Source of the DNA: a virus
Taxonomy: Duplodnaviria; Caudoviricetes
IMG/VR virus record: IMGVR_UViG_3300028048_000056
Location: 1-64,000 of that record
Strand: one strand, 5' to 3'
Length of the DNA stretch: 64,000 bases
Position numbers and translations under genes: made by a program. The notes under the pieces were generated by a model. It did no database searches. It was not told where the DNA came from and saw only the letters and a program-made list of their open reading frames with translations. Positions 1 to 64,000 of the stretch are shown piece after piece; position 1 is the first letter of the stretch, and every line of letters begins with the position of its first letter.

Positions 1-2
1 AT

Positions 3-695
3 TATGACTTCCCACATAAGTTCATGACCAGAAAGCTCTTGTTCTACTGTGTATTCAATAACTTCCTTGAAAAGTGGAGTACCGGTTATAAGAACGAAGC
101 AGGCAAGCAGTGTCTGATGGACGGAGTTACCGAGTGGGAAGGTGACACATCTGAGTGGAGCACTGAGATGGTTGATATCGGTCACCCTTATCGTAGATAC
201 AGGCCGTCTGAGCAGATTAGGGCAATGATTACTCAGCAGTACCTTGAAACCTATAATCTAACCTGTGACATTGATTTTGGTTGGCTCAGAGTTTTTGAGT
301 GGTCGGTAAACGGCATCATCTGGACAAATGAACCGGTAACACGAACAGAAGCCGATAATATTGTCAATGTCGTACTGAAAGCACTTCGTATTCGATTCCA
401 TGCGGCTAATATGCAGATTGGCGTACTTCCTCGAATGATGGAAGTAGTCGATTGTGTTCAGAATTGTGACTCTCGTATCAGATACTTTGATGCAGGTCTT
501 CTCAATAAGCCGATGATAAACTGGGGACCAGTGCGTGATGCTGAGGGTATGATTCCGGACTCTTCTGTAAACTACGACATTGCTTACTTCAACGCTATCA
601 GCTACGCTAGGTTCATCGACGGAGATACAGAGCATTATGCTAAGTCACCTGTGTCTAAAATCAGTGTTGCGAAAGAGTGCATAATCAAAGAGTAA
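3..695 (+). CDS. 5'-truncated virion structural (probably baseplate) protein
   Basis: Frame open from window edge; directly upstream of Tail_P2_I-like gene. Confidence 0.55.
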   Translation, partial: YDFPHKFMTRKLLFYCVFNNFLEKWSTGYKNEAGKQCLMDGVTEWEGDTSEWSTEMVDIGHPYRRYRPSEQIRAMITQQYLETYNLTCDIDFGWLRVFEWSVNGIIWTNEPVTRTEADNIVNVVLKALRIRFHAANMQIGVLPRMMEVVDCVQNCDSRIRYFDAGLLNKPMINWGPVRDAEGMIPDSSVNYDIAYFNAISYARFIDGDTEHYAKSPVSKISVAKECIIKE

Positions 696-708
696 GGAGG
701 TGTAACGC

Positions 709-2418
709 ATGAAAAGCGAAAGGATGATTCCGAACATATACGAGCAAAGTTTCGATATGAGAACGATGTGTCGTTTCTTTGACATCGAACATGAACTGCT
801 CGAGTATTACACCAATCATATTTTAGATTGCTATTCACCAGAGCATTGCCCAAAACACCTGTTAGCTGAGTTGGCAGAGCATATTGGATTTGACTATCAA
901 GAGCTCAAGACAGTTATGTACAATCGAGTGGTTCTGAAGAACTTTATCAGAAATATGATAAGGTATAGAGGTAGTGCTACTGGAATAGCAAATGCAGCTG
1001 CCATTGATATTCGTTATCGACAGACGTACCCAGACTATTATTACAGCTATGGTCCTGACGGCGTTGAGCGAGTAGAAGACGCCGATGCTGGTAAGCAGAT
1101 TCCAATGACTTTTCATGAGTCAATCGACCGCCAGAAAACCTGGATTGACGTCGACCCGGAAGCTGCTATTATCTACGTATTCGTAATCGCAAGTGACTAC
1201 TTTCCTAAGGTTACTGCGGGAATGACCGATGAGGAGAAACAAGCTAATTTCGAAGAGAGAATGCGTCGACTACTCGACCTGGCATACCTGCAGGAGTATG
1301 TTCGTCCTGTGGGTATGTACCTACTTCCCATGGTGGCTCAGAAAGCCAATCCTTATACCGATTTGACGGTTAAAGCGGTTGTTATTCCTGAATATGAGAG
1401 AACTCACGAAAACGGTGTTGTTGGTACTCCTAATTCTTCACTGGAGCATCAGTATGACCGTATGCTGTTTGCTAAGGTAGAGAATCCAGATGATACACTG
1501 GCAGTTGAGCCTTGGGTTAGGACTTTATACCACTCCCAGTTAGCCGGTAAGCTAAAGCATGAATACTACAAGAAACCTGTGTATCACATCGAAGGCAAGT
1601 TCTTGTATTATGACCATGATGAGCTATTAAGTATCTACTCAGATATACAGCAGAATGTACCTGGTATGCAGGGCATGAAGATAGGTGACTCATTGTATAA
1701 TCCGAATGTATATAGAGGAGCTGGTATGTCTTACAGCTACGGACCAGAACAGTCAGACGAAGCTGAACCACTCTCACTTCAGCAACGTGGCGTTGCTCTT
1801 GAAACCAGCGAGAACCTGCGTTACGACGACCATGTAGGCTTCCCAAAACCTAGAGTATATCAGAACGAGTATACCGTAGCTCATCCGATTATCATAGATG
1901 CACTGGAACCATATCCGATATATCTAAGTGCTAGCCAGATACCAGAATATGCTGCTAGATATCTAGAAACTCAAGATACTGCGTTCATGGCTACAGAAGA
2001 CGGTAGATTGCTAGCAGTACCTCAGGTGCTCTTAGCATATCAATTCTTACAGACACAGGATACTTCTTATTTGTCTGCTTTGAATTCTGATTTGTTGGCT
2101 GTTCGTTCTAATTACCTGATTAATGCGTATGTTGGTACTCACATGCCGACATTAGACACTCCGGGTGATGGTGATGATGGTACCAACAAGAACCTTATGA
2201 TAAATCTATTCCAGGTAGATGACTACGGTGATTCTACATGGACGGGCAAGTACGATGTTGTCATTGCGGGTAAGGAACCTGTCGAACGTGACTTGTTACC
2301 TGCACCTGATGACATGAAGTACGATGCTACTAAGAATGGACCTCCGACAGGCGACGATGCTTATTGGACTGTCAAGAACTCTGAGGGTGAAGATGACCCA
2401 ACCGAGTATACTCCTTAA
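709..2418 (+). CDS. Baseplate wedge protein, Tail_P2_I-like N-terminus
   Basis: AAGGAGG RBS; SPEHCPKHLLAELAEHIGFD...IRYRGSATGI resembles the P2 gpI pattern. Confidence 0.65.
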   Translation: MKSERMIPNIYEQSFDMRTMCRFFDIEHELLEYYTNHILDCYSPEHCPKHLLAELAEHIGFDYQELKTVMYNRVVLKNFIRNMIRYRGSATGIANAAAIDIRYRQTYPDYYYSYGPDGVERVEDADAGKQIPMTFHESIDRQKTWIDVDPEAAIIYVFVIASDYFPKVTAGMTDEEKQANFEERMRRLLDLAYLQEYVRPVGMYLLPMVAQKANPYTDLTVKAVVIPEYERTHENGVVGTPNSSLEHQYDRMLFAKVENPDDTLAVEPWVRTLYHSQLAGKLKHEYYKKPVYHIEGKFLYYDHDELLSIYSDIQQNVPGMQGMKIGDSLYNPNVYRGAGMSYSYGPEQSDEAEPLSLQQRGVALETSENLRYDDHVGFPKPRVYQNEYTVAHPIIIDALEPYPIYLSASQIPEYAARYLETQDTAFMATEDGRLLAVPQVLLAYQFLQTQDTSYLSALNSDLLAVRSNYLINAYVGTHMPTLDTPGDGDDGTNKNLMINLFQVDDYGDSTWTGKYDVVIAGKEPVERDLLPAPDDMKYDATKNGPPTGDDAYWTVKNSEGEDDPTEYTP

Positions 2419-2447
2419 TTTGCTAATTTCATTTGTAATACTCCTTT

Positions 2448-2517
2448 GGTTTTGCTTAAATGCAAGGTTTTGTAACGTACACACGGTTACCTCAAACCAC
2501 TGCATTTAAGCAAAACC
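2448..2517. repeat. Long hairpin with 17-bp terminal inverted repeat GGTTTTGCTTAAATGCA; twin at 63360
   Basis: Arms 2448-2464 and 2501-2517, inner GGTTT/AAACC and GTAAC/GTTAC pairs, followed by T-run. Confidence 0.85.
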
Positions 2518-2599
2518 TTTTTATTTACACGAGTCATTGATAATTCGACGTATAATAAGGTAACGGGTGAGAGCCTGAATTTGAGAAAGGATGATTTGT

Positions 2600-3934
2600 A
2601 TGGTAAAGACTTATCAGTATGGTGACGCAATCCAGCTCACCGAGCATTTCAATTCTTCTGAGTTCCGCTGCAAGCCTGACGCTAATCATAATGCACAGCA
2701 CGAGTACAAGATAGACGATGACCTCGTCCAGAACCTCGAAAAGCTGTTCACAGTTATTCCGCAGCTGTTCGGGATTAAGGTGTCTAAGATTTGTCTCACC
2801 TCTGCCTATCGTTGTTATACTCATGACATTGCAGTAGGAGGCAACGGTACCGGTCCGCATACAGAAGGTTGGGCAGCTGATTTCATTGCCTATGACGAGA
2901 ACGGAGCTCCTATCAGCAGTAAGATGGTTTGCTGTGCCGCTCAGGAAATCGGCTTCCGAGGCATCGCGAATATCACCAGTGCATATATCTATACGCATTG
3001 TGATATGAAAGACAGAAAGAATGCCAAAGGTCAGTCCTACAGATGGTTCGGCAACGAAGTCTACGGTACTGGTACCGTCACTAATGACTTCTGGACCTAT
3101 TACGGTTTGACGCCGAAGACTAATAAGTCCGAACCTGAGGTTGTCAAACTCAAAGGTATTGACGTGTCTGAATTTCAGGGTGACATCGATTTCAGCACGA
3201 CAGCTGCTAACATCGATTTCGCAGTGCTACGTGCTGGATTCGGTCGCTACTCAACTCAGGAAGACAAGAAATTTCAGCGAAATTATGCCGGTTTCAAGAG
3301 AACTGGCACACCTATGGGTGCATACTGGTATTGCTATGCTACTTCTGCTGACGAGGCTCGTAAGGAAGCAGAAGCGTGTATGGCTGTTCTTAAGGGTAAG
3401 CAATTCGAGCTTCCTATCTTCTACGATATTCTTGAGGATGACCACATCCCGAAACTGAAAGCTGCTGGTGATATTTCGAAGCTCATCAATGAAATCGTAC
3501 CAGCATTCTGCTCTGTCCTGGAACAGAACGGTTATTATGTTGGTGTGTACTGCAATACTTCTGGATATACCTATTATCTGAACGACCACAACAAGCAGCG
3601 TTACGTTCAGTGGGTAGCTGACTGGAGAGGTACCTGTGGATATGGTGGGGAGAAGGTTATGTGGCAGTATAGCTGCAAGGGTAAGGTTCCCGGTATTTCT
3701 GGTGACGTTGACAAGGATTATGCTTACTCTGACTTTGCCGTTATCAAGGAGAAGGGTTTCAACGGCTGGAATGCAGATGATTATAAGCCTGACCTCGAGA
3801 ATCCCGATGACTGGCCTGAAGACCCTGCAGTTCAGCCGAACAACCCTGAGACTCCTACTCCAGAGGAAGCAAAAGATGTCTTTGAGAAGATACTCAAGGA
3901 AGTTCATGAAATTAATCAGAAACTGGGTAGATAA
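2600..3934 (+). CDS. Endolysin: peptidase M15A domain plus GH25 muramidase
   Basis: LTEHFNSSEFRCK..SAYRC..H..G.AAD..HCD (M15_3) and GIDVSEFQG..LRAGFG..GAYWY..WQYS..VDKD (GH25); start chosen by RBS. Confidence 0.85.
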   Translation: MVKTYQYGDAIQLTEHFNSSEFRCKPDANHNAQHEYKIDDDLVQNLEKLFTVIPQLFGIKVSKICLTSAYRCYTHDIAVGGNGTGPHTEGWAADFIAYDENGAPISSKMVCCAAQEIGFRGIANITSAYIYTHCDMKDRKNAKGQSYRWFGNEVYGTGTVTNDFWTYYGLTPKTNKSEPEVVKLKGIDVSEFQGDIDFSTTAANIDFAVLRAGFGRYSTQEDKKFQRNYAGFKRTGTPMGAYWYCYATSADEARKEAEACMAVLKGKQFELPIFYDILEDDHIPKLKAAGDISKLINEIVPAFCSVLEQNGYYVGVYCNTSGYTYYLNDHNKQRYVQWVADWRGTCGYGGEKVMWQYSCKGKVPGISGDVDKDYAYSDFAVIKEKGFNGWNADDYKPDLENPDDWPEDPAVQPNNPETPTPEEAKDVFEKILKEVHEINQKLGR

Positions 3935-3969
3935 TCCCAGATACTTTGAAACGAAAGGAGGTGAGGTTC

Positions 3970-5538
3970 ATGTCGACAAATCTATCATCGCAAGCTGAAA
4001 CAGTTCTGAATGTTCGTGTCGTTGTGGGTAAACCACAGCCTGACGGTACTATTGCCGTTAGAACTGACAGACGTTTTAAGAACACCGCTACCAGACTTAT
4101 GACCGAGTCAATCTGTAATTACCTTGCTGGTGCTGAAAACACATATAAGCGAGGTCACGGACGTCCTAACTACATGGGTATAGGCACGATGGGCATCACA
4201 AAGCAGCCTACGGACGCTAACGCACAGGCTGAGGTAGCTGATAACTTCGAAGACACGACCTACGTCGAGGGTGAGACTACTCGTCCTTGGTTCGAATCAA
4301 CCTCACTGGCTTTAACGACTGTCTGCGGTCCCGTCAATATCGATACTGACGGCAATAACCTGCATTTCTGGGACCCATCTATGGCATGGGGAAAAGACGG
4401 ATTTACCGGCAATCTTTCAACTGAGCCTGTCTTCCAAGGTGAACTCTGTACTAATCTGAAACATTATGCCGATGAAAGCGAAGAGAATGAGCGTGTCTAC
4501 GATGATATCGAGCGTATTCCCATTCTAAGAGCAGACGTTCTATCTGATTGCCCTGCTGATTGGGACTACGGTGTAGACGGATACAGTTCTCAGGTTATTT
4601 TCTATGCTTACGCTTCTGTTGAGTGGGTTCACAAGCTACTCAAACCAGTTTATAAGGAAATCGTCAAGGACCCTACCACAGGTGAGGAGACAACGGTAGT
4701 CCATGAGGTAGGACCTCAACTCGATAAGATGGCGATTTCTGAGTTTGGTCTGTATGAGAAGAACAATACAGACCCACACGGTCTTGAGACGATGCTAGCA
4801 GGCTTCCGAGTTCCTTCAGCCGACGATCTGGTTTACGTCACCGATGGTGAGGTCATTCTAATCGAATGGAGAGTTACTGTACGAGCTGTTATGCCGAATG
4901 AGGGGGTTCGTATTACTGGTGAGCCTGCACCTACAGGTATTGCAGTTCTTGCAACGTACCTAGGTGAGAATTCAACTCGTGACAAAGAAGTTCAAGTTAC
5001 TGGTATTGTCAAAGGAGACCCTGGAGTACGTCAGGGTATTACCTGGACACTCGATAATGCTGATGAAGCAGCTGCTGGTACTCATCTATCAGCTAATGGT
5101 CTCTTAACTGTCGATAAGAACGAAAAGCTAGACGTTCTCTACGTGTCAGGGGCTTCTGTTGTCAATCCGTTCATAACTTCAAGGACTGCGATACTCACAG
5201 GTCTCTTGAAGAATTTCGTGACTGGTATCACTTTGACCACAGAGTCTATAACCAGCTTTGATGTTCAGTTCCGAGCTACTGTTCTAGGTCGCGGTACATT
5301 TTCTCAGAACGTCACCTGGAGGTTCGGAGACCAGAAACCAGACAAGTCAACAACCACAATCAGCAACACCGGCTTGCTGCACATGGACTTTGAAGAAACA
5401 GCTGACCGATTCCAGATTATAGCTACTTCTGTTGAAGATACAAGCGTGTACTCAGTTGCTGCTGTTGTCCGTATAGATAAGACAGCTGGTACTTATGTGA
5501 TATCCGATTTCACTATCTTAACCGAAGGCGGTGAGTAA
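3970..5538 (+). CDS. Tail/baseplate protein with two C-terminal Ig-like repeats
   Basis: Repeated VQ.T..V.G....Q.(I/V)TW......T.(L/I)S..GLL.(V/M) units; structural context. Confidence 0.6.
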   Translation: MSTNLSSQAETVLNVRVVVGKPQPDGTIAVRTDRRFKNTATRLMTESICNYLAGAENTYKRGHGRPNYMGIGTMGITKQPTDANAQAEVADNFEDTTYVEGETTRPWFESTSLALTTVCGPVNIDTDGNNLHFWDPSMAWGKDGFTGNLSTEPVFQGELCTNLKHYADESEENERVYDDIERIPILRADVLSDCPADWDYGVDGYSSQVIFYAYASVEWVHKLLKPVYKEIVKDPTTGEETTVVHEVGPQLDKMAISEFGLYEKNNTDPHGLETMLAGFRVPSADDLVYVTDGEVILIEWRVTVRAVMPNEGVRITGEPAPTGIAVLATYLGENSTRDKEVQVTGIVKGDPGVRQGITWTLDNADEAAAGTHLSANGLLTVDKNEKLDVLYVSGASVVNPFITSRTAILTGLLKNFVTGITLTTESITSFDVQFRATVLGRGTFSQNVTWRFGDQKPDKSTTTISNTGLLHMDFEETADRFQIIATSVEDTSVYSVAAVVRIDKTAGTYVISDFTILTEGGE

Positions 5539-6745
5539 TGTGATTTCGAATGAGAAGGAATTCTGGACAGTCGGATACTCTCAATGGGGTAGATGGCAGG
5601 TCAGAAAGGCACCTGTAGACCAGCCAGATAAATACACTTTAGTGGAGGACTTAGGTCCTGAGCTAAAAGCTGCTTATCTAGAAGCTGATGGTGACTTTGT
5701 CTACATTGCTGGACAAGAGCATATTTCACTCATAACTTCTGGTGTTCCTTGGTTATTCGTAATTACCACTTCTGGTAAGCTCTATGTCAAGAAAGTAGCT
5801 GAACCTTTAGATATTGCCCTTCTTCTAGATACCGATGTTGAAGAAGCTTGTGCGTGTCGTGGTTGGAAATCGAACAAATATTCTGTTGATGATGGCTTGA
5901 TTATCGCTTATAGAAAGCGAGTAGGTGCTTTTATCAGAGTCTATCGTCCCATTCAAGGTACTTACGTCTGGAGCGATGTTCAGACTATTTCAGCTAGACA
6001 GGTTAATCATATTGAAATCCGACGTATGAACGATTTTAGAATAGGAATTCTTTTAGACGAAGAATTATTGCTGACTAATCGTACATACATCGGAAGCACG
6101 GTAAAAACAGAATTTTTCGAGGACCAATTCAATTCAGACTTCTTGGTCATGTCTATGACTGCGACAACCGGTCCTAAAGCTGATTTCGCTATCACAAGCG
6201 TAGCTTTGAAAGATTTAATCGAGCTCTGGGTTACGGGAAACTATCCGTTCTATAAGCGAGATACAACCTGGAACGATTTGAGTATAACAACTCAGGTTGT
6301 TGCTGGTCAAGGTATCGACAGGTATTGGGTTGAAGATGGATATCTAAAAATCAGACTGAAACTACCGATGACGACCCCCTATTCTTATATGAGGATTCAC
6401 CTCCGTGCTCTGAATCGTATCCAGTTCGAGCGCACACCGCAGAGTAGACCGGTATGTCCTGAGTTAGATATAATCTATGAAGCCCCACCAGTGCCTGTGG
6501 ATGAACATTTCGATGCATCGTGGGTGTCGCCTAACGCTGCGATAACGATGATTCAGAAGAGGAATCTGGTATATAACGGACCAGAGGAACATTTCACAGA
6601 TAGTTGGCAGAACCCTGAGGTTGGATTTACTCTGATTGCAGTAGTTCGCATTATAAATCGGGTTCCAGCTGAACATTTCGATGTAACGGTATCGAGTCCA
6701 GGCTCTGCTATTACCATGATTCAATCCGGTGTAACGCCGATATAA
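5531..6745 (+). CDS. Virion structural protein (hypothetical)
   Basis: 404-aa ORF coupled within the tail operon. Confidence 0.55.
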   Translation: MSNVISNEKEFWTVGYSQWGRWQVRKAPVDQPDKYTLVEDLGPELKAAYLEADGDFVYIAGQEHISLITSGVPWLFVITTSGKLYVKKVAEPLDIALLLDTDVEEACACRGWKSNKYSVDDGLIIAYRKRVGAFIRVYRPIQGTYVWSDVQTISARQVNHIEIRRMNDFRIGILLDEELLLTNRTYIGSTVKTEFFEDQFNSDFLVMSMTATTGPKADFAITSVALKDLIELWVTGNYPFYKRDTTWNDLSITTQVVAGQGIDRYWVEDGYLKIRLKLPMTTPYSYMRIHLRALNRIQFERTPQSRPVCPELDIIYEAPPVPVDEHFDASWVSPNAAITMIQKRNLVYNGPEEHFTDSWQNPEVGFTLIAVVRIINRVPAEHFDVTVSSPGSAITMIQSGVTPI

Positions 6746-6756
6746 GGAGGAATACT

Positions 6757-8304
6757 ATGAACGGAAAAGGAAAGGTAGAACTGCATAATAAATTTAGCTT
6801 TCAGCTGACGGATAGTGCAGGAAACATCAAGCAAATAGGGTACGCTGAAAATGTAGTCGTTAATCGATATTATCAGGAGCTACCTAGATATATCGAGGAC
6901 GGACCTATAGACAGGCGAATTAGCCTAGGTACAGGTACCGGAACCCCAGCAGTTACCGATACTGCATTATTTAATCGACTGATATATAAAGACTGTGGGT
7001 CCTACTCTTCAGTCACACCACTCGGGAACGGGCAGTATTCTTGGACAGCAACAACGACATTTACTGAGAATGAGGCGAATGGTAACTTAACCGAAGTAGG
7101 TTTGTGTGATTACGATGGCAACATCTTCACTCACGCTATGATTACTGACAGCGAAGGACACACCATAGCTATCCAGAAAACAACATCAGACCGTCTAACA
7201 GTTACAGCTACCTTATATCTAACACTGACTTTTGATAATAACCTCAAATATCTCGATAAACTTGTCTATTATTCACATTACCCTTCAGTTATCTCTGCGG
7301 AAGCTAATCCTGAACGGATAACGCCTCGCGATGCCTGCACTAACCCAATCAGATATTGTGCAGGTCTTTCAACGAATGATAGCAGTTTCTACATCTTACT
7401 CGCTAAAGGTGCTTCTATGGGTTGGTCTGTTGGTTCAGACTATTCATACGATTCGACTACACAGACTAAACGATATCGTCGTGCTAGAATTCAATCAACA
7501 GAGCAGAATATGAACCAGACGTACCAGATATTTGGTATTCGCAATGCTTACGGTATTAAGTCTTTCCCAGACCACACCGTGTTTCCACCTATCACTCTAG
7601 AACTTGAGAAGACAGCTGACGGAAATTCAGGTGACTTTAACTTCGGTATTCCTATCTTGATGGATGATGTGACCGTATTTGTCGACGGTGTTCAGCAGCC
7701 TAGCAATGCTTATGTCTGGGGCGGGAAGGATTTCAGTTTCAGACAAGCTTGGGAGTCTCAGCATGGTGACCACCTTGTTAAAGCGACTGAGGTTGTCTAT
7801 GATTATGATTATAGCAAAGCCTCCGCTCCAGTATGTGGTCATTTCTATGATAGTTATTCTAGAACAAACCCCAAAGGTAGCCATTATGTGATGTATTATG
7901 ATTTCGGAACACCGAAAGCCGTAAATCATCTAAGACATCGGTATGACTCTGACCGTGGTTGTTCTTTGTATTACTCAACCGATAATGAAAACTGGACGCT
8001 GGCTGCTGAGGTTAATTCTGGAGATACCGATAGGGTATATGACCGTAGTTTTGAAACGATAACCGCTCGTTACTGGAAATCTGATTTTGGAACTAATGTA
8101 CCGTACGAATACAGCTGGGCAGAAATGCAGACTAGATTCATAGGTGCTTTCGACTTCTTCCAGCCACAGCTTCACCTGAATACAGTACCGGCAGCGGGTT
8201 CGATAGTTAAGGTTGTAGCCAAATCTGAATACCCAATCAAGAATGCGAACTGGATTATCGACCAGATGTTCATCGACATGAAGATTACAGGAGGTAATTC
8301 ATAA
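6757..8304 (+). CDS. Tail fibre/receptor-binding protein with discoidin-like C-terminal region
   Basis: LGTGTGTPAVTDTAL..EANGNLTEVGL tail motif; YDFGTPK..YSTDNENWT..TARYWK F5/8-like motif. Confidence 0.6.
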   Translation: MNGKGKVELHNKFSFQLTDSAGNIKQIGYAENVVVNRYYQELPRYIEDGPIDRRISLGTGTGTPAVTDTALFNRLIYKDCGSYSSVTPLGNGQYSWTATTTFTENEANGNLTEVGLCDYDGNIFTHAMITDSEGHTIAIQKTTSDRLTVTATLYLTLTFDNNLKYLDKLVYYSHYPSVISAEANPERITPRDACTNPIRYCAGLSTNDSSFYILLAKGASMGWSVGSDYSYDSTTQTKRYRRARIQSTEQNMNQTYQIFGIRNAYGIKSFPDHTVFPPITLELEKTADGNSGDFNFGIPILMDDVTVFVDGVQQPSNAYVWGGKDFSFRQAWESQHGDHLVKATEVVYDYDYSKASAPVCGHFYDSYSRTNPKGSHYVMYYDFGTPKAVNHLRHRYDSDRGCSLYYSTDNENWTLAAEVNSGDTDRVYDRSFETITARYWKSDFGTNVPYEYSWAEMQTRFIGAFDFFQPQLHLNTVPAAGSIVKVVAKSEYPIKNANWIIDQMFIDMKITGGNS

Positions 8305-8591
8305 TGGACTTCCCAACTTCTATTCAGGTACCGTCTGTACCCGATAACTCGTTCTTCGAAGACACTAGCAGTAATCTGCATAATGAAGGCACTCTTACTG
8401 GTAAACTCGCACAGGTTAACCTAGGTGTATATAACAGCCTTACCTGGAGCGATACCTCCGGTATGTCTGACGACACCATTACCGACTGGGGTACCAAGAC
8501 ACTTCCTGGTGCAGGTGCATTCTACTTCGCTAATCATGAAGACGGTTACCCCACGATGGGACACCTGGAACCTGCGCAACATGATGATTGA
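8304..8591 (+). CDS. Hypothetical protein (tail operon)
   Basis: AGGAGG RBS, TAATG coupling. Confidence 0.6.
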   Translation: MDFPTSIQVPSVPDNSFFEDTSSNLHNEGTLTGKLAQVNLGVYNSLTWSDTSGMSDDTITDWGTKTLPGAGAFYFANHEDGYPTMGHLEPAQHDD

Positions 8592-8673
8592 ACTTATAAT
8601 AGGTTGAATACAAGAATACAGTCAGCATTTCAAGAAGGGGTGCTGACTGTATCTAGAAAAGGAGGAATTTTCT

Positions 8674-9753
8674 ATGGCAAATCAAGAAAGAGAGCCTTCC
8701 GTACTTGACTTTCCGAATGGGCAGCGAGTGGAAGACATTCTGAAGAAAGCTCAGAATTTAGCTAATATACAGATAATCGGTGCTGGTTTATCTCTGGACG
8801 GCGAGACAGGAGAACTTTCAGCATCAGGAGGCGGTATGCCATCAGATGTAAAATATGCCACTAATCTTAGTCTGACTATCGACAGTTCTACATTTGTTGT
8901 GACTGCACAGCTCTTAGATCAGAACGGTGATAACCTTGGTACAACTCAAACTATCGATTTACCTCTTGAGAGCGTGGTTGTTGGCGGTTCTTATAACGCT
9001 CAGACCAAGAAAGTAATTCTTACTCTCAAGAATGGTAATACTGTAGAGTTCTCTATAGCAGACCTCGTTGCAGGCTTGCAGACAGAGCTTTCGGCATCGA
9101 ATAAGCTTAACCCTGTATACATCAATTATGACTCTACTCACAGAGCTGTAAGTGATGCGGAGAAAACAGCTTGGAATACAACTACAACTAACGAAGTGAC
9201 AGACCGTGCCGCACTCGCTGAGCTTATCGACGGCGCCGCAAAAAACCGTCTGCCGATAACATCTGTTGATAGTCTCAAGCAGTTGAATACCTATGGTACA
9301 TGGGAGAACAATGTCTACACTCACTCAAGCGGAGTCGTATTCACAGTCAACGATGATATGTCAATTACTGTAAATGGAACAGCTTCGGGAGCAAACGCAG
9401 TTCTTGTTCTCTCGATGCCGGGAGGCTTCTCAATCGAGGCAGGCAACTGGATACTGTCGGGCTGCCCGTCAGGCGGCTCGGCAAGTACATATAACATTGC
9501 AATTGCGGGTACGACGTCCGATACAGGAACGACAGGAAGCTTTACTTCGTGTAGCAAGGTACTTGTAAGAATATATGTCATAAGTGGCACGACAGTAGAC
9601 AACCTTACGTTCAAGCCGATGGTCTGCTCGAAAGCAGCATGGGATATCTCACAGGCTTATCAGCCATACCGCCCGAGTTACCAAGAGCTTTATGAACGCA
9701 TACTGGCTCTTGAAGGTGGCGGCACAGCAAGCCTCAGCATGGCACGCCAGTAA
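8674..9753 (+). CDS. Tail fibre-like mosaic protein
   Basis: Strong RBS; TIDLPLESVVVGGSY motif and beta-rich C-terminal module ending YQPYRPSYQELYERILALE. Confidence 0.6.
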   Translation: MANQEREPSVLDFPNGQRVEDILKKAQNLANIQIIGAGLSLDGETGELSASGGGMPSDVKYATNLSLTIDSSTFVVTAQLLDQNGDNLGTTQTIDLPLESVVVGGSYNAQTKKVILTLKNGNTVEFSIADLVAGLQTELSASNKLNPVYINYDSTHRAVSDAEKTAWNTTTTNEVTDRAALAELIDGAAKNRLPITSVDSLKQLNTYGTWENNVYTHSSGVVFTVNDDMSITVNGTASGANAVLVLSMPGGFSIEAGNWILSGCPSGGSASTYNIAIAGTTSDTGTTGSFTSCSKVLVRIYVISGTTVDNLTFKPMVCSKAAWDISQAYQPYRPSYQELYERILALEGGGTASLSMARQ

Positions 9754-9980
9754 CAATCTGGTACGTCCTCGCAGAACCCACAACAGGTATAGTAAATGAG
9801 CCACTTATGAAGATTGGGGATTATGCTGATGAAGTTTCAGGCATATCAATCCCCACAATAGCAGGAGCAAACACACTCTCAGTTGGCACAACATTACAGC
9901 CGAGTGAGATAACGGTCAACTATAAGGGTTGGCATCCTGTTGCAGATGTTCATGAACGAGACAGCGGTCAGTGGGATTGA
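9714..9980 (+). pseudogene. Orphan C-terminal tail-protein fragment in the -1 frame
   Basis: Reads GTPVTIWYVLAEPTTG..IPTIAGANTLSVGTTLQPSEITVNY; no start or RBS at its 5' end. Confidence 0.6.
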
Positions 9981-10202
9981 ATAAAATTATATTTTTATCG
10001 GATTTGAAACAACGGTATATAGCCAAAAAGTGGCTGTCGTTTTTAACAAATTGGCGCAATCATTAGTTCGGTTGCGCCTATAATTATGAAAGGAGGTATG
10101 CCGATGCACGAAATATTCAAGAAGTTGTCAAACCGTATGAACTGACGATAAGACGAGCTTTGATTGTTTATCTAACTCCGCAACCTGAATATTAAACCTA
10201 TA

Positions 10203-10245
10203 ATAGATACGAGTACGGAACCCACACCTGCTCGTATCTATTTTT
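10203..10245 (+). terminator. Intrinsic terminator-like hairpin
   Basis: ATAGATACGAG/CTCGTATCTAT plus T-run. Confidence 0.6.
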
Positions 10246-10298
10246 ATCCGCAAACGATACTCTTTACTATAATAGATTAAGAATAAGGAGGTGAGTAC

Positions 10299-19028: not shown

Positions 19029-19244
19029 ATGAAACGAGGTGACACTATGTCATTAGGTGAGTTTCGAGAACTTACCAAAGACCTGCCGGACGATGCGGTC
19101 ATTATGATTGTGTCAGAGCAGATGTATCATGAAGCATTAGCTGTACACTCTTACCCATTCTGCACATCATTAGATGACCAGGGTGCAGGTATTCTATTGC
19201 TTGAAGCAGATATTAGTGAATCAGTTCATTTCACAGATTGTTGA
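19029..19244 (+). CDS. Hypothetical protein
   Basis: RBS, operon packing. Confidence 0.6.
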   Translation: MKRGDTMSLGEFRELTKDLPDDAVIMIVSEQMYHEALAVHSYPFCTSLDDQGAGILLLEADISESVHFTDC

Positions 19245-19258
19245 CAGGAGGAATTATC

Positions 19259-19828
19259 GTGCCTAATTTAGATAAGATTTTGGCAATGGATGCGCAGTAT
19301 CGTAAGGAATATCCTAGAACGTATAATGCGAAAGATATGCTGCTCAGAGGACACCTTACTGCAGAAGAGTTCGACTGCGTGACGAAAGGAGAAGCTATGG
19401 AAAAGTATATAGACAACAACCCCGAAGCTGCTGGTGAGAAGAAAGGTATAATTCTAACCGGTATCGCACCCGCACCAAAAACCGAAACAGATAAGCTCGT
19501 TGAACAAGCTGAAGAATACATCGGTCAGGCAATCCAAGCATGGGTTCCTAGACAGCTTGACCATGTGGTTGTTCGCGCTGCTGTCAGAGATAAGCCGAGG
19601 CTTGATGACCCCAACCGCATCAGACTGCAGATTGGCTTTAAGCTGTTCAATGTTCTTGAGCAGACTGTGCAGGAGGTAGCTACCGATGTGGCAGTTGAGC
19701 GTGAAGTTCTGCACATGGATGAGCACACTGCCAAGCAATACTGGGTTATGTTCAATCAGTGTCTGGTTAATCAGCTTACTCAGATTGTCTTACAGCTAAT
19801 TCACGGTATTAAAGCGGGACAATTTTAA
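19259..19828 (+). CDS. Hypothetical protein
   Basis: AGGAGG before GTG. Confidence 0.7.
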   Translation: MPNLDKILAMDAQYRKEYPRTYNAKDMLLRGHLTAEEFDCVTKGEAMEKYIDNNPEAAGEKKGIILTGIAPAPKTETDKLVEQAEEYIGQAIQAWVPRQLDHVVVRAAVRDKPRLDDPNRIRLQIGFKLFNVLEQTVQEVATDVAVEREVLHMDEHTAKQYWVMFNQCLVNQLTQIVLQLIHGIKAGQF

Positions 19829-19893
19829 CTTCGTACTTCACGCAATTATATGTTATAATGTAGGTACAATAGAAACACATAGGAGGTGTAGAT

Positions 19894-20325
19894 GTGGTAA
19901 TCGATAAGTTCGACGATGAGTTCGCATTCCTAAGCAACTTCTACCCGGCTAGCGTTAGCATGGACGGCATGACGTTTCAGAACTCTGAAGCGGCATATCA
20001 AGCACAGAAATGCTTGAACGCAATGGATAAGTTCCAGTTCTGCAATCTAAGTCCTCGTGATGCTAAGAAACTCGGTCGTAAGGTTCAACTCCTCCCTGAC
20101 TGGGAAGACATCAAGGATGACGTCATGGCACGCATTCTTAGCCTAAAATTCAGACAACACCTTGACTTGGGTAATCTTCTAATCGCAACCGGCGATGCTG
20201 AGTTGATTGAGGGTAACCATTGGCGAGATACATACTGGGGTGTCTGTGACGGTGTGGGCAAGAATCGTCTAGGAGAGCTTCTCATGCAGGTGAGAACAGA
20301 GCTCAGGCAAGAAGTCAAATTCTAA
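19894..20325 (+). CDS. NADAR (YbiA-like) family protein
   Basis: FLSNFY..SEAAYQAQK..KKLGR..DW..KF.QH..L..TG..LIEGNHWRDTYWG..GKNRLGELLM. Confidence 0.9.
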   Translation: MVIDKFDDEFAFLSNFYPASVSMDGMTFQNSEAAYQAQKCLNAMDKFQFCNLSPRDAKKLGRKVQLLPDWEDIKDDVMARILSLKFRQHLDLGNLLIATGDAELIEGNHWRDTYWGVCDGVGKNRLGELLMQVRTELRQEVKF

Positions 20326-20342
20326 ATAATATGGAGGTAATT

Positions 20343-21269
20343 ATGGATAGAAGAGCAAGTTATCTACACAGGTTGAGAACTATCGACCGTGATTGTAAGA
20401 ATATATGCAGATACGGTCGAAATCTGACACTTCTGGCAGCACAAGGTGAACTGCCTAAATGCTATGCCAGGAGCAAGGAAATCGAGGAGATACGCATAGC
20501 TCTGCGTAGGAGAACCAAGCCTAATGTAATACTTCTCGGACCTTCTGGTTGTGGTAAGACTGCGATTGTAGAGGGTCTGGCTCAGGTACTTGAGGAAGAG
20601 CTCTACGCTAACTGGCTGTCAAAGCTGAAAGAAGAAGATGATGAGTACTTCCCTGGAATAGATGAAGCAGCTTCTCCTGAACTCCCTATTGTAATGGAGT
20701 TATTGTCTGGTAATCTGCTGGCAGGTTCCAAGTATCGAGGTGAGTTCGAAGAACGTCTAGAAGCAATAATCGATGAACTCAGACGCACAGAGAAGAAAGT
20801 TCTGCTCTTCATCGATGAAGCTCACATGCTGACTACGCTGGGTGAGGCAGAAGGTGCTGTATCGGCTGCTAATCTGCTGAAACCAGCACTCGCTCGAGGT
20901 GAGTTCTGCGTTATCACCGCAACCACTACAGATGAGTTCAATGAGTGCTTAGCCAAGGATAAGGCACTTACCCGTCGCTTTAATCGGATTGATGTGAAGT
21001 CTATACCGGCAGATGAACAGCCGGAATGCGCTGTTCAGATTATCCAGGAGTACTCGAATACATTTCACATTCCTATCGACAGCAAGATTGACAAAGATTT
21101 CCTCACACAGATTATTGAAGGACCTCTTTCCAAAGAGTTGTTTCCTTGTAAGTTCGTCGACATAATCGACCAGATGTTCGCAGAAGCATCTTATAGAAAG
21201 TTAGAATGTGTCACCAAGCAGCTTATGCAGTCAACTCTGGTCCAGCAGACCAGGTGTCTGGTAGTCTGA
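20343..21269 (+). CDS. ClpA/ClpB-type AAA+ ATPase (single NBD1-like module)
   Basis: GPSGCGKTAIVEGLA, AGSKYRGEFEERL, LFIDEAH, LLKPALARG, DKALTRRF. Confidence 0.88.
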   Translation: MDRRASYLHRLRTIDRDCKNICRYGRNLTLLAAQGELPKCYARSKEIEEIRIALRRRTKPNVILLGPSGCGKTAIVEGLAQVLEEELYANWLSKLKEEDDEYFPGIDEAASPELPIVMELLSGNLLAGSKYRGEFEERLEAIIDELRRTEKKVLLFIDEAHMLTTLGEAEGAVSAANLLKPALARGEFCVITATTTDEFNECLAKDKALTRRFNRIDVKSIPADEQPECAVQIIQEYSNTFHIPIDSKIDKDFLTQIIEGPLSKELFPCKFVDIIDQMFAEASYRKLECVTKQLMQSTLVQQTRCLVV

Positions 21270-21369
21270 TGTTAGTCTGATATTTAACCACAACTTCGTT
21301 TCATGGTGTGATTTGTGTTATAATAATGATACAATAAACATAAAACCGACGCAGACAAGGAGGCGTACT

Positions 21370-21648
21370 ATGGCAGAGATAACGATTACTCGTAAGATGG
21401 ACATCGAAGCTCTCAGAAGCCTTTGTATCAGATACAATCTGTATCGCGAAGGTACGAATGAGCAGTATAGCGAGATGTTTGCTATGGCAAGGGGTGCTCG
21501 TACAGATGAGGGATTTCTCAGAGTAGCACAGAATATCTGGGAACATTCTTGCACAGATGACCTGATTACAGCAGGTTTTGAGTACGAAACGCTGTGCTGG
21601 TATGTGTTCAACGACTGCGTGAGGACGTACATCAATGCAGAAGACTAA
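21370..21648 (+). CDS. Hypothetical protein
   Basis: Promoter 21292 plus AAGGAGG. Confidence 0.7.
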   Translation: MAEITITRKMDIEALRSLCIRYNLYREGTNEQYSEMFAMARGARTDEGFLRVAQNIWEHSCTDDLITAGFEYETLCWYVFNDCVRTYINAED

Positions 21649-21889
21649 TCCGTTCGTTCAGAATGTCCTTGTAAACGGTAGCCTGGTTGTGTTCGGGTTT
21701 CCGAAAGACATAGACAACCCTGTGGGTAAGTTCTTAGTCTACAGAGTTGTCGACGGCCGTGCTTGGTATTGGTGGGTTACCGAATCCAAACTCAAAGCAC
21801 TTGCCAGTGCTTCAGGTGTGTGCGGTCATGTAGAACAGATAAGAACATTTGAGCGACCGAAAGGAGGCAGACATGGCAGCAGAACCTAG
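21635..21889 (+). CDS. Hypothetical protein
   Basis: Overlap-coupled ORF. Confidence 0.55.
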   Translation: MQKTNPFVQNVLVNGSLVVFGFPKDIDNPVGKFLVYRVVDGRAWYWWVTESKLKALASASGVCGHVEQIRTFERPKGGRHGSRT

Positions 21890-22124
21890 AAGGATATGCT
21901 CACCTATCAACTACGCAAATCTAGTAATATTCACGAAGGGTGCTGAACTTCCCGCAACCGCAGTCAATGACAAAGGCGAGAACGTAATCGTAACGACAGA
22001 ACCTAGCGACATGGGTATGTGCTATCGACTTGATACTTACCAGAACAATGGCTGGGTTCGCATCAATCGATATTACAAGGACGGTGCCGGGGATGAAGAG
22101 TATGATATGGGAGGTGAAAGATAA
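21873..22124 (+). CDS. Hypothetical protein
   Basis: AAGGAGG RBS. Confidence 0.65.
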   Translation: MAAEPRRICSPINYANLVIFTKGAELPATAVNDKGENVIVTTEPSDMGMCYRLDTYQNNGWVRINRYYKDGAGDEEYDMGGER

Positions 22125-22597
22125 TGAAGGTTAATCCTGAGATTTCGGTATTCACCACGTTTCCCAACAATGGCTATCTTGCATTAGTTTTTCAGGATAA
22201 CGGTGTAGCATTTACAGCAAATTGTAAAAAGAAGGATGCGTACGAAGGACTCCTAGAGGTCTGTGCTAACTTCCTGCTGGACATTATCGACGATGTAAGA
22301 CCTGATGTTCAAGAGCTCAAGCAGAGTCCGGAAATGTCTGACGAAGACTTGGAAAAGATAGACCGATATGCCACAGCTGTTGCAGCTGCTCACTCTGCGT
22401 TTTGCCAGGCTTTAGAGTCTCGTTTGTCTATAGGAAGCGTGACAAAGCAGCTTGAAGCGTCTGGTCTTCCTCATGTCTTTGCTAAGATGCTGGCAACCGG
22501 TATGGAAGCTTTTCCGGGAAAGTTCGAGAAAGCATCTAACGACGACTGTGATGAGGAAGATGAAGATTCATCCGATGACAACGACAATCTGGATTGA
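22124..22597 (+). CDS. Hypothetical protein, acidic tail
   Basis: GGAGGTGA RBS, TAATG coupling. Confidence 0.7.
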   Translation: MKVNPEISVFTTFPNNGYLALVFQDNGVAFTANCKKKDAYEGLLEVCANFLLDIIDDVRPDVQELKQSPEMSDEDLEKIDRYATAVAAAHSAFCQALESRLSIGSVTKQLEASGLPHVFAKMLATGMEAFPGKFEKASNDDCDEEDEDSSDDNDNLD

Positions 22598-22688
22598 GAA
22601 TCCAGCATCTTCGGTTCAAAACCGAGTGCTATGTTATAATACATATACAATAAACATAAATCAAATTCTCATGTGTAGGAGGTAACAG

Positions 22689-22940
22689 ATGAAAGTCACG
22701 GTTGTTGCATTTAATACTGCCGAGGCTCATAAGGCAAAAGAGGGGCTGGTAAAACTCAAGAAAGGCGTAAGTGAGTTCAGAAGGGACCTTAGAGATAACA
22801 GAGTGGACCAGGACACGCTTGAGTCTTTCGTGAAAGGGCTTCGTGTAATCGCAGACTACTTTGAAGGGTTCATGAAAGATGAGCCTGAAGAAGTCAGACA
22901 GGATGTATCTGAGCCCATTATCGAGTCAGAAGACTACTAA
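22689..22940 (+). CDS. Hypothetical protein
   Basis: Promoter 22607 plus RBS. Confidence 0.7.
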   Translation: MKVTVVAFNTAEAHKAKEGLVKLKKGVSEFRRDLRDNRVDQDTLESFVKGLRVIADYFEGFMKDEPEEVRQDVSEPIIESEDY

Positions 22941-22989
22941 TCCAGAATCTTGCTGAGTTTATCTATCCCAGTCCTACTGGGATTCTGGC

Positions 22990-23064
22990 TGGGGCATAGC
23001 CAAGTGGTAAGGCAACAGCCTTTGACACTGTCATTCGTGGGTTCGAATCCCGCTGCCCCAACCA
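22990..23064 (+). tRNA. tRNA-Gln(UUG)
   Basis: TGGGGCA/TGCCCCA, ACAGC-CT TTG AC-ACTGT, GTTCGAATC, CCA. Confidence 0.9.
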
Positions 23065-23113
23065 ATGTGCTTGACACGCCTCTGTTCCATGCGTACCACG
23101 TCAAGCCTACAGT

Positions 23114-23210
23114 ATGCGTTACCTGGCCTGGTAGCATAGAGGTTAGTGCGCGGACGCCTAATAAGGGTCTAAGACGCGGGTTCGAGTCCCGCCTGGGTTG
23201 GGTAACGCAT
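23114..23210 (+). ncRNA. tRNA-like RNA with extended acceptor stem, aberrant anticodon arm, no CCA
   Basis: ATGCGTTACC/GGTAACGCAT closing stem; D arm GCAT..GTGC; GCGGG-TTCGAGT-CCCGC. Confidence 0.6.
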
Positions 23211-23220
23211 GCTTAAATAT

Positions 23221-23299
23221 TCTCGAGTCTAATGGTAGGTAGGCAGGCTGTGTCGCGATAGCTTGTCGGTGTGGAGTTCAATTCCCACCTCGAGAACCA
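23221..23299 (+). ncRNA. tRNA-like RNA with CCA, minimal D arm and 10-bp anticodon-position stem
   Basis: TCTCGAG/CTCGAGA-A-CCA; GGCAGGCTGT/ATAGCTTGTC; GTTCAATTC T loop. Confidence 0.65.
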
Positions 23300-23659
23300 A
23301 TACCGATATCTGGTCAATATACCCTGGCTTACCGAAACAAAGGTTGAAATAGATGAGGGAGTAGCCTGAACCTTGCAGTCCATAATGACGGATTGGGGTG
23401 AACCGTAGATTACGCTTTGACGTAATAAATGGCTTTGACTAAATGAAGATGATGCTCATTGGGGTGTGTCGTTATAAAGAAGGGAAGGCGGCACCAAAGG
23501 ATATCGGAATACCAAAGCCTGTGTATCAGGCAACATCCTTTCGGTTTCTAGCAGCCAATGTGTCTTCATTTGCCATAAGGAAGACCTCCTAAGTGATTTA
23601 CCCGAGTGGGTTGATGCTAGATAGACCCGCTCACCATTATATGTGGAAAGGAGAATATC

Positions 23660-23956
23660 ATGTTCGGTTCAAAAGAATTTATCAAATTCGGTAAGAAGGT
23701 TGTTGCAGACTATTTCAATCAGCATCGCGATGTGACAGACTCTCAGGAGCTCAAAGCAGAAGATGTCTATGTCGTCTGGTACAGCAAGACTTTACAGAAT
23801 CATAAGGGTCTGTTCAGCACTCCCATGTCCGACGGTATGTATTATGAGGTTACCTACAACGGCGACAATGACGAGGCTTACATCGACGCCTACAAGAAGT
23901 GGGAGAACTTCAAGGTCGAGTGGCCTAAGTCTTATCTAGAAGCCAGCCAGAAATAA
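23660..23956 (+). CDS. DUF6275-like protein
   Basis: VYVVWYSKTLQNHK..ST..SDGMYYEVTYNGD..YIDAYKKWEN. Confidence 0.75.
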   Translation: MFGSKEFIKFGKKVVADYFNQHRDVTDSQELKAEDVYVVWYSKTLQNHKGLFSTPMSDGMYYEVTYNGDNDEAYIDAYKKWENFKVEWPKSYLEASQK

Positions 23957-24079
23957 GCAAGATACGAGCCATCAATTCTAGATTAGGACCTCCGAATGTG
24001 CTTCCGGAAGGGATTCTAGATTACCTTCCGTTCACATAATAGACAGGAGGACGGCTCATATTATAAAGGAGCAATCATT

Positions 24080-24565
24080 ATGGATGAATCTATTAAGAAG
24101 AATGTAGACCACCCGTCGCATTACAACCAGCCTGGTAAGAAAGAATGCATCGAGGAAATGCGTGACCAGTTCGGTGACCTTGCTGTATATTGGTTCTGCA
24201 AACTCAATGCCTACAAGTACGGATATCGTGCAGGAACTAAAGACGGTAATAGCGAGGAACAAGATAAAGCTAAAATCAAATGGTACGATGATTATGCTGA
24301 AAAACTTCAGTCAGGTGTTAAGATGGACGATGTAATGAAAGCACTTCAACCTTGGGATGATGCAGTTGCTAGAGCATCCGATAGAATTATCGGTGTGGAT
24401 TTAGCACAGAAACCAAGTGTAGCTGTTAATACCTGTCCTATCGGTAAGATTGATTGTGGTAGGTTTGACTGCTATGATTGTGATGAAAAGAAAGCCTTTG
24501 ATGCTTCCTGGAGTTCGACTGAAGAGCACACACCAATAATAGGTGGTACAGATGGCAGAATATAA
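24080..24565 (+). CDS. DUF3310-like protein
   Basis: VDHPSHYN..KECIE..NAYKY..RAG.K..EQDKAK..WY. Confidence 0.75.
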   Translation: MDESIKKNVDHPSHYNQPGKKECIEEMRDQFGDLAVYWFCKLNAYKYGYRAGTKDGNSEEQDKAKIKWYDDYAEKLQSGVKMDDVMKALQPWDDAVARASDRIIGVDLAQKPSVAVNTCPIGKIDCGRFDCYDCDEKKAFDASWSSTEEHTPIIGGTDGRI

Positions 24566-24710
24566 TTTCTGGGACGATAGGACTACGGAGGATAATGACG
24601 AGAACTATTGTCCCATTATTGATGGTCATTGCTACGATATGAGCAAATGTGACGAGTGTGATAATAACGCTCGATTTGTTCAACAATTCCAAAATCTAGG
24701 AGGTAAAGAA

Positions 24711-25436
24711 ATGCAAGTAAAGCTGCTTAACTACACACCACATCCAGAGGATACCGTAGCCGCTGCTGCTAGATTGTGCTATTCAAAAGAAGACATAGCT
24801 GATTTGTGGAAAGACTGCGGTGAGAAAGAAAATTCAAGGTACATTCAGATGTTGTCTGAACTGGGCCATGAATCACCATTCGAGCACGTCACTTTCACAT
24901 TCGGAATAAGTGGCATATCTCGTGCGTGTTCCCACCAGTTGGTAAGACACCGCATAGCATCTTACAGCCAGAAGAGTCAACGCTATGTCGACGAATGTCA
25001 GTTCGAGTATGTTACACCACCTGCGATACGTGGTAATGACGTGCTAGAAAGCATATATCAAGATACAATGTGCATGATAGAAAGCCGATATGACATAATC
25101 CGACAGGCTTTGTCTTCTAGGTATGTAGAGTCAGGCATGGCTCAGAAAGATGCGGAGAAGAAGGCGAACGAGGACGCCAGAATGGTGCTTCCTAACGCTT
25201 GTACAACATCTATCATCGTCACCATGAATGTCAGAAGTCTGTGGAACTTCTTTAAGCATAGGTGTTGCAACCGTGCTCAATGGGAGATACGTGACTTGGC
25301 TAATCAGATGCTTGATATATGCCAGTCAGTAGCACCAAATCTATTCAAATACGCAGGACCTACCTGTGCAGTCACAGGCAAGTGCCCTGAAGGAAAGATG
25401 TCTTGTGGACATCCAATCAAGAAGGAGGTTATCTAA
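24711..25436 (+). CDS. thyX: FAD-dependent thymidylate synthase
   Basis: GHESPFEH, SRACSHQLVRHRIASYSQKSQRY, EDARMVLP, AQWEIR. Confidence 0.95.
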   Translation: MQVKLLNYTPHPEDTVAAAARLCYSKEDIADLWKDCGEKENSRYIQMLSELGHESPFEHVTFTFGISGISRACSHQLVRHRIASYSQKSQRYVDECQFEYVTPPAIRGNDVLESIYQDTMCMIESRYDIIRQALSSRYVESGMAQKDAEKKANEDARMVLPNACTTSIIVTMNVRSLWNFFKHRCCNRAQWEIRDLANQMLDICQSVAPNLFKYAGPTCAVTGKCPEGKMSCGHPIKKEVI

Positions 25437-26173
25437 TGAGTATGTCAGAATGGGCTGCGGAGGAAGTCCGCATTGCATGCGAGCGTGAGCGAGCTACAAT
25501 TATCGAAACCGAGAAGGACGTAGACGCGATGATGCAGGCATACACAGAGAGCTGCTACCAGAGTGCTCTCAAAGCCTACAACTCACTCTGTGGTGATGGA
25601 CATTCAGGTATGAGTTTCAGCATCACTGCAGGTATCTTAAAGAGGCTCTGTTCAGGGTACCCACTTACACCTATCGATGATACCGAAGACGTCTGGAACC
25701 TGGTTAGGGAAACTTCGGATAAGAAAGAATACCAGTGTCGCAGGATGTCCTCACTTTTCAAAACGGTGTCTAAGATAGACGGTTCTGTTCAGTTTCATGA
25801 TATTGACAGATTCCTTTGCGTCGACCCGAACGGTACCACATACACTAACAATTTCATCAATCAGCAGCTCAGCAAGCTGTATCCGCTCACGATGCCTTAT
25901 ATGCCTGAAGGCAAATTCCTGGTTAAGGCGTTCGACTTTGCCACCAATGCTAATCCAGGTGAGTTCGACACAATCCTTATTCGTTCTGTCAAGGAGCCGA
26001 ATGGTCAAGAGGTGTTACTCAACCTGTGCTTCAAAGAGACCGAGAAGGGCTTCGAGCAAATTCAGCTGAAAGAGTACGAAGAGAGGTATAAAGCATTCCT
26101 TGCTAGTGCCGAGTTGCAGAAGACAGCAGAGAAGATTATCGAAGCAGTAGATGATGCTGTAGATAACCTGTAA
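25436..26173 (+). CDS. Hypothetical phage protein
   Basis: AAGGAGG RBS; 245 aa. Confidence 0.75.
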   Translation: MSMSEWAAEEVRIACERERATIIETEKDVDAMMQAYTESCYQSALKAYNSLCGDGHSGMSFSITAGILKRLCSGYPLTPIDDTEDVWNLVRETSDKKEYQCRRMSSLFKTVSKIDGSVQFHDIDRFLCVDPNGTTYTNNFINQQLSKLYPLTMPYMPEGKFLVKAFDFATNANPGEFDTILIRSVKEPNGQEVLLNLCFKETEKGFEQIQLKEYEERYKAFLASAELQKTAEKIIEAVDDAVDNL

Positions 26174-26766
26174 TGACTCGACAGAAACTGTCTAAATTCA
26201 TGTTGACTACTAACCTCATCTGCAGCATATTCTACTCGATGAGCTATCCTTATATCTATGCTGAAATGATGAAGGTTGTCAATCATTTCTATATATCAGG
26301 TGAGCAGATAGTCACCTGTCTAGGTGTAATCATTTTCGGGCTTCTGTGGAACAAGAAAGGAGATGTGCTGTACAAGCATTATCTCTGGATTGTGACCGCA
26401 GAGATTATAGCTGATGGGTTCCTATTTGCTCACGTTCTGATAACAGGCAACTTGAAGTTCTACTTCGTGCTTAATGTGCTAATATATGCACTTATTACGC
26501 GAAACATGGCGAATGGTGGCATACGTCTCAGGGCTAAAGTACACCCTGACGAGAGAAGCCGAGAACGCTACGATAATAACTGTAATATCGTAAACAGCGT
26601 GGCAACACTCCTAGGTGCAGGTTTAGCAATAATCATACCTATGAAGCTAATGGTACTGTTCATTGCAGCTTTGGTCGGAAACGTATTCGACAATTTCTGC
26701 TATTACTACATATACTGCAAGGCGAACGCCCTAGCAGAAAAAGATAAACAGAAAGGAACCAATTGA
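26173..26766 (+). CDS. Multi-pass membrane protein
   Basis: Five to six hydrophobic segments. Confidence 0.7.
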   Translation: MTRQKLSKFMLTTNLICSIFYSMSYPYIYAEMMKVVNHFYISGEQIVTCLGVIIFGLLWNKKGDVLYKHYLWIVTAEIIADGFLFAHVLITGNLKFYFVLNVLIYALITRNMANGGIRLRAKVHPDERSRERYDNNCNIVNSVATLLGAGLAIIIPMKLMVLFIAALVGNVFDNFCYYYIYCKANALAEKDKQKGTN

Positions 26767-26767
26767 T

Positions 26768-27346
26768 ATGGAAACACCGAAAGAAAGATTTATCAGCCTT
26801 CTTCGCTCTACGGGAGCTGAAGGCATAGAGGATTTAATCGCATGGCTTGACGGTCCTCATTGCGACTTCTTTGTCGCACCTGCAAGTACCCGATATCATT
26901 GCGCATACGAAGGCGGCCTTGTCGACCACAGTCTGGCAGTATTCGATGAATGTGTTCGCTTGTATAATGCTTTCCAGGATAGACCTGAGTTCCGAGAAAT
27001 GTCCAAATCTTCTGTTATCAAGGTGGCTCTGCTTCACGATGTGTGCAAGGCAAACCTGTACAAGCCGGTTGAAAAGTCTCGCAAAAACTCCTCTGGCTTC
27101 TGGGAGAAATACATGGGCTGGGACCACGACGAGCAGTTCAAGTTCGGCGGTCATGGTAGCAAGTCTGTCTTCATTGTATCCAGGTACCTTGACCTTACCG
27201 ATGAGGAAGCAGCAGCAATCAACTGTCACATGGGTACCTGGGATGTCAAAGACGTCCAGACTATCAGTCAGGTGTATAACGAGAACCCGCTTGCCTGGAT
27301 GCTTCACGTGGCTGATGAGTCGGCTACATTTATCCTGAAGAAGTGA
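26768..27346 (+). CDS. HD-domain phosphohydrolase
   Basis: APASTRYH..GGLVDHS..LLHDVCK..GHG..HMG..LHVAD. Confidence 0.85.
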   Translation: METPKERFISLLRSTGAEGIEDLIAWLDGPHCDFFVAPASTRYHCAYEGGLVDHSLAVFDECVRLYNAFQDRPEFREMSKSSVIKVALLHDVCKANLYKPVEKSRKNSSGFWEKYMGWDHDEQFKFGGHGSKSVFIVSRYLDLTDEEAAAINCHMGTWDVKDVQTISQVYNENPLAWMLHVADESATFILKK

Positions 27347-27621
27347 GTATGCTTCTAAAGAATAAATTCACCCTTTGGTACTACTCAGCTTCTGCGCTTG
27401 ACAATTTTGGAAGTTCAGAAGAAATCGAGATTACGGTTGACGTATCGATACCGTTGGCAGCACAGTCAGATAGGTTCGACCCTATTATACTGGAATACTC
27501 ACCTACCAATGCTCCTATCGTAGCTGGAGATGACTGGTATAGGTGCGATGTACTGGAGGGTTGGGGTTGTGATGACCCGGATAAGGAAAATGTAATCTAT
27601 ACCTATTACAGACCACTTTAA
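27343..27621 (+). CDS. Hypothetical protein
   Basis: Overlap-coupled ORF followed by terminator. Confidence 0.55.
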   Translation: MSMLLKNKFTLWYYSASALDNFGSSEEIEITVDVSIPLAAQSDRFDPIILEYSPTNAPIVAGDDWYRCDVLEGWGCDDPDKENVIYTYYRPL

Positions 27622-27630
27622 CCTGAATTT

Positions 27631-27662
27631 AACTGCCCTGGTGTAATAATCAGGGCAGTTTC
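27631..27662 (+). terminator. Intrinsic terminator
   Basis: AACTGCCCTG/CAGGGCAGTT. Confidence 0.7.
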
Positions 27663-27810
27663 TATATCACTGTTGGAGAATATAATAGATAGAGGAACCT
27701 ACCGTTTCTCACCATAATATCAACGGTTTTGCGGGACGCACGTGTTGTGCGTGTGTAGTTATACAAGCACGACGCAGCAGTTATCGCATGCTGTTAAAGG
27801 AGGACACGAT

Positions 27811-28632
27811 ATGCTGAGAATAAGGACTATATCACCTAGAATGACCTTATACTGCTCACTGACAGTTGATACTGCTTTTATGACAGCTTTGAACTGTGCT
27901 ACAACAGGTGCAGGTAGTGGTCATACTGTCTACACTGGGCAGGACGAACAGAAATTGCTGACGCAATTCAGACAAAAACTTCAAAATGCGACGGTAGATG
28001 ATTTTAACTTCAGGCAATTAACCGACCCGGATGCTTGGAATCAATATGCTAAAGGTTCTTACAGAACTGCGAATGGTGCTTTTTTCACTCTGCTGTACAG
28101 ATATAATCAGCTAGCAGAGCGTGAGGGTAAACCCACGATAACAGAAGACGACATTGTAGAATTTATCAAAGACGCTGCGAATAACCATCTTAAGATTTCT
28201 GTAGAAAAATTATCAGCCAATCCTGCGTACCCGACAGGAAATGATAATGTACCGGTAGTCATTATGAAGGCACCCATTAGTAAGCTTCTGAAGGGCAAGG
28301 ACTTAGGTATTTTAGGTGAGAATACAGCTAAGCGACTAAAAGCAATAGGACCGGAGACTGATATGTATATCAAGGTAGCCTTTCAGCCAACACACAGCAG
28401 AGATGCAGCTGGTAATCTGACAGTTCTGGAGGAAGGAATACAGCCACTGTCATTTCATCGAGATGCAGATTCCAAGAATACTAAACCAAATCCGAGCAAG
28501 CCGCATATAAAGGATAAAGCATGGGATACTGATTACATACCCGAGAATTTGGTAACTCAAGCTCCTAAAGAATATTTCAAGAAAGAAAAAGAGCGTAAAG
28601 CTCAGAAGCAAGCAGATACTGAGGAGACATAA
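27811..28632 (+). CDS. Hypothetical protein
   Basis: AAGGAGG before ATG 27811. Confidence 0.75.
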   Translation: MLRIRTISPRMTLYCSLTVDTAFMTALNCATTGAGSGHTVYTGQDEQKLLTQFRQKLQNATVDDFNFRQLTDPDAWNQYAKGSYRTANGAFFTLLYRYNQLAEREGKPTITEDDIVEFIKDAANNHLKISVEKLSANPAYPTGNDNVPVVIMKAPISKLLKGKDLGILGENTAKRLKAIGPETDMYIKVAFQPTHSRDAAGNLTVLEEGIQPLSFHRDADSKNTKPNPSKPHIKDKAWDTDYIPENLVTQAPKEYFKKEKERKAQKQADTEET

Positions 28633-28707
28633 TCGCAACTTCGTATGCGTATTGTATTCATGTTATAATATAGATACAATAAGAACAATGTGTAGGAGGT
28701 ACTGTAT

Positions 28708-29064
28708 ATGCTGTATGAGGAAGTATTAGGTAGCGTCGAAGAATTCTGCAATCAGGCTTCAGAAGGTAAGATAGAAAGTCGAACTATTAACCTTGATACT
28801 GGTGCCGGAACATTAGTATACGTTCGAAATGGTGATAAAGAATATCAAGGTATAATATCTAAGATGTTCGGCGTGGATAATGCTTACGAAGAATGGAAGT
28901 CTGACTTTGTACTGTTCAGAGCTAACGGTAGCGTATTAGCGATAGGTACTTATACGCTAGGAAGTGCAGCAGAAGAGGAGAACGAGGTAGCAGAATTCAC
29001 GAAGGTTCTTATTACTGAGGTAGACAATCTTAGAACTGACAATCAGATAACCTCAATGATGTAA
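28708..29064 (+). CDS. Hypothetical protein
   Basis: Promoter 28637 plus RBS. Confidence 0.75.
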   Translation: MLYEEVLGSVEEFCNQASEGKIESRTINLDTGAGTLVYVRNGDKEYQGIISKMFGVDNAYEEWKSDFVLFRANGSVLAIGTYTLGSAAEEENEVAEFTKVLITEVDNLRTDNQITSMM

Positions 29065-29075
29065 GAGGTAGATTT

Positions 29076-29423
29076 ATGCTGGTATACGAGAGCTCAACTA
29101 GAGACCAGATATATGCTTACCTGGAAACCTTTATCAATATTCTAGGTGGTTCTAACGTCGATGACAAGCTGACAGAATGGGTTAACTCTGACGACAATCT
29201 GAGTCAGGACCCGACAGCTGATGTACCTAATTTCCGTATACTCACAGATGTAGGTACAGTTGATGTCTATTATAGACAGGACGGGGAAGACGAGGAGTAC
29301 TACCTTGACTTTGAGGTTGACGGCGAGTACTACTCTGGATTCGGATGCCCGTTAGACTGTTTCTCAGCATGCCTTACAGCAGCAGAGCAGGTAGCTAATA
29401 TGATTGACAACACGATTGGTTGA
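29076..29423 (+). CDS. Acidic hypothetical protein
   Basis: RBS, 115 aa. Confidence 0.7.
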   Translation: MLVYESSTRDQIYAYLETFINILGGSNVDDKLTEWVNSDDNLSQDPTADVPNFRILTDVGTVDVYYRQDGEDEEYYLDFEVDGEYYSGFGCPLDCFSACLTAAEQVANMIDNTIG

Positions 29424-29510
29424 GTTCTATTTCATAGCAGACTACTTAATTCCGAATAGACAGTTTTATTGTAGGTGGAGTTAGCTCCACTGAGTTAAAG
29501 GAGAACGGAT

Positions 29511-29690
29511 ATGGGAAATGACTGCCCTTGTAAAGGATGTATCGCACCTAAGCGACACGTCGGTTGTCACGGTACTTGCAAGGGGTACGCAGACTGGAAG
29601 ACAGCTGACGCAGAGAAGAAAGCTGCTGAGCGAAAACGCAAGGAAGACGAAGCAGCTATGTACGAAAGCTATAAGCACAGACGTAGGTAA
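29511..29690 (+). CDS. Small Cys/His Zn-binding protein (59 aa, absent from ORF track)
   Basis: AAGGAG RBS; MGNDCPCKGCIAPKRHVGCHGTCKGYADWK... Confidence 0.7.
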   Translation: MGNDCPCKGCIAPKRHVGCHGTCKGYADWKTADAEKKAAERKRKEDEAAMYESYKHRRR

Positions 29691-29701
29691 GGAGGCGAAC
29701 A

Positions 29702-29854
29702 GTGCAGCAATTACAGGTTAGCAGGGACGACTTGGTTAGAGCCATTCGTCAGAAGATTGACGGTTTAATTCAGAACGCGGTATACACCGACACACTCTGG
29801 AAATTGTTGCAGCTGGAATACATATTAAGCAATCTTTACATCAAGGAGGAGTAA
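29702..29854 (+). CDS. Small hypothetical protein (50 aa, absent from ORF track)
   Basis: AAGGAGG before GTG; MQQLQVSRDDLVRAIRQKI... Confidence 0.6.
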   Translation: MQQLQVSRDDLVRAIRQKIDGLIQNAVYTDTLWKLLQLEYILSNLYIKEE

Positions 29855-29857
29855 TCT

Positions 29858-30067
29858 ATGCGTAGGTCTAGAAAACGCGAATACGAAAGAGCGATGCTCT
29901 GGGGTATGGACTATGACAATACCACAGCATTCGTGAAGAAGACGACACATCGAGCTGTTCGAAAGAAATTAAATAATCAAACTAAAATCACAGAGCAGAT
30001 TGCGGATAGGATGTTGCATAGCTCCGATATTGATACAAACTATTCAAGATACAAGAAAGGATTATAA
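29858..30067 (+). CDS. Small basic protein
   Basis: AAGGAGG RBS. Confidence 0.65.
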   Translation: MRRSRKREYERAMLWGMDYDNTTAFVKKTTHRAVRKKLNNQTKITEQIADRMLHSSDIDTNYSRYKKGL

Positions 30068-30070
30068 GCC

Positions 30071-30292
30071 ATGGGCAAGAAGTTCAAGCAGATACTCGAA
30101 GGCAAGCACAGACATCATACTAGAAGTCAGATGGGTGAGTCAACTGCGTATGTCGTCATTCACGACATTTGCACAGACAAACTTCTAACTCCGAATGAGA
30201 AGGTACAGTTGATAGATGGGTTTTGTCAGAATACATTAACCGTTGAAGACTTGTCAAAACATTTTAAGAACGAGTCGATGTCAAGTTGCTAA
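30071..30292 (+). CDS. Hypothetical protein
   Basis: RBS; last gene before terminator. Confidence 0.6.
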   Translation: MGKKFKQILEGKHRHHTRSQMGESTAYVVIHDICTDKLLTPNEKVQLIDGFCQNTLTVEDLSKHFKNESMSSC

Positions 30293-30332
30293 TTTAACAT
30301 AAAATCACAATCGAATACCGTAGTAAACCTAT

Positions 30333-30364
30333 GAACCCCGCCATTATGGTGGGGTTCTTATTTT
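30333..30364 (+). terminator. Intrinsic terminator
   Basis: GAACCCCGCCA/TGGTGGGGTTC plus TTATTTT. Confidence 0.85.
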
Positions 30365-31747
30365 GTAAAATGCAGACATGAATGTATATGTATTGCGACG
30401 TAGAAAAGATTCTATTGCGAACTCGAATTTCGGTAGATGTAGGTGACAAACCCGAATATCAACGGTACACCAGTATCAAGGTTAATACTGACGTTACGCA
30501 TACCAAGAGTTCACTATGGATACCCGTCTGTATCCACCAATATTCAGGTATAAAAAGACGACACTTGTCGTTGCCGACAGATGTCGTAATCAAAAGCATA
30601 GATAATCTGTGAAACGTCGTTCAAGCACACCATACTGTCGGTGGTATGTCACCCGATTTGTTTAGAATAAACAGAAGGTAATTCAGGCGTTCAAAACCGG
30701 TCCGCTTTAACCAGAGTTGCGGTAGGGATTCGAACGCCCGTTGACCATAGGTATCGATATTTTGCTTTTGTCCTAAATGCGAGTAACGACATACCACCAC
30801 TCCGAAACGGTGATTTTTGTTGACTTTCCACAAATTCATCGCTCCGATTCCGGTGGGTACGAATGGGTAGCTGGAGCGGAGAACACCGGTACCAGACACC
30901 GTCGAACTCGCACCCCAGCGATAGGAGCCGGTACTGGTAGCAAGGAGCACACGATTCCGGAGAAGAGGCACAGGAATTCGACTACCTATCATATTCTTGC
31001 TTAAAAGTTCGCCAAATCGTCTACCTGCTTCGAGTTCTGCTAGCCATCGTTTCGACACTTCGAATCCCTCCTTTCGAATTTCGAATTCCGGTCTACCGAC
31101 ACCACCGCGTTGAAACTGCTAATACCGAAGTTACCATTTCCATCTTCTGTTCCAAACCAATCGCTCTGAACAAAGAATACCGAAGTTCCCAGATGCTTGG
31201 TAGATAGAACTTCTTGTTCCCATTCTGAGTAACTAAATCAACTCTGAATGGAACTCACGAAGTTTATTTTTACTACACCTATATTATAACATATTTACAC
31301 AAATGCACGAAGTTTCGTTTTCTCATTTTCCGAAGTACCCACCTAATCTTCTTAACCCAATCACTCCAAGCAAGAAACCGAGCTCGAAGCACAGAATACC
31401 AATCCGAAACCAATCTCACCCAAATCTAATCCAGCAGAAGAACTCGAAGCTCTCGCTTGCTGACCAGGGGCGGGTACCTTCGAGTCCCCACCTGGTTCTG
31501 TGTTATTCGCGTGCGCGCACGTTCATTATAATATGCGTACCCATCCTGGGTGCTTCATAACTTCGTAACACACACCCAGCAATGTTATAATATAGATACA
31601 ATAAAACACAACACGGAACGGCAAAAGACACACTGGGTGCAGAAAACGCACAACTTCTTTTTGCGTGGGCGTGTGTGTTATAATGTAGATACAATAAAAA
31701 CAAGTCCCACTGGGACGCGACCAAAGAGTACTTAGGAGGTACAGATT

Positions 31748-32452
31748 ATGGCTAAGAAGTATAATGTTACATTCGCAAACGGCACAGAGCAGACAGTAAA
31801 CAGCAAGAAGGCAGTCAAGGCCCTCGAAGGTATCATCAAGGTTACTGTAGGCGGTCAGGACATCACCAACGAATTTGTCAAGGAGGACGAGGTTATGGCT
31901 AACAACGAGTACGTAGAGGCAATCGAAGCTATCAAAGCAGTCGAGGAAGCTCAGGCAGAGGTAGACGCAATCGAAGCTCCCGCAGGTCCTAAGGCAACAC
32001 TCCTCTTCACAGCATCTCGCGGTAACGCAAGACGCCTCGCTTGGAGACAGATAATCGTTAACCCCGAGGACGAAGTTGTCAAGGTCAAGGGTTGTGCAGC
32101 AATGCTCCCAATCCAGGTTGCCGAAGCAATCGGTAGCACCAAGTTCGTATCCTGGTTCGACCAGGAGCAGGCAGAGAAGTGCGTTGCCGAAGGTAAGCAG
32201 GTACGCGGCATGGCAAGCACATTCTCAGACGTGTTTGCTCGCTACACCAAGGTAAACGAGATTAAGGGTGCTGACAAGCTCGAAACAGTACTCGCAATCT
32301 TCAAGGGCATTCTCAACGATATCGAAGCAGGAATCACAGAAGGCGAGTGGGCAAGACCTGAGCCCGAGGTTCCCGAGGTTCCCGAGGAAGTCGAAGCTCC
32401 TGAGACAGCAGACGTAATCAGCACAGAGCTCGCAGATATCGAAGTGGCATAA
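31748..32452 (+). CDS. Early acidic protein, paralog family copy 1
   Basis: Tandem promoters; shares LLFTASRG..KFVS..VRG.AST.SDVF.RY with 37306 and 41347. Confidence 0.85.
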   Translation: MAKKYNVTFANGTEQTVNSKKAVKALEGIIKVTVGGQDITNEFVKEDEVMANNEYVEAIEAIKAVEEAQAEVDAIEAPAGPKATLLFTASRGNARRLAWRQIIVNPEDEVVKVKGCAAMLPIQVAEAIGSTKFVSWFDQEQAEKCVAEGKQVRGMASTFSDVFARYTKVNEIKGADKLETVLAIFKGILNDIEAGITEGEWARPEPEVPEVPEEVEAPETADVISTELADIEVA

Positions 32453-32487
32453 TGCCACTCCGGTAGCTCGGATAAATCAAATATCGA

Positions 32488-32520
32488 AGCAGGGCGGGCC
32501 CAATAGGGTCCGCTTTTGCT
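32488..32520 (+). terminator. Intrinsic terminator
   Basis: GCGGGCCC-AATA-GGGTCCGC plus TTTT. Confidence 0.75.
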
Positions 32521-32902
32521 AGCGGTTATCGCACTTTCGAGTTCCACCGCAGTTCTATGTTATATAACACATCTAGCAGAAGAACTCGAAGCTCCTAGAG
32601 ACCTTCAGACCAATCACCTTCGGTGATAGAACTCGAAGCTCAAGAGCTCTGATACCACCGCACGGCTGGTGATATCACACCACGCATGCTGTGGTATAAA
32701 CCACGGTTGTGCACCACATACACGTTATAAGGTAACCACGGTACCTACAGCAAAACACCAGCTTGCTGTGGCATGCGTACAGAACCCGGTCCTGTGGTAT
32801 ACCGCGCACACCGTGCTGCTGAAACTTCGTACTGCCACCTAGCGTATGTTATAATGTAGATACAGTAAACGTAAACCGGGTAACTACTTAGGAGGTAGAA
32901 TT

Positions 32903-33265
32903 ATGGATAGACAGAGACTTATGGAATACACAGATGCTAAGCGCGCAGTACCAGCATTCAACTGCGAGACCGAGCGCCAGAAGGAAGTGTTCACGAATTT
33001 CTACTATGCCGCTTGCTCACTTATCGGCGGTAACGAGAACACCTTGTACGACTACGACGAGGACGACGAAGAGTACATCAACGCAAAGCAGGTTCTCGAA
33101 GACCACGCTGGTCTGGTAGACGATGTGTTCGCTTGGGGCACTTCTGGATTCTACGGATGCGGGCTCGAAGGTCCGATGCAGCCTTACCAGAAACACTACA
33201 ACCTCGTCGGCAACGACTTCATGCGTAGATGTGCCGAAGCTATCGTAACCGCAATGGGGCACTGA
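32903..33265 (+). CDS. Early hypothetical protein
   Basis: Promoter 32823 plus RBS. Confidence 0.8.
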   Translation: MDRQRLMEYTDAKRAVPAFNCETERQKEVFTNFYYAACSLIGGNENTLYDYDEDDEEYINAKQVLEDHAGLVDDVFAWGTSGFYGCGLEGPMQPYQKHYNLVGNDFMRRCAEAIVTAMGH

Positions 33266-33354
33266 GCCCCTTGCGATGAACTTCGCAACCCCAACCCCAA
33301 TGTGTTATAATATAGGTACAATAAAAACAACCCGTGTGCTTAAGGAGGTACAAT

Positions 33355-33861
33355 ATGGATAATAAGAACAAGCAGTACAATACCGCCGCTCAGGTCCTCG
33401 AGCGTGTCGAAGAGAGAATAGCCTGGTTTGAGGACAACCCTTACAGCAGACTCCGTATCTCGGACTGCTACAACGAGTTCAGCATCTTTGACTGGTGGCC
33501 TGAGTACCTGAGCAAGTCGAAGCTCCAGGAGATGCGTCAGTTCCTCAAGGAGGCTATCAAGCTCGGCTACACCGGATATGTATGCTTCAAGGTTGGAGCT
33601 ACCGGCTGTGCTAACGGTATGTGGGCACACACCGAACTCGAAACTGACGAGGGATACAGCCCGGACAACTGCCCGATTCTGTTCCGAAGCTTCACACCAG
33701 CTTACCGTTACTGGGATGTCACCGACAAGGACGGTAACTGGGATTTCGAAGGTAAGTACAAGGACGAAGAAGACCGCCGTCAGAACTGGGACAGACTCAA
33801 AACCATCAAGAACCTCGAGGCGTTCATCGAAGCTCATAAGGATAAGGTGTACCGCAAATAA
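33355..33861 (+). CDS. Early hypothetical protein
   Basis: Promoter 33279 plus RBS. Confidence 0.8.
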   Translation: MDNKNKQYNTAAQVLERVEERIAWFEDNPYSRLRISDCYNEFSIFDWWPEYLSKSKLQEMRQFLKEAIKLGYTGYVCFKVGATGCANGMWAHTELETDEGYSPDNCPILFRSFTPAYRYWDVTDKDGNWDFEGKYKDEEDRRQNWDRLKTIKNLEAFIEAHKDKVYRK

Positions 33862-33900
33862 GCGGTACACCCTGAACTACAACCTATAGGAGATAATTGT

Positions 33901-34341
33901 ATGATAAAAATTCCGAAAGCATCAGCCGACACGAAAGAGGTTCAGATTCTGTATAAAAGGTGGTCTGTCGACAATAAAGAGCAGTATGCGACGATACCGA
34001 AGTTCTGGGATGTCGTGGAGAAGTACGTCGACTGTAGGTATCTGAAAGGATACGGTACAGACTGGTCGAGCGACGACGGAGGTGACTTCTTATACGGCAT
34101 AATCTTCGCGGACGGCAAATTAACCAAAGAAGTCATCGACGCCGTTCGGAAGGAAATCCCGGATATAAAGGTGGATTACTCGTTCCCTATACCAACGAAG
34201 TACTCAGAAACCTTCGAGGGTAACTCAGCCGGTCTCGACACTCTGTACGAGGAGATATGGAGTTCTCGTCCGTTAGCACACGAACTAGAAGAATTCTCAT
34301 CGAACGGGGATTGCAAGATTCACGTTATCTATAAAAGATAA
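33901..34341 (+). CDS. GyrI-like effector-binding domain protein (tentative)
   Basis: IPKFWD..F.YGI..LYEEIW..ELEEF..C.IHV pattern. Confidence 0.5.
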   Translation: MIKIPKASADTKEVQILYKRWSVDNKEQYATIPKFWDVVEKYVDCRYLKGYGTDWSSDDGGDFLYGIIFADGKLTKEVIDAVRKEIPDIKVDYSFPIPTKYSETFEGNSAGLDTLYEEIWSSRPLAHELEEFSSNGDCKIHVIYKR

Positions 34342-34441
34342 GGGTACACACCTCACGCACAACTTCGTATATACCACCTGCATATGTTATAATATAGATA
34401 CAGTAAAACAAACAACGCCCAACTGCTTAGGAGGTAGTATT

Positions 34442-34726
34442 ATGGCAAAGATTACAAAGACACAGGCTGCAACCAAAATCGAGCGTTACCTGGAACTCCA
34501 GGCACTCATCAAGGAGGCATCGAAGGAGGCAGACGCTCTCAAGGCAGAGCTCAAGAAGCTTGCCGAAGCTAACGAGTCCCGTACCTACATCGTGGACGAC
34601 CACGCAGTAACCGTTACAACCGCAACTCGTAACACCGTAGACGCGAAGGCACTCGCAGCTGCACACCCGAAGATTGCGGAGAAGTTCACCAAGAAGTCTA
34701 CATACGACACAGTCCGCATCAAATGA
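34442..34726 (+). CDS. Early hypothetical coiled-coil protein
   Basis: Promoter 34361 plus RBS. Confidence 0.8.
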   Translation: MAKITKTQAATKIERYLELQALIKEASKEADALKAELKKLAEANESRTYIVDDHAVTVTTATRNTVDAKALAAAHPKIAEKFTKKSTYDTVRIK

Positions 34727-34766
34727 TGCGGACTCATTCCAAATCGAACTTCAAGGAGGTCTAACT

Positions 34767-35060
34767 ATGCGTTATAAGGTATTCTACGGAGCAGATCCTA
34801 CCGATTATGCGGTGTGCTACGGTGCTACCGAAAAAGAAGCTCAGCATCAATTTAGTCAGTACAACCCACGTAAGGCAATCATGCGCGTCGAAGAATTCCC
34901 AGATGCTACGGAACCTGATACAAACTTGCTCGACCTGATTGGTGAGGCAGACCCGGAAGAAGCAATCCGATATCTCATCGATGCTATCGAAGACGCTGGT
35001 GTAACACACCGTGTTGCCGGTTATCTCTACCGGTACGGGTTCGGCAGAGAGGACGGATAA
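34767..35060 (+). CDS. Early hypothetical protein
   Basis: AAGGAGGT RBS. Confidence 0.7.
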   Translation: MRYKVFYGADPTDYAVCYGATEKEAQHQFSQYNPRKAIMRVEEFPDATEPDTNLLDLIGEADPEEAIRYLIDAIEDAGVTHRVAGYLYRYGFGREDG

Positions 35061-35262
35061 TCACGACACCGCATGCTGCAGTTGCTTGGATGTTGCGTGT
35101 AAAAGTTATAAAGCAACTGCAGCAAAAACGCTGCATTTGGTACGTGATTTCGGTACTCTGCGTATGAACTCGAAGACAGAAACTTCGTTTCTACGCCCTG
35201 GATTGTGTTATACTATAGATACAGTAAACACAACACCAGTTCATATATAGGAGGTACAGCAC

Positions 35263-35961
35263 ATGGCTGAGTTCTGGACTATTACCCAGAAGGGTTTTAA
35301 TTTCATCCGTCACAACGCCGATAAGCTCGTCGAGGACGAGGAATGGAGTATCGAACGTGTTGCTGCATTCATGGCAGTACACCACACACTCAACGTCATG
35401 GCAACCAGGTACGCCAAGGGGCTCACGCTAAGGCCGAAGATTGCGTGTATCCAGTACACATTAAAATGCGACCCTCAGACTTCAGCTGACCTGGACAAGC
35501 TCACCAAAGTGCTGGTACCGAAGCTCTGTGCTTATTACAACTCACCCGACACTCAGGGCTACCTGGGCAGACCACTCAATCTTGTGCTCGACGATGTTGT
35601 CAAGCTCGCACAGGATTATATTGCCAAGGAAGAAGCTCCATTCGAAGTATTCGGAAAAACAGTCACACCTCCTCCCTTCTACTCCAGACCATCGAAGCAA
35701 GAGTACGACGCTATTCAGGAGCGTGAACAGAACCAGGAGAAAGCCTACTGGGACAAGTTCAAGCAGGCACTCGAAACTGGTACCGCAATGCATCACAAGA
35801 TTTTGATTCGTGAGGGTGCCAATACCTACACCGGTATCATCGTCGGGGTAACTGCTCGCTGTGTCTACGTCGACCTTAAGGACGAGTATGGCAGACTTCT
35901 GCAAAGCAATGCACGACTGCCCCGTAATTCACCGAGGTTCATTATCGAATCCTTCAGATAA
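35263..35961 (+). CDS. Early hypothetical protein
   Basis: Promoter 35181 plus RBS. Confidence 0.8.
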   Translation: MAEFWTITQKGFNFIRHNADKLVEDEEWSIERVAAFMAVHHTLNVMATRYAKGLTLRPKIACIQYTLKCDPQTSADLDKLTKVLVPKLCAYYNSPDTQGYLGRPLNLVLDDVVKLAQDYIAKEEAPFEVFGKTVTPPPFYSRPSKQEYDAIQEREQNQEKAYWDKFKQALETGTAMHHKILIREGANTYTGIIVGVTARCVYVDLKDEYGRLLQSNARLPRNSPRFIIESFR

Positions 35962-35991
35962 TTTCTTATCTCCTAAGCTCACATATACCGA

Positions 35992-36017
35992 AGCAGGCGC
36001 CTACGGGCGTCTGTTTT
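35992..36017 (+). terminator. Intrinsic terminator
   Basis: GCAGGCGCC-TACG-GGCGTCTGT plus TTT. Confidence 0.75.
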
Positions 36018-36105
36018 GGCGGTTAGAGAATTAAAAATTATATACAAGTGTTCACTACTGTGCGTAGGCATTTTCGTGTATTCATACGAAATTGTAGAAA
36101 AAGTC

Positions 36106-36134
36106 TTGACTTCTGAGCGCCTATACATTATAAT
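36106..36134 (+). promoter_or_regulatory. Canonical SigA-type promoter
   Basis: TTGACT-N17-TATAAT. Confidence 0.75.
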
Positions 36135-36140
36135 GATTAT

Positions 36141-36262
36141 AGTAGCAACAACTACTAACCCCCAACCTTGACGACTGTTCCACATCGAATAGAAAATGCG
36201 TAAAGCTCACACGGGTAGCGAAACCCATCGAAGTACAGACCCTCACTTCGGTGGGTTTTGTT
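36141..36262 (+). ncRNA. Candidate small RNA
   Basis: Between canonical promoter and CAC-TTCG-GTG terminator; no RBS or ORF. Confidence 0.5.
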
Positions 36263-36844
36263 GTGGTTTTCCGGTGAATTTGTGTAAATCGTACAAAGCA
36301 TTCCTACTCGAAGCTCCCGCTTTCGTATAGGATTTTTAATTCGCAAGAAATGTTTACCTCACAATATAATATATGTTCGCCGGCTTCGCTTCGACTACGC
36401 CTACCGATACACATTCTGTCTATCGTACCTTTCACTTCGTTTTCGGGGTCGAACATATATCCTCTCCAGGCACCAGGCCATCAGGCTATTCGCCTATGTC
36501 TTCGAGTCCTTCACTTCGTTGCGGTGCTGTCCTGGTGCCCTCTGTCTTCGACAACCCCCACCTTTACCGCCTGTTCCACAACTGTCTGCGACGCATTGCC
36601 CTGCGGGCGGCTTTATAGTTATATACGATTCTTATACCGCATACACCGCCATGCCGCAAGCATACCACACGCACGCTACACGCAAAGCGAGGTACTACAC
36701 CTCAGGCGTATAACTATACATCTGCACAACCACATCGCACACACCAGCATGCGTGGTGTTTAAGAAATTCGGAACCACGCCTTGGATATGTTATAATATA
36801 GATACAGTAAACACAACAACAGAAACACAAAGGAGGTGTAGTGT

Positions 36845-37204
36845 ATGACCGATAAGGAACAGGCTTTAGCAGACCTGACTATTAAACTCTATAAAGAAAA
36901 CGACCTGGAATACGCAGAACGTACTATAGCACACGATGCTAATTGGCGTGACCTTATATGCCGCGTAACCATTAGGTCTGAGATACATTTCTGGCACATC
37001 AACGCCGAAAATATTAAGGAGGACTATGGGATAGACATACATAGCTTCTCGAAGGCGTCCTTAGCACGTGTAGCTGGTGTAACTACTGTCATTATTAACA
37101 ATATGGTAGACACGCTGGTTCAGAAATACAGACCTGGCAAGAAGGCGAAGAGAATGCCAATCTGGGAGGAACCTGCAGAGCCAATACCTGACAAGGGTAG
37201 GTAA
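36845..37204 (+). CDS. Early hypothetical protein
   Basis: Promoter 36765 plus RBS. Confidence 0.8.
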   Translation: MTDKEQALADLTIKLYKENDLEYAERTIAHDANWRDLICRVTIRSEIHFWHINAENIKEDYGIDIHSFSKASLARVAGVTTVIINNMVDTLVQKYRPGKKAKRMPIWEEPAEPIPDKGR

Positions 37205-37305
37205 TTAACTTCGGATGTAACACCCGAGTGTGTTATAATATAGGTACAGTAAAACAAACAACGCCCAACAGGGCAACGATTAAGAGTACTTAGGAGGTAC
37301 ATATT

Positions 37306-37869
37306 ATGGCTAAGAAGAATGTTAAGAACACAGAGGCAACCGTAGAAGTTATCAAGGAGGATGTTACCATGGCAGAGAACACAAAGGCTATCGAGAACGC
37401 AGAAGCAACCGCAATCGAAGAGGCAGGCCCCAAGACCATGCTCCTGTTCACAGCATCACGTGGCAAGAACACAAGGTTCGCTTGGAACGAAGTTGTTGTC
37501 AACCCCGACGATGCTACACAGAAGGTTAAGGGCTGCGCAATCGAGCTTCCTACTAAGGTCGCAGAGCTCATCGGAAACGACAAGTTTGTTTCCTACATCG
37601 ACAAGGACATAATCGCACGCTGTGTCGAAGAGCAGAAGGCAGTACGTGGTACAGCAAGCACAGTATCAGACGTATTCACACGTTACTGCAAGGTAACAGA
37701 TACCAAGGGTGACCGCATAGCAGTAGCGCTCGCAGTATTCGGCGAAGTCCTCGCAGCAATCGAAGCAGGTAACACCAACGGTGAGTGGGTACGCCCTGAG
37801 CCTGAGAAGGCAGAAGAGCCTGAGGCTCTTGAGATAGAGGAAATCGAAGCTCCCGTAGAGGAGGGCTAA
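37306..37869 (+). CDS. Early acidic protein, paralog family copy 2
   Basis: Promoter 37207; clear similarity to 31748. Confidence 0.85.
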   Translation: MAKKNVKNTEATVEVIKEDVTMAENTKAIENAEATAIEEAGPKTMLLFTASRGKNTRFAWNEVVVNPDDATQKVKGCAIELPTKVAELIGNDKFVSYIDKDIIARCVEEQKAVRGTASTVSDVFTRYCKVTDTKGDRIAVALAVFGEVLAAIEAGNTNGEWVRPEPEKAEEPEALEIEEIEAPVEEG

Positions 37870-37976
37870 CAACCAGCAAGGGTAGGGGCCGCAAGGTCCC
37901 GCCCCACATGAAAATTCGTAATTCCGCTCAGCATCCTGTATAATATAGGTACAATAAAACACAAGGAGGATACAGT

Positions 37977-38162
37977 ATGTAGAAGCAGGATTTAGAGGCA
38001 TTACTCAAGGCGTGGCCTGAGAACATACTCATCAAGAAGCTCGAAGCTGTCTACGGAGGAATCGCAATCACAGACACTTCTGAGAACCACTGGTTTTACG
38101 ACCACAACGAAGGAACCCTGAACAAGAAGGGTCCTTGGAAGAAAGGAGCACAGCATGCTTAA
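37977..38162 (+). pseudogene. ORF with TAG at codon 2
   Basis: Promoter and AAGGAGG, then ATG-TAG followed by 59 open codons. Confidence 0.6.
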
Positions 38163-38364
38163 GGAAGCTAAGAAAGACGAAGCATACGAAGAGGTCTACA
38201 AGAAGATGCGAGAGTACGCTGACAACAGAGACTACGATTTGTTTGACTCGGAAATCTGGACTATAATCGAAGAGGCCGAGGAGGAAGGAGACAGCGTACT
38301 GGACTGTGCCGACGGGGCGCTCAGAGAGCTCGTCGAAGACTGGGTTGCTGACCACCAGGAATAA
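38155..38364 (+). CDS. Small acidic protein
   Basis: GAAAGGAG RBS; terminator follows. Confidence 0.75.
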   Translation: MLKEAKKDEAYEEVYKKMREYADNRDYDLFDSEIWTIIEEAEEEGDSVLDCADGALRELVEDWVADHQE

Positions 38365-38731
38365 GCAAAGCAAGGGCTCGAAAGAGCCTTTGTTCTTTCA
38401 ACTATCACAATTCGAGTCCCGCCAGCATCTGTGATTGAGAAATAGAAGACGCTCAGCAGAAGAACTCGAAGCTCCTAGGAGCTACCAGTGCCACCGCTAC
38501 TGCGAAAGCACCACCTCGCAAACCGTGGTATACCACGTGGTTATGCACGGTGTACACTTATACTACCATATAAAAGAACCCACAGCATGCGTTAGCGTGC
38601 TGTGTATTTTTTATGGTGTTCACCGCACCGGTGCAACCACGGTCACGGTTTTAACGGTGTGCGACAACTTCGGAATGCTACGCTGAAAGTGTTATAATGT
38701 AGGTACAATAAAGCACAAGGAGGTCATGGGT

Positions 38732-38986
38732 ATGGCACAGAACGACATTAAGCAGCTCTGCCAGTTCAACAATGCGAAGGAAGCAGCTCGCATCCTGTAC
38801 GAAGAGGAAGGCTGGGACGGAGCAGACGAGGGTGCAACCGTTACGCAGCTTCAGGTCGACTACGACCTCACTCAGGAAGAAGCCGAAGAGGTGTTCTCCT
38901 ACATCATCAGCTACGAGGAAGAAGACGGTGTCGAGCGCGACGAGTTCGGCAATGTTATCGAAGAGGGAGATGGCTGGATATGTTAA
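38732..38986 (+). CDS. Small very acidic protein
   Basis: Promoter 38666 plus RBS. Confidence 0.75.
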   Translation: MAQNDIKQLCQFNNAKEAARILYEEEGWDGADEGATVTQLQVDYDLTQEEAEEVFSYIISYEEEDGVERDEFGNVIEEGDGWIC

Positions 38987-39363
38987 AGATTATCAGAGAG
39001 CGTAGCACGCATACCGAAGTAGAGCACTATGTCGAGTTCACCGACGGAGGAGGTGGTGGCTTCAGCTTCCCTTGTGACTCGAATGGCAACATTCAGTTCA
39101 ATGACGACATTCCCGAACTGGGTAAGGCACAGCGTGACAACTACGACTACGCTATGTCGCACAAGGAGCGGTTCACCTGTCAGTATGCTCAGTTCGTAAC
39201 TCGAAAGTATACCGTGACGGATAATGCCGTTGGCAGATGTGTCTGCGGAGAAGAAGTCGAATTGTACGACCAGTACCAGGGTGCTTGTTCGTGTCCGAAG
39301 TGCGGTCAGTGGTACAATATGTTCGGTCAGTCACTCGTAGACCCTGAGTACTGGGAGGACTGA
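38980..39363 (+). CDS. Zn-ribbon protein
   Basis: CVCG..CPKCGQWYN. Confidence 0.7.
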   Translation: MLKIIRERSTHTEVEHYVEFTDGGGGGFSFPCDSNGNIQFNDDIPELGKAQRDNYDYAMSHKERFTCQYAQFVTRKYTVTDNAVGRCVCGEEVELYDQYQGACSCPKCGQWYNMFGQSLVDPEYWED

Positions 39364-39429
39364 GATAACTTCGCATCTTCAGCCTAGATGTGTTATAATA
39401 TAGGTACAATAAAACACGGAGGTGTTCTT

Positions 39430-39651
39430 ATGGCAAATAAGATAGAAGTGTTCACCGAGAATTACGAAGAGGTGTACGGACGTAAGCCAAGAGGCAAAGG
39501 CACCTGGGCATTTTTCATTGTGTCTAGCAGAGGTACAGATTTCAACGAACCTATCATCAAGCATGGCACATATTCCGAAGCTCGTGATGCTGCCATCAGA
39601 GAAGCACGCAGTCAGGTAGGAGGGTTCCTGGGTCTTATCGTAGGTACATAA
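39430..39651 (+). CDS. Early hypothetical protein
   Basis: Promoter 39367 plus RBS; stop overlaps next promoter. Confidence 0.75.
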   Translation: MANKIEVFTENYEEVYGRKPRGKGTWAFFIVSSRGTDFNEPIIKHGTYSEARDAAIREARSQVGGFLGLIVGT

Positions 39652-39726
39652 CTTCGTAACCGTAACCACGAATCATGTATAATTAAGATACAATAAAACA
39701 AGTCCCAGATACTTAGGAGGTATAAT

Positions 39727-40026
39727 ATGGATAAGATTTATCTGGAGCAGGTTCTAGAGCAGTTCGTGGACAAGGCGAATGTCATCATCCAGACTCGGGA
39801 TTCCGACTACGCACCTACCTACTGCCTGGGCAATCATTATGCCGCTAGATGGCGGTTCGTCCTGGAGCACAAGTTCCCCGCTGAGCAGTTCGGTGTGCTG
39901 GACGTTACGTCGGAGGTCAAAGGCGGTACCCTGATGTGGGTAATCACGATCGACCGAGCTCGTGATAGAATCACCGACCGGCTGAGCGAGCAGGCGAATT
40001 GCCTTATCTCGGGACTGGATTTCTGA
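39727..40026 (+). CDS. Early hypothetical protein
   Basis: Promoter 39650 plus RBS. Confidence 0.75.
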   Translation: MDKIYLEQVLEQFVDKANVIIQTRDSDYAPTYCLGNHYAARWRFVLEHKFPAEQFGVLDVTSEVKGGTLMWVITIDRARDRITDRLSEQANCLISGLDF

Positions 40027-40038
40027 TAGGAGGTTGCT

Positions 40039-40245
40039 ATGCGAAATTTCACTTTCAGATACACATTACGCAACGGGCAGACAGGGAGCGGTCAGATTTC
40101 CGCTCCGAGTCGTGACGCTGTCGGCATGCTGGCAAGAGAGCGATTCCAGTTGCATGACGATGTTCGCATTTACGAAGTAAAGGAGGTAGTCGATGAAAGC
40201 GAGAATACAGACAGTGGAGCAGCTGAAGCAGGTAGCGTCAGCTAA
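40039..40245 (+). CDS. Hypothetical protein
   Basis: AGGAGG RBS. Confidence 0.65.
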   Translation: MRNFTFRYTLRNGQTGSGQISAPSRDAVGMLARERFQLHDDVRIYEVKEVVDESENTDSGAAEAGSVS

Positions 40246-40528
40246 GCTCCAAGATGAGTTCAACCGGCGTTATCAGGAAGCAACACTCGAAGGTGCAGTC
40301 CAGGGAATGGCATTCGTGATGTACGCACTCGAGATGGGGCAGGGCTGGAAGAAGAGCAGACAGCAGAAACTGTTCGAAAATATGATGGGGCTGTGCGATA
40401 TACCAGAATCCGCACCTTGGCTCAATCCTTACAACGCACTGGACATTAGGAAGCATATCGAAACTGAGTTCGGTATCGATTTTTCAAAATTACTCAATCG
40501 TGTCGAAGCATTGCCGCCAGACGAATAA
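40193..40528 (+). CDS. Hypothetical protein
   Basis: AAGGAGG RBS. Confidence 0.7.
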   Translation: MKARIQTVEQLKQVASAKLQDEFNRRYQEATLEGAVQGMAFVMYALEMGQGWKKSRQQKLFENMMGLCDIPESAPWLNPYNALDIRKHIETEFGIDFSKLLNRVEALPPDE

Positions 40529-40552
40529 ATAGCGCGGCGAAAGGAGATAAAT

Positions 40553-40828
40553 ATGGCACAGAACTTAAAATCCAACCGGGTGTACCGGTTATGGGAATCT
40601 ACTCAGGATATACTCGAATTCACACGCTGGTTACCAGAGGTAGTTGGTACAGAGAGGGAGCTTCGACGTATCGGTTCAATCCCGGTAGCACAAATCCCAC
40701 AAGAAGAGAGCAGAGTTGCTGCTGATGTCGAAATGATACAACCCGTTCGATTTAAGGATGCTGATGTAACCAAGTACCGCAATCTGCTGGCATTCTTCAG
40801 ACGTCGTCACGGCAGGTGGGCACGCTGA
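40553..40828 (+). CDS. Hypothetical protein
   Basis: GAAAGGAG RBS. Confidence 0.7.
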   Translation: MAQNLKSNRVYRLWESTQDILEFTRWLPEVVGTERELRRIGSIPVAQIPQEESRVAADVEMIQPVRFKDADVTKYRNLLAFFRRRHGRWAR

Positions 40829-40894
40829 AACTTCGTACTGCTGCCCTGGGTGTGTTATAATAATGGTACAATAAAACACAAGGAGGAACAGACC

Positions 40895-41260
40895 ATGGGT
40901 GAGATACAGAAGTCAGATATGCAGTTGAAGACCTTCTTTGAGAAATCAATGGGGTTTGTAATACGGAAGGCCGTTTACAACCGGGGTACATTAACCTACT
41001 ATATGTACGACCGACAGCAGGGTAAAGCTATTCTGTTCGAACAGCGTCCCGACACGTCAATGTCGTGTACGATGGAAGGAGTAACTCGAAACATCCCAGC
41101 AAGGGATGCGTTGGAGACAGCTCTGGGTCACAAACCGACACAACTCGAAATCTGCCGCATCGTTCAGGAAGTCATTCTTAAGATGATTGACGACCAGCTG
41201 GACGAAACGAAGCGACAGGTTGGCAGAGATTTTGACCGGTTCAGCAGAAGAGGTCACTGA
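40895..41260 (+). CDS. Early hypothetical protein
   Basis: Promoter 40829 plus RBS. Confidence 0.75.
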   Translation: MGEIQKSDMQLKTFFEKSMGFVIRKAVYNRGTLTYYMYDRQQGKAILFEQRPDTSMSCTMEGVTRNIPARDALETALGHKPTQLEICRIVQEVILKMIDDQLDETKRQVGRDFDRFSRRGH

Positions 41261-41346
41261 TGTAGGAACTTCGTAAACGACACCAGCGTGTGTTATAATG
41301 TAAGCACAATAAAACACAAACCGATAAGGTATAGGAGGAAAAGATT

Positions 41347-42006
41347 ATGGCAAACGAGAATATGGTTCAGAACGCAGAGGCTATCAACAAGACTGTTATC
41401 GTTAAGGAGGATGCTACTATGGCAAACGAGAAGGTTATCACAGAGGCAATCGAGACTACCGAGACACCTGCAGTAACACTGCCGAAGTTCAACGACGTAA
41501 TCATTCCGGCAGATGAGGACAGAGAGATGCTGCTCATCACCGCAACTCGCAACAAGAACGACGCTATGTTCTGGAACTACATTACAGTTCCGGCAGGCAC
41601 CGACCCTAGGGAGTTCATCAAGACAGTCACCGAGAACAAGTTTGTCAACCTCGTCGATGCTCGTAACGTCAGAGCATTCATCGAAGCAGGTGCTCCGCTC
41701 AGAGGAATGGCAAGCACAATCGCAGACTTCGCAGCTCGTTACGCTAAGACAAAGGGCGAAGTAACCGATAAGGCAGCGCTCGTACTCAGAGAGTTCACAG
41801 ACATCATTGCTCAGGTTGATGCTGGCACACTCGAGGGCAGATGGGACAACCCTGAGGCAATTGCCAAAGCCGAAGCAAAGGCAAAGGAAGAGGCTGACAA
41901 GGCAGCAGCAAAGGCTGCTAAGGAAGCCGAGAAGGCAGCAAAGAAAGCAGCAGCCGAAGCTCCTACAGAGGACGAGGTTGAGGACCCGTTCGATGTAGCA
42001 GAGTAA
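41347..42006 (+). CDS. Early protein, paralog family copy 3 (Ala/Lys/Glu-rich tail)
   Basis: LLITATR..KFVN..LRGMASTIADF.ARY; promoter 41267. Confidence 0.8.
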   Translation: MANENMVQNAEAINKTVIVKEDATMANEKVITEAIETTETPAVTLPKFNDVIIPADEDREMLLITATRNKNDAMFWNYITVPAGTDPREFIKTVTENKFVNLVDARNVRAFIEAGAPLRGMASTIADFAARYAKTKGEVTDKAALVLREFTDIIAQVDAGTLEGRWDNPEAIAKAEAKAKEEADKAAAKAAKEAEKAAKKAAAEAPTEDEVEDPFDVAE

Positions 42007-42039
42007 TCTAACCAACACTCGACCTCCTAAGTCGAAGTC

Positions 42040-42070
42040 AAGAGCCCTGGGCGATGAGCCTGGGGCTCTT
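42040..42070 (+). terminator. Terminator-like hairpin
   Basis: AAGAGCCCTGGGC/GCCTGGGGCTCTT. Confidence 0.65.
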
Positions 42071-42169
42071 GCTGCGGTATCATGGTTCTGGAAACTTCGT
42101 GATGCTGGTGTAGGTGTGTTATAATATAGATACAATAAAACAAGTCCTAGACCATAAGGAGGAAACGGT

Positions 42170-42502
42170 ATGGATAAGAATAGAATGACCTGGAACGAAG
42201 CAGTTCAGTACCTCACCGAGTTCAACAAGAAGCACAACATCACAACCAAGGGTGGTAAGCCCGCTACGTGCGTGATGGTCGCAGTTATCTCGAAGGACAG
42301 CTTCCGTAAGAAGTATACCTTAAAGGAGCGTAGCTATGCGTTCACAAACCACAATAAATTCTTCATTCCTGAGAACCTCGGTAACTCAATCTTTGCCGAT
42401 TGCCTGGATGGCACAGATGTAGGCATACGCCTTGAGCAGCACATACGCACTCTTGATTGGAATGTCGAATACTGCTACATCAAGGAAGAGCGAGAGGAAT
42501 AA
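42170..42502 (+). CDS. Early hypothetical protein
   Basis: Promoter 42093 plus RBS. Confidence 0.8.
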   Translation: MDKNRMTWNEAVQYLTEFNKKHNITTKGGKPATCVMVAVISKDSFRKKYTLKERSYAFTNHNKFFIPENLGNSIFADCLDGTDVGIRLEQHIRTLDWNVEYCYIKEEREE

Positions 42503-42579
42503 CTTCGTACTCGCACCTGCAGTATGTTATAATGTAGATACAATAGAACACAACCCAGAGCGTAGAGGAGGGCTTATAT

Positions 42580-42843
42580 ATGGCACAGAAGAAAGAGTAC
42601 ACCGTTATATGTCACCACAGAGGAAGAGCAACCGAGTACACAGGTACTCTGGAGCACCTCATTAACGACGTGTTCGGCTACACACTCGAAAGCGGCGCGT
42701 CCTGGCAGTACGAGAAAGGTTCTCGCAAGGTTAACACCAATCCGAAGTCCGGCAAGGGTCTTGTAACCGCCCTTAACAACGCAGCATACAACACCATGGG
42801 TTCTTGCTATAACCCGGACTGGTACGAGTTAAAGGAGGGATAA
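42580..42843 (+). CDS. Early hypothetical protein
   Basis: Promoter 42501 plus RBS. Confidence 0.8.
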   Translation: MAQKKEYTVICHHRGRATEYTGTLEHLINDVFGYTLESGASWQYEKGSRKVNTNPKSGKGLVTALNNAAYNTMGSCYNPDWYELKEG

Positions 42844-42845
42844 TT

Positions 42846-43331
42846 ATGCCACATGGCTATCAGTGGAGTCACGAAGACTACCGAAACGCCGAGCGAGCTG
42901 CTAAGATACAGGCTCAGGCGATAGCCGAAGCTCAGCGTAAGGAGCGTGAGAGACAGGAGAAGGAAGACCAGAGACGGAAGTTAGAAGAGTCTCTCCGCTA
43001 TCATCCTTCAACACCGTACACCCCTAAACCCTCAGCACCCCTGAGCCCTTGTGACAAAGAGCGTGCTAAAGAACAATCTGCTAAGCGTGTTCGTACCAAC
43101 GTCGCAAAGATGCGTGCAGAGAAGGCGATGGCTGCTAACTTCGGCAGTGCTGATTATATCCACAACCGCTACGGACACGCTGTCTGGCTTGGCAAGATAA
43201 CCGAGTACCGCAACAAGTTCGGCTGTTCAGAGGAAGAAGCAGTCACCTTGATGGTCAGAGACTATAAGGAGTCCGAGTGGACTCACCTGGAGGACCCGCT
43301 CATCGAGAAGTTCATGGGTCACCGTAAGTAA
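42846..43331 (+). CDS. Hypothetical protein
   Basis: AAGGAGG RBS. Confidence 0.75.
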   Translation: MPHGYQWSHEDYRNAERAAKIQAQAIAEAQRKERERQEKEDQRRKLEESLRYHPSTPYTPKPSAPLSPCDKERAKEQSAKRVRTNVAKMRAEKAMAANFGSADYIHNRYGHAVWLGKITEYRNKFGCSEEEAVTLMVRDYKESEWTHLEDPLIEKFMGHRK

Positions 43332-43572
43332 GGTCACAGCAAGCTAACGCATACACCGCGGTAGCTCACGGTGTGTAATTATACTACCATATGGTATACC
43401 TCAAGCAGAACCTTAGCAAAACCACAGCAGATTAAAGGCGCACCACACCGGTACGCCTTTAGTTACGGTTTGAATTGGTAACTCCAAAATTCGGAATGCT
43501 ACTCCAGATATGTTATAATATAGGTACAGTAAAACAAACAACGGAAAGCAAAGAGCTTAGGAGGAATAGATT

Positions 43573-43644
43573 ATGGCAATAGCAATTCTGGTAGCAGCAA
43601 TCATTATGGCACCGGCACTCCTTTACACCAAGGAGTCTTACTAA
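43573..43644 (+). CDS. 23-aa hydrophobic peptide (absent from ORF track)
   Basis: Promoter 43487, TAGGAGG RBS; MAIAILVAAIIMAPALLYTKESY. Confidence 0.6.
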   Translation: MAIAILVAAIIMAPALLYTKESY

Positions 43645-43662
43645 TCCAGGAGGTAGATAGAG

Positions 43663-43833
43663 ATGGAGAGAACAAGACGATTCAGATGGGATAGACTGGC
43701 ACTGTGCGTGTACATGGCTTGCAACCTGGCATTCGTTGCTTGGGTAGCGTTGTCATACTTCAACATCGTGCTGCACAACACCGAAGCAAACCCGGCATAC
43801 TTTACCTGGAACTTTTTCACGGTTCTGTTCTAA
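43663..43833 (+). CDS. 56-aa membrane protein (absent from ORF track)
   Basis: AGGAGGT RBS; basic N-terminus then TM segment. Confidence 0.65.
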   Translation: MERTRRFRWDRLALCVYMACNLAFVAWVALSYFNIVLHNTEANPAYFTWNFFTVLF

Positions 43834-44010
43834 GTTCCAGAACTTCGTAATACACCAGTAGGTGTGTTATAATATAGGTACAATAAAACATGGAGCGGAT
43901 GAGACGGGTGCATCGTAGCGTAGGTCACTTCAACCACACCCCGAGTTCTCGCAATAGTGGGGGCAATGCTCACCGCTCCGGACGACTTGGGAGCCGAGAG
44001 GAGGGTTCTT

Positions 44011-44142
44011 ATGCTGAGAATGGAGTACATCGACCGACAGGGTACATACCGAATCTACAGAATGGATTCACCGAACACAACCGTAGCATACGAGACCGAC
44101 TACTACAAGGCATTAGCAATCGTTAGACAGGGCTGGCGTTAA
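44011..44142 (+). CDS. 43-aa hypothetical protein
   Basis: GAGGAGG RBS after a structured leader. Confidence 0.6.
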   Translation: MLRMEYIDRQGTYRIYRMDSPNTTVAYETDYYKALAIVRQGWR

Positions 44143-44230
44143 GTCAGTCCTTTGAATAACTTCGTGAGTAATACCGCTATGTGTTATAATATAGATACAA
44201 TAAAACAAGTCCTAGACAAGGAGGTAGCGT

Positions 44231-44431
44231 ATGGGTACTGTTCTTAAGACAAAGGAGCAGAAGCTTCAGCTTTACAGAGCGGTTAAATATGAGGTAGAGG
44301 AGTTCGCTGCTGACTGTGGGTACACACTCGCACAGCTTTGGGCAAAGATTCACGAGAACACAGAGTCCGGTAGGTTCTGGCGCAGGACAGTGTGTATAGA
44401 CTATGGTCAGTATCTGAGAGCGTCGAAATAA
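44231..44431 (+). CDS. Early hypothetical protein
   Basis: Promoter 44158 plus RBS. Confidence 0.75.
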   Translation: MGTVLKTKEQKLQLYRAVKYEVEEFAADCGYTLAQLWAKIHENTESGRFWRRTVCIDYGQYLRASK

Positions 44432-44456
44432 GACGCTCTCCAAAGGAGGTATAGGT

Positions 44457-44891
44457 ATGGAAAAGTTCATCGAATATCTTAAGGCAAGAGCTTATGCCCT
44501 GGCAACCAAGGAGCTTGACAGTGAGGCAAACAGCTTTGGGTTCTCAAGACGTGTTCCAGAAATCGCACGGGCAATCGAAGACGCACAGGCAGGTGAGGAA
44601 GCCTACAACTTCAGCGTAGCTTTCGTGCTGGCAATGGCACAGCGTTACCCAGACGGTCGAGACGAGAAGAGCATTGGGTTGGCAAAGCAGCTCATCGCTT
44701 CTGGCTTGGGACTCGAAGAGGGACAGGAAGGAATCCTCAAGGAGGTAAGCCTGAGAGTAGTCAGAGGATCGATGCACCCCACGGTAATGCAGCAGGCAGC
44801 ACAGCTTGCATTCTACATCTTGGACTCGAACGGTGCGGTACCAGAGGAGCTCAAGGAAGACAGTGCTTGGTGGAGGATGCCACTTATCTGA
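44457..44891 (+). CDS. Hypothetical protein
   Basis: AAGGAGGT RBS. Confidence 0.75.
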   Translation: MEKFIEYLKARAYALATKELDSEANSFGFSRRVPEIARAIEDAQAGEEAYNFSVAFVLAMAQRYPDGRDEKSIGLAKQLIASGLGLEEGQEGILKEVSLRVVRGSMHPTVMQQAAQLAFYILDSNGAVPEELKEDSAWWRMPLI

Positions 44892-44990
44892 GCGGCACTC
44901 CAAACTTCGTAGCAGTACCTCAGGTGTGTTATAATAGTGGTACAATAAACAAGTTCACAATCCACAACCTGTAACCTTAGGAGGTACATT

Positions 44991-45377
44991 ATGGCTACTT
45001 TCAATTACAATCCTGTTCAGCTCATGGACCGCATCATTTCGTTCCACGGCCTGGTTGGCAACGAAGGCACCCTGTACGACACTGCTAAGTCCAACATCAA
45101 CACTCAGGTCGGCGTCAATGCGTTCTGGGAGTTCCGCAAGTCCGTTGCCAAGCGTCTGTACCGCATCACCGAAGCAGAAGCTCAGCTCTGGTACATCGCT
45201 CAGACTAACCTCAACACCGAGACTGGGTACGTCGCTTACTACGCACTCGAAAAGTCCATTACCCGTCGTCACGGTGACGATGCTGTGCTGTGCGACCTCG
45301 CCCCGAACTTTGCGTGGGACGACCGGCTTGCGGATGCGTGGTACAACCTCCAGGCCCTGGACACCAACCCGGCATGA
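44991..45377 (+). CDS. Early hypothetical protein
   Basis: Promoter 44903 plus RBS. Confidence 0.8.
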   Translation: MATFNYNPVQLMDRIISFHGLVGNEGTLYDTAKSNINTQVGVNAFWEFRKSVAKRLYRITEAEAQLWYIAQTNLNTETGYVAYYALEKSITRRHGDDAVLCDLAPNFAWDDRLADAWYNLQALDTNPA

Positions 45378-45415
45378 GTCGGGCATAGGTTCTGTAAAAT
45401 CTCACATAGCAGCAC

Positions 45416-45484
45416 AACGCACGCTAACGGTAACCATATACAGGCATACAAGTATATGCCTAGCAGGGACCGTTAGCGTGCGTT
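45416..45484. repeat. 16-bp perfect inverted repeat hairpin
   Basis: AACGCACGCTAACGGT / ACCGTTAGCGTGCGTT with inner AGGCATA/TATGCCT. Confidence 0.85.
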
Positions 45485-45804
45485 AGCATGCGTGTTGTGG
45501 GTATATGCAGCGTGTAGCTGCACTTTCGTGCAGGCTGTAGGAGCTTCGAGTGTATGTGCTAGCTATGTTATATAACACATCTAGCAGCAGATACCGAAGT
45601 TTCAACCGGATATGTCCCAGCAAAACCGCCCGAAAATTACGGTTTCGAAATACCTTTCAACGGTATTCCGATACTACGGTACCGCATTTTACGTTTTTCC
45701 ACCAGCACCCCCTTCGCCAAAAATCCCAGACATCAGCAAACACCGCAATCTCCTTGCTCCCCGCTCTCATGTTCGTGTACCCAGACATCAGCACTCGCCT
45801 TCCT

Positions 45805-45837
45805 CCCGATGTTCCCAGCTCCCAGCTCCCGACTCCC
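45805..45837 (-). repeat. Heptamer-like CCC repeat with G-quadruplex motif on the minus strand
   Basis: Minus strand GGGAGTCGGGAGCTGGGAGCTGGG. Confidence 0.7.
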
Positions 45838-46045
45838 GATTCCAGCATCCAGCTCCCCACACCCAGCTAACCAGCAAACGCCTTCGCGTCCAGGTTCCCG
45901 GCTCCCGATTTCAGAATTTCCCGGTTTCCCAGCAGCACAGATTCTGCACAAAATCCTAGACATCACACAATACCGCAACTTCGTTACTCACACCGCAATG
46001 TGTTATAATATAGGTACAGTAAACGTAAATCAAGGAGGTAATCTC

Positions 46046-46219
46046 ATGGCACAAGTAAAGAAAGTGATAACCGTTCGCTATACCGTCGAGGTTCCGGAGG
46101 AAATGACCAATAAAGAAATCGAGGAAGGGGTTCGCGACGAAATCGGTTTGGCTTATCAGCTGCCCTATGGACCGGAACTCGACGCAGAAGTTAGCGTTGC
46201 GGATTTAGAGAGGAGGTAA
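46046..46219 (+). CDS. Small hypothetical protein
   Basis: Promoter 45977 plus RBS. Confidence 0.7.
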   Translation: MAQVKKVITVRYTVEVPEEMTNKEIEEGVRDEIGLAYQLPYGPELDAEVSVADLERR

Positions 46220-46223
46220 TCTT

Positions 46224-48307
46224 ATGAGTAGACGTGAAATCATTATCCGATACATCGTCGATGTTCTGGATACAACAACCTACGGTGATATCAAGACAGG
46301 TGTGCAGACAGCTCTAAGTCAGTTACCCCACAAGCCGATTAGCGATGTTCTCGTCAATCTGGTTACTCCTGGCACTGTCCTGACTTATCCAGATGACGAA
46401 CCTCGCTTTCGTGCTATCATCAAGAAGACAGAGTTCACTCAGAAATAAAAGGAGGTATGGATATGAACATCAAACCGGAATCACTGATTAAGGCTGCTAA
46501 GCTTCTGCAAAGACAGTGTCGTAGCGTAGACCCCTGTGACGAGAACAGCAACTGCCTCTTCTATGACAAAGAGTCTGGTCATTGCTTAATCAAGACATTC
46601 CCCACCAACTGGGACCTGGATAAAATCCAAGAACGTATCGACAACGCACAACCCCAGCGAGCATTCGACGTAGACGTCATCGTAGACAAGTTGCTCGATT
46701 ACTTCGGGTTAGACCATAGCGGTAATCGGGTGCATGGGCTGCTCGGCGAAAAGCTGTTCACAGTACCGAATGTCACCGTAGCAGAAGCCCGTCGAATTCA
46801 GACTCGAGTTAATCGTATGCTGAATTCGGTTGACCTGTATTGCGAGATGACCTATGTCAAGAAAGACGGCGCTGCCTACTTTGATATCGTGAGTTAAGGA
46901 GGAGAATATGTCTAGCAAATACTACAAGGAGAAACTCAAGAAAGCTATCGAGCAAGCAGCCGAACGCTTGCTCCACGATTCCGGACAGCCGAAGGAAAGG
47001 TATCTGTACCTGACGAAGAAGCAGTATGAAAGCGACCCTGACGGGTGGCATGATGTTCTAAGGCAGCGTGGGTTGCCTGAGGATGCTATCAAAATCATAC
47101 CGAGTGTGTTCGATACGAAAGGAGATACCAAATGAATGGGTATGAATATACAAGACAATTGATGGCTAAGATTGATGCAAGCCCAACCCATACACTTGAT
47201 TTGAATGACGCTATTGCCTTTATCAGTTTCTATGGATTAAGAAACCTGTTCAATGCGCAGGGGAACATAGGATTTGTAGGGCACGTTGCAATAGATGTTC
47301 TTGATAAAGCAATTACCTATAATGAGATTTGCTGGAGTACGGAGTCTGAAGAATTATCGAAAGGAGTTAAATCTGATGAATGTATACCTAGTCAATCTGC
47401 CATATGGCGAATACACCTACGGTGATGATTATGCAATGGTTGTCGTTGCTGAAGATAAGCTTCATGCTGAAAGACGAGCACGCTGGTCATCAGATAATTT
47501 CAAGAAAGCAAAGAATATCAATGTATCACAGGTTAGTCTTGATACAGAAGCAACTATATTAAAGGCTAATGTAGGAGGGTAATCATGAATGACGAGAAGA
47601 AAGCAAAGCTGATTAAATTCATTCAAGATGAATTATGCCATGCCTACTGCGACAACTGTCGCGGTAACGACGAGAAAAGATTTGAAGGATGCGAAGACTG
47701 CCACAGAAAGTATATCGGATGGGAAGTAGGGTTACCAACCGCAACGCGAATTGCCGAGAAGGCAGCACAGATTTTTAGCGAGGACTGAATATGGCATCTG
47801 AATCCAAGAAACGTAAATGCAAGAACACTCGCTATGACCGCGGCGGTGAGAAAGGCAAGGTACGTCGATTAAAGGGATACGCTATGTATCACAAGAAGGA
47901 TAGAGTTGCGAACAATAAGGCAGCTAAAGAACAGGAGGATAATCATGCAGAATGAAAATGCAGATACATTAAAATACCGAGCTCGTGTCTACACTGATAG
48001 AGCTCTACTCCCTCAGATTGAGGAAGACCTTAGAATCATGGTGTATGCACTTATCGGTGACAAGAAGTTAGAGATAACTCAGGACCCAGGTGGTTATGAT
48101 GTTTACCCATCATGCAAGGATAGCTTGAAAGACTACTGCCCTGCTAAGAAGAAACGTTATCAAGCTCGCTTACCTGAACACTGCTTGTGCTGGTTTGGTG
48201 ATAGTCGGATTGAGCTATATTGTCGCATTATCTCGTCAATTGCGGGTAACAAGGTGTATATGCCGTTTTCGAGCATACCACGCGCATCATCAGAAGAGGA
48301 GGAATAA
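46224..48307 (+). other. Run of small hypothetical CDSs
   Basis: RBS-preceded, tightly packed ORFs 46224-46448, 46457-46897, 46908-47135, 47132-47425, 47376-47582, 47585-47788, 47791-47955, 47945-48307. Confidence 0.65.
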
Positions 48308-48311
48308 CATC

Positions 48312-48533
48312 ATGACCATGCTTGAACTTCAACGAGTACTCGGTACCGAGCTTGATAAACTCATTGCTGGTACAACCCAGCCTGAAGATGCGAAAGCAGT
48401 TGCACTAATCGCCAAGCAGATGATAAACAATGCGGATATCATCCTGCGTGCAGACAAGTTCACGAACCAGGACGGAAGCCGCATAAATCAGATAGTAGGT
48501 GATGTAAATGCCAAAGCGACATCAATGGACTGA
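48312..48533 (+). CDS. Hypothetical protein preceding HNH gene
   Basis: RBS; AKAVALIAKQMINNA helix. Confidence 0.65.
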   Translation: MTMLELQRVLGTELDKLIAGTTQPEDAKAVALIAKQMINNADIILRADKFTNQDGSRINQIVGDVNAKATSMD

Positions 48534-49044
48534 AGCTGAATTAATCTGGCTTAGAGACCACGTTCAAGAATATAGCTGGAAAACGCTCTACATACCGTTC
48601 AATCAGCATTTCGGGTTAAATCTATCCCAATCCAGCATCGAACACGCATGTCTACGACGTGGCATCACTCATGAGCGGAAGGGTGAGCGCGGTTTTATAG
48701 CCGGTGAGAACAATTCCTACTCGGTCACATTACCGCTTGGTTCCGAGCGTCAGGACGCTAGAGGTCGTGTCTTTATCAAAATATCAAATGACCCTAAGAA
48801 AGTAAAGTGGGGTAACTGGGTTCAGAAAGATAGGTATCTATGGGAACAGGCACACGGTAAGCTCGGTACCAACCAACTGCTAATCCATCTTGATAATGAT
48901 AAGCAGAACTGCGAACTGCCTAACCTCTACGTCGTTTCACGAGCTACCAATCGTAGGATGGCAGCTTGGGGTTGGTTTTTCACCAACCCAGCGTTAACCC
49001 TTACTGCCATCAAGTGCTGCGAGTTGCTAGAAGCAGCCGATTAA
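48508..49044 (+). CDS. HNH endonuclease-like protein
   Basis: LWEQAHGK..LIHLDNDKQNC..NLYVVSR HNH_3-type pattern. Confidence 0.75.
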   Translation: MPKRHQWTEAELIWLRDHVQEYSWKTLYIPFNQHFGLNLSQSSIEHACLRRGITHERKGERGFIAGENNSYSVTLPLGSERQDARGRVFIKISNDPKKVKWGNWVQKDRYLWEQAHGKLGTNQLLIHLDNDKQNCELPNLYVVSRATNRRMAAWGWFFTNPALTLTAIKCCELLEAAD

Positions 49045-49060
49045 GAAAGGAGTGGTCTAG

Positions 49061-49300
49061 GTGAGAATAAAAGATAAAGGTCTTTTCGTGATAGGTGTTA
49101 TCAATATTCTGCTTGCTGCTATCGGTACTGTAATTCTTATAGTTCAGCATCGGTTTGGGAGACTACCTCTGCTTGGACTATGTCTTGCTACCGGGACTAC
49201 AAGCATTCTGTGTAGTATCGAGACAAAGAAGCAGAGACAGAAGCGAAAAGAAGAGTTGCTAGAAAAAGCCAAATTATACGGTTGGTACAAGGAGGAATAA
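49061..49300 (+). CDS. Small membrane protein
   Basis: Two hydrophobic segments, basic tail. Confidence 0.7.
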   Translation: MRIKDKGLFVIGVINILLAAIGTVILIVQHRFGRLPLLGLCLATGTTSILCSIETKKQRQKRKEELLEKAKLYGWYKEE

Positions 49301-49303
49301 TTT

Positions 49304-52300
49304 ATGGGTTTATGTTTATACGTTAGCACATCAGAAGAAGAAAAAGATAGGTGCTTCGGAAAACTCTTTGGCTATGCTGATGAAGATGAGCATCTATATT
49401 CGTTGGACTATCTCATAGAGATAGACGCATTTAAGGACTGGCAGAAAAACCTGACCGCGTGGGAAACCACTTCATATGAAGATATGACGAATTTATTCGG
49501 TTATTCTCAGTCAACCGACGAAATCTACCTTACTCCTAGACAATATAACCGATTTATAGTGCTGTATCACTCAGACCGGTTAAATTCAGGGAGGATAGAA
49601 CCTGAAGATATACCTGACCTTATCAATAAAGCTATTTACAAAGGCAAAGCTGAGAAAATCAAACTCAAATGGGGTTAATTGAATTTTCTACATTAAAGCA
49701 AACGGTATGGAACTTCGTGTTTCGTACCGTTTTATGTTATAATATAGGTACAGTAATAACATAAGGAGATGATTAGATGACCGATGTGGTTGCAACATTC
49801 GATGCGTATTCTAAGCTGAATTGCTTAGATTTACTCACCGAGATTCCTACCTGTGGGTACGAAGGCAATATCGATGGCATTCATGTATTCTCTATAGAAG
49901 ACCATGACGCTCTGGTTACACTGCTATGCGATGTACTCGGTGACGTTAGGATGGATAGCAAAGGCTATTATCACTATTCTGACGGAACTGTCGCAAAGTT
50001 CGTCAAGAAACGTAAAGCCTACGAATTCAAGAAGTTCAAGACCGTGTTCGCTCGGATAAAGCTCAGATGAGGAGGTAGAGTATGGCAGAGACAATCAGAA
50101 CAGTCATGACTAAGCGAGAATGTAGCGACGGTGACTGGAAAACTCAGCTTGCTCGTGGTTATAGAAATATCCCAGAGGGAAGCCACGTTCTTTTCGAAAA
50201 GCTTTGGATGAATATGGACGGTGTCTGGGCTCGTGTATCCTGGCAAGGACGTATCTATGACGTTCGTCCTGAAGCCCTTATCATCAAGAACAGAGAAGTG
50301 ATTAAACAGGACACTCCTAAACCAGGGATGATGGCGTGTCGTCGGGAAGAAGACGTACGGCTGGTAGGTCAGATACCACTCTGGGACGAAAACCTGCAGC
50401 CTGTTGCGTCGCACTGCTGGTTGGCTATCAACTCGGGTAATGACCTAATCCAGATTCAGGAATCTGAGTGCGAATACTTCTATGAGATTAGCGATGAGTT
50501 CGAAGAGAGAATAGCATATCCTTTTATGGACCCAGAGCATTACTATTTCGTACGAGTAAAGGAGTGATAAATGATGATAAGTGCGAAAGCTGCAATCAAG
50601 AAGAACGAAAAGTTGCACAAGAGACGAGTTAGGCGCATTTACAAATCGAATAAGAGAGAAATACTCAAGCAAATGCGTCGAATTGCTAAATCGGATACCG
50701 TTCTAATTCTCAATAGCGAAATCTACCCAGGAATTGAAAAATTCCTCCAGAAGTGTCAAAAGAAAGGCTATTTCGTCTACGAATCGAAATGCGCAAATAC
50801 ACTAGATTCCACTCGTTATCGTATACAGCTTAAAGATAAGTGCTACTCGGGGTATGGTGAGTATCCGTTATCTGAAACCAAAAAATAAGGAGGTTTATTA
50901 TGCCTGATGTATTTTGCAAAGCAATAGGTCACTGTGAGAACGGTGGTACGAGTGGGTGCACTTTGAAAAATATCACACTGAGTTTGAATGGCAGTTGTGA
51001 ACAGTATCAAGAGAAAGAGTTCATCTACTTTAAAGAATGCCCGAGTTTTTCAACCATACACCCTGATACCTACTATGTACATTTTGGCATTCTTCTGTTC
51101 TTTCAGGATAAGATTGACCATAACCATGTCTTCAATATCCTGCAAAAGTGGCACGGGTTTAATATTGCTGCTGACTTCGTCGACATAAATCTTATGCTGG
51201 GACCTACAGCTGACTCGGATATCATCGACAAGGTTGCACAGATGATTGTGCATTGTCAGTACCAAGAGCTCTATATTATACCAGAACAGCGTGAGCTCAG
51301 GCGAGCACTAAAGAAACTGCTTGAAGAGAAGACCGGTCAAGAACTGGAGCACTTCAAGCTCTACAAGAAGGTCGTTGAAGCGGTGAACAAGCGTTCTATG
51401 TGGAAATAACTTCGTGCTTTGTACCGCTTTATGTTATAATATAGGTACAGTAAAACGATATAAGGAGGGCTTATGGTTAAGCATTTATTCAAGGTCTCGG
51501 GTTTAGATGCCCAGGGTAAACCTTTTACAGGTAGTTGCGTAGCGTTCGATATCATCGATGCTATCAATATGTTCAGAGAAAACCACTACTCACCTCATGA
51601 AATCAAGCAAGGCGTTCAGATGCCTGCAGAGCATCCTTGCTGCATCGTGTGCTTGCGAGGAGCAGAAGAGTCATTCGTCATCGCACAGAGCGGCGTAGAT
51701 AAAAATCTGCGTGATATGCAGCTGTTCGCATATCTCAAATCGAAGGAGGACTAATCATGGACAATCATTGCATAACCTGTAAATTCTGTGACCATTCTGA
51801 AGGTCACGTCTGTACGCTCGGAAGACTTCCGATTGACGACCCATATTCAGACAGCTGTGCGTCTTATGAAGCTCAGCAGCCTTACACTATCGGAGTCGAT
51901 TTAGCATCGGAACCTAACGAAGACTATCGTCTCTGTCCAGACTGCCAGCAGTCTGTTAGCTACGACGAAATGGTTTGGCTAAACGGCAAATGCACTTGTC
52001 CGAGCTGCTACATCAAGAGAAGAGCTCAGCTGGATGCTCAGGAACGGGGTGACGTCTGATGACCGACGCGAAACGGCACAAGAACGATTCTGCTGACGCC
52101 TGTTACTTCTGTCTGAACTTTAGATTAGTTCCTGTAGAAGGTGCTGGTAAGTTCAAGTGCGAGAATAAGAACACACCTGATGAGCTAAAGACATGCTTCA
52201 ATTTCGAAGAGAGGGAGCCTCTGAGGTCTCAGTCATTTGAAATCAATCTTCGTAAGCTATAGGAGGGATTGCGTATGAAACAGCCTACTCAGGAAGAAAT

Positions 52301-55300
52301 CAAGGAGGCTATTAAGTCATGCAAGTGGCGCCAGCCATTCAACGGTACCGACATTTGTTCAGGGAACTGCAACATCTGTCTGCGTGAGATTAAGGCAGGA
52401 CGCTGTGACACACTTCAGAGGTTATTCAGTGAAAAAGCTAAGGAGGGTTGAATATGTTTCCGCTTGACCAGATTATGCCGCTTATACCAGAAGGTCACAT
52501 CATAACCATTCTGGACGCGAATGACAATATGCTGATTACCGCAAGCTGCCCTGCAATGATTCCGTTCAAATACCGTGACAAAATGGTTGCGTCGGTAGTT
52601 CAGGGAGTCGATGAGGTAACGATAAAGCTGTATGTGATGGAGGTGTGATGATGCTTAACCAAGTTGTCAGATATGGATACAGAGCGTCAGAAGTATCACC
52701 ATCGAGTAATGGTACCTATGTGGCTTACGATACCAGGGCTCAAGATTGGGTATTGGTGGACTACGAATCCAGCGCTGGTGTTGATGATTTTGATACCACA
52801 GACTGGACTACGCACGCCAACTGTATCCCCTATACCAAAGAAGAGTTGGAGCACCTATATTGGTATCCTACGCCAGATAAGAAGTTTGACCCTGAGTGGG
52901 AAGTAATCAATCATGAAGCAAAGCCCGGTGACGAAGCCTGGTTTGAGAGGATATACCATTGTCCTAGATGTAAGACGATTCTGGGACGAACCTGCCACTC
53001 GCATTACATCTTCGGACATTCGTCTATTCTTCAGAATAACCGTATGCCTAATTTCTGCCCGCATTGTGGGCTGATGATGACCTGGTATGGAACCCGGTTA
53101 CCAGAAACATTTCTTGAGGAGGAGAATTATGGGTGAGAGTAAGATAACCGAGAAGTATTTTGCTAAGGACGTCATCTATGATGAAGCCGGATATCGGAAA
53201 CAGCATATTCCTAAGGGAGCTGAGGTGAAATACCTTGAGGAGTACACCAACTTCTACGGTAGGTATGTTAAGGTCATCTACGGTGAAGGCATCTATTACA
53301 CCAAGCCTGAACATCTGGTGAAGAAGGTAATTCGCAGCACTGCGTTACTCAAAGCAGTTCCCGGTGCGAGTGCTCACCACGCGAGATACGGTGAATTGGT
53401 GATGATGGCTGAACTTGTGGTTAAGCAGGAAGGACTGGAGTTCTGGTGCGCCAAAGACAAGGCAGGTGAGCTTCGTGTAGTCGATATCAAGGATTGTACC
53501 GACATTCGCACTATCGACCATGTCGAGGAAAAGGAGGTAACCTACTGTGGATAAGTCGTTTGAAATTCACGTCGTGAAATCTCGATTCTGCTTGCAGTGC
53601 GGTTACATTCTTACTACACCAGGACTGCTGTGTGAGGAATGTGCAAAGAAAATTCTTCCTGATGTGGACGACCCGGTTGCCAGCCATATCGGTAATTACA
53701 AAGCAGGATGGGTGTATAGCCTGCAGGATTTCGTAGACGCCATCACCGACCCGCTTAACCCGCCACCAGTGTCGGAGTTCTACCTTCAATGCGGTAGGTA
53801 TCGTCTTAACGTATTCCTGAACAGATACAGTGAGCTCCAGATATGGCTGTCGCAGCATTATCCGGAATTTGCGGATGTGATGAAGCGGGTGATGTCTGAG
53901 TACCAGTATCAATGGGCATCTGATGAGATACTCAGAAACATGGGTGCTGAAATTGAAGAACGCGCGAAAGAATATACATGGAGGGACCGATATGGCAAAC
54001 AAGTTGAGAGTCGGCGGGACGACTGTAGAAACGAGAAAATCGTACCCTGGTAATCAGGTTATACATCTGTGCAATACATCGTATGAGAACGGTTTGAGAG
54101 CCGGAAGAATGCGTCAGGATGGCGAGGTTCAAGCGGCAGTAGACGCTGCGTACAAGCAAGGTTATCTTGCAGGGAAGCACGCAGAGCAGGACCGAGCATC
54201 CGCCGTAATGGAGGCTCTTGCAGTTCTGAAAGATTATTTCCAGAACACCGAGGAATAGGTATTTATCAACACCACCAAGGTATATTGTTAAGCGGGTGTG
54301 GGCTTGCGCCCACACCCATGCCTATGATAACACGCAACTTCGTGACTTCGTGTCTCAATGTGTTATAATATAGGTACAGTAAACACAAACAAGGGAACAG
54401 GAGGTGACAACATGACTCCAGAAAGACTTGAGGAGGCTAATAGGCTATCTGATAGAATCAAGATATTAGAAAGAAGGCTAGATGACCTGGCGTATCTTCA
54501 AGAAGCACCAGAATTAAGTATATCTGCCAAAGACGGTCGCAAGACCTACGACGCATATGTAACCGTTCCGGTCGGAAGTGTTCGTAATCTTATTCTTAAT
54601 GAGGTGCGAAATCGCCTTGAGCGGCAGCTGGCTGATGCTGAACAGCAACTTAAAGATTTATAATCGAGGTGGGGTGATATTATGCTTAGCATAGACGAGT
54701 TAGCTGAGTATCTCGAACCTAAAATTTGGAATGCGTGGCCTATGCCTTGGTACGCTACGCTTTACTCGGTAGATGGTCCGATTCATCTAAAATTCAAGCA
54801 AAAGAAATACAACAGAAATTGCTACTCATATCGTCTTTATGATGCTCACGATAACTGCTTGATACGTGGTGTAACTATACACGGATTAGCAGCGTACCTT
54901 TCGCCGTTCGTACTCAGAGCCTTCAAAGAAAAGGAAGAACTCGAGACAATTCTGTTTTATCTTGGACTGAAGCACTGGAGGTCACAGCGAGGATATCTAA
55001 ACTGTGAACTTCGTAATACCGCACCGTAATGTGTTATAATAAGGTATAATAAAACGTGGGTGACCACAAAGGAGGAAATATTCTATGGCAATGGTAAACA
55101 TTAAGGGCATGGACAAAGCGGAGGTACTTCTGGCACTCTGGAAGGCATCACAGATGCAGGGAATGAGCTTTCTGGGATTTCTGGCATCTGGTGAGCTTAC
55201 GCTGTCGCAGGCACGGCAGGAAATCCAGGAGCGGAAGCACGCCAACTTCGACGGCACGGACAGCATCTACTTTGATTACCTGAATGGTAAGGTGATGAAG

Positions 55301-58300
55301 GTAGACCTCGGTCAGGACGAATTTGACCCAAGGCTTTATGACCGTGATAATGGTGACGGAGCTGCACAGCGTGCAATCGACAATCTGAAGATTGCCGTGA
55401 AAGTTAAAAACGGCGAGGTTAGCTATTCTGACATCCCCGCAGAAGCTGCCAAAGCGGATATGACTATCGACAAAGCTGAAATCGAGAAGTTCATAGGCGG
55501 CGACCAGTCGTGAGGATGAAGTTTGACCCGGAGCGTATCAAGAATCTCTGTAAACCCGGTGATTACGGTATCTTCAACCCTCCGATGGATGCTCAGGTAG
55601 CTTTAGATGAGCTGTGCCACTACCTACTCGGTCCTGATTGGTACGACAGCTCTGGGTGTACCAATCAGGAGCAAATCAACACCGAAATCGTGTGTCAGAT
55701 TGAAAAGCAGTACCGCGGTGCTGTAATTCGTGACGAGAACAGATATCAGAGAACTATGGGTAGGTTACAGCTTTGCGAACTTCCTGTAGCAACTGTATTC
55801 AAACTCAGTCCCAACTATTTCAAGAAAATAGCTGACCACGAGGTGTGGGGCAAGATTAGTTTCGCCAAGCCAAACGCAATAAACCTAATCAACGGACATC
55901 GTGTCGTCCTGTTGAGTTCTCTGTGGGTAAATCAGATACCGATTACGTCCATTCCTAAGCTAGGTCCGGAAATTCCTTTTTCTGACCTTAAGGTGGGTGA
56001 CAAATTCCGATGGGACGATGTATGCGGCAAGAAGATTTCTGATGCAGAAGTTCCAGCAGATTGGGTTAAGCATCCCAGAGAAGTTCCTGCTAATTTCATC
56101 GATTTGATTACGGGCAATCAGTGCGTAATGAGCACACATCATATCGTAATTAAGTTAGAGGAGTGATACTATGCAGGACTTACCAATCAAGCGTGACCTC
56201 ACCGAAGCGTATCGTCTTGGAGAAATTCATATTGCCGGTGTGTTCTGTTCGGTCTACCAGACACGAACTGAGGTAATCGTAGCTGACGCCTACGACAGTA
56301 CAAAAATCTATCAGATTACGTCGAGTGAATTTTACCACGCACTCGACGAAAAGGAGGACTAACATGGAGATATCAAGAAAACTCTACAATAGCCTGCAGG
56401 CAGCTGGTTTAAGAGTTACCGACAATTATTCTGGTCGCTTTATGTATGGTAAGATGTGTTTCGGCGTTACTGTTAGTCAGCTGGCAACTGCGCTCTATGA
56501 CGTGACAGAAGCTCTTCGTGAAGTCATTATCGCAACAAGGCGTAGTGACTTGGACCTCGCTAAGGAGGCTGCTGACATGCTGGAAGACGGAAAACTCACC
56601 GAATTCAAAACCGACAATATGGGATTAGATTACATCATCTATTTCCCTCACATCACTGTTGAAAAGGAGAATGAATAATGTCTAATATCTATGACGCTGG
56701 TGATTATGAAATCAGATTACTTCAGGGTGAACTTGCCAAGAACGGCATCTCTCAGGACCAGCTTGACCTGTGCAATTATGCAGGGCTTACATATTGCGAG
56801 TTAAAGGGCATCGTCAACGCAGCGATTGCAAATAAGAAGAAAAGGGAGGCATTAGCTAATGGAAGACAGAACAGTGACACTTCTGAAAGCAGCACGTGAC
56901 CTTCTGATAAAGCAAAAGGAAGCGGGAGTTCTCATGAGCTACCCGCTAACCGTGCATTACGATGATGCCGACTGCGATGGCTACTGCTTAATCGACGACA
57001 TAACTGCTGAAATCGAGGCTCCTGAAGAAAAGCCGCACGGTGTTTCTGTGCAGGAGCACATCGATTTAGAGCATAAGCTCAAAGAAATCAGGAAGAAAGA
57101 GAAACAGCTTTATGATAAGCTGAGAGCTTGTAAAAGCAATCTCGGCAACTTGCAGAATTCTGTTTCGTCTGATAATCCAGGACACTGTCCAAATCCAGCA
57201 GAAGATACGAAAATTATGCACTATACGACAACCGGTGATTACATCTTGACGGGAGTGCTTAGATTATGTGAAGAACTGCTTGAATTAGAAGTCGTACAGC
57301 CTATCAAAGTCAGTGAACCGAAATTCAATGAATTCAGAGAATACTGTCCGATGTGCGGATATTCGCATAGAGTGACTGTAGCAACTCTTTCAAAAGAGTG
57401 TCCGATTTGTCACACTCGACTTCAGGAGGTAGATTTATAATGCCGGTACAGATAATGACACCTCAGGAAATCATTGCGGCTATCCAATCAGGTATGCCGT
57501 TGTATGCACCGAGATGTGGTGGAAAGCGACTTACGCTTAGCATCGTCAACCAGATGGCGCATCTGATAAAGCTGGAAGAGGAGTACAATAAGCTGAAGGG
57601 AGAACGTGCTGATGGACTTACTGAAGATAATATCGATACTGAGGGAGCACAATGACACTGGTAAGCCAGTGCTAAGAATTACCGGAGGCAAATGCCTTGA
57701 GAAGGACCTGCTCAGAGAGCTTCTGGACGGCTGCGAGGAGCTTCTAAACCAGAACGGTGCTATGAAAACCGTGCTAAAGCAAGCAACAGATGATTTCGCA
57801 GTCATCGGTGAAATCAATGCAATGCCTACTCCTATGCTTCATCCGCGATACGGTGAGCAGATAATCGACGTGAAAACAAAACGCTGGCGTTTCAATGACG
57901 CAGCGTTAAAGCTGATAGCAGGTACCGACGATGCTACAGATACTTGAATATATACTCGGAAATTTCTGGCATTTCTTAGGTACTGTTATTTTGATATACA
58001 TCACCGGTGAGGTAATTGCCGACATTATCAAGGCATTTACGCCAGACTACCGACCGACTAACTATATTTGCTATAAATGCAAGGAGGAATCTGATGAGAA
58101 CGAGAACGATGATAAAGAGCATTCTTAACTACCTGTTTCTCAGTGCTACCAGAGGCTCACTCGAATGTGACATGAGATGGTATTATCTGCAACTGGGAAA
58201 GGGAGGTCAAGAGTCTCGAGTCAACCGCGGTACGCTGGAAACTCTGTATTTCTTGCAGTCGGTTCTGGACATTCAGCCTGCAGATATCTACCAGATACTG

Positions 58301-58692
58301 GTTGATGGAGTACCGCAGAAGCACCTGTATTACTCTGCCGCAGAGGCTCTGAAGTTCATCTACACCAACTGTCCCGTACAGGTTTCGGAAGAATTCGATG
58401 ACCTGAAAACTACCAAAGGTGGTAAACCTGTCACGCTGAAATACGTCACTTCTCTGAAACCGTGAGGTGATTGCTTATGTGGCTTGACGGAAAAGAAATA
58501 CCTGATTGGCAGGTTCAGGACTATCTGAATTATCAGCGTCAGCGTAGCCGTGAAGCAGGTGCTTACGAAATGACCAGAGCACTTATTCCTATGCTACACC
58601 AACTAACGGATAGTATCAGTGACCTAAAGAAGGAGCTGTCGATTCAGAAAAGACGTGCTACATTCTACAAGAATAGGAGGAAGCTAAAATGA
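49304..58692 (+). other. Run of small hypothetical CDSs, several Cys-rich or Zn-ribbon
   Basis: ORFs 49304-49678, 49777-50070, 50082-50567, 50571-50888, 50900-51409, 51473-51754, 51757-52059, 52059-52262, 52275-52451, 52448-52648, 52645-53136, 53129-53554, 53547-54053, 53992-54258, 54412-54663, 54682-55029, 55085-55513, 55510-56166, 56171-56362, 56364-56678, 56678-56899, 56859-57440, 57440-57655, 57606-57947, 57931-58128, 58094-58465, 58471-58692, with RBSs and start/stop coupling. Confidence 0.65.
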
Positions 58693-59309
58693 ATACTCAG
58701 ATTGAGCCGTGTCCACATTGCGGTAACAATCAGCTAGAACTTCGTACCTATCCCGGTAAAGACGGATTTCGTGACCGATATGCAGTGCTGTGTTCATACG
58801 ATAAAGGAGGGTGCGGTGCTGAGGGCGGTCACTACCATTCTATACCAGAAGCGATTGCAAGTTGGAATAGAAGAGTGTCTGTGAAGATGCCGACGGATAT
58901 GTCTGGTTACGAATCACCCATCAAACTTACGATTATGCCTCTGGAAACTGAGCTCAAAAAATCTATGGATGAAAATACCGAGAAGTGGATTTTGGAAGCG
59001 TGTCAGCGTGTAGGCGTCGACGTAAACGCCGAGGAGTTGGTAAGAGCAATTCGTGGTGAGCGTGACCAATATGCTAAGGGATACCAGAATGGCTATCTGA
59101 AAGGTCGAGAAGACTGCTGGTTAGATTTCCAGAAAGACAAGCCATGTGACCGACAGCATATTTTCTTATATACCAAATCAGGTGAGTTCGATTGTGGTGT
59201 GTTCGACGCATCGGCGCAGGAAGTAGACTGTGACTATTACCAGATTCCCGTGTCTAAGGTATATCGATGGATGCCCTGCACTTTCCCTAAACCGGATACA
59301 TCAGAGTAA
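58689..59309 (+). CDS. Lar-family (restriction alleviation) Zn-finger domain protein
   Basis: EPCPHCG..V.C....GCGA..EAIASWNRR. Confidence 0.65.
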   Translation: MNTQIEPCPHCGNNQLELRTYPGKDGFRDRYAVLCSYDKGGCGAEGGHYHSIPEAIASWNRRVSVKMPTDMSGYESPIKLTIMPLETELKKSMDENTEKWILEACQRVGVDVNAEELVRAIRGERDQYAKGYQNGYLKGREDCWLDFQKDKPCDRQHIFLYTKSGEFDCGVFDASAQEVDCDYYQIPVSKVYRWMPCTFPKPDTSE

Positions 59310-59387
59310 CGGTACATAACTTCGTTTCAAATACCTCCTATGTGTTATAATATGAGTATAACGATAACACATAGGAGGTGTTTCTGT

Positions 59388-59570
59388 ATGGAACGGATGA
59401 AGATGCGATTGACGGACCCGGAGGTCGCCGCCAACCTACGTGAAAATGCCGAAGCATTGCAGAAGGTCGGCATTGACCCTGATATCTCTACGCTTAGGTA
59501 CATCAAGTTATCTGCGTATGAGGATAACGAACCCAATCAGAAGATTGCATGGAAGGAGGATAAGAATTGA
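59388..59570 (+). CDS. Small hypothetical protein
   Basis: Promoter 59318 plus RBS. Confidence 0.65.
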   Translation: MERMKMRLTDPEVAANLRENAEALQKVGIDPDISTLRYIKLSAYEDNEPNQKIAWKEDKN

Positions 59571-60067
59571 TATACATAGAACAAGGAATTGACCTGTTTT
59601 CGTTATCAGATGACTACATGCTGGCACACTGCGTGTCAGCTGACTATGTCTTAGGTGCTGGTATAGCCAGACAATTTCGTAGACGCTTTGATATGGCACG
59701 AAAGCTAAAGATAACCGGCACCTGTGGTAGCTGGGATGATTCTGGTAGGTGCGTTATAATCAACATGACCAGAGGTGGTGACACGACGACACCGTCTCAG
59801 GGAGTACTGCGAGTTGCTAATCTGGTCACCAAGCGCTACTGCGTTAATAAACCGACGCTCAAGACTATTCGTGATGCGTTGGAGGACTTGCGTGAGCAGC
59901 TACAGACAGACCCAGGCTATAAGCACGTCAAGCGAATTGGCATGCCCAAGATTGCGTGCGGTCTGGATGGTCAAGACTGGGCAGAAGTATCCTCGATTAT
60001 CCAGGACGTATTCAACGACATGGATATCGAGATTCGTGTCTGCACAGGAAAGGCGGTGATTTTCTGA
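59567..60067 (+). CDS. Macrodomain protein (TARG1/Poa1p/DarG-like)
   Basis: DLF..LAHCVSAD..LGAGIARQF..NLVTK..MPKIACGLDGQDW. Confidence 0.88.
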   Translation: MIYIEQGIDLFSLSDDYMLAHCVSADYVLGAGIARQFRRRFDMARKLKITGTCGSWDDSGRCVIINMTRGGDTTTPSQGVLRVANLVTKRYCVNKPTLKTIRDALEDLREQLQTDPGYKHVKRIGMPKIACGLDGQDWAEVSSIIQDVFNDMDIEIRVCTGKAVIF

Positions 60068-60279
60068 TGGAACATCTGTTGTCAAGTTCTGTGCTGAAAC
60101 CGTGTCGACATTGTGGCAGGGAAGTGAAGATACGAGAAGTTATGAACTATTCTGGTGCATACCTCATGTGTCGAATTGGCGAACCTCGGTATGTGATTCG
60201 ATGCAAGTGCGGTATTCAGACTAAGGAATATAAATCTAAATCAGGAGTAATCAAATGCTGGAATAGGGAGGTGACTTAA
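60067..60279 (+). CDS. Small Lar-like Zn-finger protein
   Basis: LKPCRHCG..IRCKCG..IKCWNR. Confidence 0.6.
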   Translation: MEHLLSSSVLKPCRHCGREVKIREVMNYSGAYLMCRIGEPRYVIRCKCGIQTKEYKSKSGVIKCWNREVT

Positions 60280-60443
60280 TGAAATATGTGGTTACTTTTT
60301 ATCAGACAAGCTCCTATGTGGTAGACGCTGAGGATGAAGATACAGCTTTCGAGAAAGCAATACCTATGTTCAATGAGGACATGAGACGCCCCGTAGCACG
60401 AACTGATTACGATGATGTCGAAATCGAGCCTGAGGAAGAATAA
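60279..60443 (+). CDS. Small acidic protein (54 aa, absent from ORF track)
   Basis: GGAGGTGA RBS; MKYVVTFYQTSSYVVDAEDEDTAF... Confidence 0.65.
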   Translation: MKYVVTFYQTSSYVVDAEDEDTAFEKAIPMFNEDMRRPVARTDYDDVEIEPEEE

Positions 60444-60536
60444 TCATAGCACTAAAGACGGTGTGGGTTACTTCGATGCACACCGTCTTTTGTGTTATAA
60501 TATAGATACAATAATTTACACAAGGAGGTCACACAT

Positions 60537-64000: not shown

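What the first reader, a model, noticed from the sequence alone, without database searches (positions are those of the whole stretch)
23517..23633. Hairpin-flanked sequence antisense to the consensus translation start of the phage's own early genes
Seen: between hairpins GCCTG/CAGGC and GAGTGGGTT/GACCCGCTC lies TTTGCCATAA-GGAAG-ACCTCCTAAGT, the reverse complement of ACTTAGGAGGT-N5-TTATGGCAAA. Early starts match in both blocks with similar spacing: 31748 (ACTTAGGAGGT-N5-TTATGGC), 34442 (CTTAGGAGGT-N4-TTATGGCAAA), 41347 (TAGGAGG-N6-TTATGGCAAA), also 37306, 43573, 44991. It lies on the strand transcribed with the tRNA cluster. Inference: a trans-acting sRNA shutting off early (or host) translation. 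Alternative: a real minus-strand 16-codon ORF (MANEDTLAARNRKDVA).
Basis: partly seen in the sequence, partly recalled or inferred. Interest (0 to 1): 0.7.

Follow-up and report, generated by a model that had tools for sequence, protein, structure and literature searches.

The report
Phage leader RNA mirroring ribosome sites
A conserved, folded, non-coding RNA stretch at the end of this uncultured phage's tRNA operon reads as the exact mirror image of the ribosome-landing site of a subset of the phage's own early genes. It most likely controls translation by base pairing, certainly not as a tiny reverse-strand gene, but no expression data exist.

Summary
Window 23562-23594 (+) mirrors the start region of a tagged subset of the phage's early genes: an 11-nt tag plus Shine-Dalgarno block and a 7-10-nt start-codon block. 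The combined pattern has 7 matches in the window against 0.01 expected, and this is the only one on the minus strand.

It lies in a conserved ~140-nt non-coding element (23517-23652). That element occurs once per genome in four lineages of uncultured ~150-kb phages, always between the last tRNA(-like) gene and a DUF6275 gene.

The 16-codon minus-strand ORF is not conserved (16, 30-62, 5 codons, or absent) and has no convincing promoter. The plus strand must be transcribed.

Comparative folding gives four hairpins. Either an invariant pyrimidine tract at the 5' edge or the mirror tract itself is predicted to mask the DUF6275 ribosome site.

- For trans action: both blocks are exposed when the RNA starts at H0, and the same 12-mer recurs in a conserved 3'-UTR hairpin loop at 42021-42032.
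- Against: the mirror tract is degenerate in one lineage and lost in another, while the targets persist.

The scan has noted similar tRNA-linked anti-RBS RNAs in other phages.

The parts
23517..23531 (+). H0: 5-bp hairpin at the 5' edge. In relatives it starts 0-2 nt after the CCA of the preceding tRNA or tRNA-like gene.
   Evidence: Three unrelated stem sequences in lineages A, B/C and D all form a hairpin at this place.
23536..23542 (+). aSD1: pyrimidine tract, identical in lineages A, B and D and changed at two bases in C. It is complementary to the Shine-Dalgarno region of the DUF6275 gene and forms the 5' strand of long-range helix P1.
   Evidence: helix 1: 98.6% of cells paired; P 0.80-0.95 when the RNA starts at H0.
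23543..23556 (+). H1: 4-bp hairpin with invariant loop 23547-23552.
   Evidence: One pair shows three standard types (U-G, U-A, A-U).
23562..23585 (+). H2: 6-7-bp hairpin. Its loop (23568-23579) holds the complement of the start-codon block (CAT at 23574-23576).
   Evidence: One compensatory C-G to U-A change in lineage C.
23584..23594 (+). aSD2: exact complement of the tag plus Shine-Dalgarno 11-mer of tagged early genes. It overlaps the last 2 nt of H2 and is otherwise unpaired.
   Evidence: One mismatch in lineage C and absent in lineage D.
23604..23632 (+). H3: 9-bp hairpin with near-invariant 11-nt loop. Loop bases 23616-23621 are complementary to the H1 loop (possible 6-bp kissing contact). 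It is followed by ACCA (23633-23636) in lineages A and B only.
   Evidence: P 0.85-1.0 in every context tested.
23646..23652 (+). Shine-Dalgarno region of the DUF6275 gene; 3' strand of P1.
   Evidence: Predicted paired at P 0.95, rank 9 of 114 genes.
23660..23956 (+). DUF6275 gene, the invariable downstream neighbour of the element.
   Evidence: PF19791, 7.6e-32.
23526..23576 (-). 16-codon open frame behind the mirrored start site; judged not to be a gene.
   Evidence: 16, 16, 62, 48, 62, 30, 5 codons, none in lineage D; no promoter.
42019..42071 (+). Second plus-strand copy of the mirror 12-mer (42021-42032). It lies in the 7-nt loop of hairpin 42019-42035, in the 3' UTR of early gene 41347-42006, and is followed by a 14-bp hairpin at 42039-42071.
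   Evidence: Nearly invariant in all four lineages. Substitution periodicity shows that the plus ORF is the real gene.

Best explanation
The element (23517-23652) is a plus-strand, non-coding, structured RNA. It is the last module of the phage's tRNA/tRNA-like operon and at the same time the 5' leader of the DUF6275 gene.

Shown by comparison:
- Four hairpins, H0 to H3, are kept in four phage lineages.
- The loops of H1 and H3 are near-invariant and mutually complementary.
- The element occurs once per genome and always directly in front of DUF6275.

Inferred mechanism:
- After the upstream tRNA(-like) RNA is cut off at its CCA, H0 caps the new 5' end.
- The leader then masks the DUF6275 ribosome-binding site by pairing it with one of two pyrimidine tracts. 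One is aSD1 at 23536-23542, which closes a four-way junction. The other is the mirror tract aSD2 at 23584-23594. The result is lower or timed translation of DUF6275.

The mirror of the early start region (start-codon block in the H2 loop, tag plus Shine-Dalgarno block in the H2 flank) is exposed when the RNA starts at H0. It may in addition pair in trans with the about 8 tagged early mRNAs. I regard that as a plausible second function, not an established one.
For: Strand.
- All large genes around the element are on the plus strand.
- The nearest plus-strand promoter lies at about 22606-22640 and the next only at 28637. DUF6275 and the following genes can therefore only be expressed by transcription through the element.
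- G-U pairs occur in 7 cells of the plus-strand helices, against about 1 C-A cell.
- A window-specific C-to-T change in H3 gives G-U on the plus strand.
- Plus-strand folds give the same four hairpins in lineages A, B and C (z -1.4 to -4.4); lineage D folds differently. Minus-strand folds differ from sequence to sequence.

Structure.
- 92.8% of cells are paired, against 40-53% when partners are slid.
- H0 has three unrelated stem sequences.
- There is compensatory or three-type variation in H1 and H2.

Linkage.
- A covariance model finds exactly one copy per genome in five genomes, always in front of DUF6275. The upstream neighbour varies.

Cis masking.
- With the 5' end at H0, the DUF6275 Shine-Dalgarno pairs with aSD1 at P 0.75-0.97 in lineages A and B and about 0.7 in lineage C, where a changed tract pairs in a shifted register.
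- With longer 5' context the ribosome site mostly stays paired: core P 0.7-1.0 in 8 of 9 folds (L002 with 110 nt upstream is lower, 0.44-0.68). The partner switches between aSD1, aSD2 and other sequence.
- Its predicted pairing of 0.95 ranks 9th of 114 genes, whose mean is 0.57.
Against: - Covariation is thin. There are only four lineages, and only 2 of 31 pairs change on both sides. P1 and the loop-loop contact do not vary, so they are untested by evolution.
- In this window a 215-nt insert precedes H0. When it is included, global folding loses P1, H1 and H2 (P 0.01-0.07) and keeps only H3. The cis model here therefore needs processing at about 23516 or local co-transcriptional folding.
- In lineage D the best fold masks the ribosome site with a different, local hairpin.
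- Cis masking alone does not explain why the mirror extends to the private tag and to the start-codon block.
- There are no transcript data.
Confidence: 0.5

Rival explanations
1. First reader's model. The element is released as a stable small RNA from the tRNA operon. It acts in trans, pairing through the H2 loop and its 3' flank with the tag, Shine-Dalgarno and start codon of the tagged early mRNAs. This shuts off their translation as an RNA counterpart of T4 RegA/RegB. It is compatible with the best explanation as a second function.
For: - The two-block mirror is far beyond chance.
- It matches a private subset of starts: 8 of 151, with 7 in the early cassettes. The tag bases are not those complementary to the 16S tail (own knowledge of the Firmicute anti-SD sequence).
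- Both blocks are predicted mostly unpaired when the RNA starts at H0.
- Duplex energies with about 15-20 phage starts are -25 to -34 kcal/mol. The best value for shuffled seeds is -24, and the neighbouring DUF6275 start gives -9.
- The identical 12-mer sits in a hairpin loop in a 3' UTR that is nearly invariant in all four lineages, where a coding explanation is excluded.
- In lineages A and B, H3 is followed by ACCA, like the other modules of this operon.
Against: - The tract has a central mismatch in lineage C and is deleted or rewritten in lineage D, although tagged starts persist in those genomes.
- The start-codon block differs between lineages A and B without matching changes in the targets.
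- No terminator follows H3 in A, B or D, and termination there would silence the downstream genes.
- The RNA is made from the same promoter type as its supposed targets.
- With the 215-nt insert included, the tract is predicted paired.
Confidence: 0.3
2. A real minus-strand mini-gene. A transcript starts near the TATAAT at 23641-23636, carries a top-quality ribosome site, encodes a 16-residue peptide (23576-23526) and ends at hairpin 23531-23517.
For: - The start site is of perfect early-type quality.
- A perfect TATAAT lies about 45 nt upstream on the minus strand, and an ATAAT core is present in all lineages.
- The only terminator-like call in the region is on the minus strand at 23531-23517.
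- Ribosome site and ATG are kept in lineages A, B and C.
Against: - Frame length is 16, 16, 62, 48, 62, 30, 5 codons, and the frame is absent in lineage D. In lineage B it runs on through the antisense of a tRNA-like gene.
- The eight central codons are identical at every base, including third positions, while codons 3 and 6 change freely.
- There is no -35 element, no TG extension, and neither of the two phage promoter motifs on that strand.
- The U-tract after the hairpin is poor in the relatives.
- Plus-strand G-U pairs would be C-A mismatches on this strand.
Confidence: 0.07
3. A relic. An early-cassette start region was once inverted into this spot. What selection now keeps is only a set of hairpins that serve tRNA-mRNA processing or 5'-end protection. 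On this view the mirror of the start site has no function of its own and is slowly decaying.
For: - Divergence of the mirror tract between lineages B and C (about 8 of 38 positions, counted by eye on the alignment) is similar to that of the rest of the element.
- The tract decays in lineage C and is lost in lineage D, while the H1 and H3 loops stay invariant.
- H0 abuts a CCA end in every relative.
Against: - The rest of a cassette (promoter, leader) is not present on the minus strand.
- The spacer has been rebuilt so that both blocks are exposed.
- A second conserved copy of the same 12-mer elsewhere argues for selection on the tract.
Confidence: 0.13

Closest known systems
c4 antisense RNA of phages P1 and P7 (Rfam C4 family; described in PMC5320573)
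   Same: A phage-encoded structured RNA, cut out of a longer transcript, whose exposed loops pair with phage mRNA so that a ribosome-binding site is occluded. Two separate complementary blocks are used.
   Different: No sequence or structure match to the Rfam model. Different host group and different fold. Here the RNA is fused to the leader of a gene and follows tRNA genes. Processing and trans action are not shown.
Masked start sites of T4 genes e, soc, 49 and I-TevI on read-through transcripts (review PMC3014915)
   Same: A phage gene reached only by read-through transcription has its Shine-Dalgarno and/or start codon locked in a helix with an upstream segment, which limits or times translation.
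   Different: In T4 a late promoter inside the structure yields an open mRNA. No internal promoter was found here. The masking strand lies about 100 nt upstream and encloses three hairpins.
icaR 3'-UTR / 5'-UTR pairing in Staphylococcus aureus (PMC3868564)
   Same: A C-rich tract in a non-coding part of an mRNA pairs with a Shine-Dalgarno region and blocks initiation. This is the closest parallel for the second copy at 42021-42032, which lies in a 3' UTR.
   Different: A cellular gene with a single target. Here the tract matches a tag shared by several genes.
T4 RNAC and RNAD, small stable RNAs of the T4 tRNA region (PMC3014915), and T4 RegA/RegB
   Same: RNAC and RNAD are non-tRNA stable RNAs co-transcribed with phage tRNAs. 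RegA and RegB shut off early mRNAs through their start regions, and RegB acts at GGAG.
   Different: RNAC and RNAD have no known function and no reported anti-RBS tract. RegA and RegB are proteins.
RsaE/RoxS-type small RNAs of Firmicutes (own knowledge)
   Same: Unpaired C-rich motifs that target Shine-Dalgarno sequences without Hfq.
   Different: Not related in sequence and no Rfam hit. Those RNAs are free-standing genes with terminators.

Membership tests
c4 antisense RNA (Rfam RF01695) | Match to the family covariance model | tested here: not met
   cmscan of 21000-26000, both strands, E up to 1: only two tRNAs and four weak unrelated hits, and nothing in 23517-23652.
c4 antisense RNA (Rfam RF01695) | 5' end made by RNase P; loops pair with target mRNA and block its ribosome site | not testable with these tools
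   Complementarity is present.
Any curated Rfam riboswitch, thermometer, ribozyme or sRNA family | Match at or near the gathering score | tested here: not met
   no hit on either strand of the element.
tRNA / tmRNA | Recognised by ARAGORN or the Rfam tRNA model | tested here: not met
   tRNA-Gln and tRNA-Ile lie upstream, and nothing is called in 23517-23652. The four-way junction with an H1-H3 loop contact resembles a cloverleaf in topology only: stem and loop lengths and a 13-nt gap before the closing strand do not fit.
Small protein-coding gene (minus strand) | Reading frame, length and residues conserved among relatives, with excess change at synonymous sites | tested here: not met
   (0-62 codons). 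(invariant third positions in the core; free non-synonymous change at codons 3 and 6).
Free-standing trans-acting sRNA gene | Own promoter and intrinsic terminator or defined processed ends | tested here: inconclusive
   No promoter of its own and no terminator call on the plus strand. Only lineage C has a U-rich run after H3. ACCA after H3 in lineages A and B could mark a processed 3' end, but this is untested.
Cis-acting SD-masking leader | Fixed position in front of one gene, and an upstream tract complementary to that gene's Shine-Dalgarno that is predicted to pair with it | tested here: met
   (one copy, always before DUF6275). (pairing P 0.75-0.97 in A and B, about 0.7 in C; top 8% of genes). 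Caveat: the prediction depends on the 5' boundary in this window.
Cis-acting SD-masking leader | Compensatory changes in the masking helix | tested here: inconclusive
   The helix is invariant in lineages A, B and D. Lineage C changes two bases and pairs in a shifted register.

The most novel reading that the evidence does not exclude
This phage clade may run an RNA-only early shut-off. A private tag plus Shine-Dalgarno plus start-codon signature marks about eight early mRNAs. That signature would be read by exposed mirror tracts carried on stable non-coding RNAs: one at the end of the tRNA operon (this element) and one in a 3'-UTR hairpin loop (42019-42035). These RNAs would silence the tagged genes as they accumulate. 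It would be the antisense equivalent of T4 RegA/RegB, and a function for the non-tRNA RNAs that ride in phage tRNA operons.
Probability: 0.25. Interest if true: 0.75.

Novelty: new variant of a known kind. Interest (0 to 1): 0.5.

Why it matters
Phage tRNA clusters often carry extra stable RNAs whose roles are unknown; T4 RNAC and RNAD have been open for decades. Here such an RNA has a readable feature: a mirror of a privately tagged start site.

If it acts in trans, it would show that phages time early-gene translation with antisense RNA rather than with proteins. It would also give a sequence rule (tag plus mirror) for finding such regulons in uncultured phages.

Either way it can be tested with simple reporters.

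Tried and rejected
- Near-identity search of the phage collection found nothing. The distant search found only the tRNA and the DUF6275 coding part.
- The exact 26-mer was absent from viral contigs.
- Motif scans of viral, metagenome and genome collections gave only the same four lineages. The six prokaryote hits are chance matches, since the covariance model rejects them.
- Thirty other DUF6275 loci in AT-rich phages have no such leader.
- A position-weight matrix of start sites without spacing alignment was uninformative (rank 111 of 209).
- The H1 and H3 loop motifs are not repeated in the genome, so they are not operator or promoter repeats. CTAG clustering around 23.5-24.0 kb is not exceptional genome-wide.
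- I looked for a promoter between aSD1 and the ribosome site (the T4 gene e model). The best candidate matches 8 of 12 positions and is not conserved in spacing (reading).
- A second promoter class, CCTGA-N12-13-TATAATAG, is absent near the element on both strands.
- The 241-codon minus ORF behind the second mirror copy is a shadow frame.
- A literature search for DUF6275 found nothing.

Full report
**Setting.**
The window is the first 64 kb of a 162-kb IMG/VR virus record, 45% G+C, about 93% complete. No cultured phage is close. Almost all genes in the window are on the plus strand; a minus-strand block lies at 85-116 kb.

About thirty plus-strand promoters share the module AACTTC-N18-24-TATAAT, and only one faces the other way. 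A variant of that module at about 22606-22640 drives:
- an 83-codon gene;
- tRNA-Gln and tRNA-Ile;
- a tRNA-like sequence that ARAGORN misses (about 23221-23300);
- a 215-nt stretch;
- the element under study;
- a DUF6275 gene at 23660-23956 (PF19791), followed by DUF3310, ThyX and Tad3-like genes.

The next promoter of this kind is at 28637.

The two hairpins and the sequence between them are as described.
- The two-block pattern of tag/Shine-Dalgarno and start codon occurs seven times in the window. Six are at plus-strand gene starts and one is here on the minus strand; 0.01 are expected.
- A plain 'CAT, gap, CCTCC' would not be surprising: 3-9 are expected and 1 is seen. The extended identity is what is non-random.
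- The match is to a special subset. Of 151 strong ribosome sites, only eight carry the CTT tag directly before AGGAGG, and seven of them head early cassettes between 31.7 and 45 kb.

**Relatives.**
The DUF6275 protein retrieved 36 viral loci. Only six of them, plus six metagenome contigs found by a motif scan, carry the element. They form four lineages:
- A: the window and L044;
- B: L002, L004, L005 and L003;
- C: L007;
- D: L006, L045 and L047.

A covariance model built on them finds exactly one copy per genome, always immediately upstream of DUF6275. It finds nothing in other DUF6275 loci or in chance hits from prokaryote genomes. Rfam has no family for the element.

The upstream neighbour varies: three kinds of tRNA or tRNA-like gene, whose CCA is followed within 0-2 nt by hairpin H0. 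In the window alone, a 215-nt module that itself ends in ACCA is inserted between the tRNA-like gene and H0.

**Which strand?**
The minus frame behind the mirrored start is 16 codons in A, 30-62 in B (running on through the antisense of a tRNA-like gene) and 5 in C. It has neither ribosome site nor ATG in D. Its eight central codons are identical at all three positions in every lineage that has the frame, whereas codons 3 and 6 change freely. This is the signature of a nucleic-acid constraint, not of a peptide.

There is a perfect TATAAT on the minus strand at 23641-23636. It has no -35 element and no TG extension, and neither phage promoter motif accompanies it.

Three lines favour the plus strand:
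- It must be transcribed for DUF6275 to be expressed.
- Its helices contain seven G-U cells against about one C-A cell.
- Plus-strand folds give the same architecture in lineages A, B and C, whereas minus-strand folds do not agree between sequences.

I therefore reject the mini-gene (7%).

**Anatomy on the plus strand.**
- H0 (23517-23531) has three unrelated stem sequences in the four lineages.
- H1 (23543-23556) has an invariant loop, and one of its pairs occurs as U-G, U-A and A-U.
- H2 (23562-23585) has one compensatory change in lineage C. Its loop holds the complement of the start-codon block. The 3' flank that follows is the complement of the tag plus Shine-Dalgarno.
- H3 (23604-23632) is the most stable part. 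Its 11-nt loop is nearly invariant, and six of its bases are complementary to the H1 loop.

Overall 92.8% of cells are paired, against 40-53% when partners are slid. Only 2 of 31 pairs change on both sides. The structure is therefore consistent with the data but only weakly proven by covariation.

**A cis function.**
Just before H1 lies a 7-nt pyrimidine tract (23536-23542). It is identical in lineages A, B and D and complementary to the Shine-Dalgarno region of DUF6275 (23646-23652).
- When the RNA is folded from H0 to codon 8, this long-range helix forms with probability 0.75-0.97 in A and B and about 0.7 in C. It closes a four-way junction around H1-H3. In C two bases of the tract differ and an 8-bp helix forms in a shifted register.
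- With 110-300 nt of extra upstream sequence, the ribosome site mostly remains paired in the relatives (core P 0.7-1.0 in 8 of 9 folds). The partner alternates between this tract and the mirror tract of the finding.
- Among 114 plus-strand genes with a comparable ribosome site, the mean predicted pairing is 0.57. DUF6275 scores 0.95 and ranks ninth.

Caveats:
- In this window the 215-nt insert offers competing partners. Global folding that includes it keeps only H3, so masking here presupposes cleavage after the ACCA at about 23516 or local folding.
- In lineage D a local hairpin does the masking.

Masked starts on read-through transcripts are well known in T4 for genes e, soc, 49 and I-TevI (PMC3014915).

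**A trans function?**
Cis masking does not explain why the mirror covers the private tag and the start-codon block.

1. Both blocks are exposed in the H0-started fold. Duplex energies with some 15-20 phage starts reach -25 to -34 kcal/mol, beyond the best value for shuffled seeds (-24), while the neighbouring DUF6275 start gives only -9.
2. The same 12-mer occurs once more on the plus strand, at 42021-42032. It lies in the 7-nt loop of a hairpin in the 3' UTR of early gene 41347-42006 and is followed by a 14-bp hairpin.
   - About 80 nt of this UTR are nearly identical in all four lineages, better conserved than the coding sequence.
   - Substitutions fall on the third codon positions of the plus frame (31/7/1, 65/22/24 and 87/24/32). 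The long minus frame behind that second 'start site' is therefore a shadow.
   - Two copies of the reverse complement of one 11-mer in plus-strand non-coding RNA are far more than the roughly 0.03 expected from length alone.

Against the idea:
- In lineage C the tract of the present element has a central mismatch, and in D it is gone. Yet tagged starts persist in those genomes.
- The start-codon block differs between A and B without a matching change in the targets.
- No terminator follows H3.

I put trans action at about 0.3, not exclusive of the cis role. The nearest described systems are the c4 RNA of P1/P7 (PMC5320573) and, for the 3'-UTR copy, icaR (PMC3868564).

**Verdict.**
The reading is partly supported: plus-strand regulatory RNA yes, mini-ORF no, trans shut-off unproven.

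No expression data could be obtained. First-stage and follow-up notes of this scan describe comparable tRNA-linked anti-RBS RNAs in other phages. I treat those as leads, not as evidence.

Noticed in passing
window 42019-42071: Conserved 3'-UTR module of early gene 41347-42006. A hairpin whose 7-nt loop shows the same mirror 12-mer as the finding is followed by a 14-bp hairpin without a U-tract. It is nearly invariant in all four lineages, more so than the coding sequence. It may be the better candidate for an anti-start-site RNA.
   Followed up: partly
window 41293-42018 (-): A 241-codon open frame antisense to gene 41347-42006, preceded by a consensus ribosome site. Substitution periodicity shows that the plus frame is the gene and this one is a shadow frame.
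   Followed up: yes
window 23221-23300: tRNA-like sequence with a 7-bp acceptor stem, a T arm and an encoded CCA, which neither ARAGORN nor the Rfam tRNA model calls. Relatives carry related copies directly before H0.
   Followed up: partly
window 23301-23516: A 215-nt non-coding insert specific to this genome (absent from L044 and all other relatives). It starts right after a CCA and itself ends in ACCA. It holds purine tracts that compete for the leader's pyrimidine tracts in folding.
   Followed up: partly
window 23934-24025: The next intergenic region has an 11-nt direct repeat (at 23975 and 24013) around a palindromic hairpin, plus another ACCTCC at 23988. There are five CTAG sites within 470 nt, although CTAG is under-represented genome-wide (276 seen against 619 expected).
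   Followed up: no
window 59318-59390: An anti-Shine-Dalgarno tract inside the spacer of promoter 59318-59351 forms an inverted repeat with the ribosome site of gene 59388. That site has the highest predicted pairing of all genes (0.9998).
   Followed up: no
window 8595, 10199, 10268, 27681, 62284, 63977 and genome 78817: A second promoter-like motif class, TATAATAG with CCTGA 12-13 nt upstream in three cases. It is distinct from the AACTTCG early module and may be the middle or late promoter of the phage sigma factor (18432-19028).
   Followed up: partly
window 25403-26173; 17573-19028: A Tad3-like anti-Thoeris domain protein (Pfam PF25185, 2.9e-26). A MazF-like protein overlaps a sigma-factor gene just after the tRNA region.
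   Followed up: no

Follow-up and report, generated by a model that had tools for sequence, protein, structure and literature searches.

A promoter class with a conserved AACTTCG box at the -35 position in uncultured rumen/gut phages

The genome of an uncultured rumen/gut phage (W; IMG/VR record IMGVR_UViG_3300028048_000056, 162,085 bp) carries 49 good copies of a module of about 50 bp which is a promoter class. In W and its relatives, a highly constrained word has cleanly taken the place of the -35 hexamer throughout the genome, and the host-type extended -10 is kept. Taken as a whole, the data are probably best explained by stereotyped early promoters in which the host sigma acts on the -10 element and a protein reads the box. 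The clade comprises uncultured, virulent phages of about 150-165 kb with Firmicute-type translation signals. Searches for catalogued relatives by megablast, blastn and tblastn against a phage collection gave no match, and no DNA or terminase-region similarity between W and catalogued phages was detectable. The full-module pattern was absent from all 185,579 cellular genomes searched, a ligase-based host search gave no match, and a search for phage RNA polymerase genes in W found none. With the motif, transcription units and early regions can be annotated precisely in an abundant uncultured family of rumen/gut phages.

Structure and distribution of the module

Modules were located by a two-block PWM scan over the whole W genome, and their positions are given in coordinates of the window, the analysed stretch of 64,000 nt (positions 1-64,000 of W; Table 1). 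The order of blocks is an AACTTCG(T)A box, a spacer, TRTGTTATAAT and ATAGRTACARTAAAACA. The window contains 37 good modules, exactly 21 of them in the array (31559-46030), and the stretch of 1-12 kb is free of them; with an additional weak copy at 12202 this reproduces the count of about 38 made in an earlier sequence-only reading, together with its figures for the two subregions. The genome-wide scan proposed there was extended to relatives, and five related IMG/VR phages carry the module 22-39 times each; some comparisons below take in seven relatives. AACTTCG and TATAAT are separated by 20 nt (32 copies) or 21 nt (16 copies), with a single copy at 19 nt, which agrees with the 20(+/-1) nt noted before, and conservation reaches 17 nt beyond the -10 (about 15 nt by the earlier estimate).

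AACTTCG occurs 47 times in the window versus 7.7 expected occurrences, and AACTTCG-N18-22-TATAAT 29 times in the window versus none in 100 shuffles. A blind k-mer count revealed TGTTATAAT as the most over-represented 9-mer of the W genome (39 copies, 16.6 times the expectation). The motif is strand-specific, and anchoring on TGnTATAAT alone recovers the box as well as the downstream block in W and seven relatives. The best conserved columns after the box are T-R-T-G-T-TATAAT, with the consensus base in 32-39 of 39 copies and a G at the R position in 19 of 39; this conservation fits a group-1 sigma with region 3. The 17-nt block following the -10 holds a second -10-like hexamer, TACART.

Nearly all copies (46 of 49) are co-oriented with the neighbouring genes, and the distance from the -10 to the start codon has a median of 50 nt, lying between 30 and 75 nt in 40 of the 49. 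Modules also precede tRNA and non-coding RNA genes. With TRTG directly before a TATAAT-like hexamer and a gene-driving position and orientation, the module belongs to the sigma-A/sigma-70 extended -10 class; its initial assignment as a promoter with a Firmicute-type extended -10 is borne out by geometry, orientation and the conserved TRTG-TATAAT columns. Canonical TTGACA-type promoters are not enriched between 30 and 47 kb (23 versus 19.2 expected).

Within the array, 21 modules head about 28 ORFs. Comparison with ORF ends confirmed that upstream stop codons overlap or abut the box at the five sites named earlier (19826, 39649, 42500, 51407 and 40826). The longer leaders described for subsets of modules were likewise found, AAAACAAGTCC at 31679, 39678, 42120 and 44185 and AAAACAAACAACG at 34388, 37234 and 43514. 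The view of the units as self-contained cassettes was overstated, as ORFs outnumber modules and only two terminator-like sites occur on the plus strand in 30-47 kb. With co-directional stacked promoters and few terminators, transcription is expected to accumulate across the array. A 145-aa ORF on the minus strand (30621-31058) was considered as a divergent regulator and rejected as not coding, because substitutions are evenly spread across codon positions and relatives show in-frame stops; an Rfam search at these positions gave no match.

Table 1. Modules and associated features in the window
Feature	Position	Strand	Remarks
Module	13235..13285	+	weak downstream block; heads tRNA-Leu 13354
Module	13837..13887	+	-10 TATACT; heads ORF 13908
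Module	16171..16220	+	heads tRNA-like RNA and tRNA-Leu 16426
Module	17508..17557	+	-10 TACAAT; heads PemK-HTH/sigma operon
PemK/MazF-like protein	17573..18460	+	C-terminal three-helix HTH; candidate reader; no specific link to box
Early phage sigma	18438..19028	+	regions 2 and 4 only
Module	19827..19876	+	box overlapped by TAA stop of upstream ORF
Module	21292..21341	+	
Module	22607..22657	+	variant box CATCTTCG
Module	28637..28686	+	
Module	31266..31314	-	sole leftward module; drives non-coding stretch
Module	31559..31608	+	first of tandem pair
Module	31652..31701	+	box AACTTCT; second of tandem pair; heads ORF 31748
Module	32823..32872	+	
Module	33279..33328	+	
Module	34361..34410	+	
Module	35181..35231	+	-10 TATACT
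Near-canonical promoter TTGACT-17-TATAAT	36106..36134	+	only one in array
Module	36765..36814	+	box AAATTCG; heads ORF 36845
Module	37207..37256	+	
Module	37912..37961	+	box AAATTCG
Module	38666..38715	+	
Module	39367..39416	+	
Module	39650..39700	+	box overlapped by TAA stop
Module	40829..40878	+	box abutted by TGA stop
Module	41267..41316	+	
Module	42093..42142	+	
Module	42501..42550	+	box overlapped by TAA stop
Module	43487..43536	+	box AAATTCG
Module	43841..43890	+	
Module	44158..44207	+	
Module	44903..44952	+	
Module	45977..46026	+	heads 3.7-kb run of ~12 ORFs, no further module inside
Module	49711..49760	+	box enclosed by terminator-type hairpin
Module	51408..51457	+	box enclosed by hairpin
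Module	54336..54386	+	
Module	55007..55057	+	weak downstream block
Module	59318..59368	+	
Module	60469..60518	+	box TTACTTCG within 12-bp terminator hairpin; heads DNA ligase gene
Module	63441..63491	+	

Conservation of the box and its possible readers

In the distant relatives G005 and G002, orthologous modules show an identity of 0.98 in the box and 0.90 in the extended -10 versus 0.84 in the downstream block, 0.47 in the spacer and 0.34 in the upstream flank. Across orthologous copies, AACTTCG is 98-100% identical, and of 79 orthologue pairs 62 retain the module together with its gene. In more distant contigs, the box, the 20/21-nt gap and TGTTATAAT persist, and the downstream block differs. 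These comparisons indicate strong purifying selection on AACTTCG in a strict -35 register, so that a sequence-specific reader probably exists. Position and selection make a reader, as assumed in the sequence-only description of a regulon switch, a reasonable proposal; neither of the two proteins named there as candidates is supported.

The AACTTCG(T)A box is located at about -39 to -31, where TTGACA would stand; AACTTCG is a poor match to TTGACA, and the host's own promoters may differ. We infer that TRTGnTATAAT would be recognised by the host core RNA polymerase with its principal sigma as a Gram-positive -16 region plus -10 element, a combination able to work without a -35. The box would most likely bind a sequence-specific protein that is placed against the polymerase and supplied either by the phage, as an early or injected factor, or by the host, as an activator, with the effect that phage promoters are freed from normal -35 recognition. 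The ATAGRTACARTAAAACA block may represent the discriminator, start site and initial transcribed sequence. The genes behind modules include a sigma factor, Tad3 anti-Thoeris, tRNAs and many ORFans, a set which seems to fit an early role, and the small ORFan and anti-defence genes of the array would be the early genes. As the box also stands ahead of replication and nucleotide-metabolism operons, "early" may really mean "early plus middle", with a weaker form of the module at replication genes. Tentatively, AACTTCG could be the docking site of an undescribed factor which replaces host-sigma -35 recognition in a manner resembling sigma appropriation or class II activation, a possibility that we rate clearly below an even chance. 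If so, about 50 phage promoters could stay active when the phage shuts off the -35-dependent transcription of the host, and a dedicated reader would be a novel means by which Gram-positive phages keep their transcription apart from the host's.

The readers suggested from the sequence alone were the phage sigma at 18438 and the PemK-HTH protein. The early sigma is ruled out, since it is cleanly absent from the complete relative G002 with its 39 modules, frameshifted in G004 and present in the complete phage G006, which has no AACTTCG promoters; its gene itself sits behind a module. The PemK-HTH protein also occurs in G006, and structure prediction gave a confident fold only for its C-terminal three-helix bundle. 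Pfam and PHROG scans revealed no DNA-binding candidate among 20 conserved early proteins. For recognition of the whole module by a phage sigma, either the early or the conserved one (136195), it can be noted that in region 2 the early sigma most closely resembles SigA and sigmas of the SigF/G type and that the conserved sigma was found in all five box-bearing relatives searched and not in box-less G006. However, both proteins have about 200 aa and are too short for region 3, the reader of TRTG, and the structural genes carry another, box-less motif, TATAAT(A/GT)AGR, which would be the natural target of the conserved sigma, so this explanation is very improbable. An ECF sigma, as the AAC at -35 might suggest, was rejected, as no CGT-type -10 lies 16-17 nt away and region 2 of the phage sigma is group 1/3-like. 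The Spo0A box TGTCGAA (reverse TTCGACA) has only TTCG in common with AACTTCG.

Direct recognition by region 4 of the host principal sigma, with AACTTCG as an unusual -35 and no extra factor, appears unlikely, although it would account for several observations. The spacing of 20-21 nt varies as little as that between a normal -35 and -10, the promoters must already be active on injected DNA when no phage protein has yet been made, and the box holds TTCGTA at 18-bp spacing, which matches TTGACA at three of six positions. Yet the G in the third position of TTGACA is displaced, the conserved AAC falls outside the normal -35 hexamer, and the one TTGACT-17-TATAAT promoter in the array suggests that the host reads normal -35 boxes. 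In variants of direct reading, an atypical host sigma could be used, or putative 7-deazaguanine modification of the phage DNA could change the region 4 contacts; G006, however, has several genes of the putative DNA-modification region in common with W and yet no box. A Pfam search for TGT gave no match in any relative and is uninformative on a link between box and DNA modification. Slightly less probable still is that AACTTCG serves as operator for a phage repressor closing the early promoters when later classes take over, the extended -10 alone giving activity. Extended -10 promoters need no -35 element (PMC3950348), and CTTCG-type words without a -10 cluster in non-coding tracts of the array (31.0-31.5, 32.3-32.6, 36.2-36.5 and 38.0-38.3 kb) at 6-8 per 300 bp versus a mean of 0.79, resembling protein-binding arrays. 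But a repressor need only overlap the promoter, whereas the near-invariant 20/21-nt register points to a stereospecific contact with the polymerase; moreover, several clustered words are variants (GAGCTTCGA), and some of the clustered words may be UUCG hairpin loops in RNAs. A protein positioned against the polymerase is the preferred reading of the box.

The module and gene turnover

The sequence-only reading had also regarded the module as a homology anchor for gain, loss and shuffling of genes, and such a role as a gene-shuffling device is not supported. A primarily mobile cassette, with homologous recombination between copies driving ORF turnover, would agree with the density of modules in a hyper-variable ORFan region and with 43% of homology-break ends in the array lying within 40 nt of a module versus 18% of random positions. 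The enrichment disappears when gene junctions serve as reference: modules account for 57% of non-intragenic break ends versus 48% of such bases, with 68% of junctions carrying a module, and for 35% versus 26-33% in the same comparison over 12-64 kb. The relatives are only 65-88% identical, which puts exact breakpoint joints out of reach. Dense modules are not accompanied by higher turnover, gene retention being 0.72-0.75 in the array versus 0.51 in the module-poor early block of 46-64 kb (0.5-0.75 in the early region versus 0.90 in 64-162 kb), and cassette order in the array is collinear in seven relatives. The spacers are orthologously conserved, which likewise counts against shuffling. This result is a warning that breakpoints at a repeated promoter are expected from gene-junction bias alone.

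Traces of module mobility are limited to tandem copies without a gene and to unrelated ORFs sharing module and leader. ORF 36845 is missing in three of four complete relatives and in two partial contigs, and at its site relatives carry two or three modules in tandem with no gene; after its loss the modules on either side both remain, whereas recombination between modules would be expected to produce one hybrid copy. The unrelated ORFs 39727, 42170 and 44231 follow the same module plus leader. Terminator hairpins surround the box in a minority of copies, but the mean hairpin z-score of modules is only -0.53, with z < -2 in 8 of 49 and clear terminator-type structures only at 49711, 51408 and 60469. 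On balance, a mobile cassette is improbable. A loxP-type site was rejected: the module has a single 9-nt match to the Cre-binding arm ATAACTTCGTATA, no inverted pair and no inverted 13-bp arms around an 8-bp spacer, and no recombinase was found in W, which has no tyrosine recombinase gene (PF00589).

Comparison with known phage promoters

Stereotyped early promoters are known from T4-type, T5, T1-like and SPO1-like phages. Closest in arrangement are the promoter-early stem-loop (PeSL) cassettes of the T4-type phages RB49 and phi1, which combine a host sigma-70 consensus -35 with a stem-loop terminator as defining part and were shown to be recombination points forming mini-circles (PMC2839356; PMC4122927). 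In both systems a genome carries about 50 nearly identical early promoters, which cluster in hyper-variable regions rich in ORFans (in W, 21 modules within 14.5 kb of ORFans) and are butted between an upstream stop codon and a downstream ribosome site, and a few W copies have a stem-loop over the -35 position. In contrast to PeSLs, W modules match the host consensus at the -10 and have AACTTCG instead of a TTGACA-like -35, most copies are without a significant hairpin, and neither breakpoints nor gene turnover show a signal specific to modules.

T4 middle promoters combine a MotA box at about -30 with a sigma-70 -10 and are used by AsiA/MotA sigma appropriation (PMC7403470). The logic proposed for W is the same, a phage-specific box that takes the -35 place and keeps a constant spacing to a host-type -10; however, the W box differs in sequence and is centred at about -35/-36, the W genome contains no homologue of MotA (PF09158) or AsiA (PF09010), and the W class includes what must be first-expressed genes. 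Extended -10 promoters of the Thermus phage P23-45, used with gp39, are described as having no discernible -35 element (PMC3950348), so that host -35-dependent transcription can be disabled with the phage's own promoters unharmed. They resemble those of W in relying on TG and the -10 without a canonical -35, whereas in W a strongly conserved box fills this position. SPO1 has a host-takeover module and a sigma cascade (PMC6873191; PMC13401047). This large Firmicute phage shares with W a cluster of small early genes with strong promoters and ribosome sites, and starts with host sigma-A before its own sigmas serve later classes. Early promoters of SPO1 contain canonical -35 and -10 elements.

Anatomy and conservation of the module

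In the window, which forms the first 64 kb of a single-contig virus record of 162,085 bp, the word AACTTCG was counted 47 times versus 7.7 expected, and a pattern search for AACTTCG-N18-22-TATAAT returned 29 copies and none in 100 shuffles. Alignment of the copies on the -10 hexamer divides the module into four parts: the box AACTTCG(T)A with its high information content, a spacer that is uninformative, the extended -10 T-R-T-G-T-TATAAT and a conserved downstream block of 17 nt (ATAGRTACARTAAAACA). The conserved start region includes a -10-like hexamer, and TGTTATAAT is the top over-represented 9-mer of the genome. A two-block weight-matrix scan detected 46 downstream blocks with a score of at least 15 in the real genome versus one in a shuffled genome and, with thresholds on both blocks, yielded 49 modules genome-wide. 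None of them lies in 1-12 kb; 37 are located in the window, and exactly 21 of these fall within the array of small ORFan genes at 31559-46030. Box and -10 are separated by 20 nt in 32 copies, by 21 nt in 16 and by 19 nt in one. These values confirm the counts and the spacing given in the sequence-only reading, which was also correct in describing stop codons that overlap the module and sub-families with shared leaders.

A pattern search in IMG/VR led to a clade of 135-167-kb contigs which are 65-88% identical to the phage genome studied here (W). Each of five relatives carries 22-39 strict module matches (reversed control pattern: 0), and both box and downstream block were recovered in every relative by the TGnTATAAT anchor alone. 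Two contigs that are more distant have a different downstream block (e.g. ATACTTGTAAACAAA) and keep TGTTATAAT, the box and the gap of 20/21 nt. When orthologous modules are compared between W and its distant relatives G005 and G002, identity is 0.98 for the box, 0.90 for the extended -10, 0.84 for the downstream block, 0.47 for the spacer and 0.34 for the upstream flank, so the box is under no less constraint than the -10. Its register is as tight as that of a -35/-10 spacer, and constraint and register together favor stereospecific contact by a protein over passive inheritance of a repeat. The module is specific to the phage lineage of W; a pattern search of 185,579 cellular genomes gave no match to the full module and no prophage form of it.

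The module as a promoter

Module orientation matches that of the neighboring genes in 46 of 49 cases, and start codons follow the -10 at a median distance of 50 nt (30-75 nt in 40 of 49 modules). Genes for tRNAs and tRNA-like RNAs are headed by modules as well. The sequence TRTGnTATAAT corresponds to the Gram-positive -16 region plus -10, which the principal sigma factor recognizes through its regions 3 and 2, respectively. No RNA polymerase genes, either T7-like or multisubunit, were found in the genome, and its two sigma genes, at 18438 (early sigma) and 136195 (conserved second sigma), encode ~200 aa each. The array shows no enrichment of canonical TTGACA-17-TATAAT promoters. Judged from sequence, the module appears to be a real, lineage-wide promoter class; the most likely reading is an extended -10 promoter for the host sigma in which a new and highly constrained box occupies the -35 register. 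This kind of element is already known; what is new is the box and its putative reader.

Only two terminator-like sites are present on the + strand in 30-47 kb; the units are therefore stacked promoters, and their earlier description as self-contained cassettes does not hold as far as insulation is concerned. Modules precede, among others, the sigma operon, a DNA ligase gene and many ORFans that match no family, and a Tad3 anti-Thoeris homologue shares the early block with module-headed genes. This gene content would fit a region of the early, host-takeover type, and the region was likened to that of SPO1 (PMC6873191). Replication-side operons are preceded by weaker copies in which box and -10 are present and the downstream block is divergent. 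Structural genes carry instead the box-less motif TATAAT(A/GT)AGR, which is conserved in relatives, reads TATAATGTAG in distant ones and likely marks promoters of a later class; the conserved second sigma (136195-136809) may be its reader. Inverted arms, kept in relatives, are located upstream of late and replication operons.

Features in the window and genome of W
Feature	Position	Remark
Canonical-type promoter	36106	single good one in the array, in contrast to modules
Tad3-like early gene (Thoeris anti-defence)	window 25436-26173	strong match, Pfam PF25185, E 2.5e-26
Box-less motif TATAATAG(R)	window 8595, 10199, 10268, 27681, 62284, 63977; genome 78817	upstream of structural and other genes
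Inverted arms TGCTTAAATGCA ... TGCATTTAAGCA	genome 68.2, 87.2, 93.3, 113.9 kb; window 63420	flank promoter-like sequences
Single leftward module	31266-31314 (-)	heads non-coding stretch
Non-coding stretch	30365-31558	1.2 kb, between strong terminator (30333-30357) and array; rich in CGAAG/TTCGA words, kept in relatives

Candidate readers of the box

Neither of the two phage proteins named as candidates in the sequence-only reading is supported as the reader by its distribution among relatives. The early sigma comprises regions 2 and 4 only, with region 2 closest to SigA and SigF/G. Its gene is precisely deleted in G002 (L131), a 100% complete genome with 39 strict modules in which the PemK-like gene is followed by the next gene 22 nt on, and it is frameshifted in G004 (L137:4542-5426 region), which has 32 strict modules; the early sigma is thus ruled out. 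The PemK-like (PemK-HTH) protein at 17573 has a C-terminal three-helix bundle, confident in the predicted structure, and its gene is kept in every relative. This includes G006, a distant complete phage of 148.7 kb, where it is adjacent to the early sigma gene and where neither an AACTTCG promoter nor any stereotyped promoter repeat was found.

Homologues of MotA and AsiA were not found in the W genome. The conserved second sigma co-occurs with the box, but this co-occurrence carries little weight because G006 has only 33/226 proteins in common with W; moreover, the protein is too short for region 3 and would most naturally read the late box-less motif, leaving it a weak candidate. As further candidates, 34 conserved early proteins are encoded in each of the four complete relatives and are lacking in G006. 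Possibly, the box is read by a host activator instead of a phage protein. CTTCG-type words are clustered in the non-coding tracts of the array; these clusters would fit protein binding and could alternatively represent UUCG hairpins in RNAs.

Gene order, breakpoints and further repeats

Four complete relatives were assembled and compared with W in five ways. The array cassettes (31.6-46 kb) are collinear in 7/7 relatives compared; just upstream, the order of the gene pair 28708/29076 is swapped in G004. In the array, where modules are dense, gene retention amounts to 0.72-0.75; it is 0.51 in the early block at 46-64 kb, where modules are sparse, and 0.90 in 64-162 kb. Module-headed genes (0.66) are no less stable than the remaining early genes (0.60). 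From 119 chained gaps, 238 homology-break ends were obtained in 12-64 kb, 24% of them at most 40 nt from a module versus 9% for random positions (43% versus 18% in the array). Among non-intragenic break ends of the array, 57% are at modules; the corresponding share of bases is 48%, and modules are present at 68% of junctions. In 12-64 kb overall, 35% are at modules versus 26-33%. Breakpoints are enriched at the motif relative to random positions and not relative to gene junctions: breaks track the junctions, and modules have no measurable extra effect at the resolution available with relatives 65-88% identical to W, which are too distant for exact joints. With a collinear array, higher retention within it and a gene-junction bias of breaks, the proposed role of the module as an anchor of gain, loss and shuffling, and with it the claim of mobility, is not supported at this resolution.

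The module is retained with its gene in 62 of 79 orthologue pairs (17 losses, 13 gains), and module spacers are conserved between orthologues. ORF 36845 is missing in relatives with both flanking modules kept, and three tandem gene-less modules occur in two relatives; module-to-module recombination as the cause of this loss predicts a single hybrid copy, which was not seen. The tandem copies, together with three unrelated ORFs bearing the same module plus leader, are possible traces of module spread. In layout the module is like PeSL elements, but it does not match their defining promoter-plus-terminator structure, and the likeness does not extend to recombination, which has been demonstrated for PeSL elements (PMC2839356, PMC4122927). 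Hairpins are no general part of the module (mean z-score -0.53); three copies lie inside terminator-type hairpins.

The non-coding stretch preceding the array is predicted to be a leftward transcript of the sole reverse module. A 145-aa ORF within it, 30621-31058 (-), is not coding, since substitutions are even over codon positions and stops occur in frame in relatives. The word GAGCTTCGA (TCGAAGCTC on the + strand), which looks like a promoter-box variant, has 10 genic and intergenic copies within 7 kb (31444-38466, minus-strand sense) versus about 1 expected genome-wide. The symmetric sites at 32535-32591 and 45541-45601 have this word as their outer arms. Another word, TGCGTTAGC (GCGTTAGC-R-TGCGTG), has 13 copies genome-wide, including window positions 12176, 38588 and 45479, often directly upstream of modules or within terminator-like hairpins (e.g. 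38581-38604). The array (31500-46000) is also distinct in composition, with a G+C content of 47-51% versus about 44% elsewhere and a strong excess of A over T on the coding strand.
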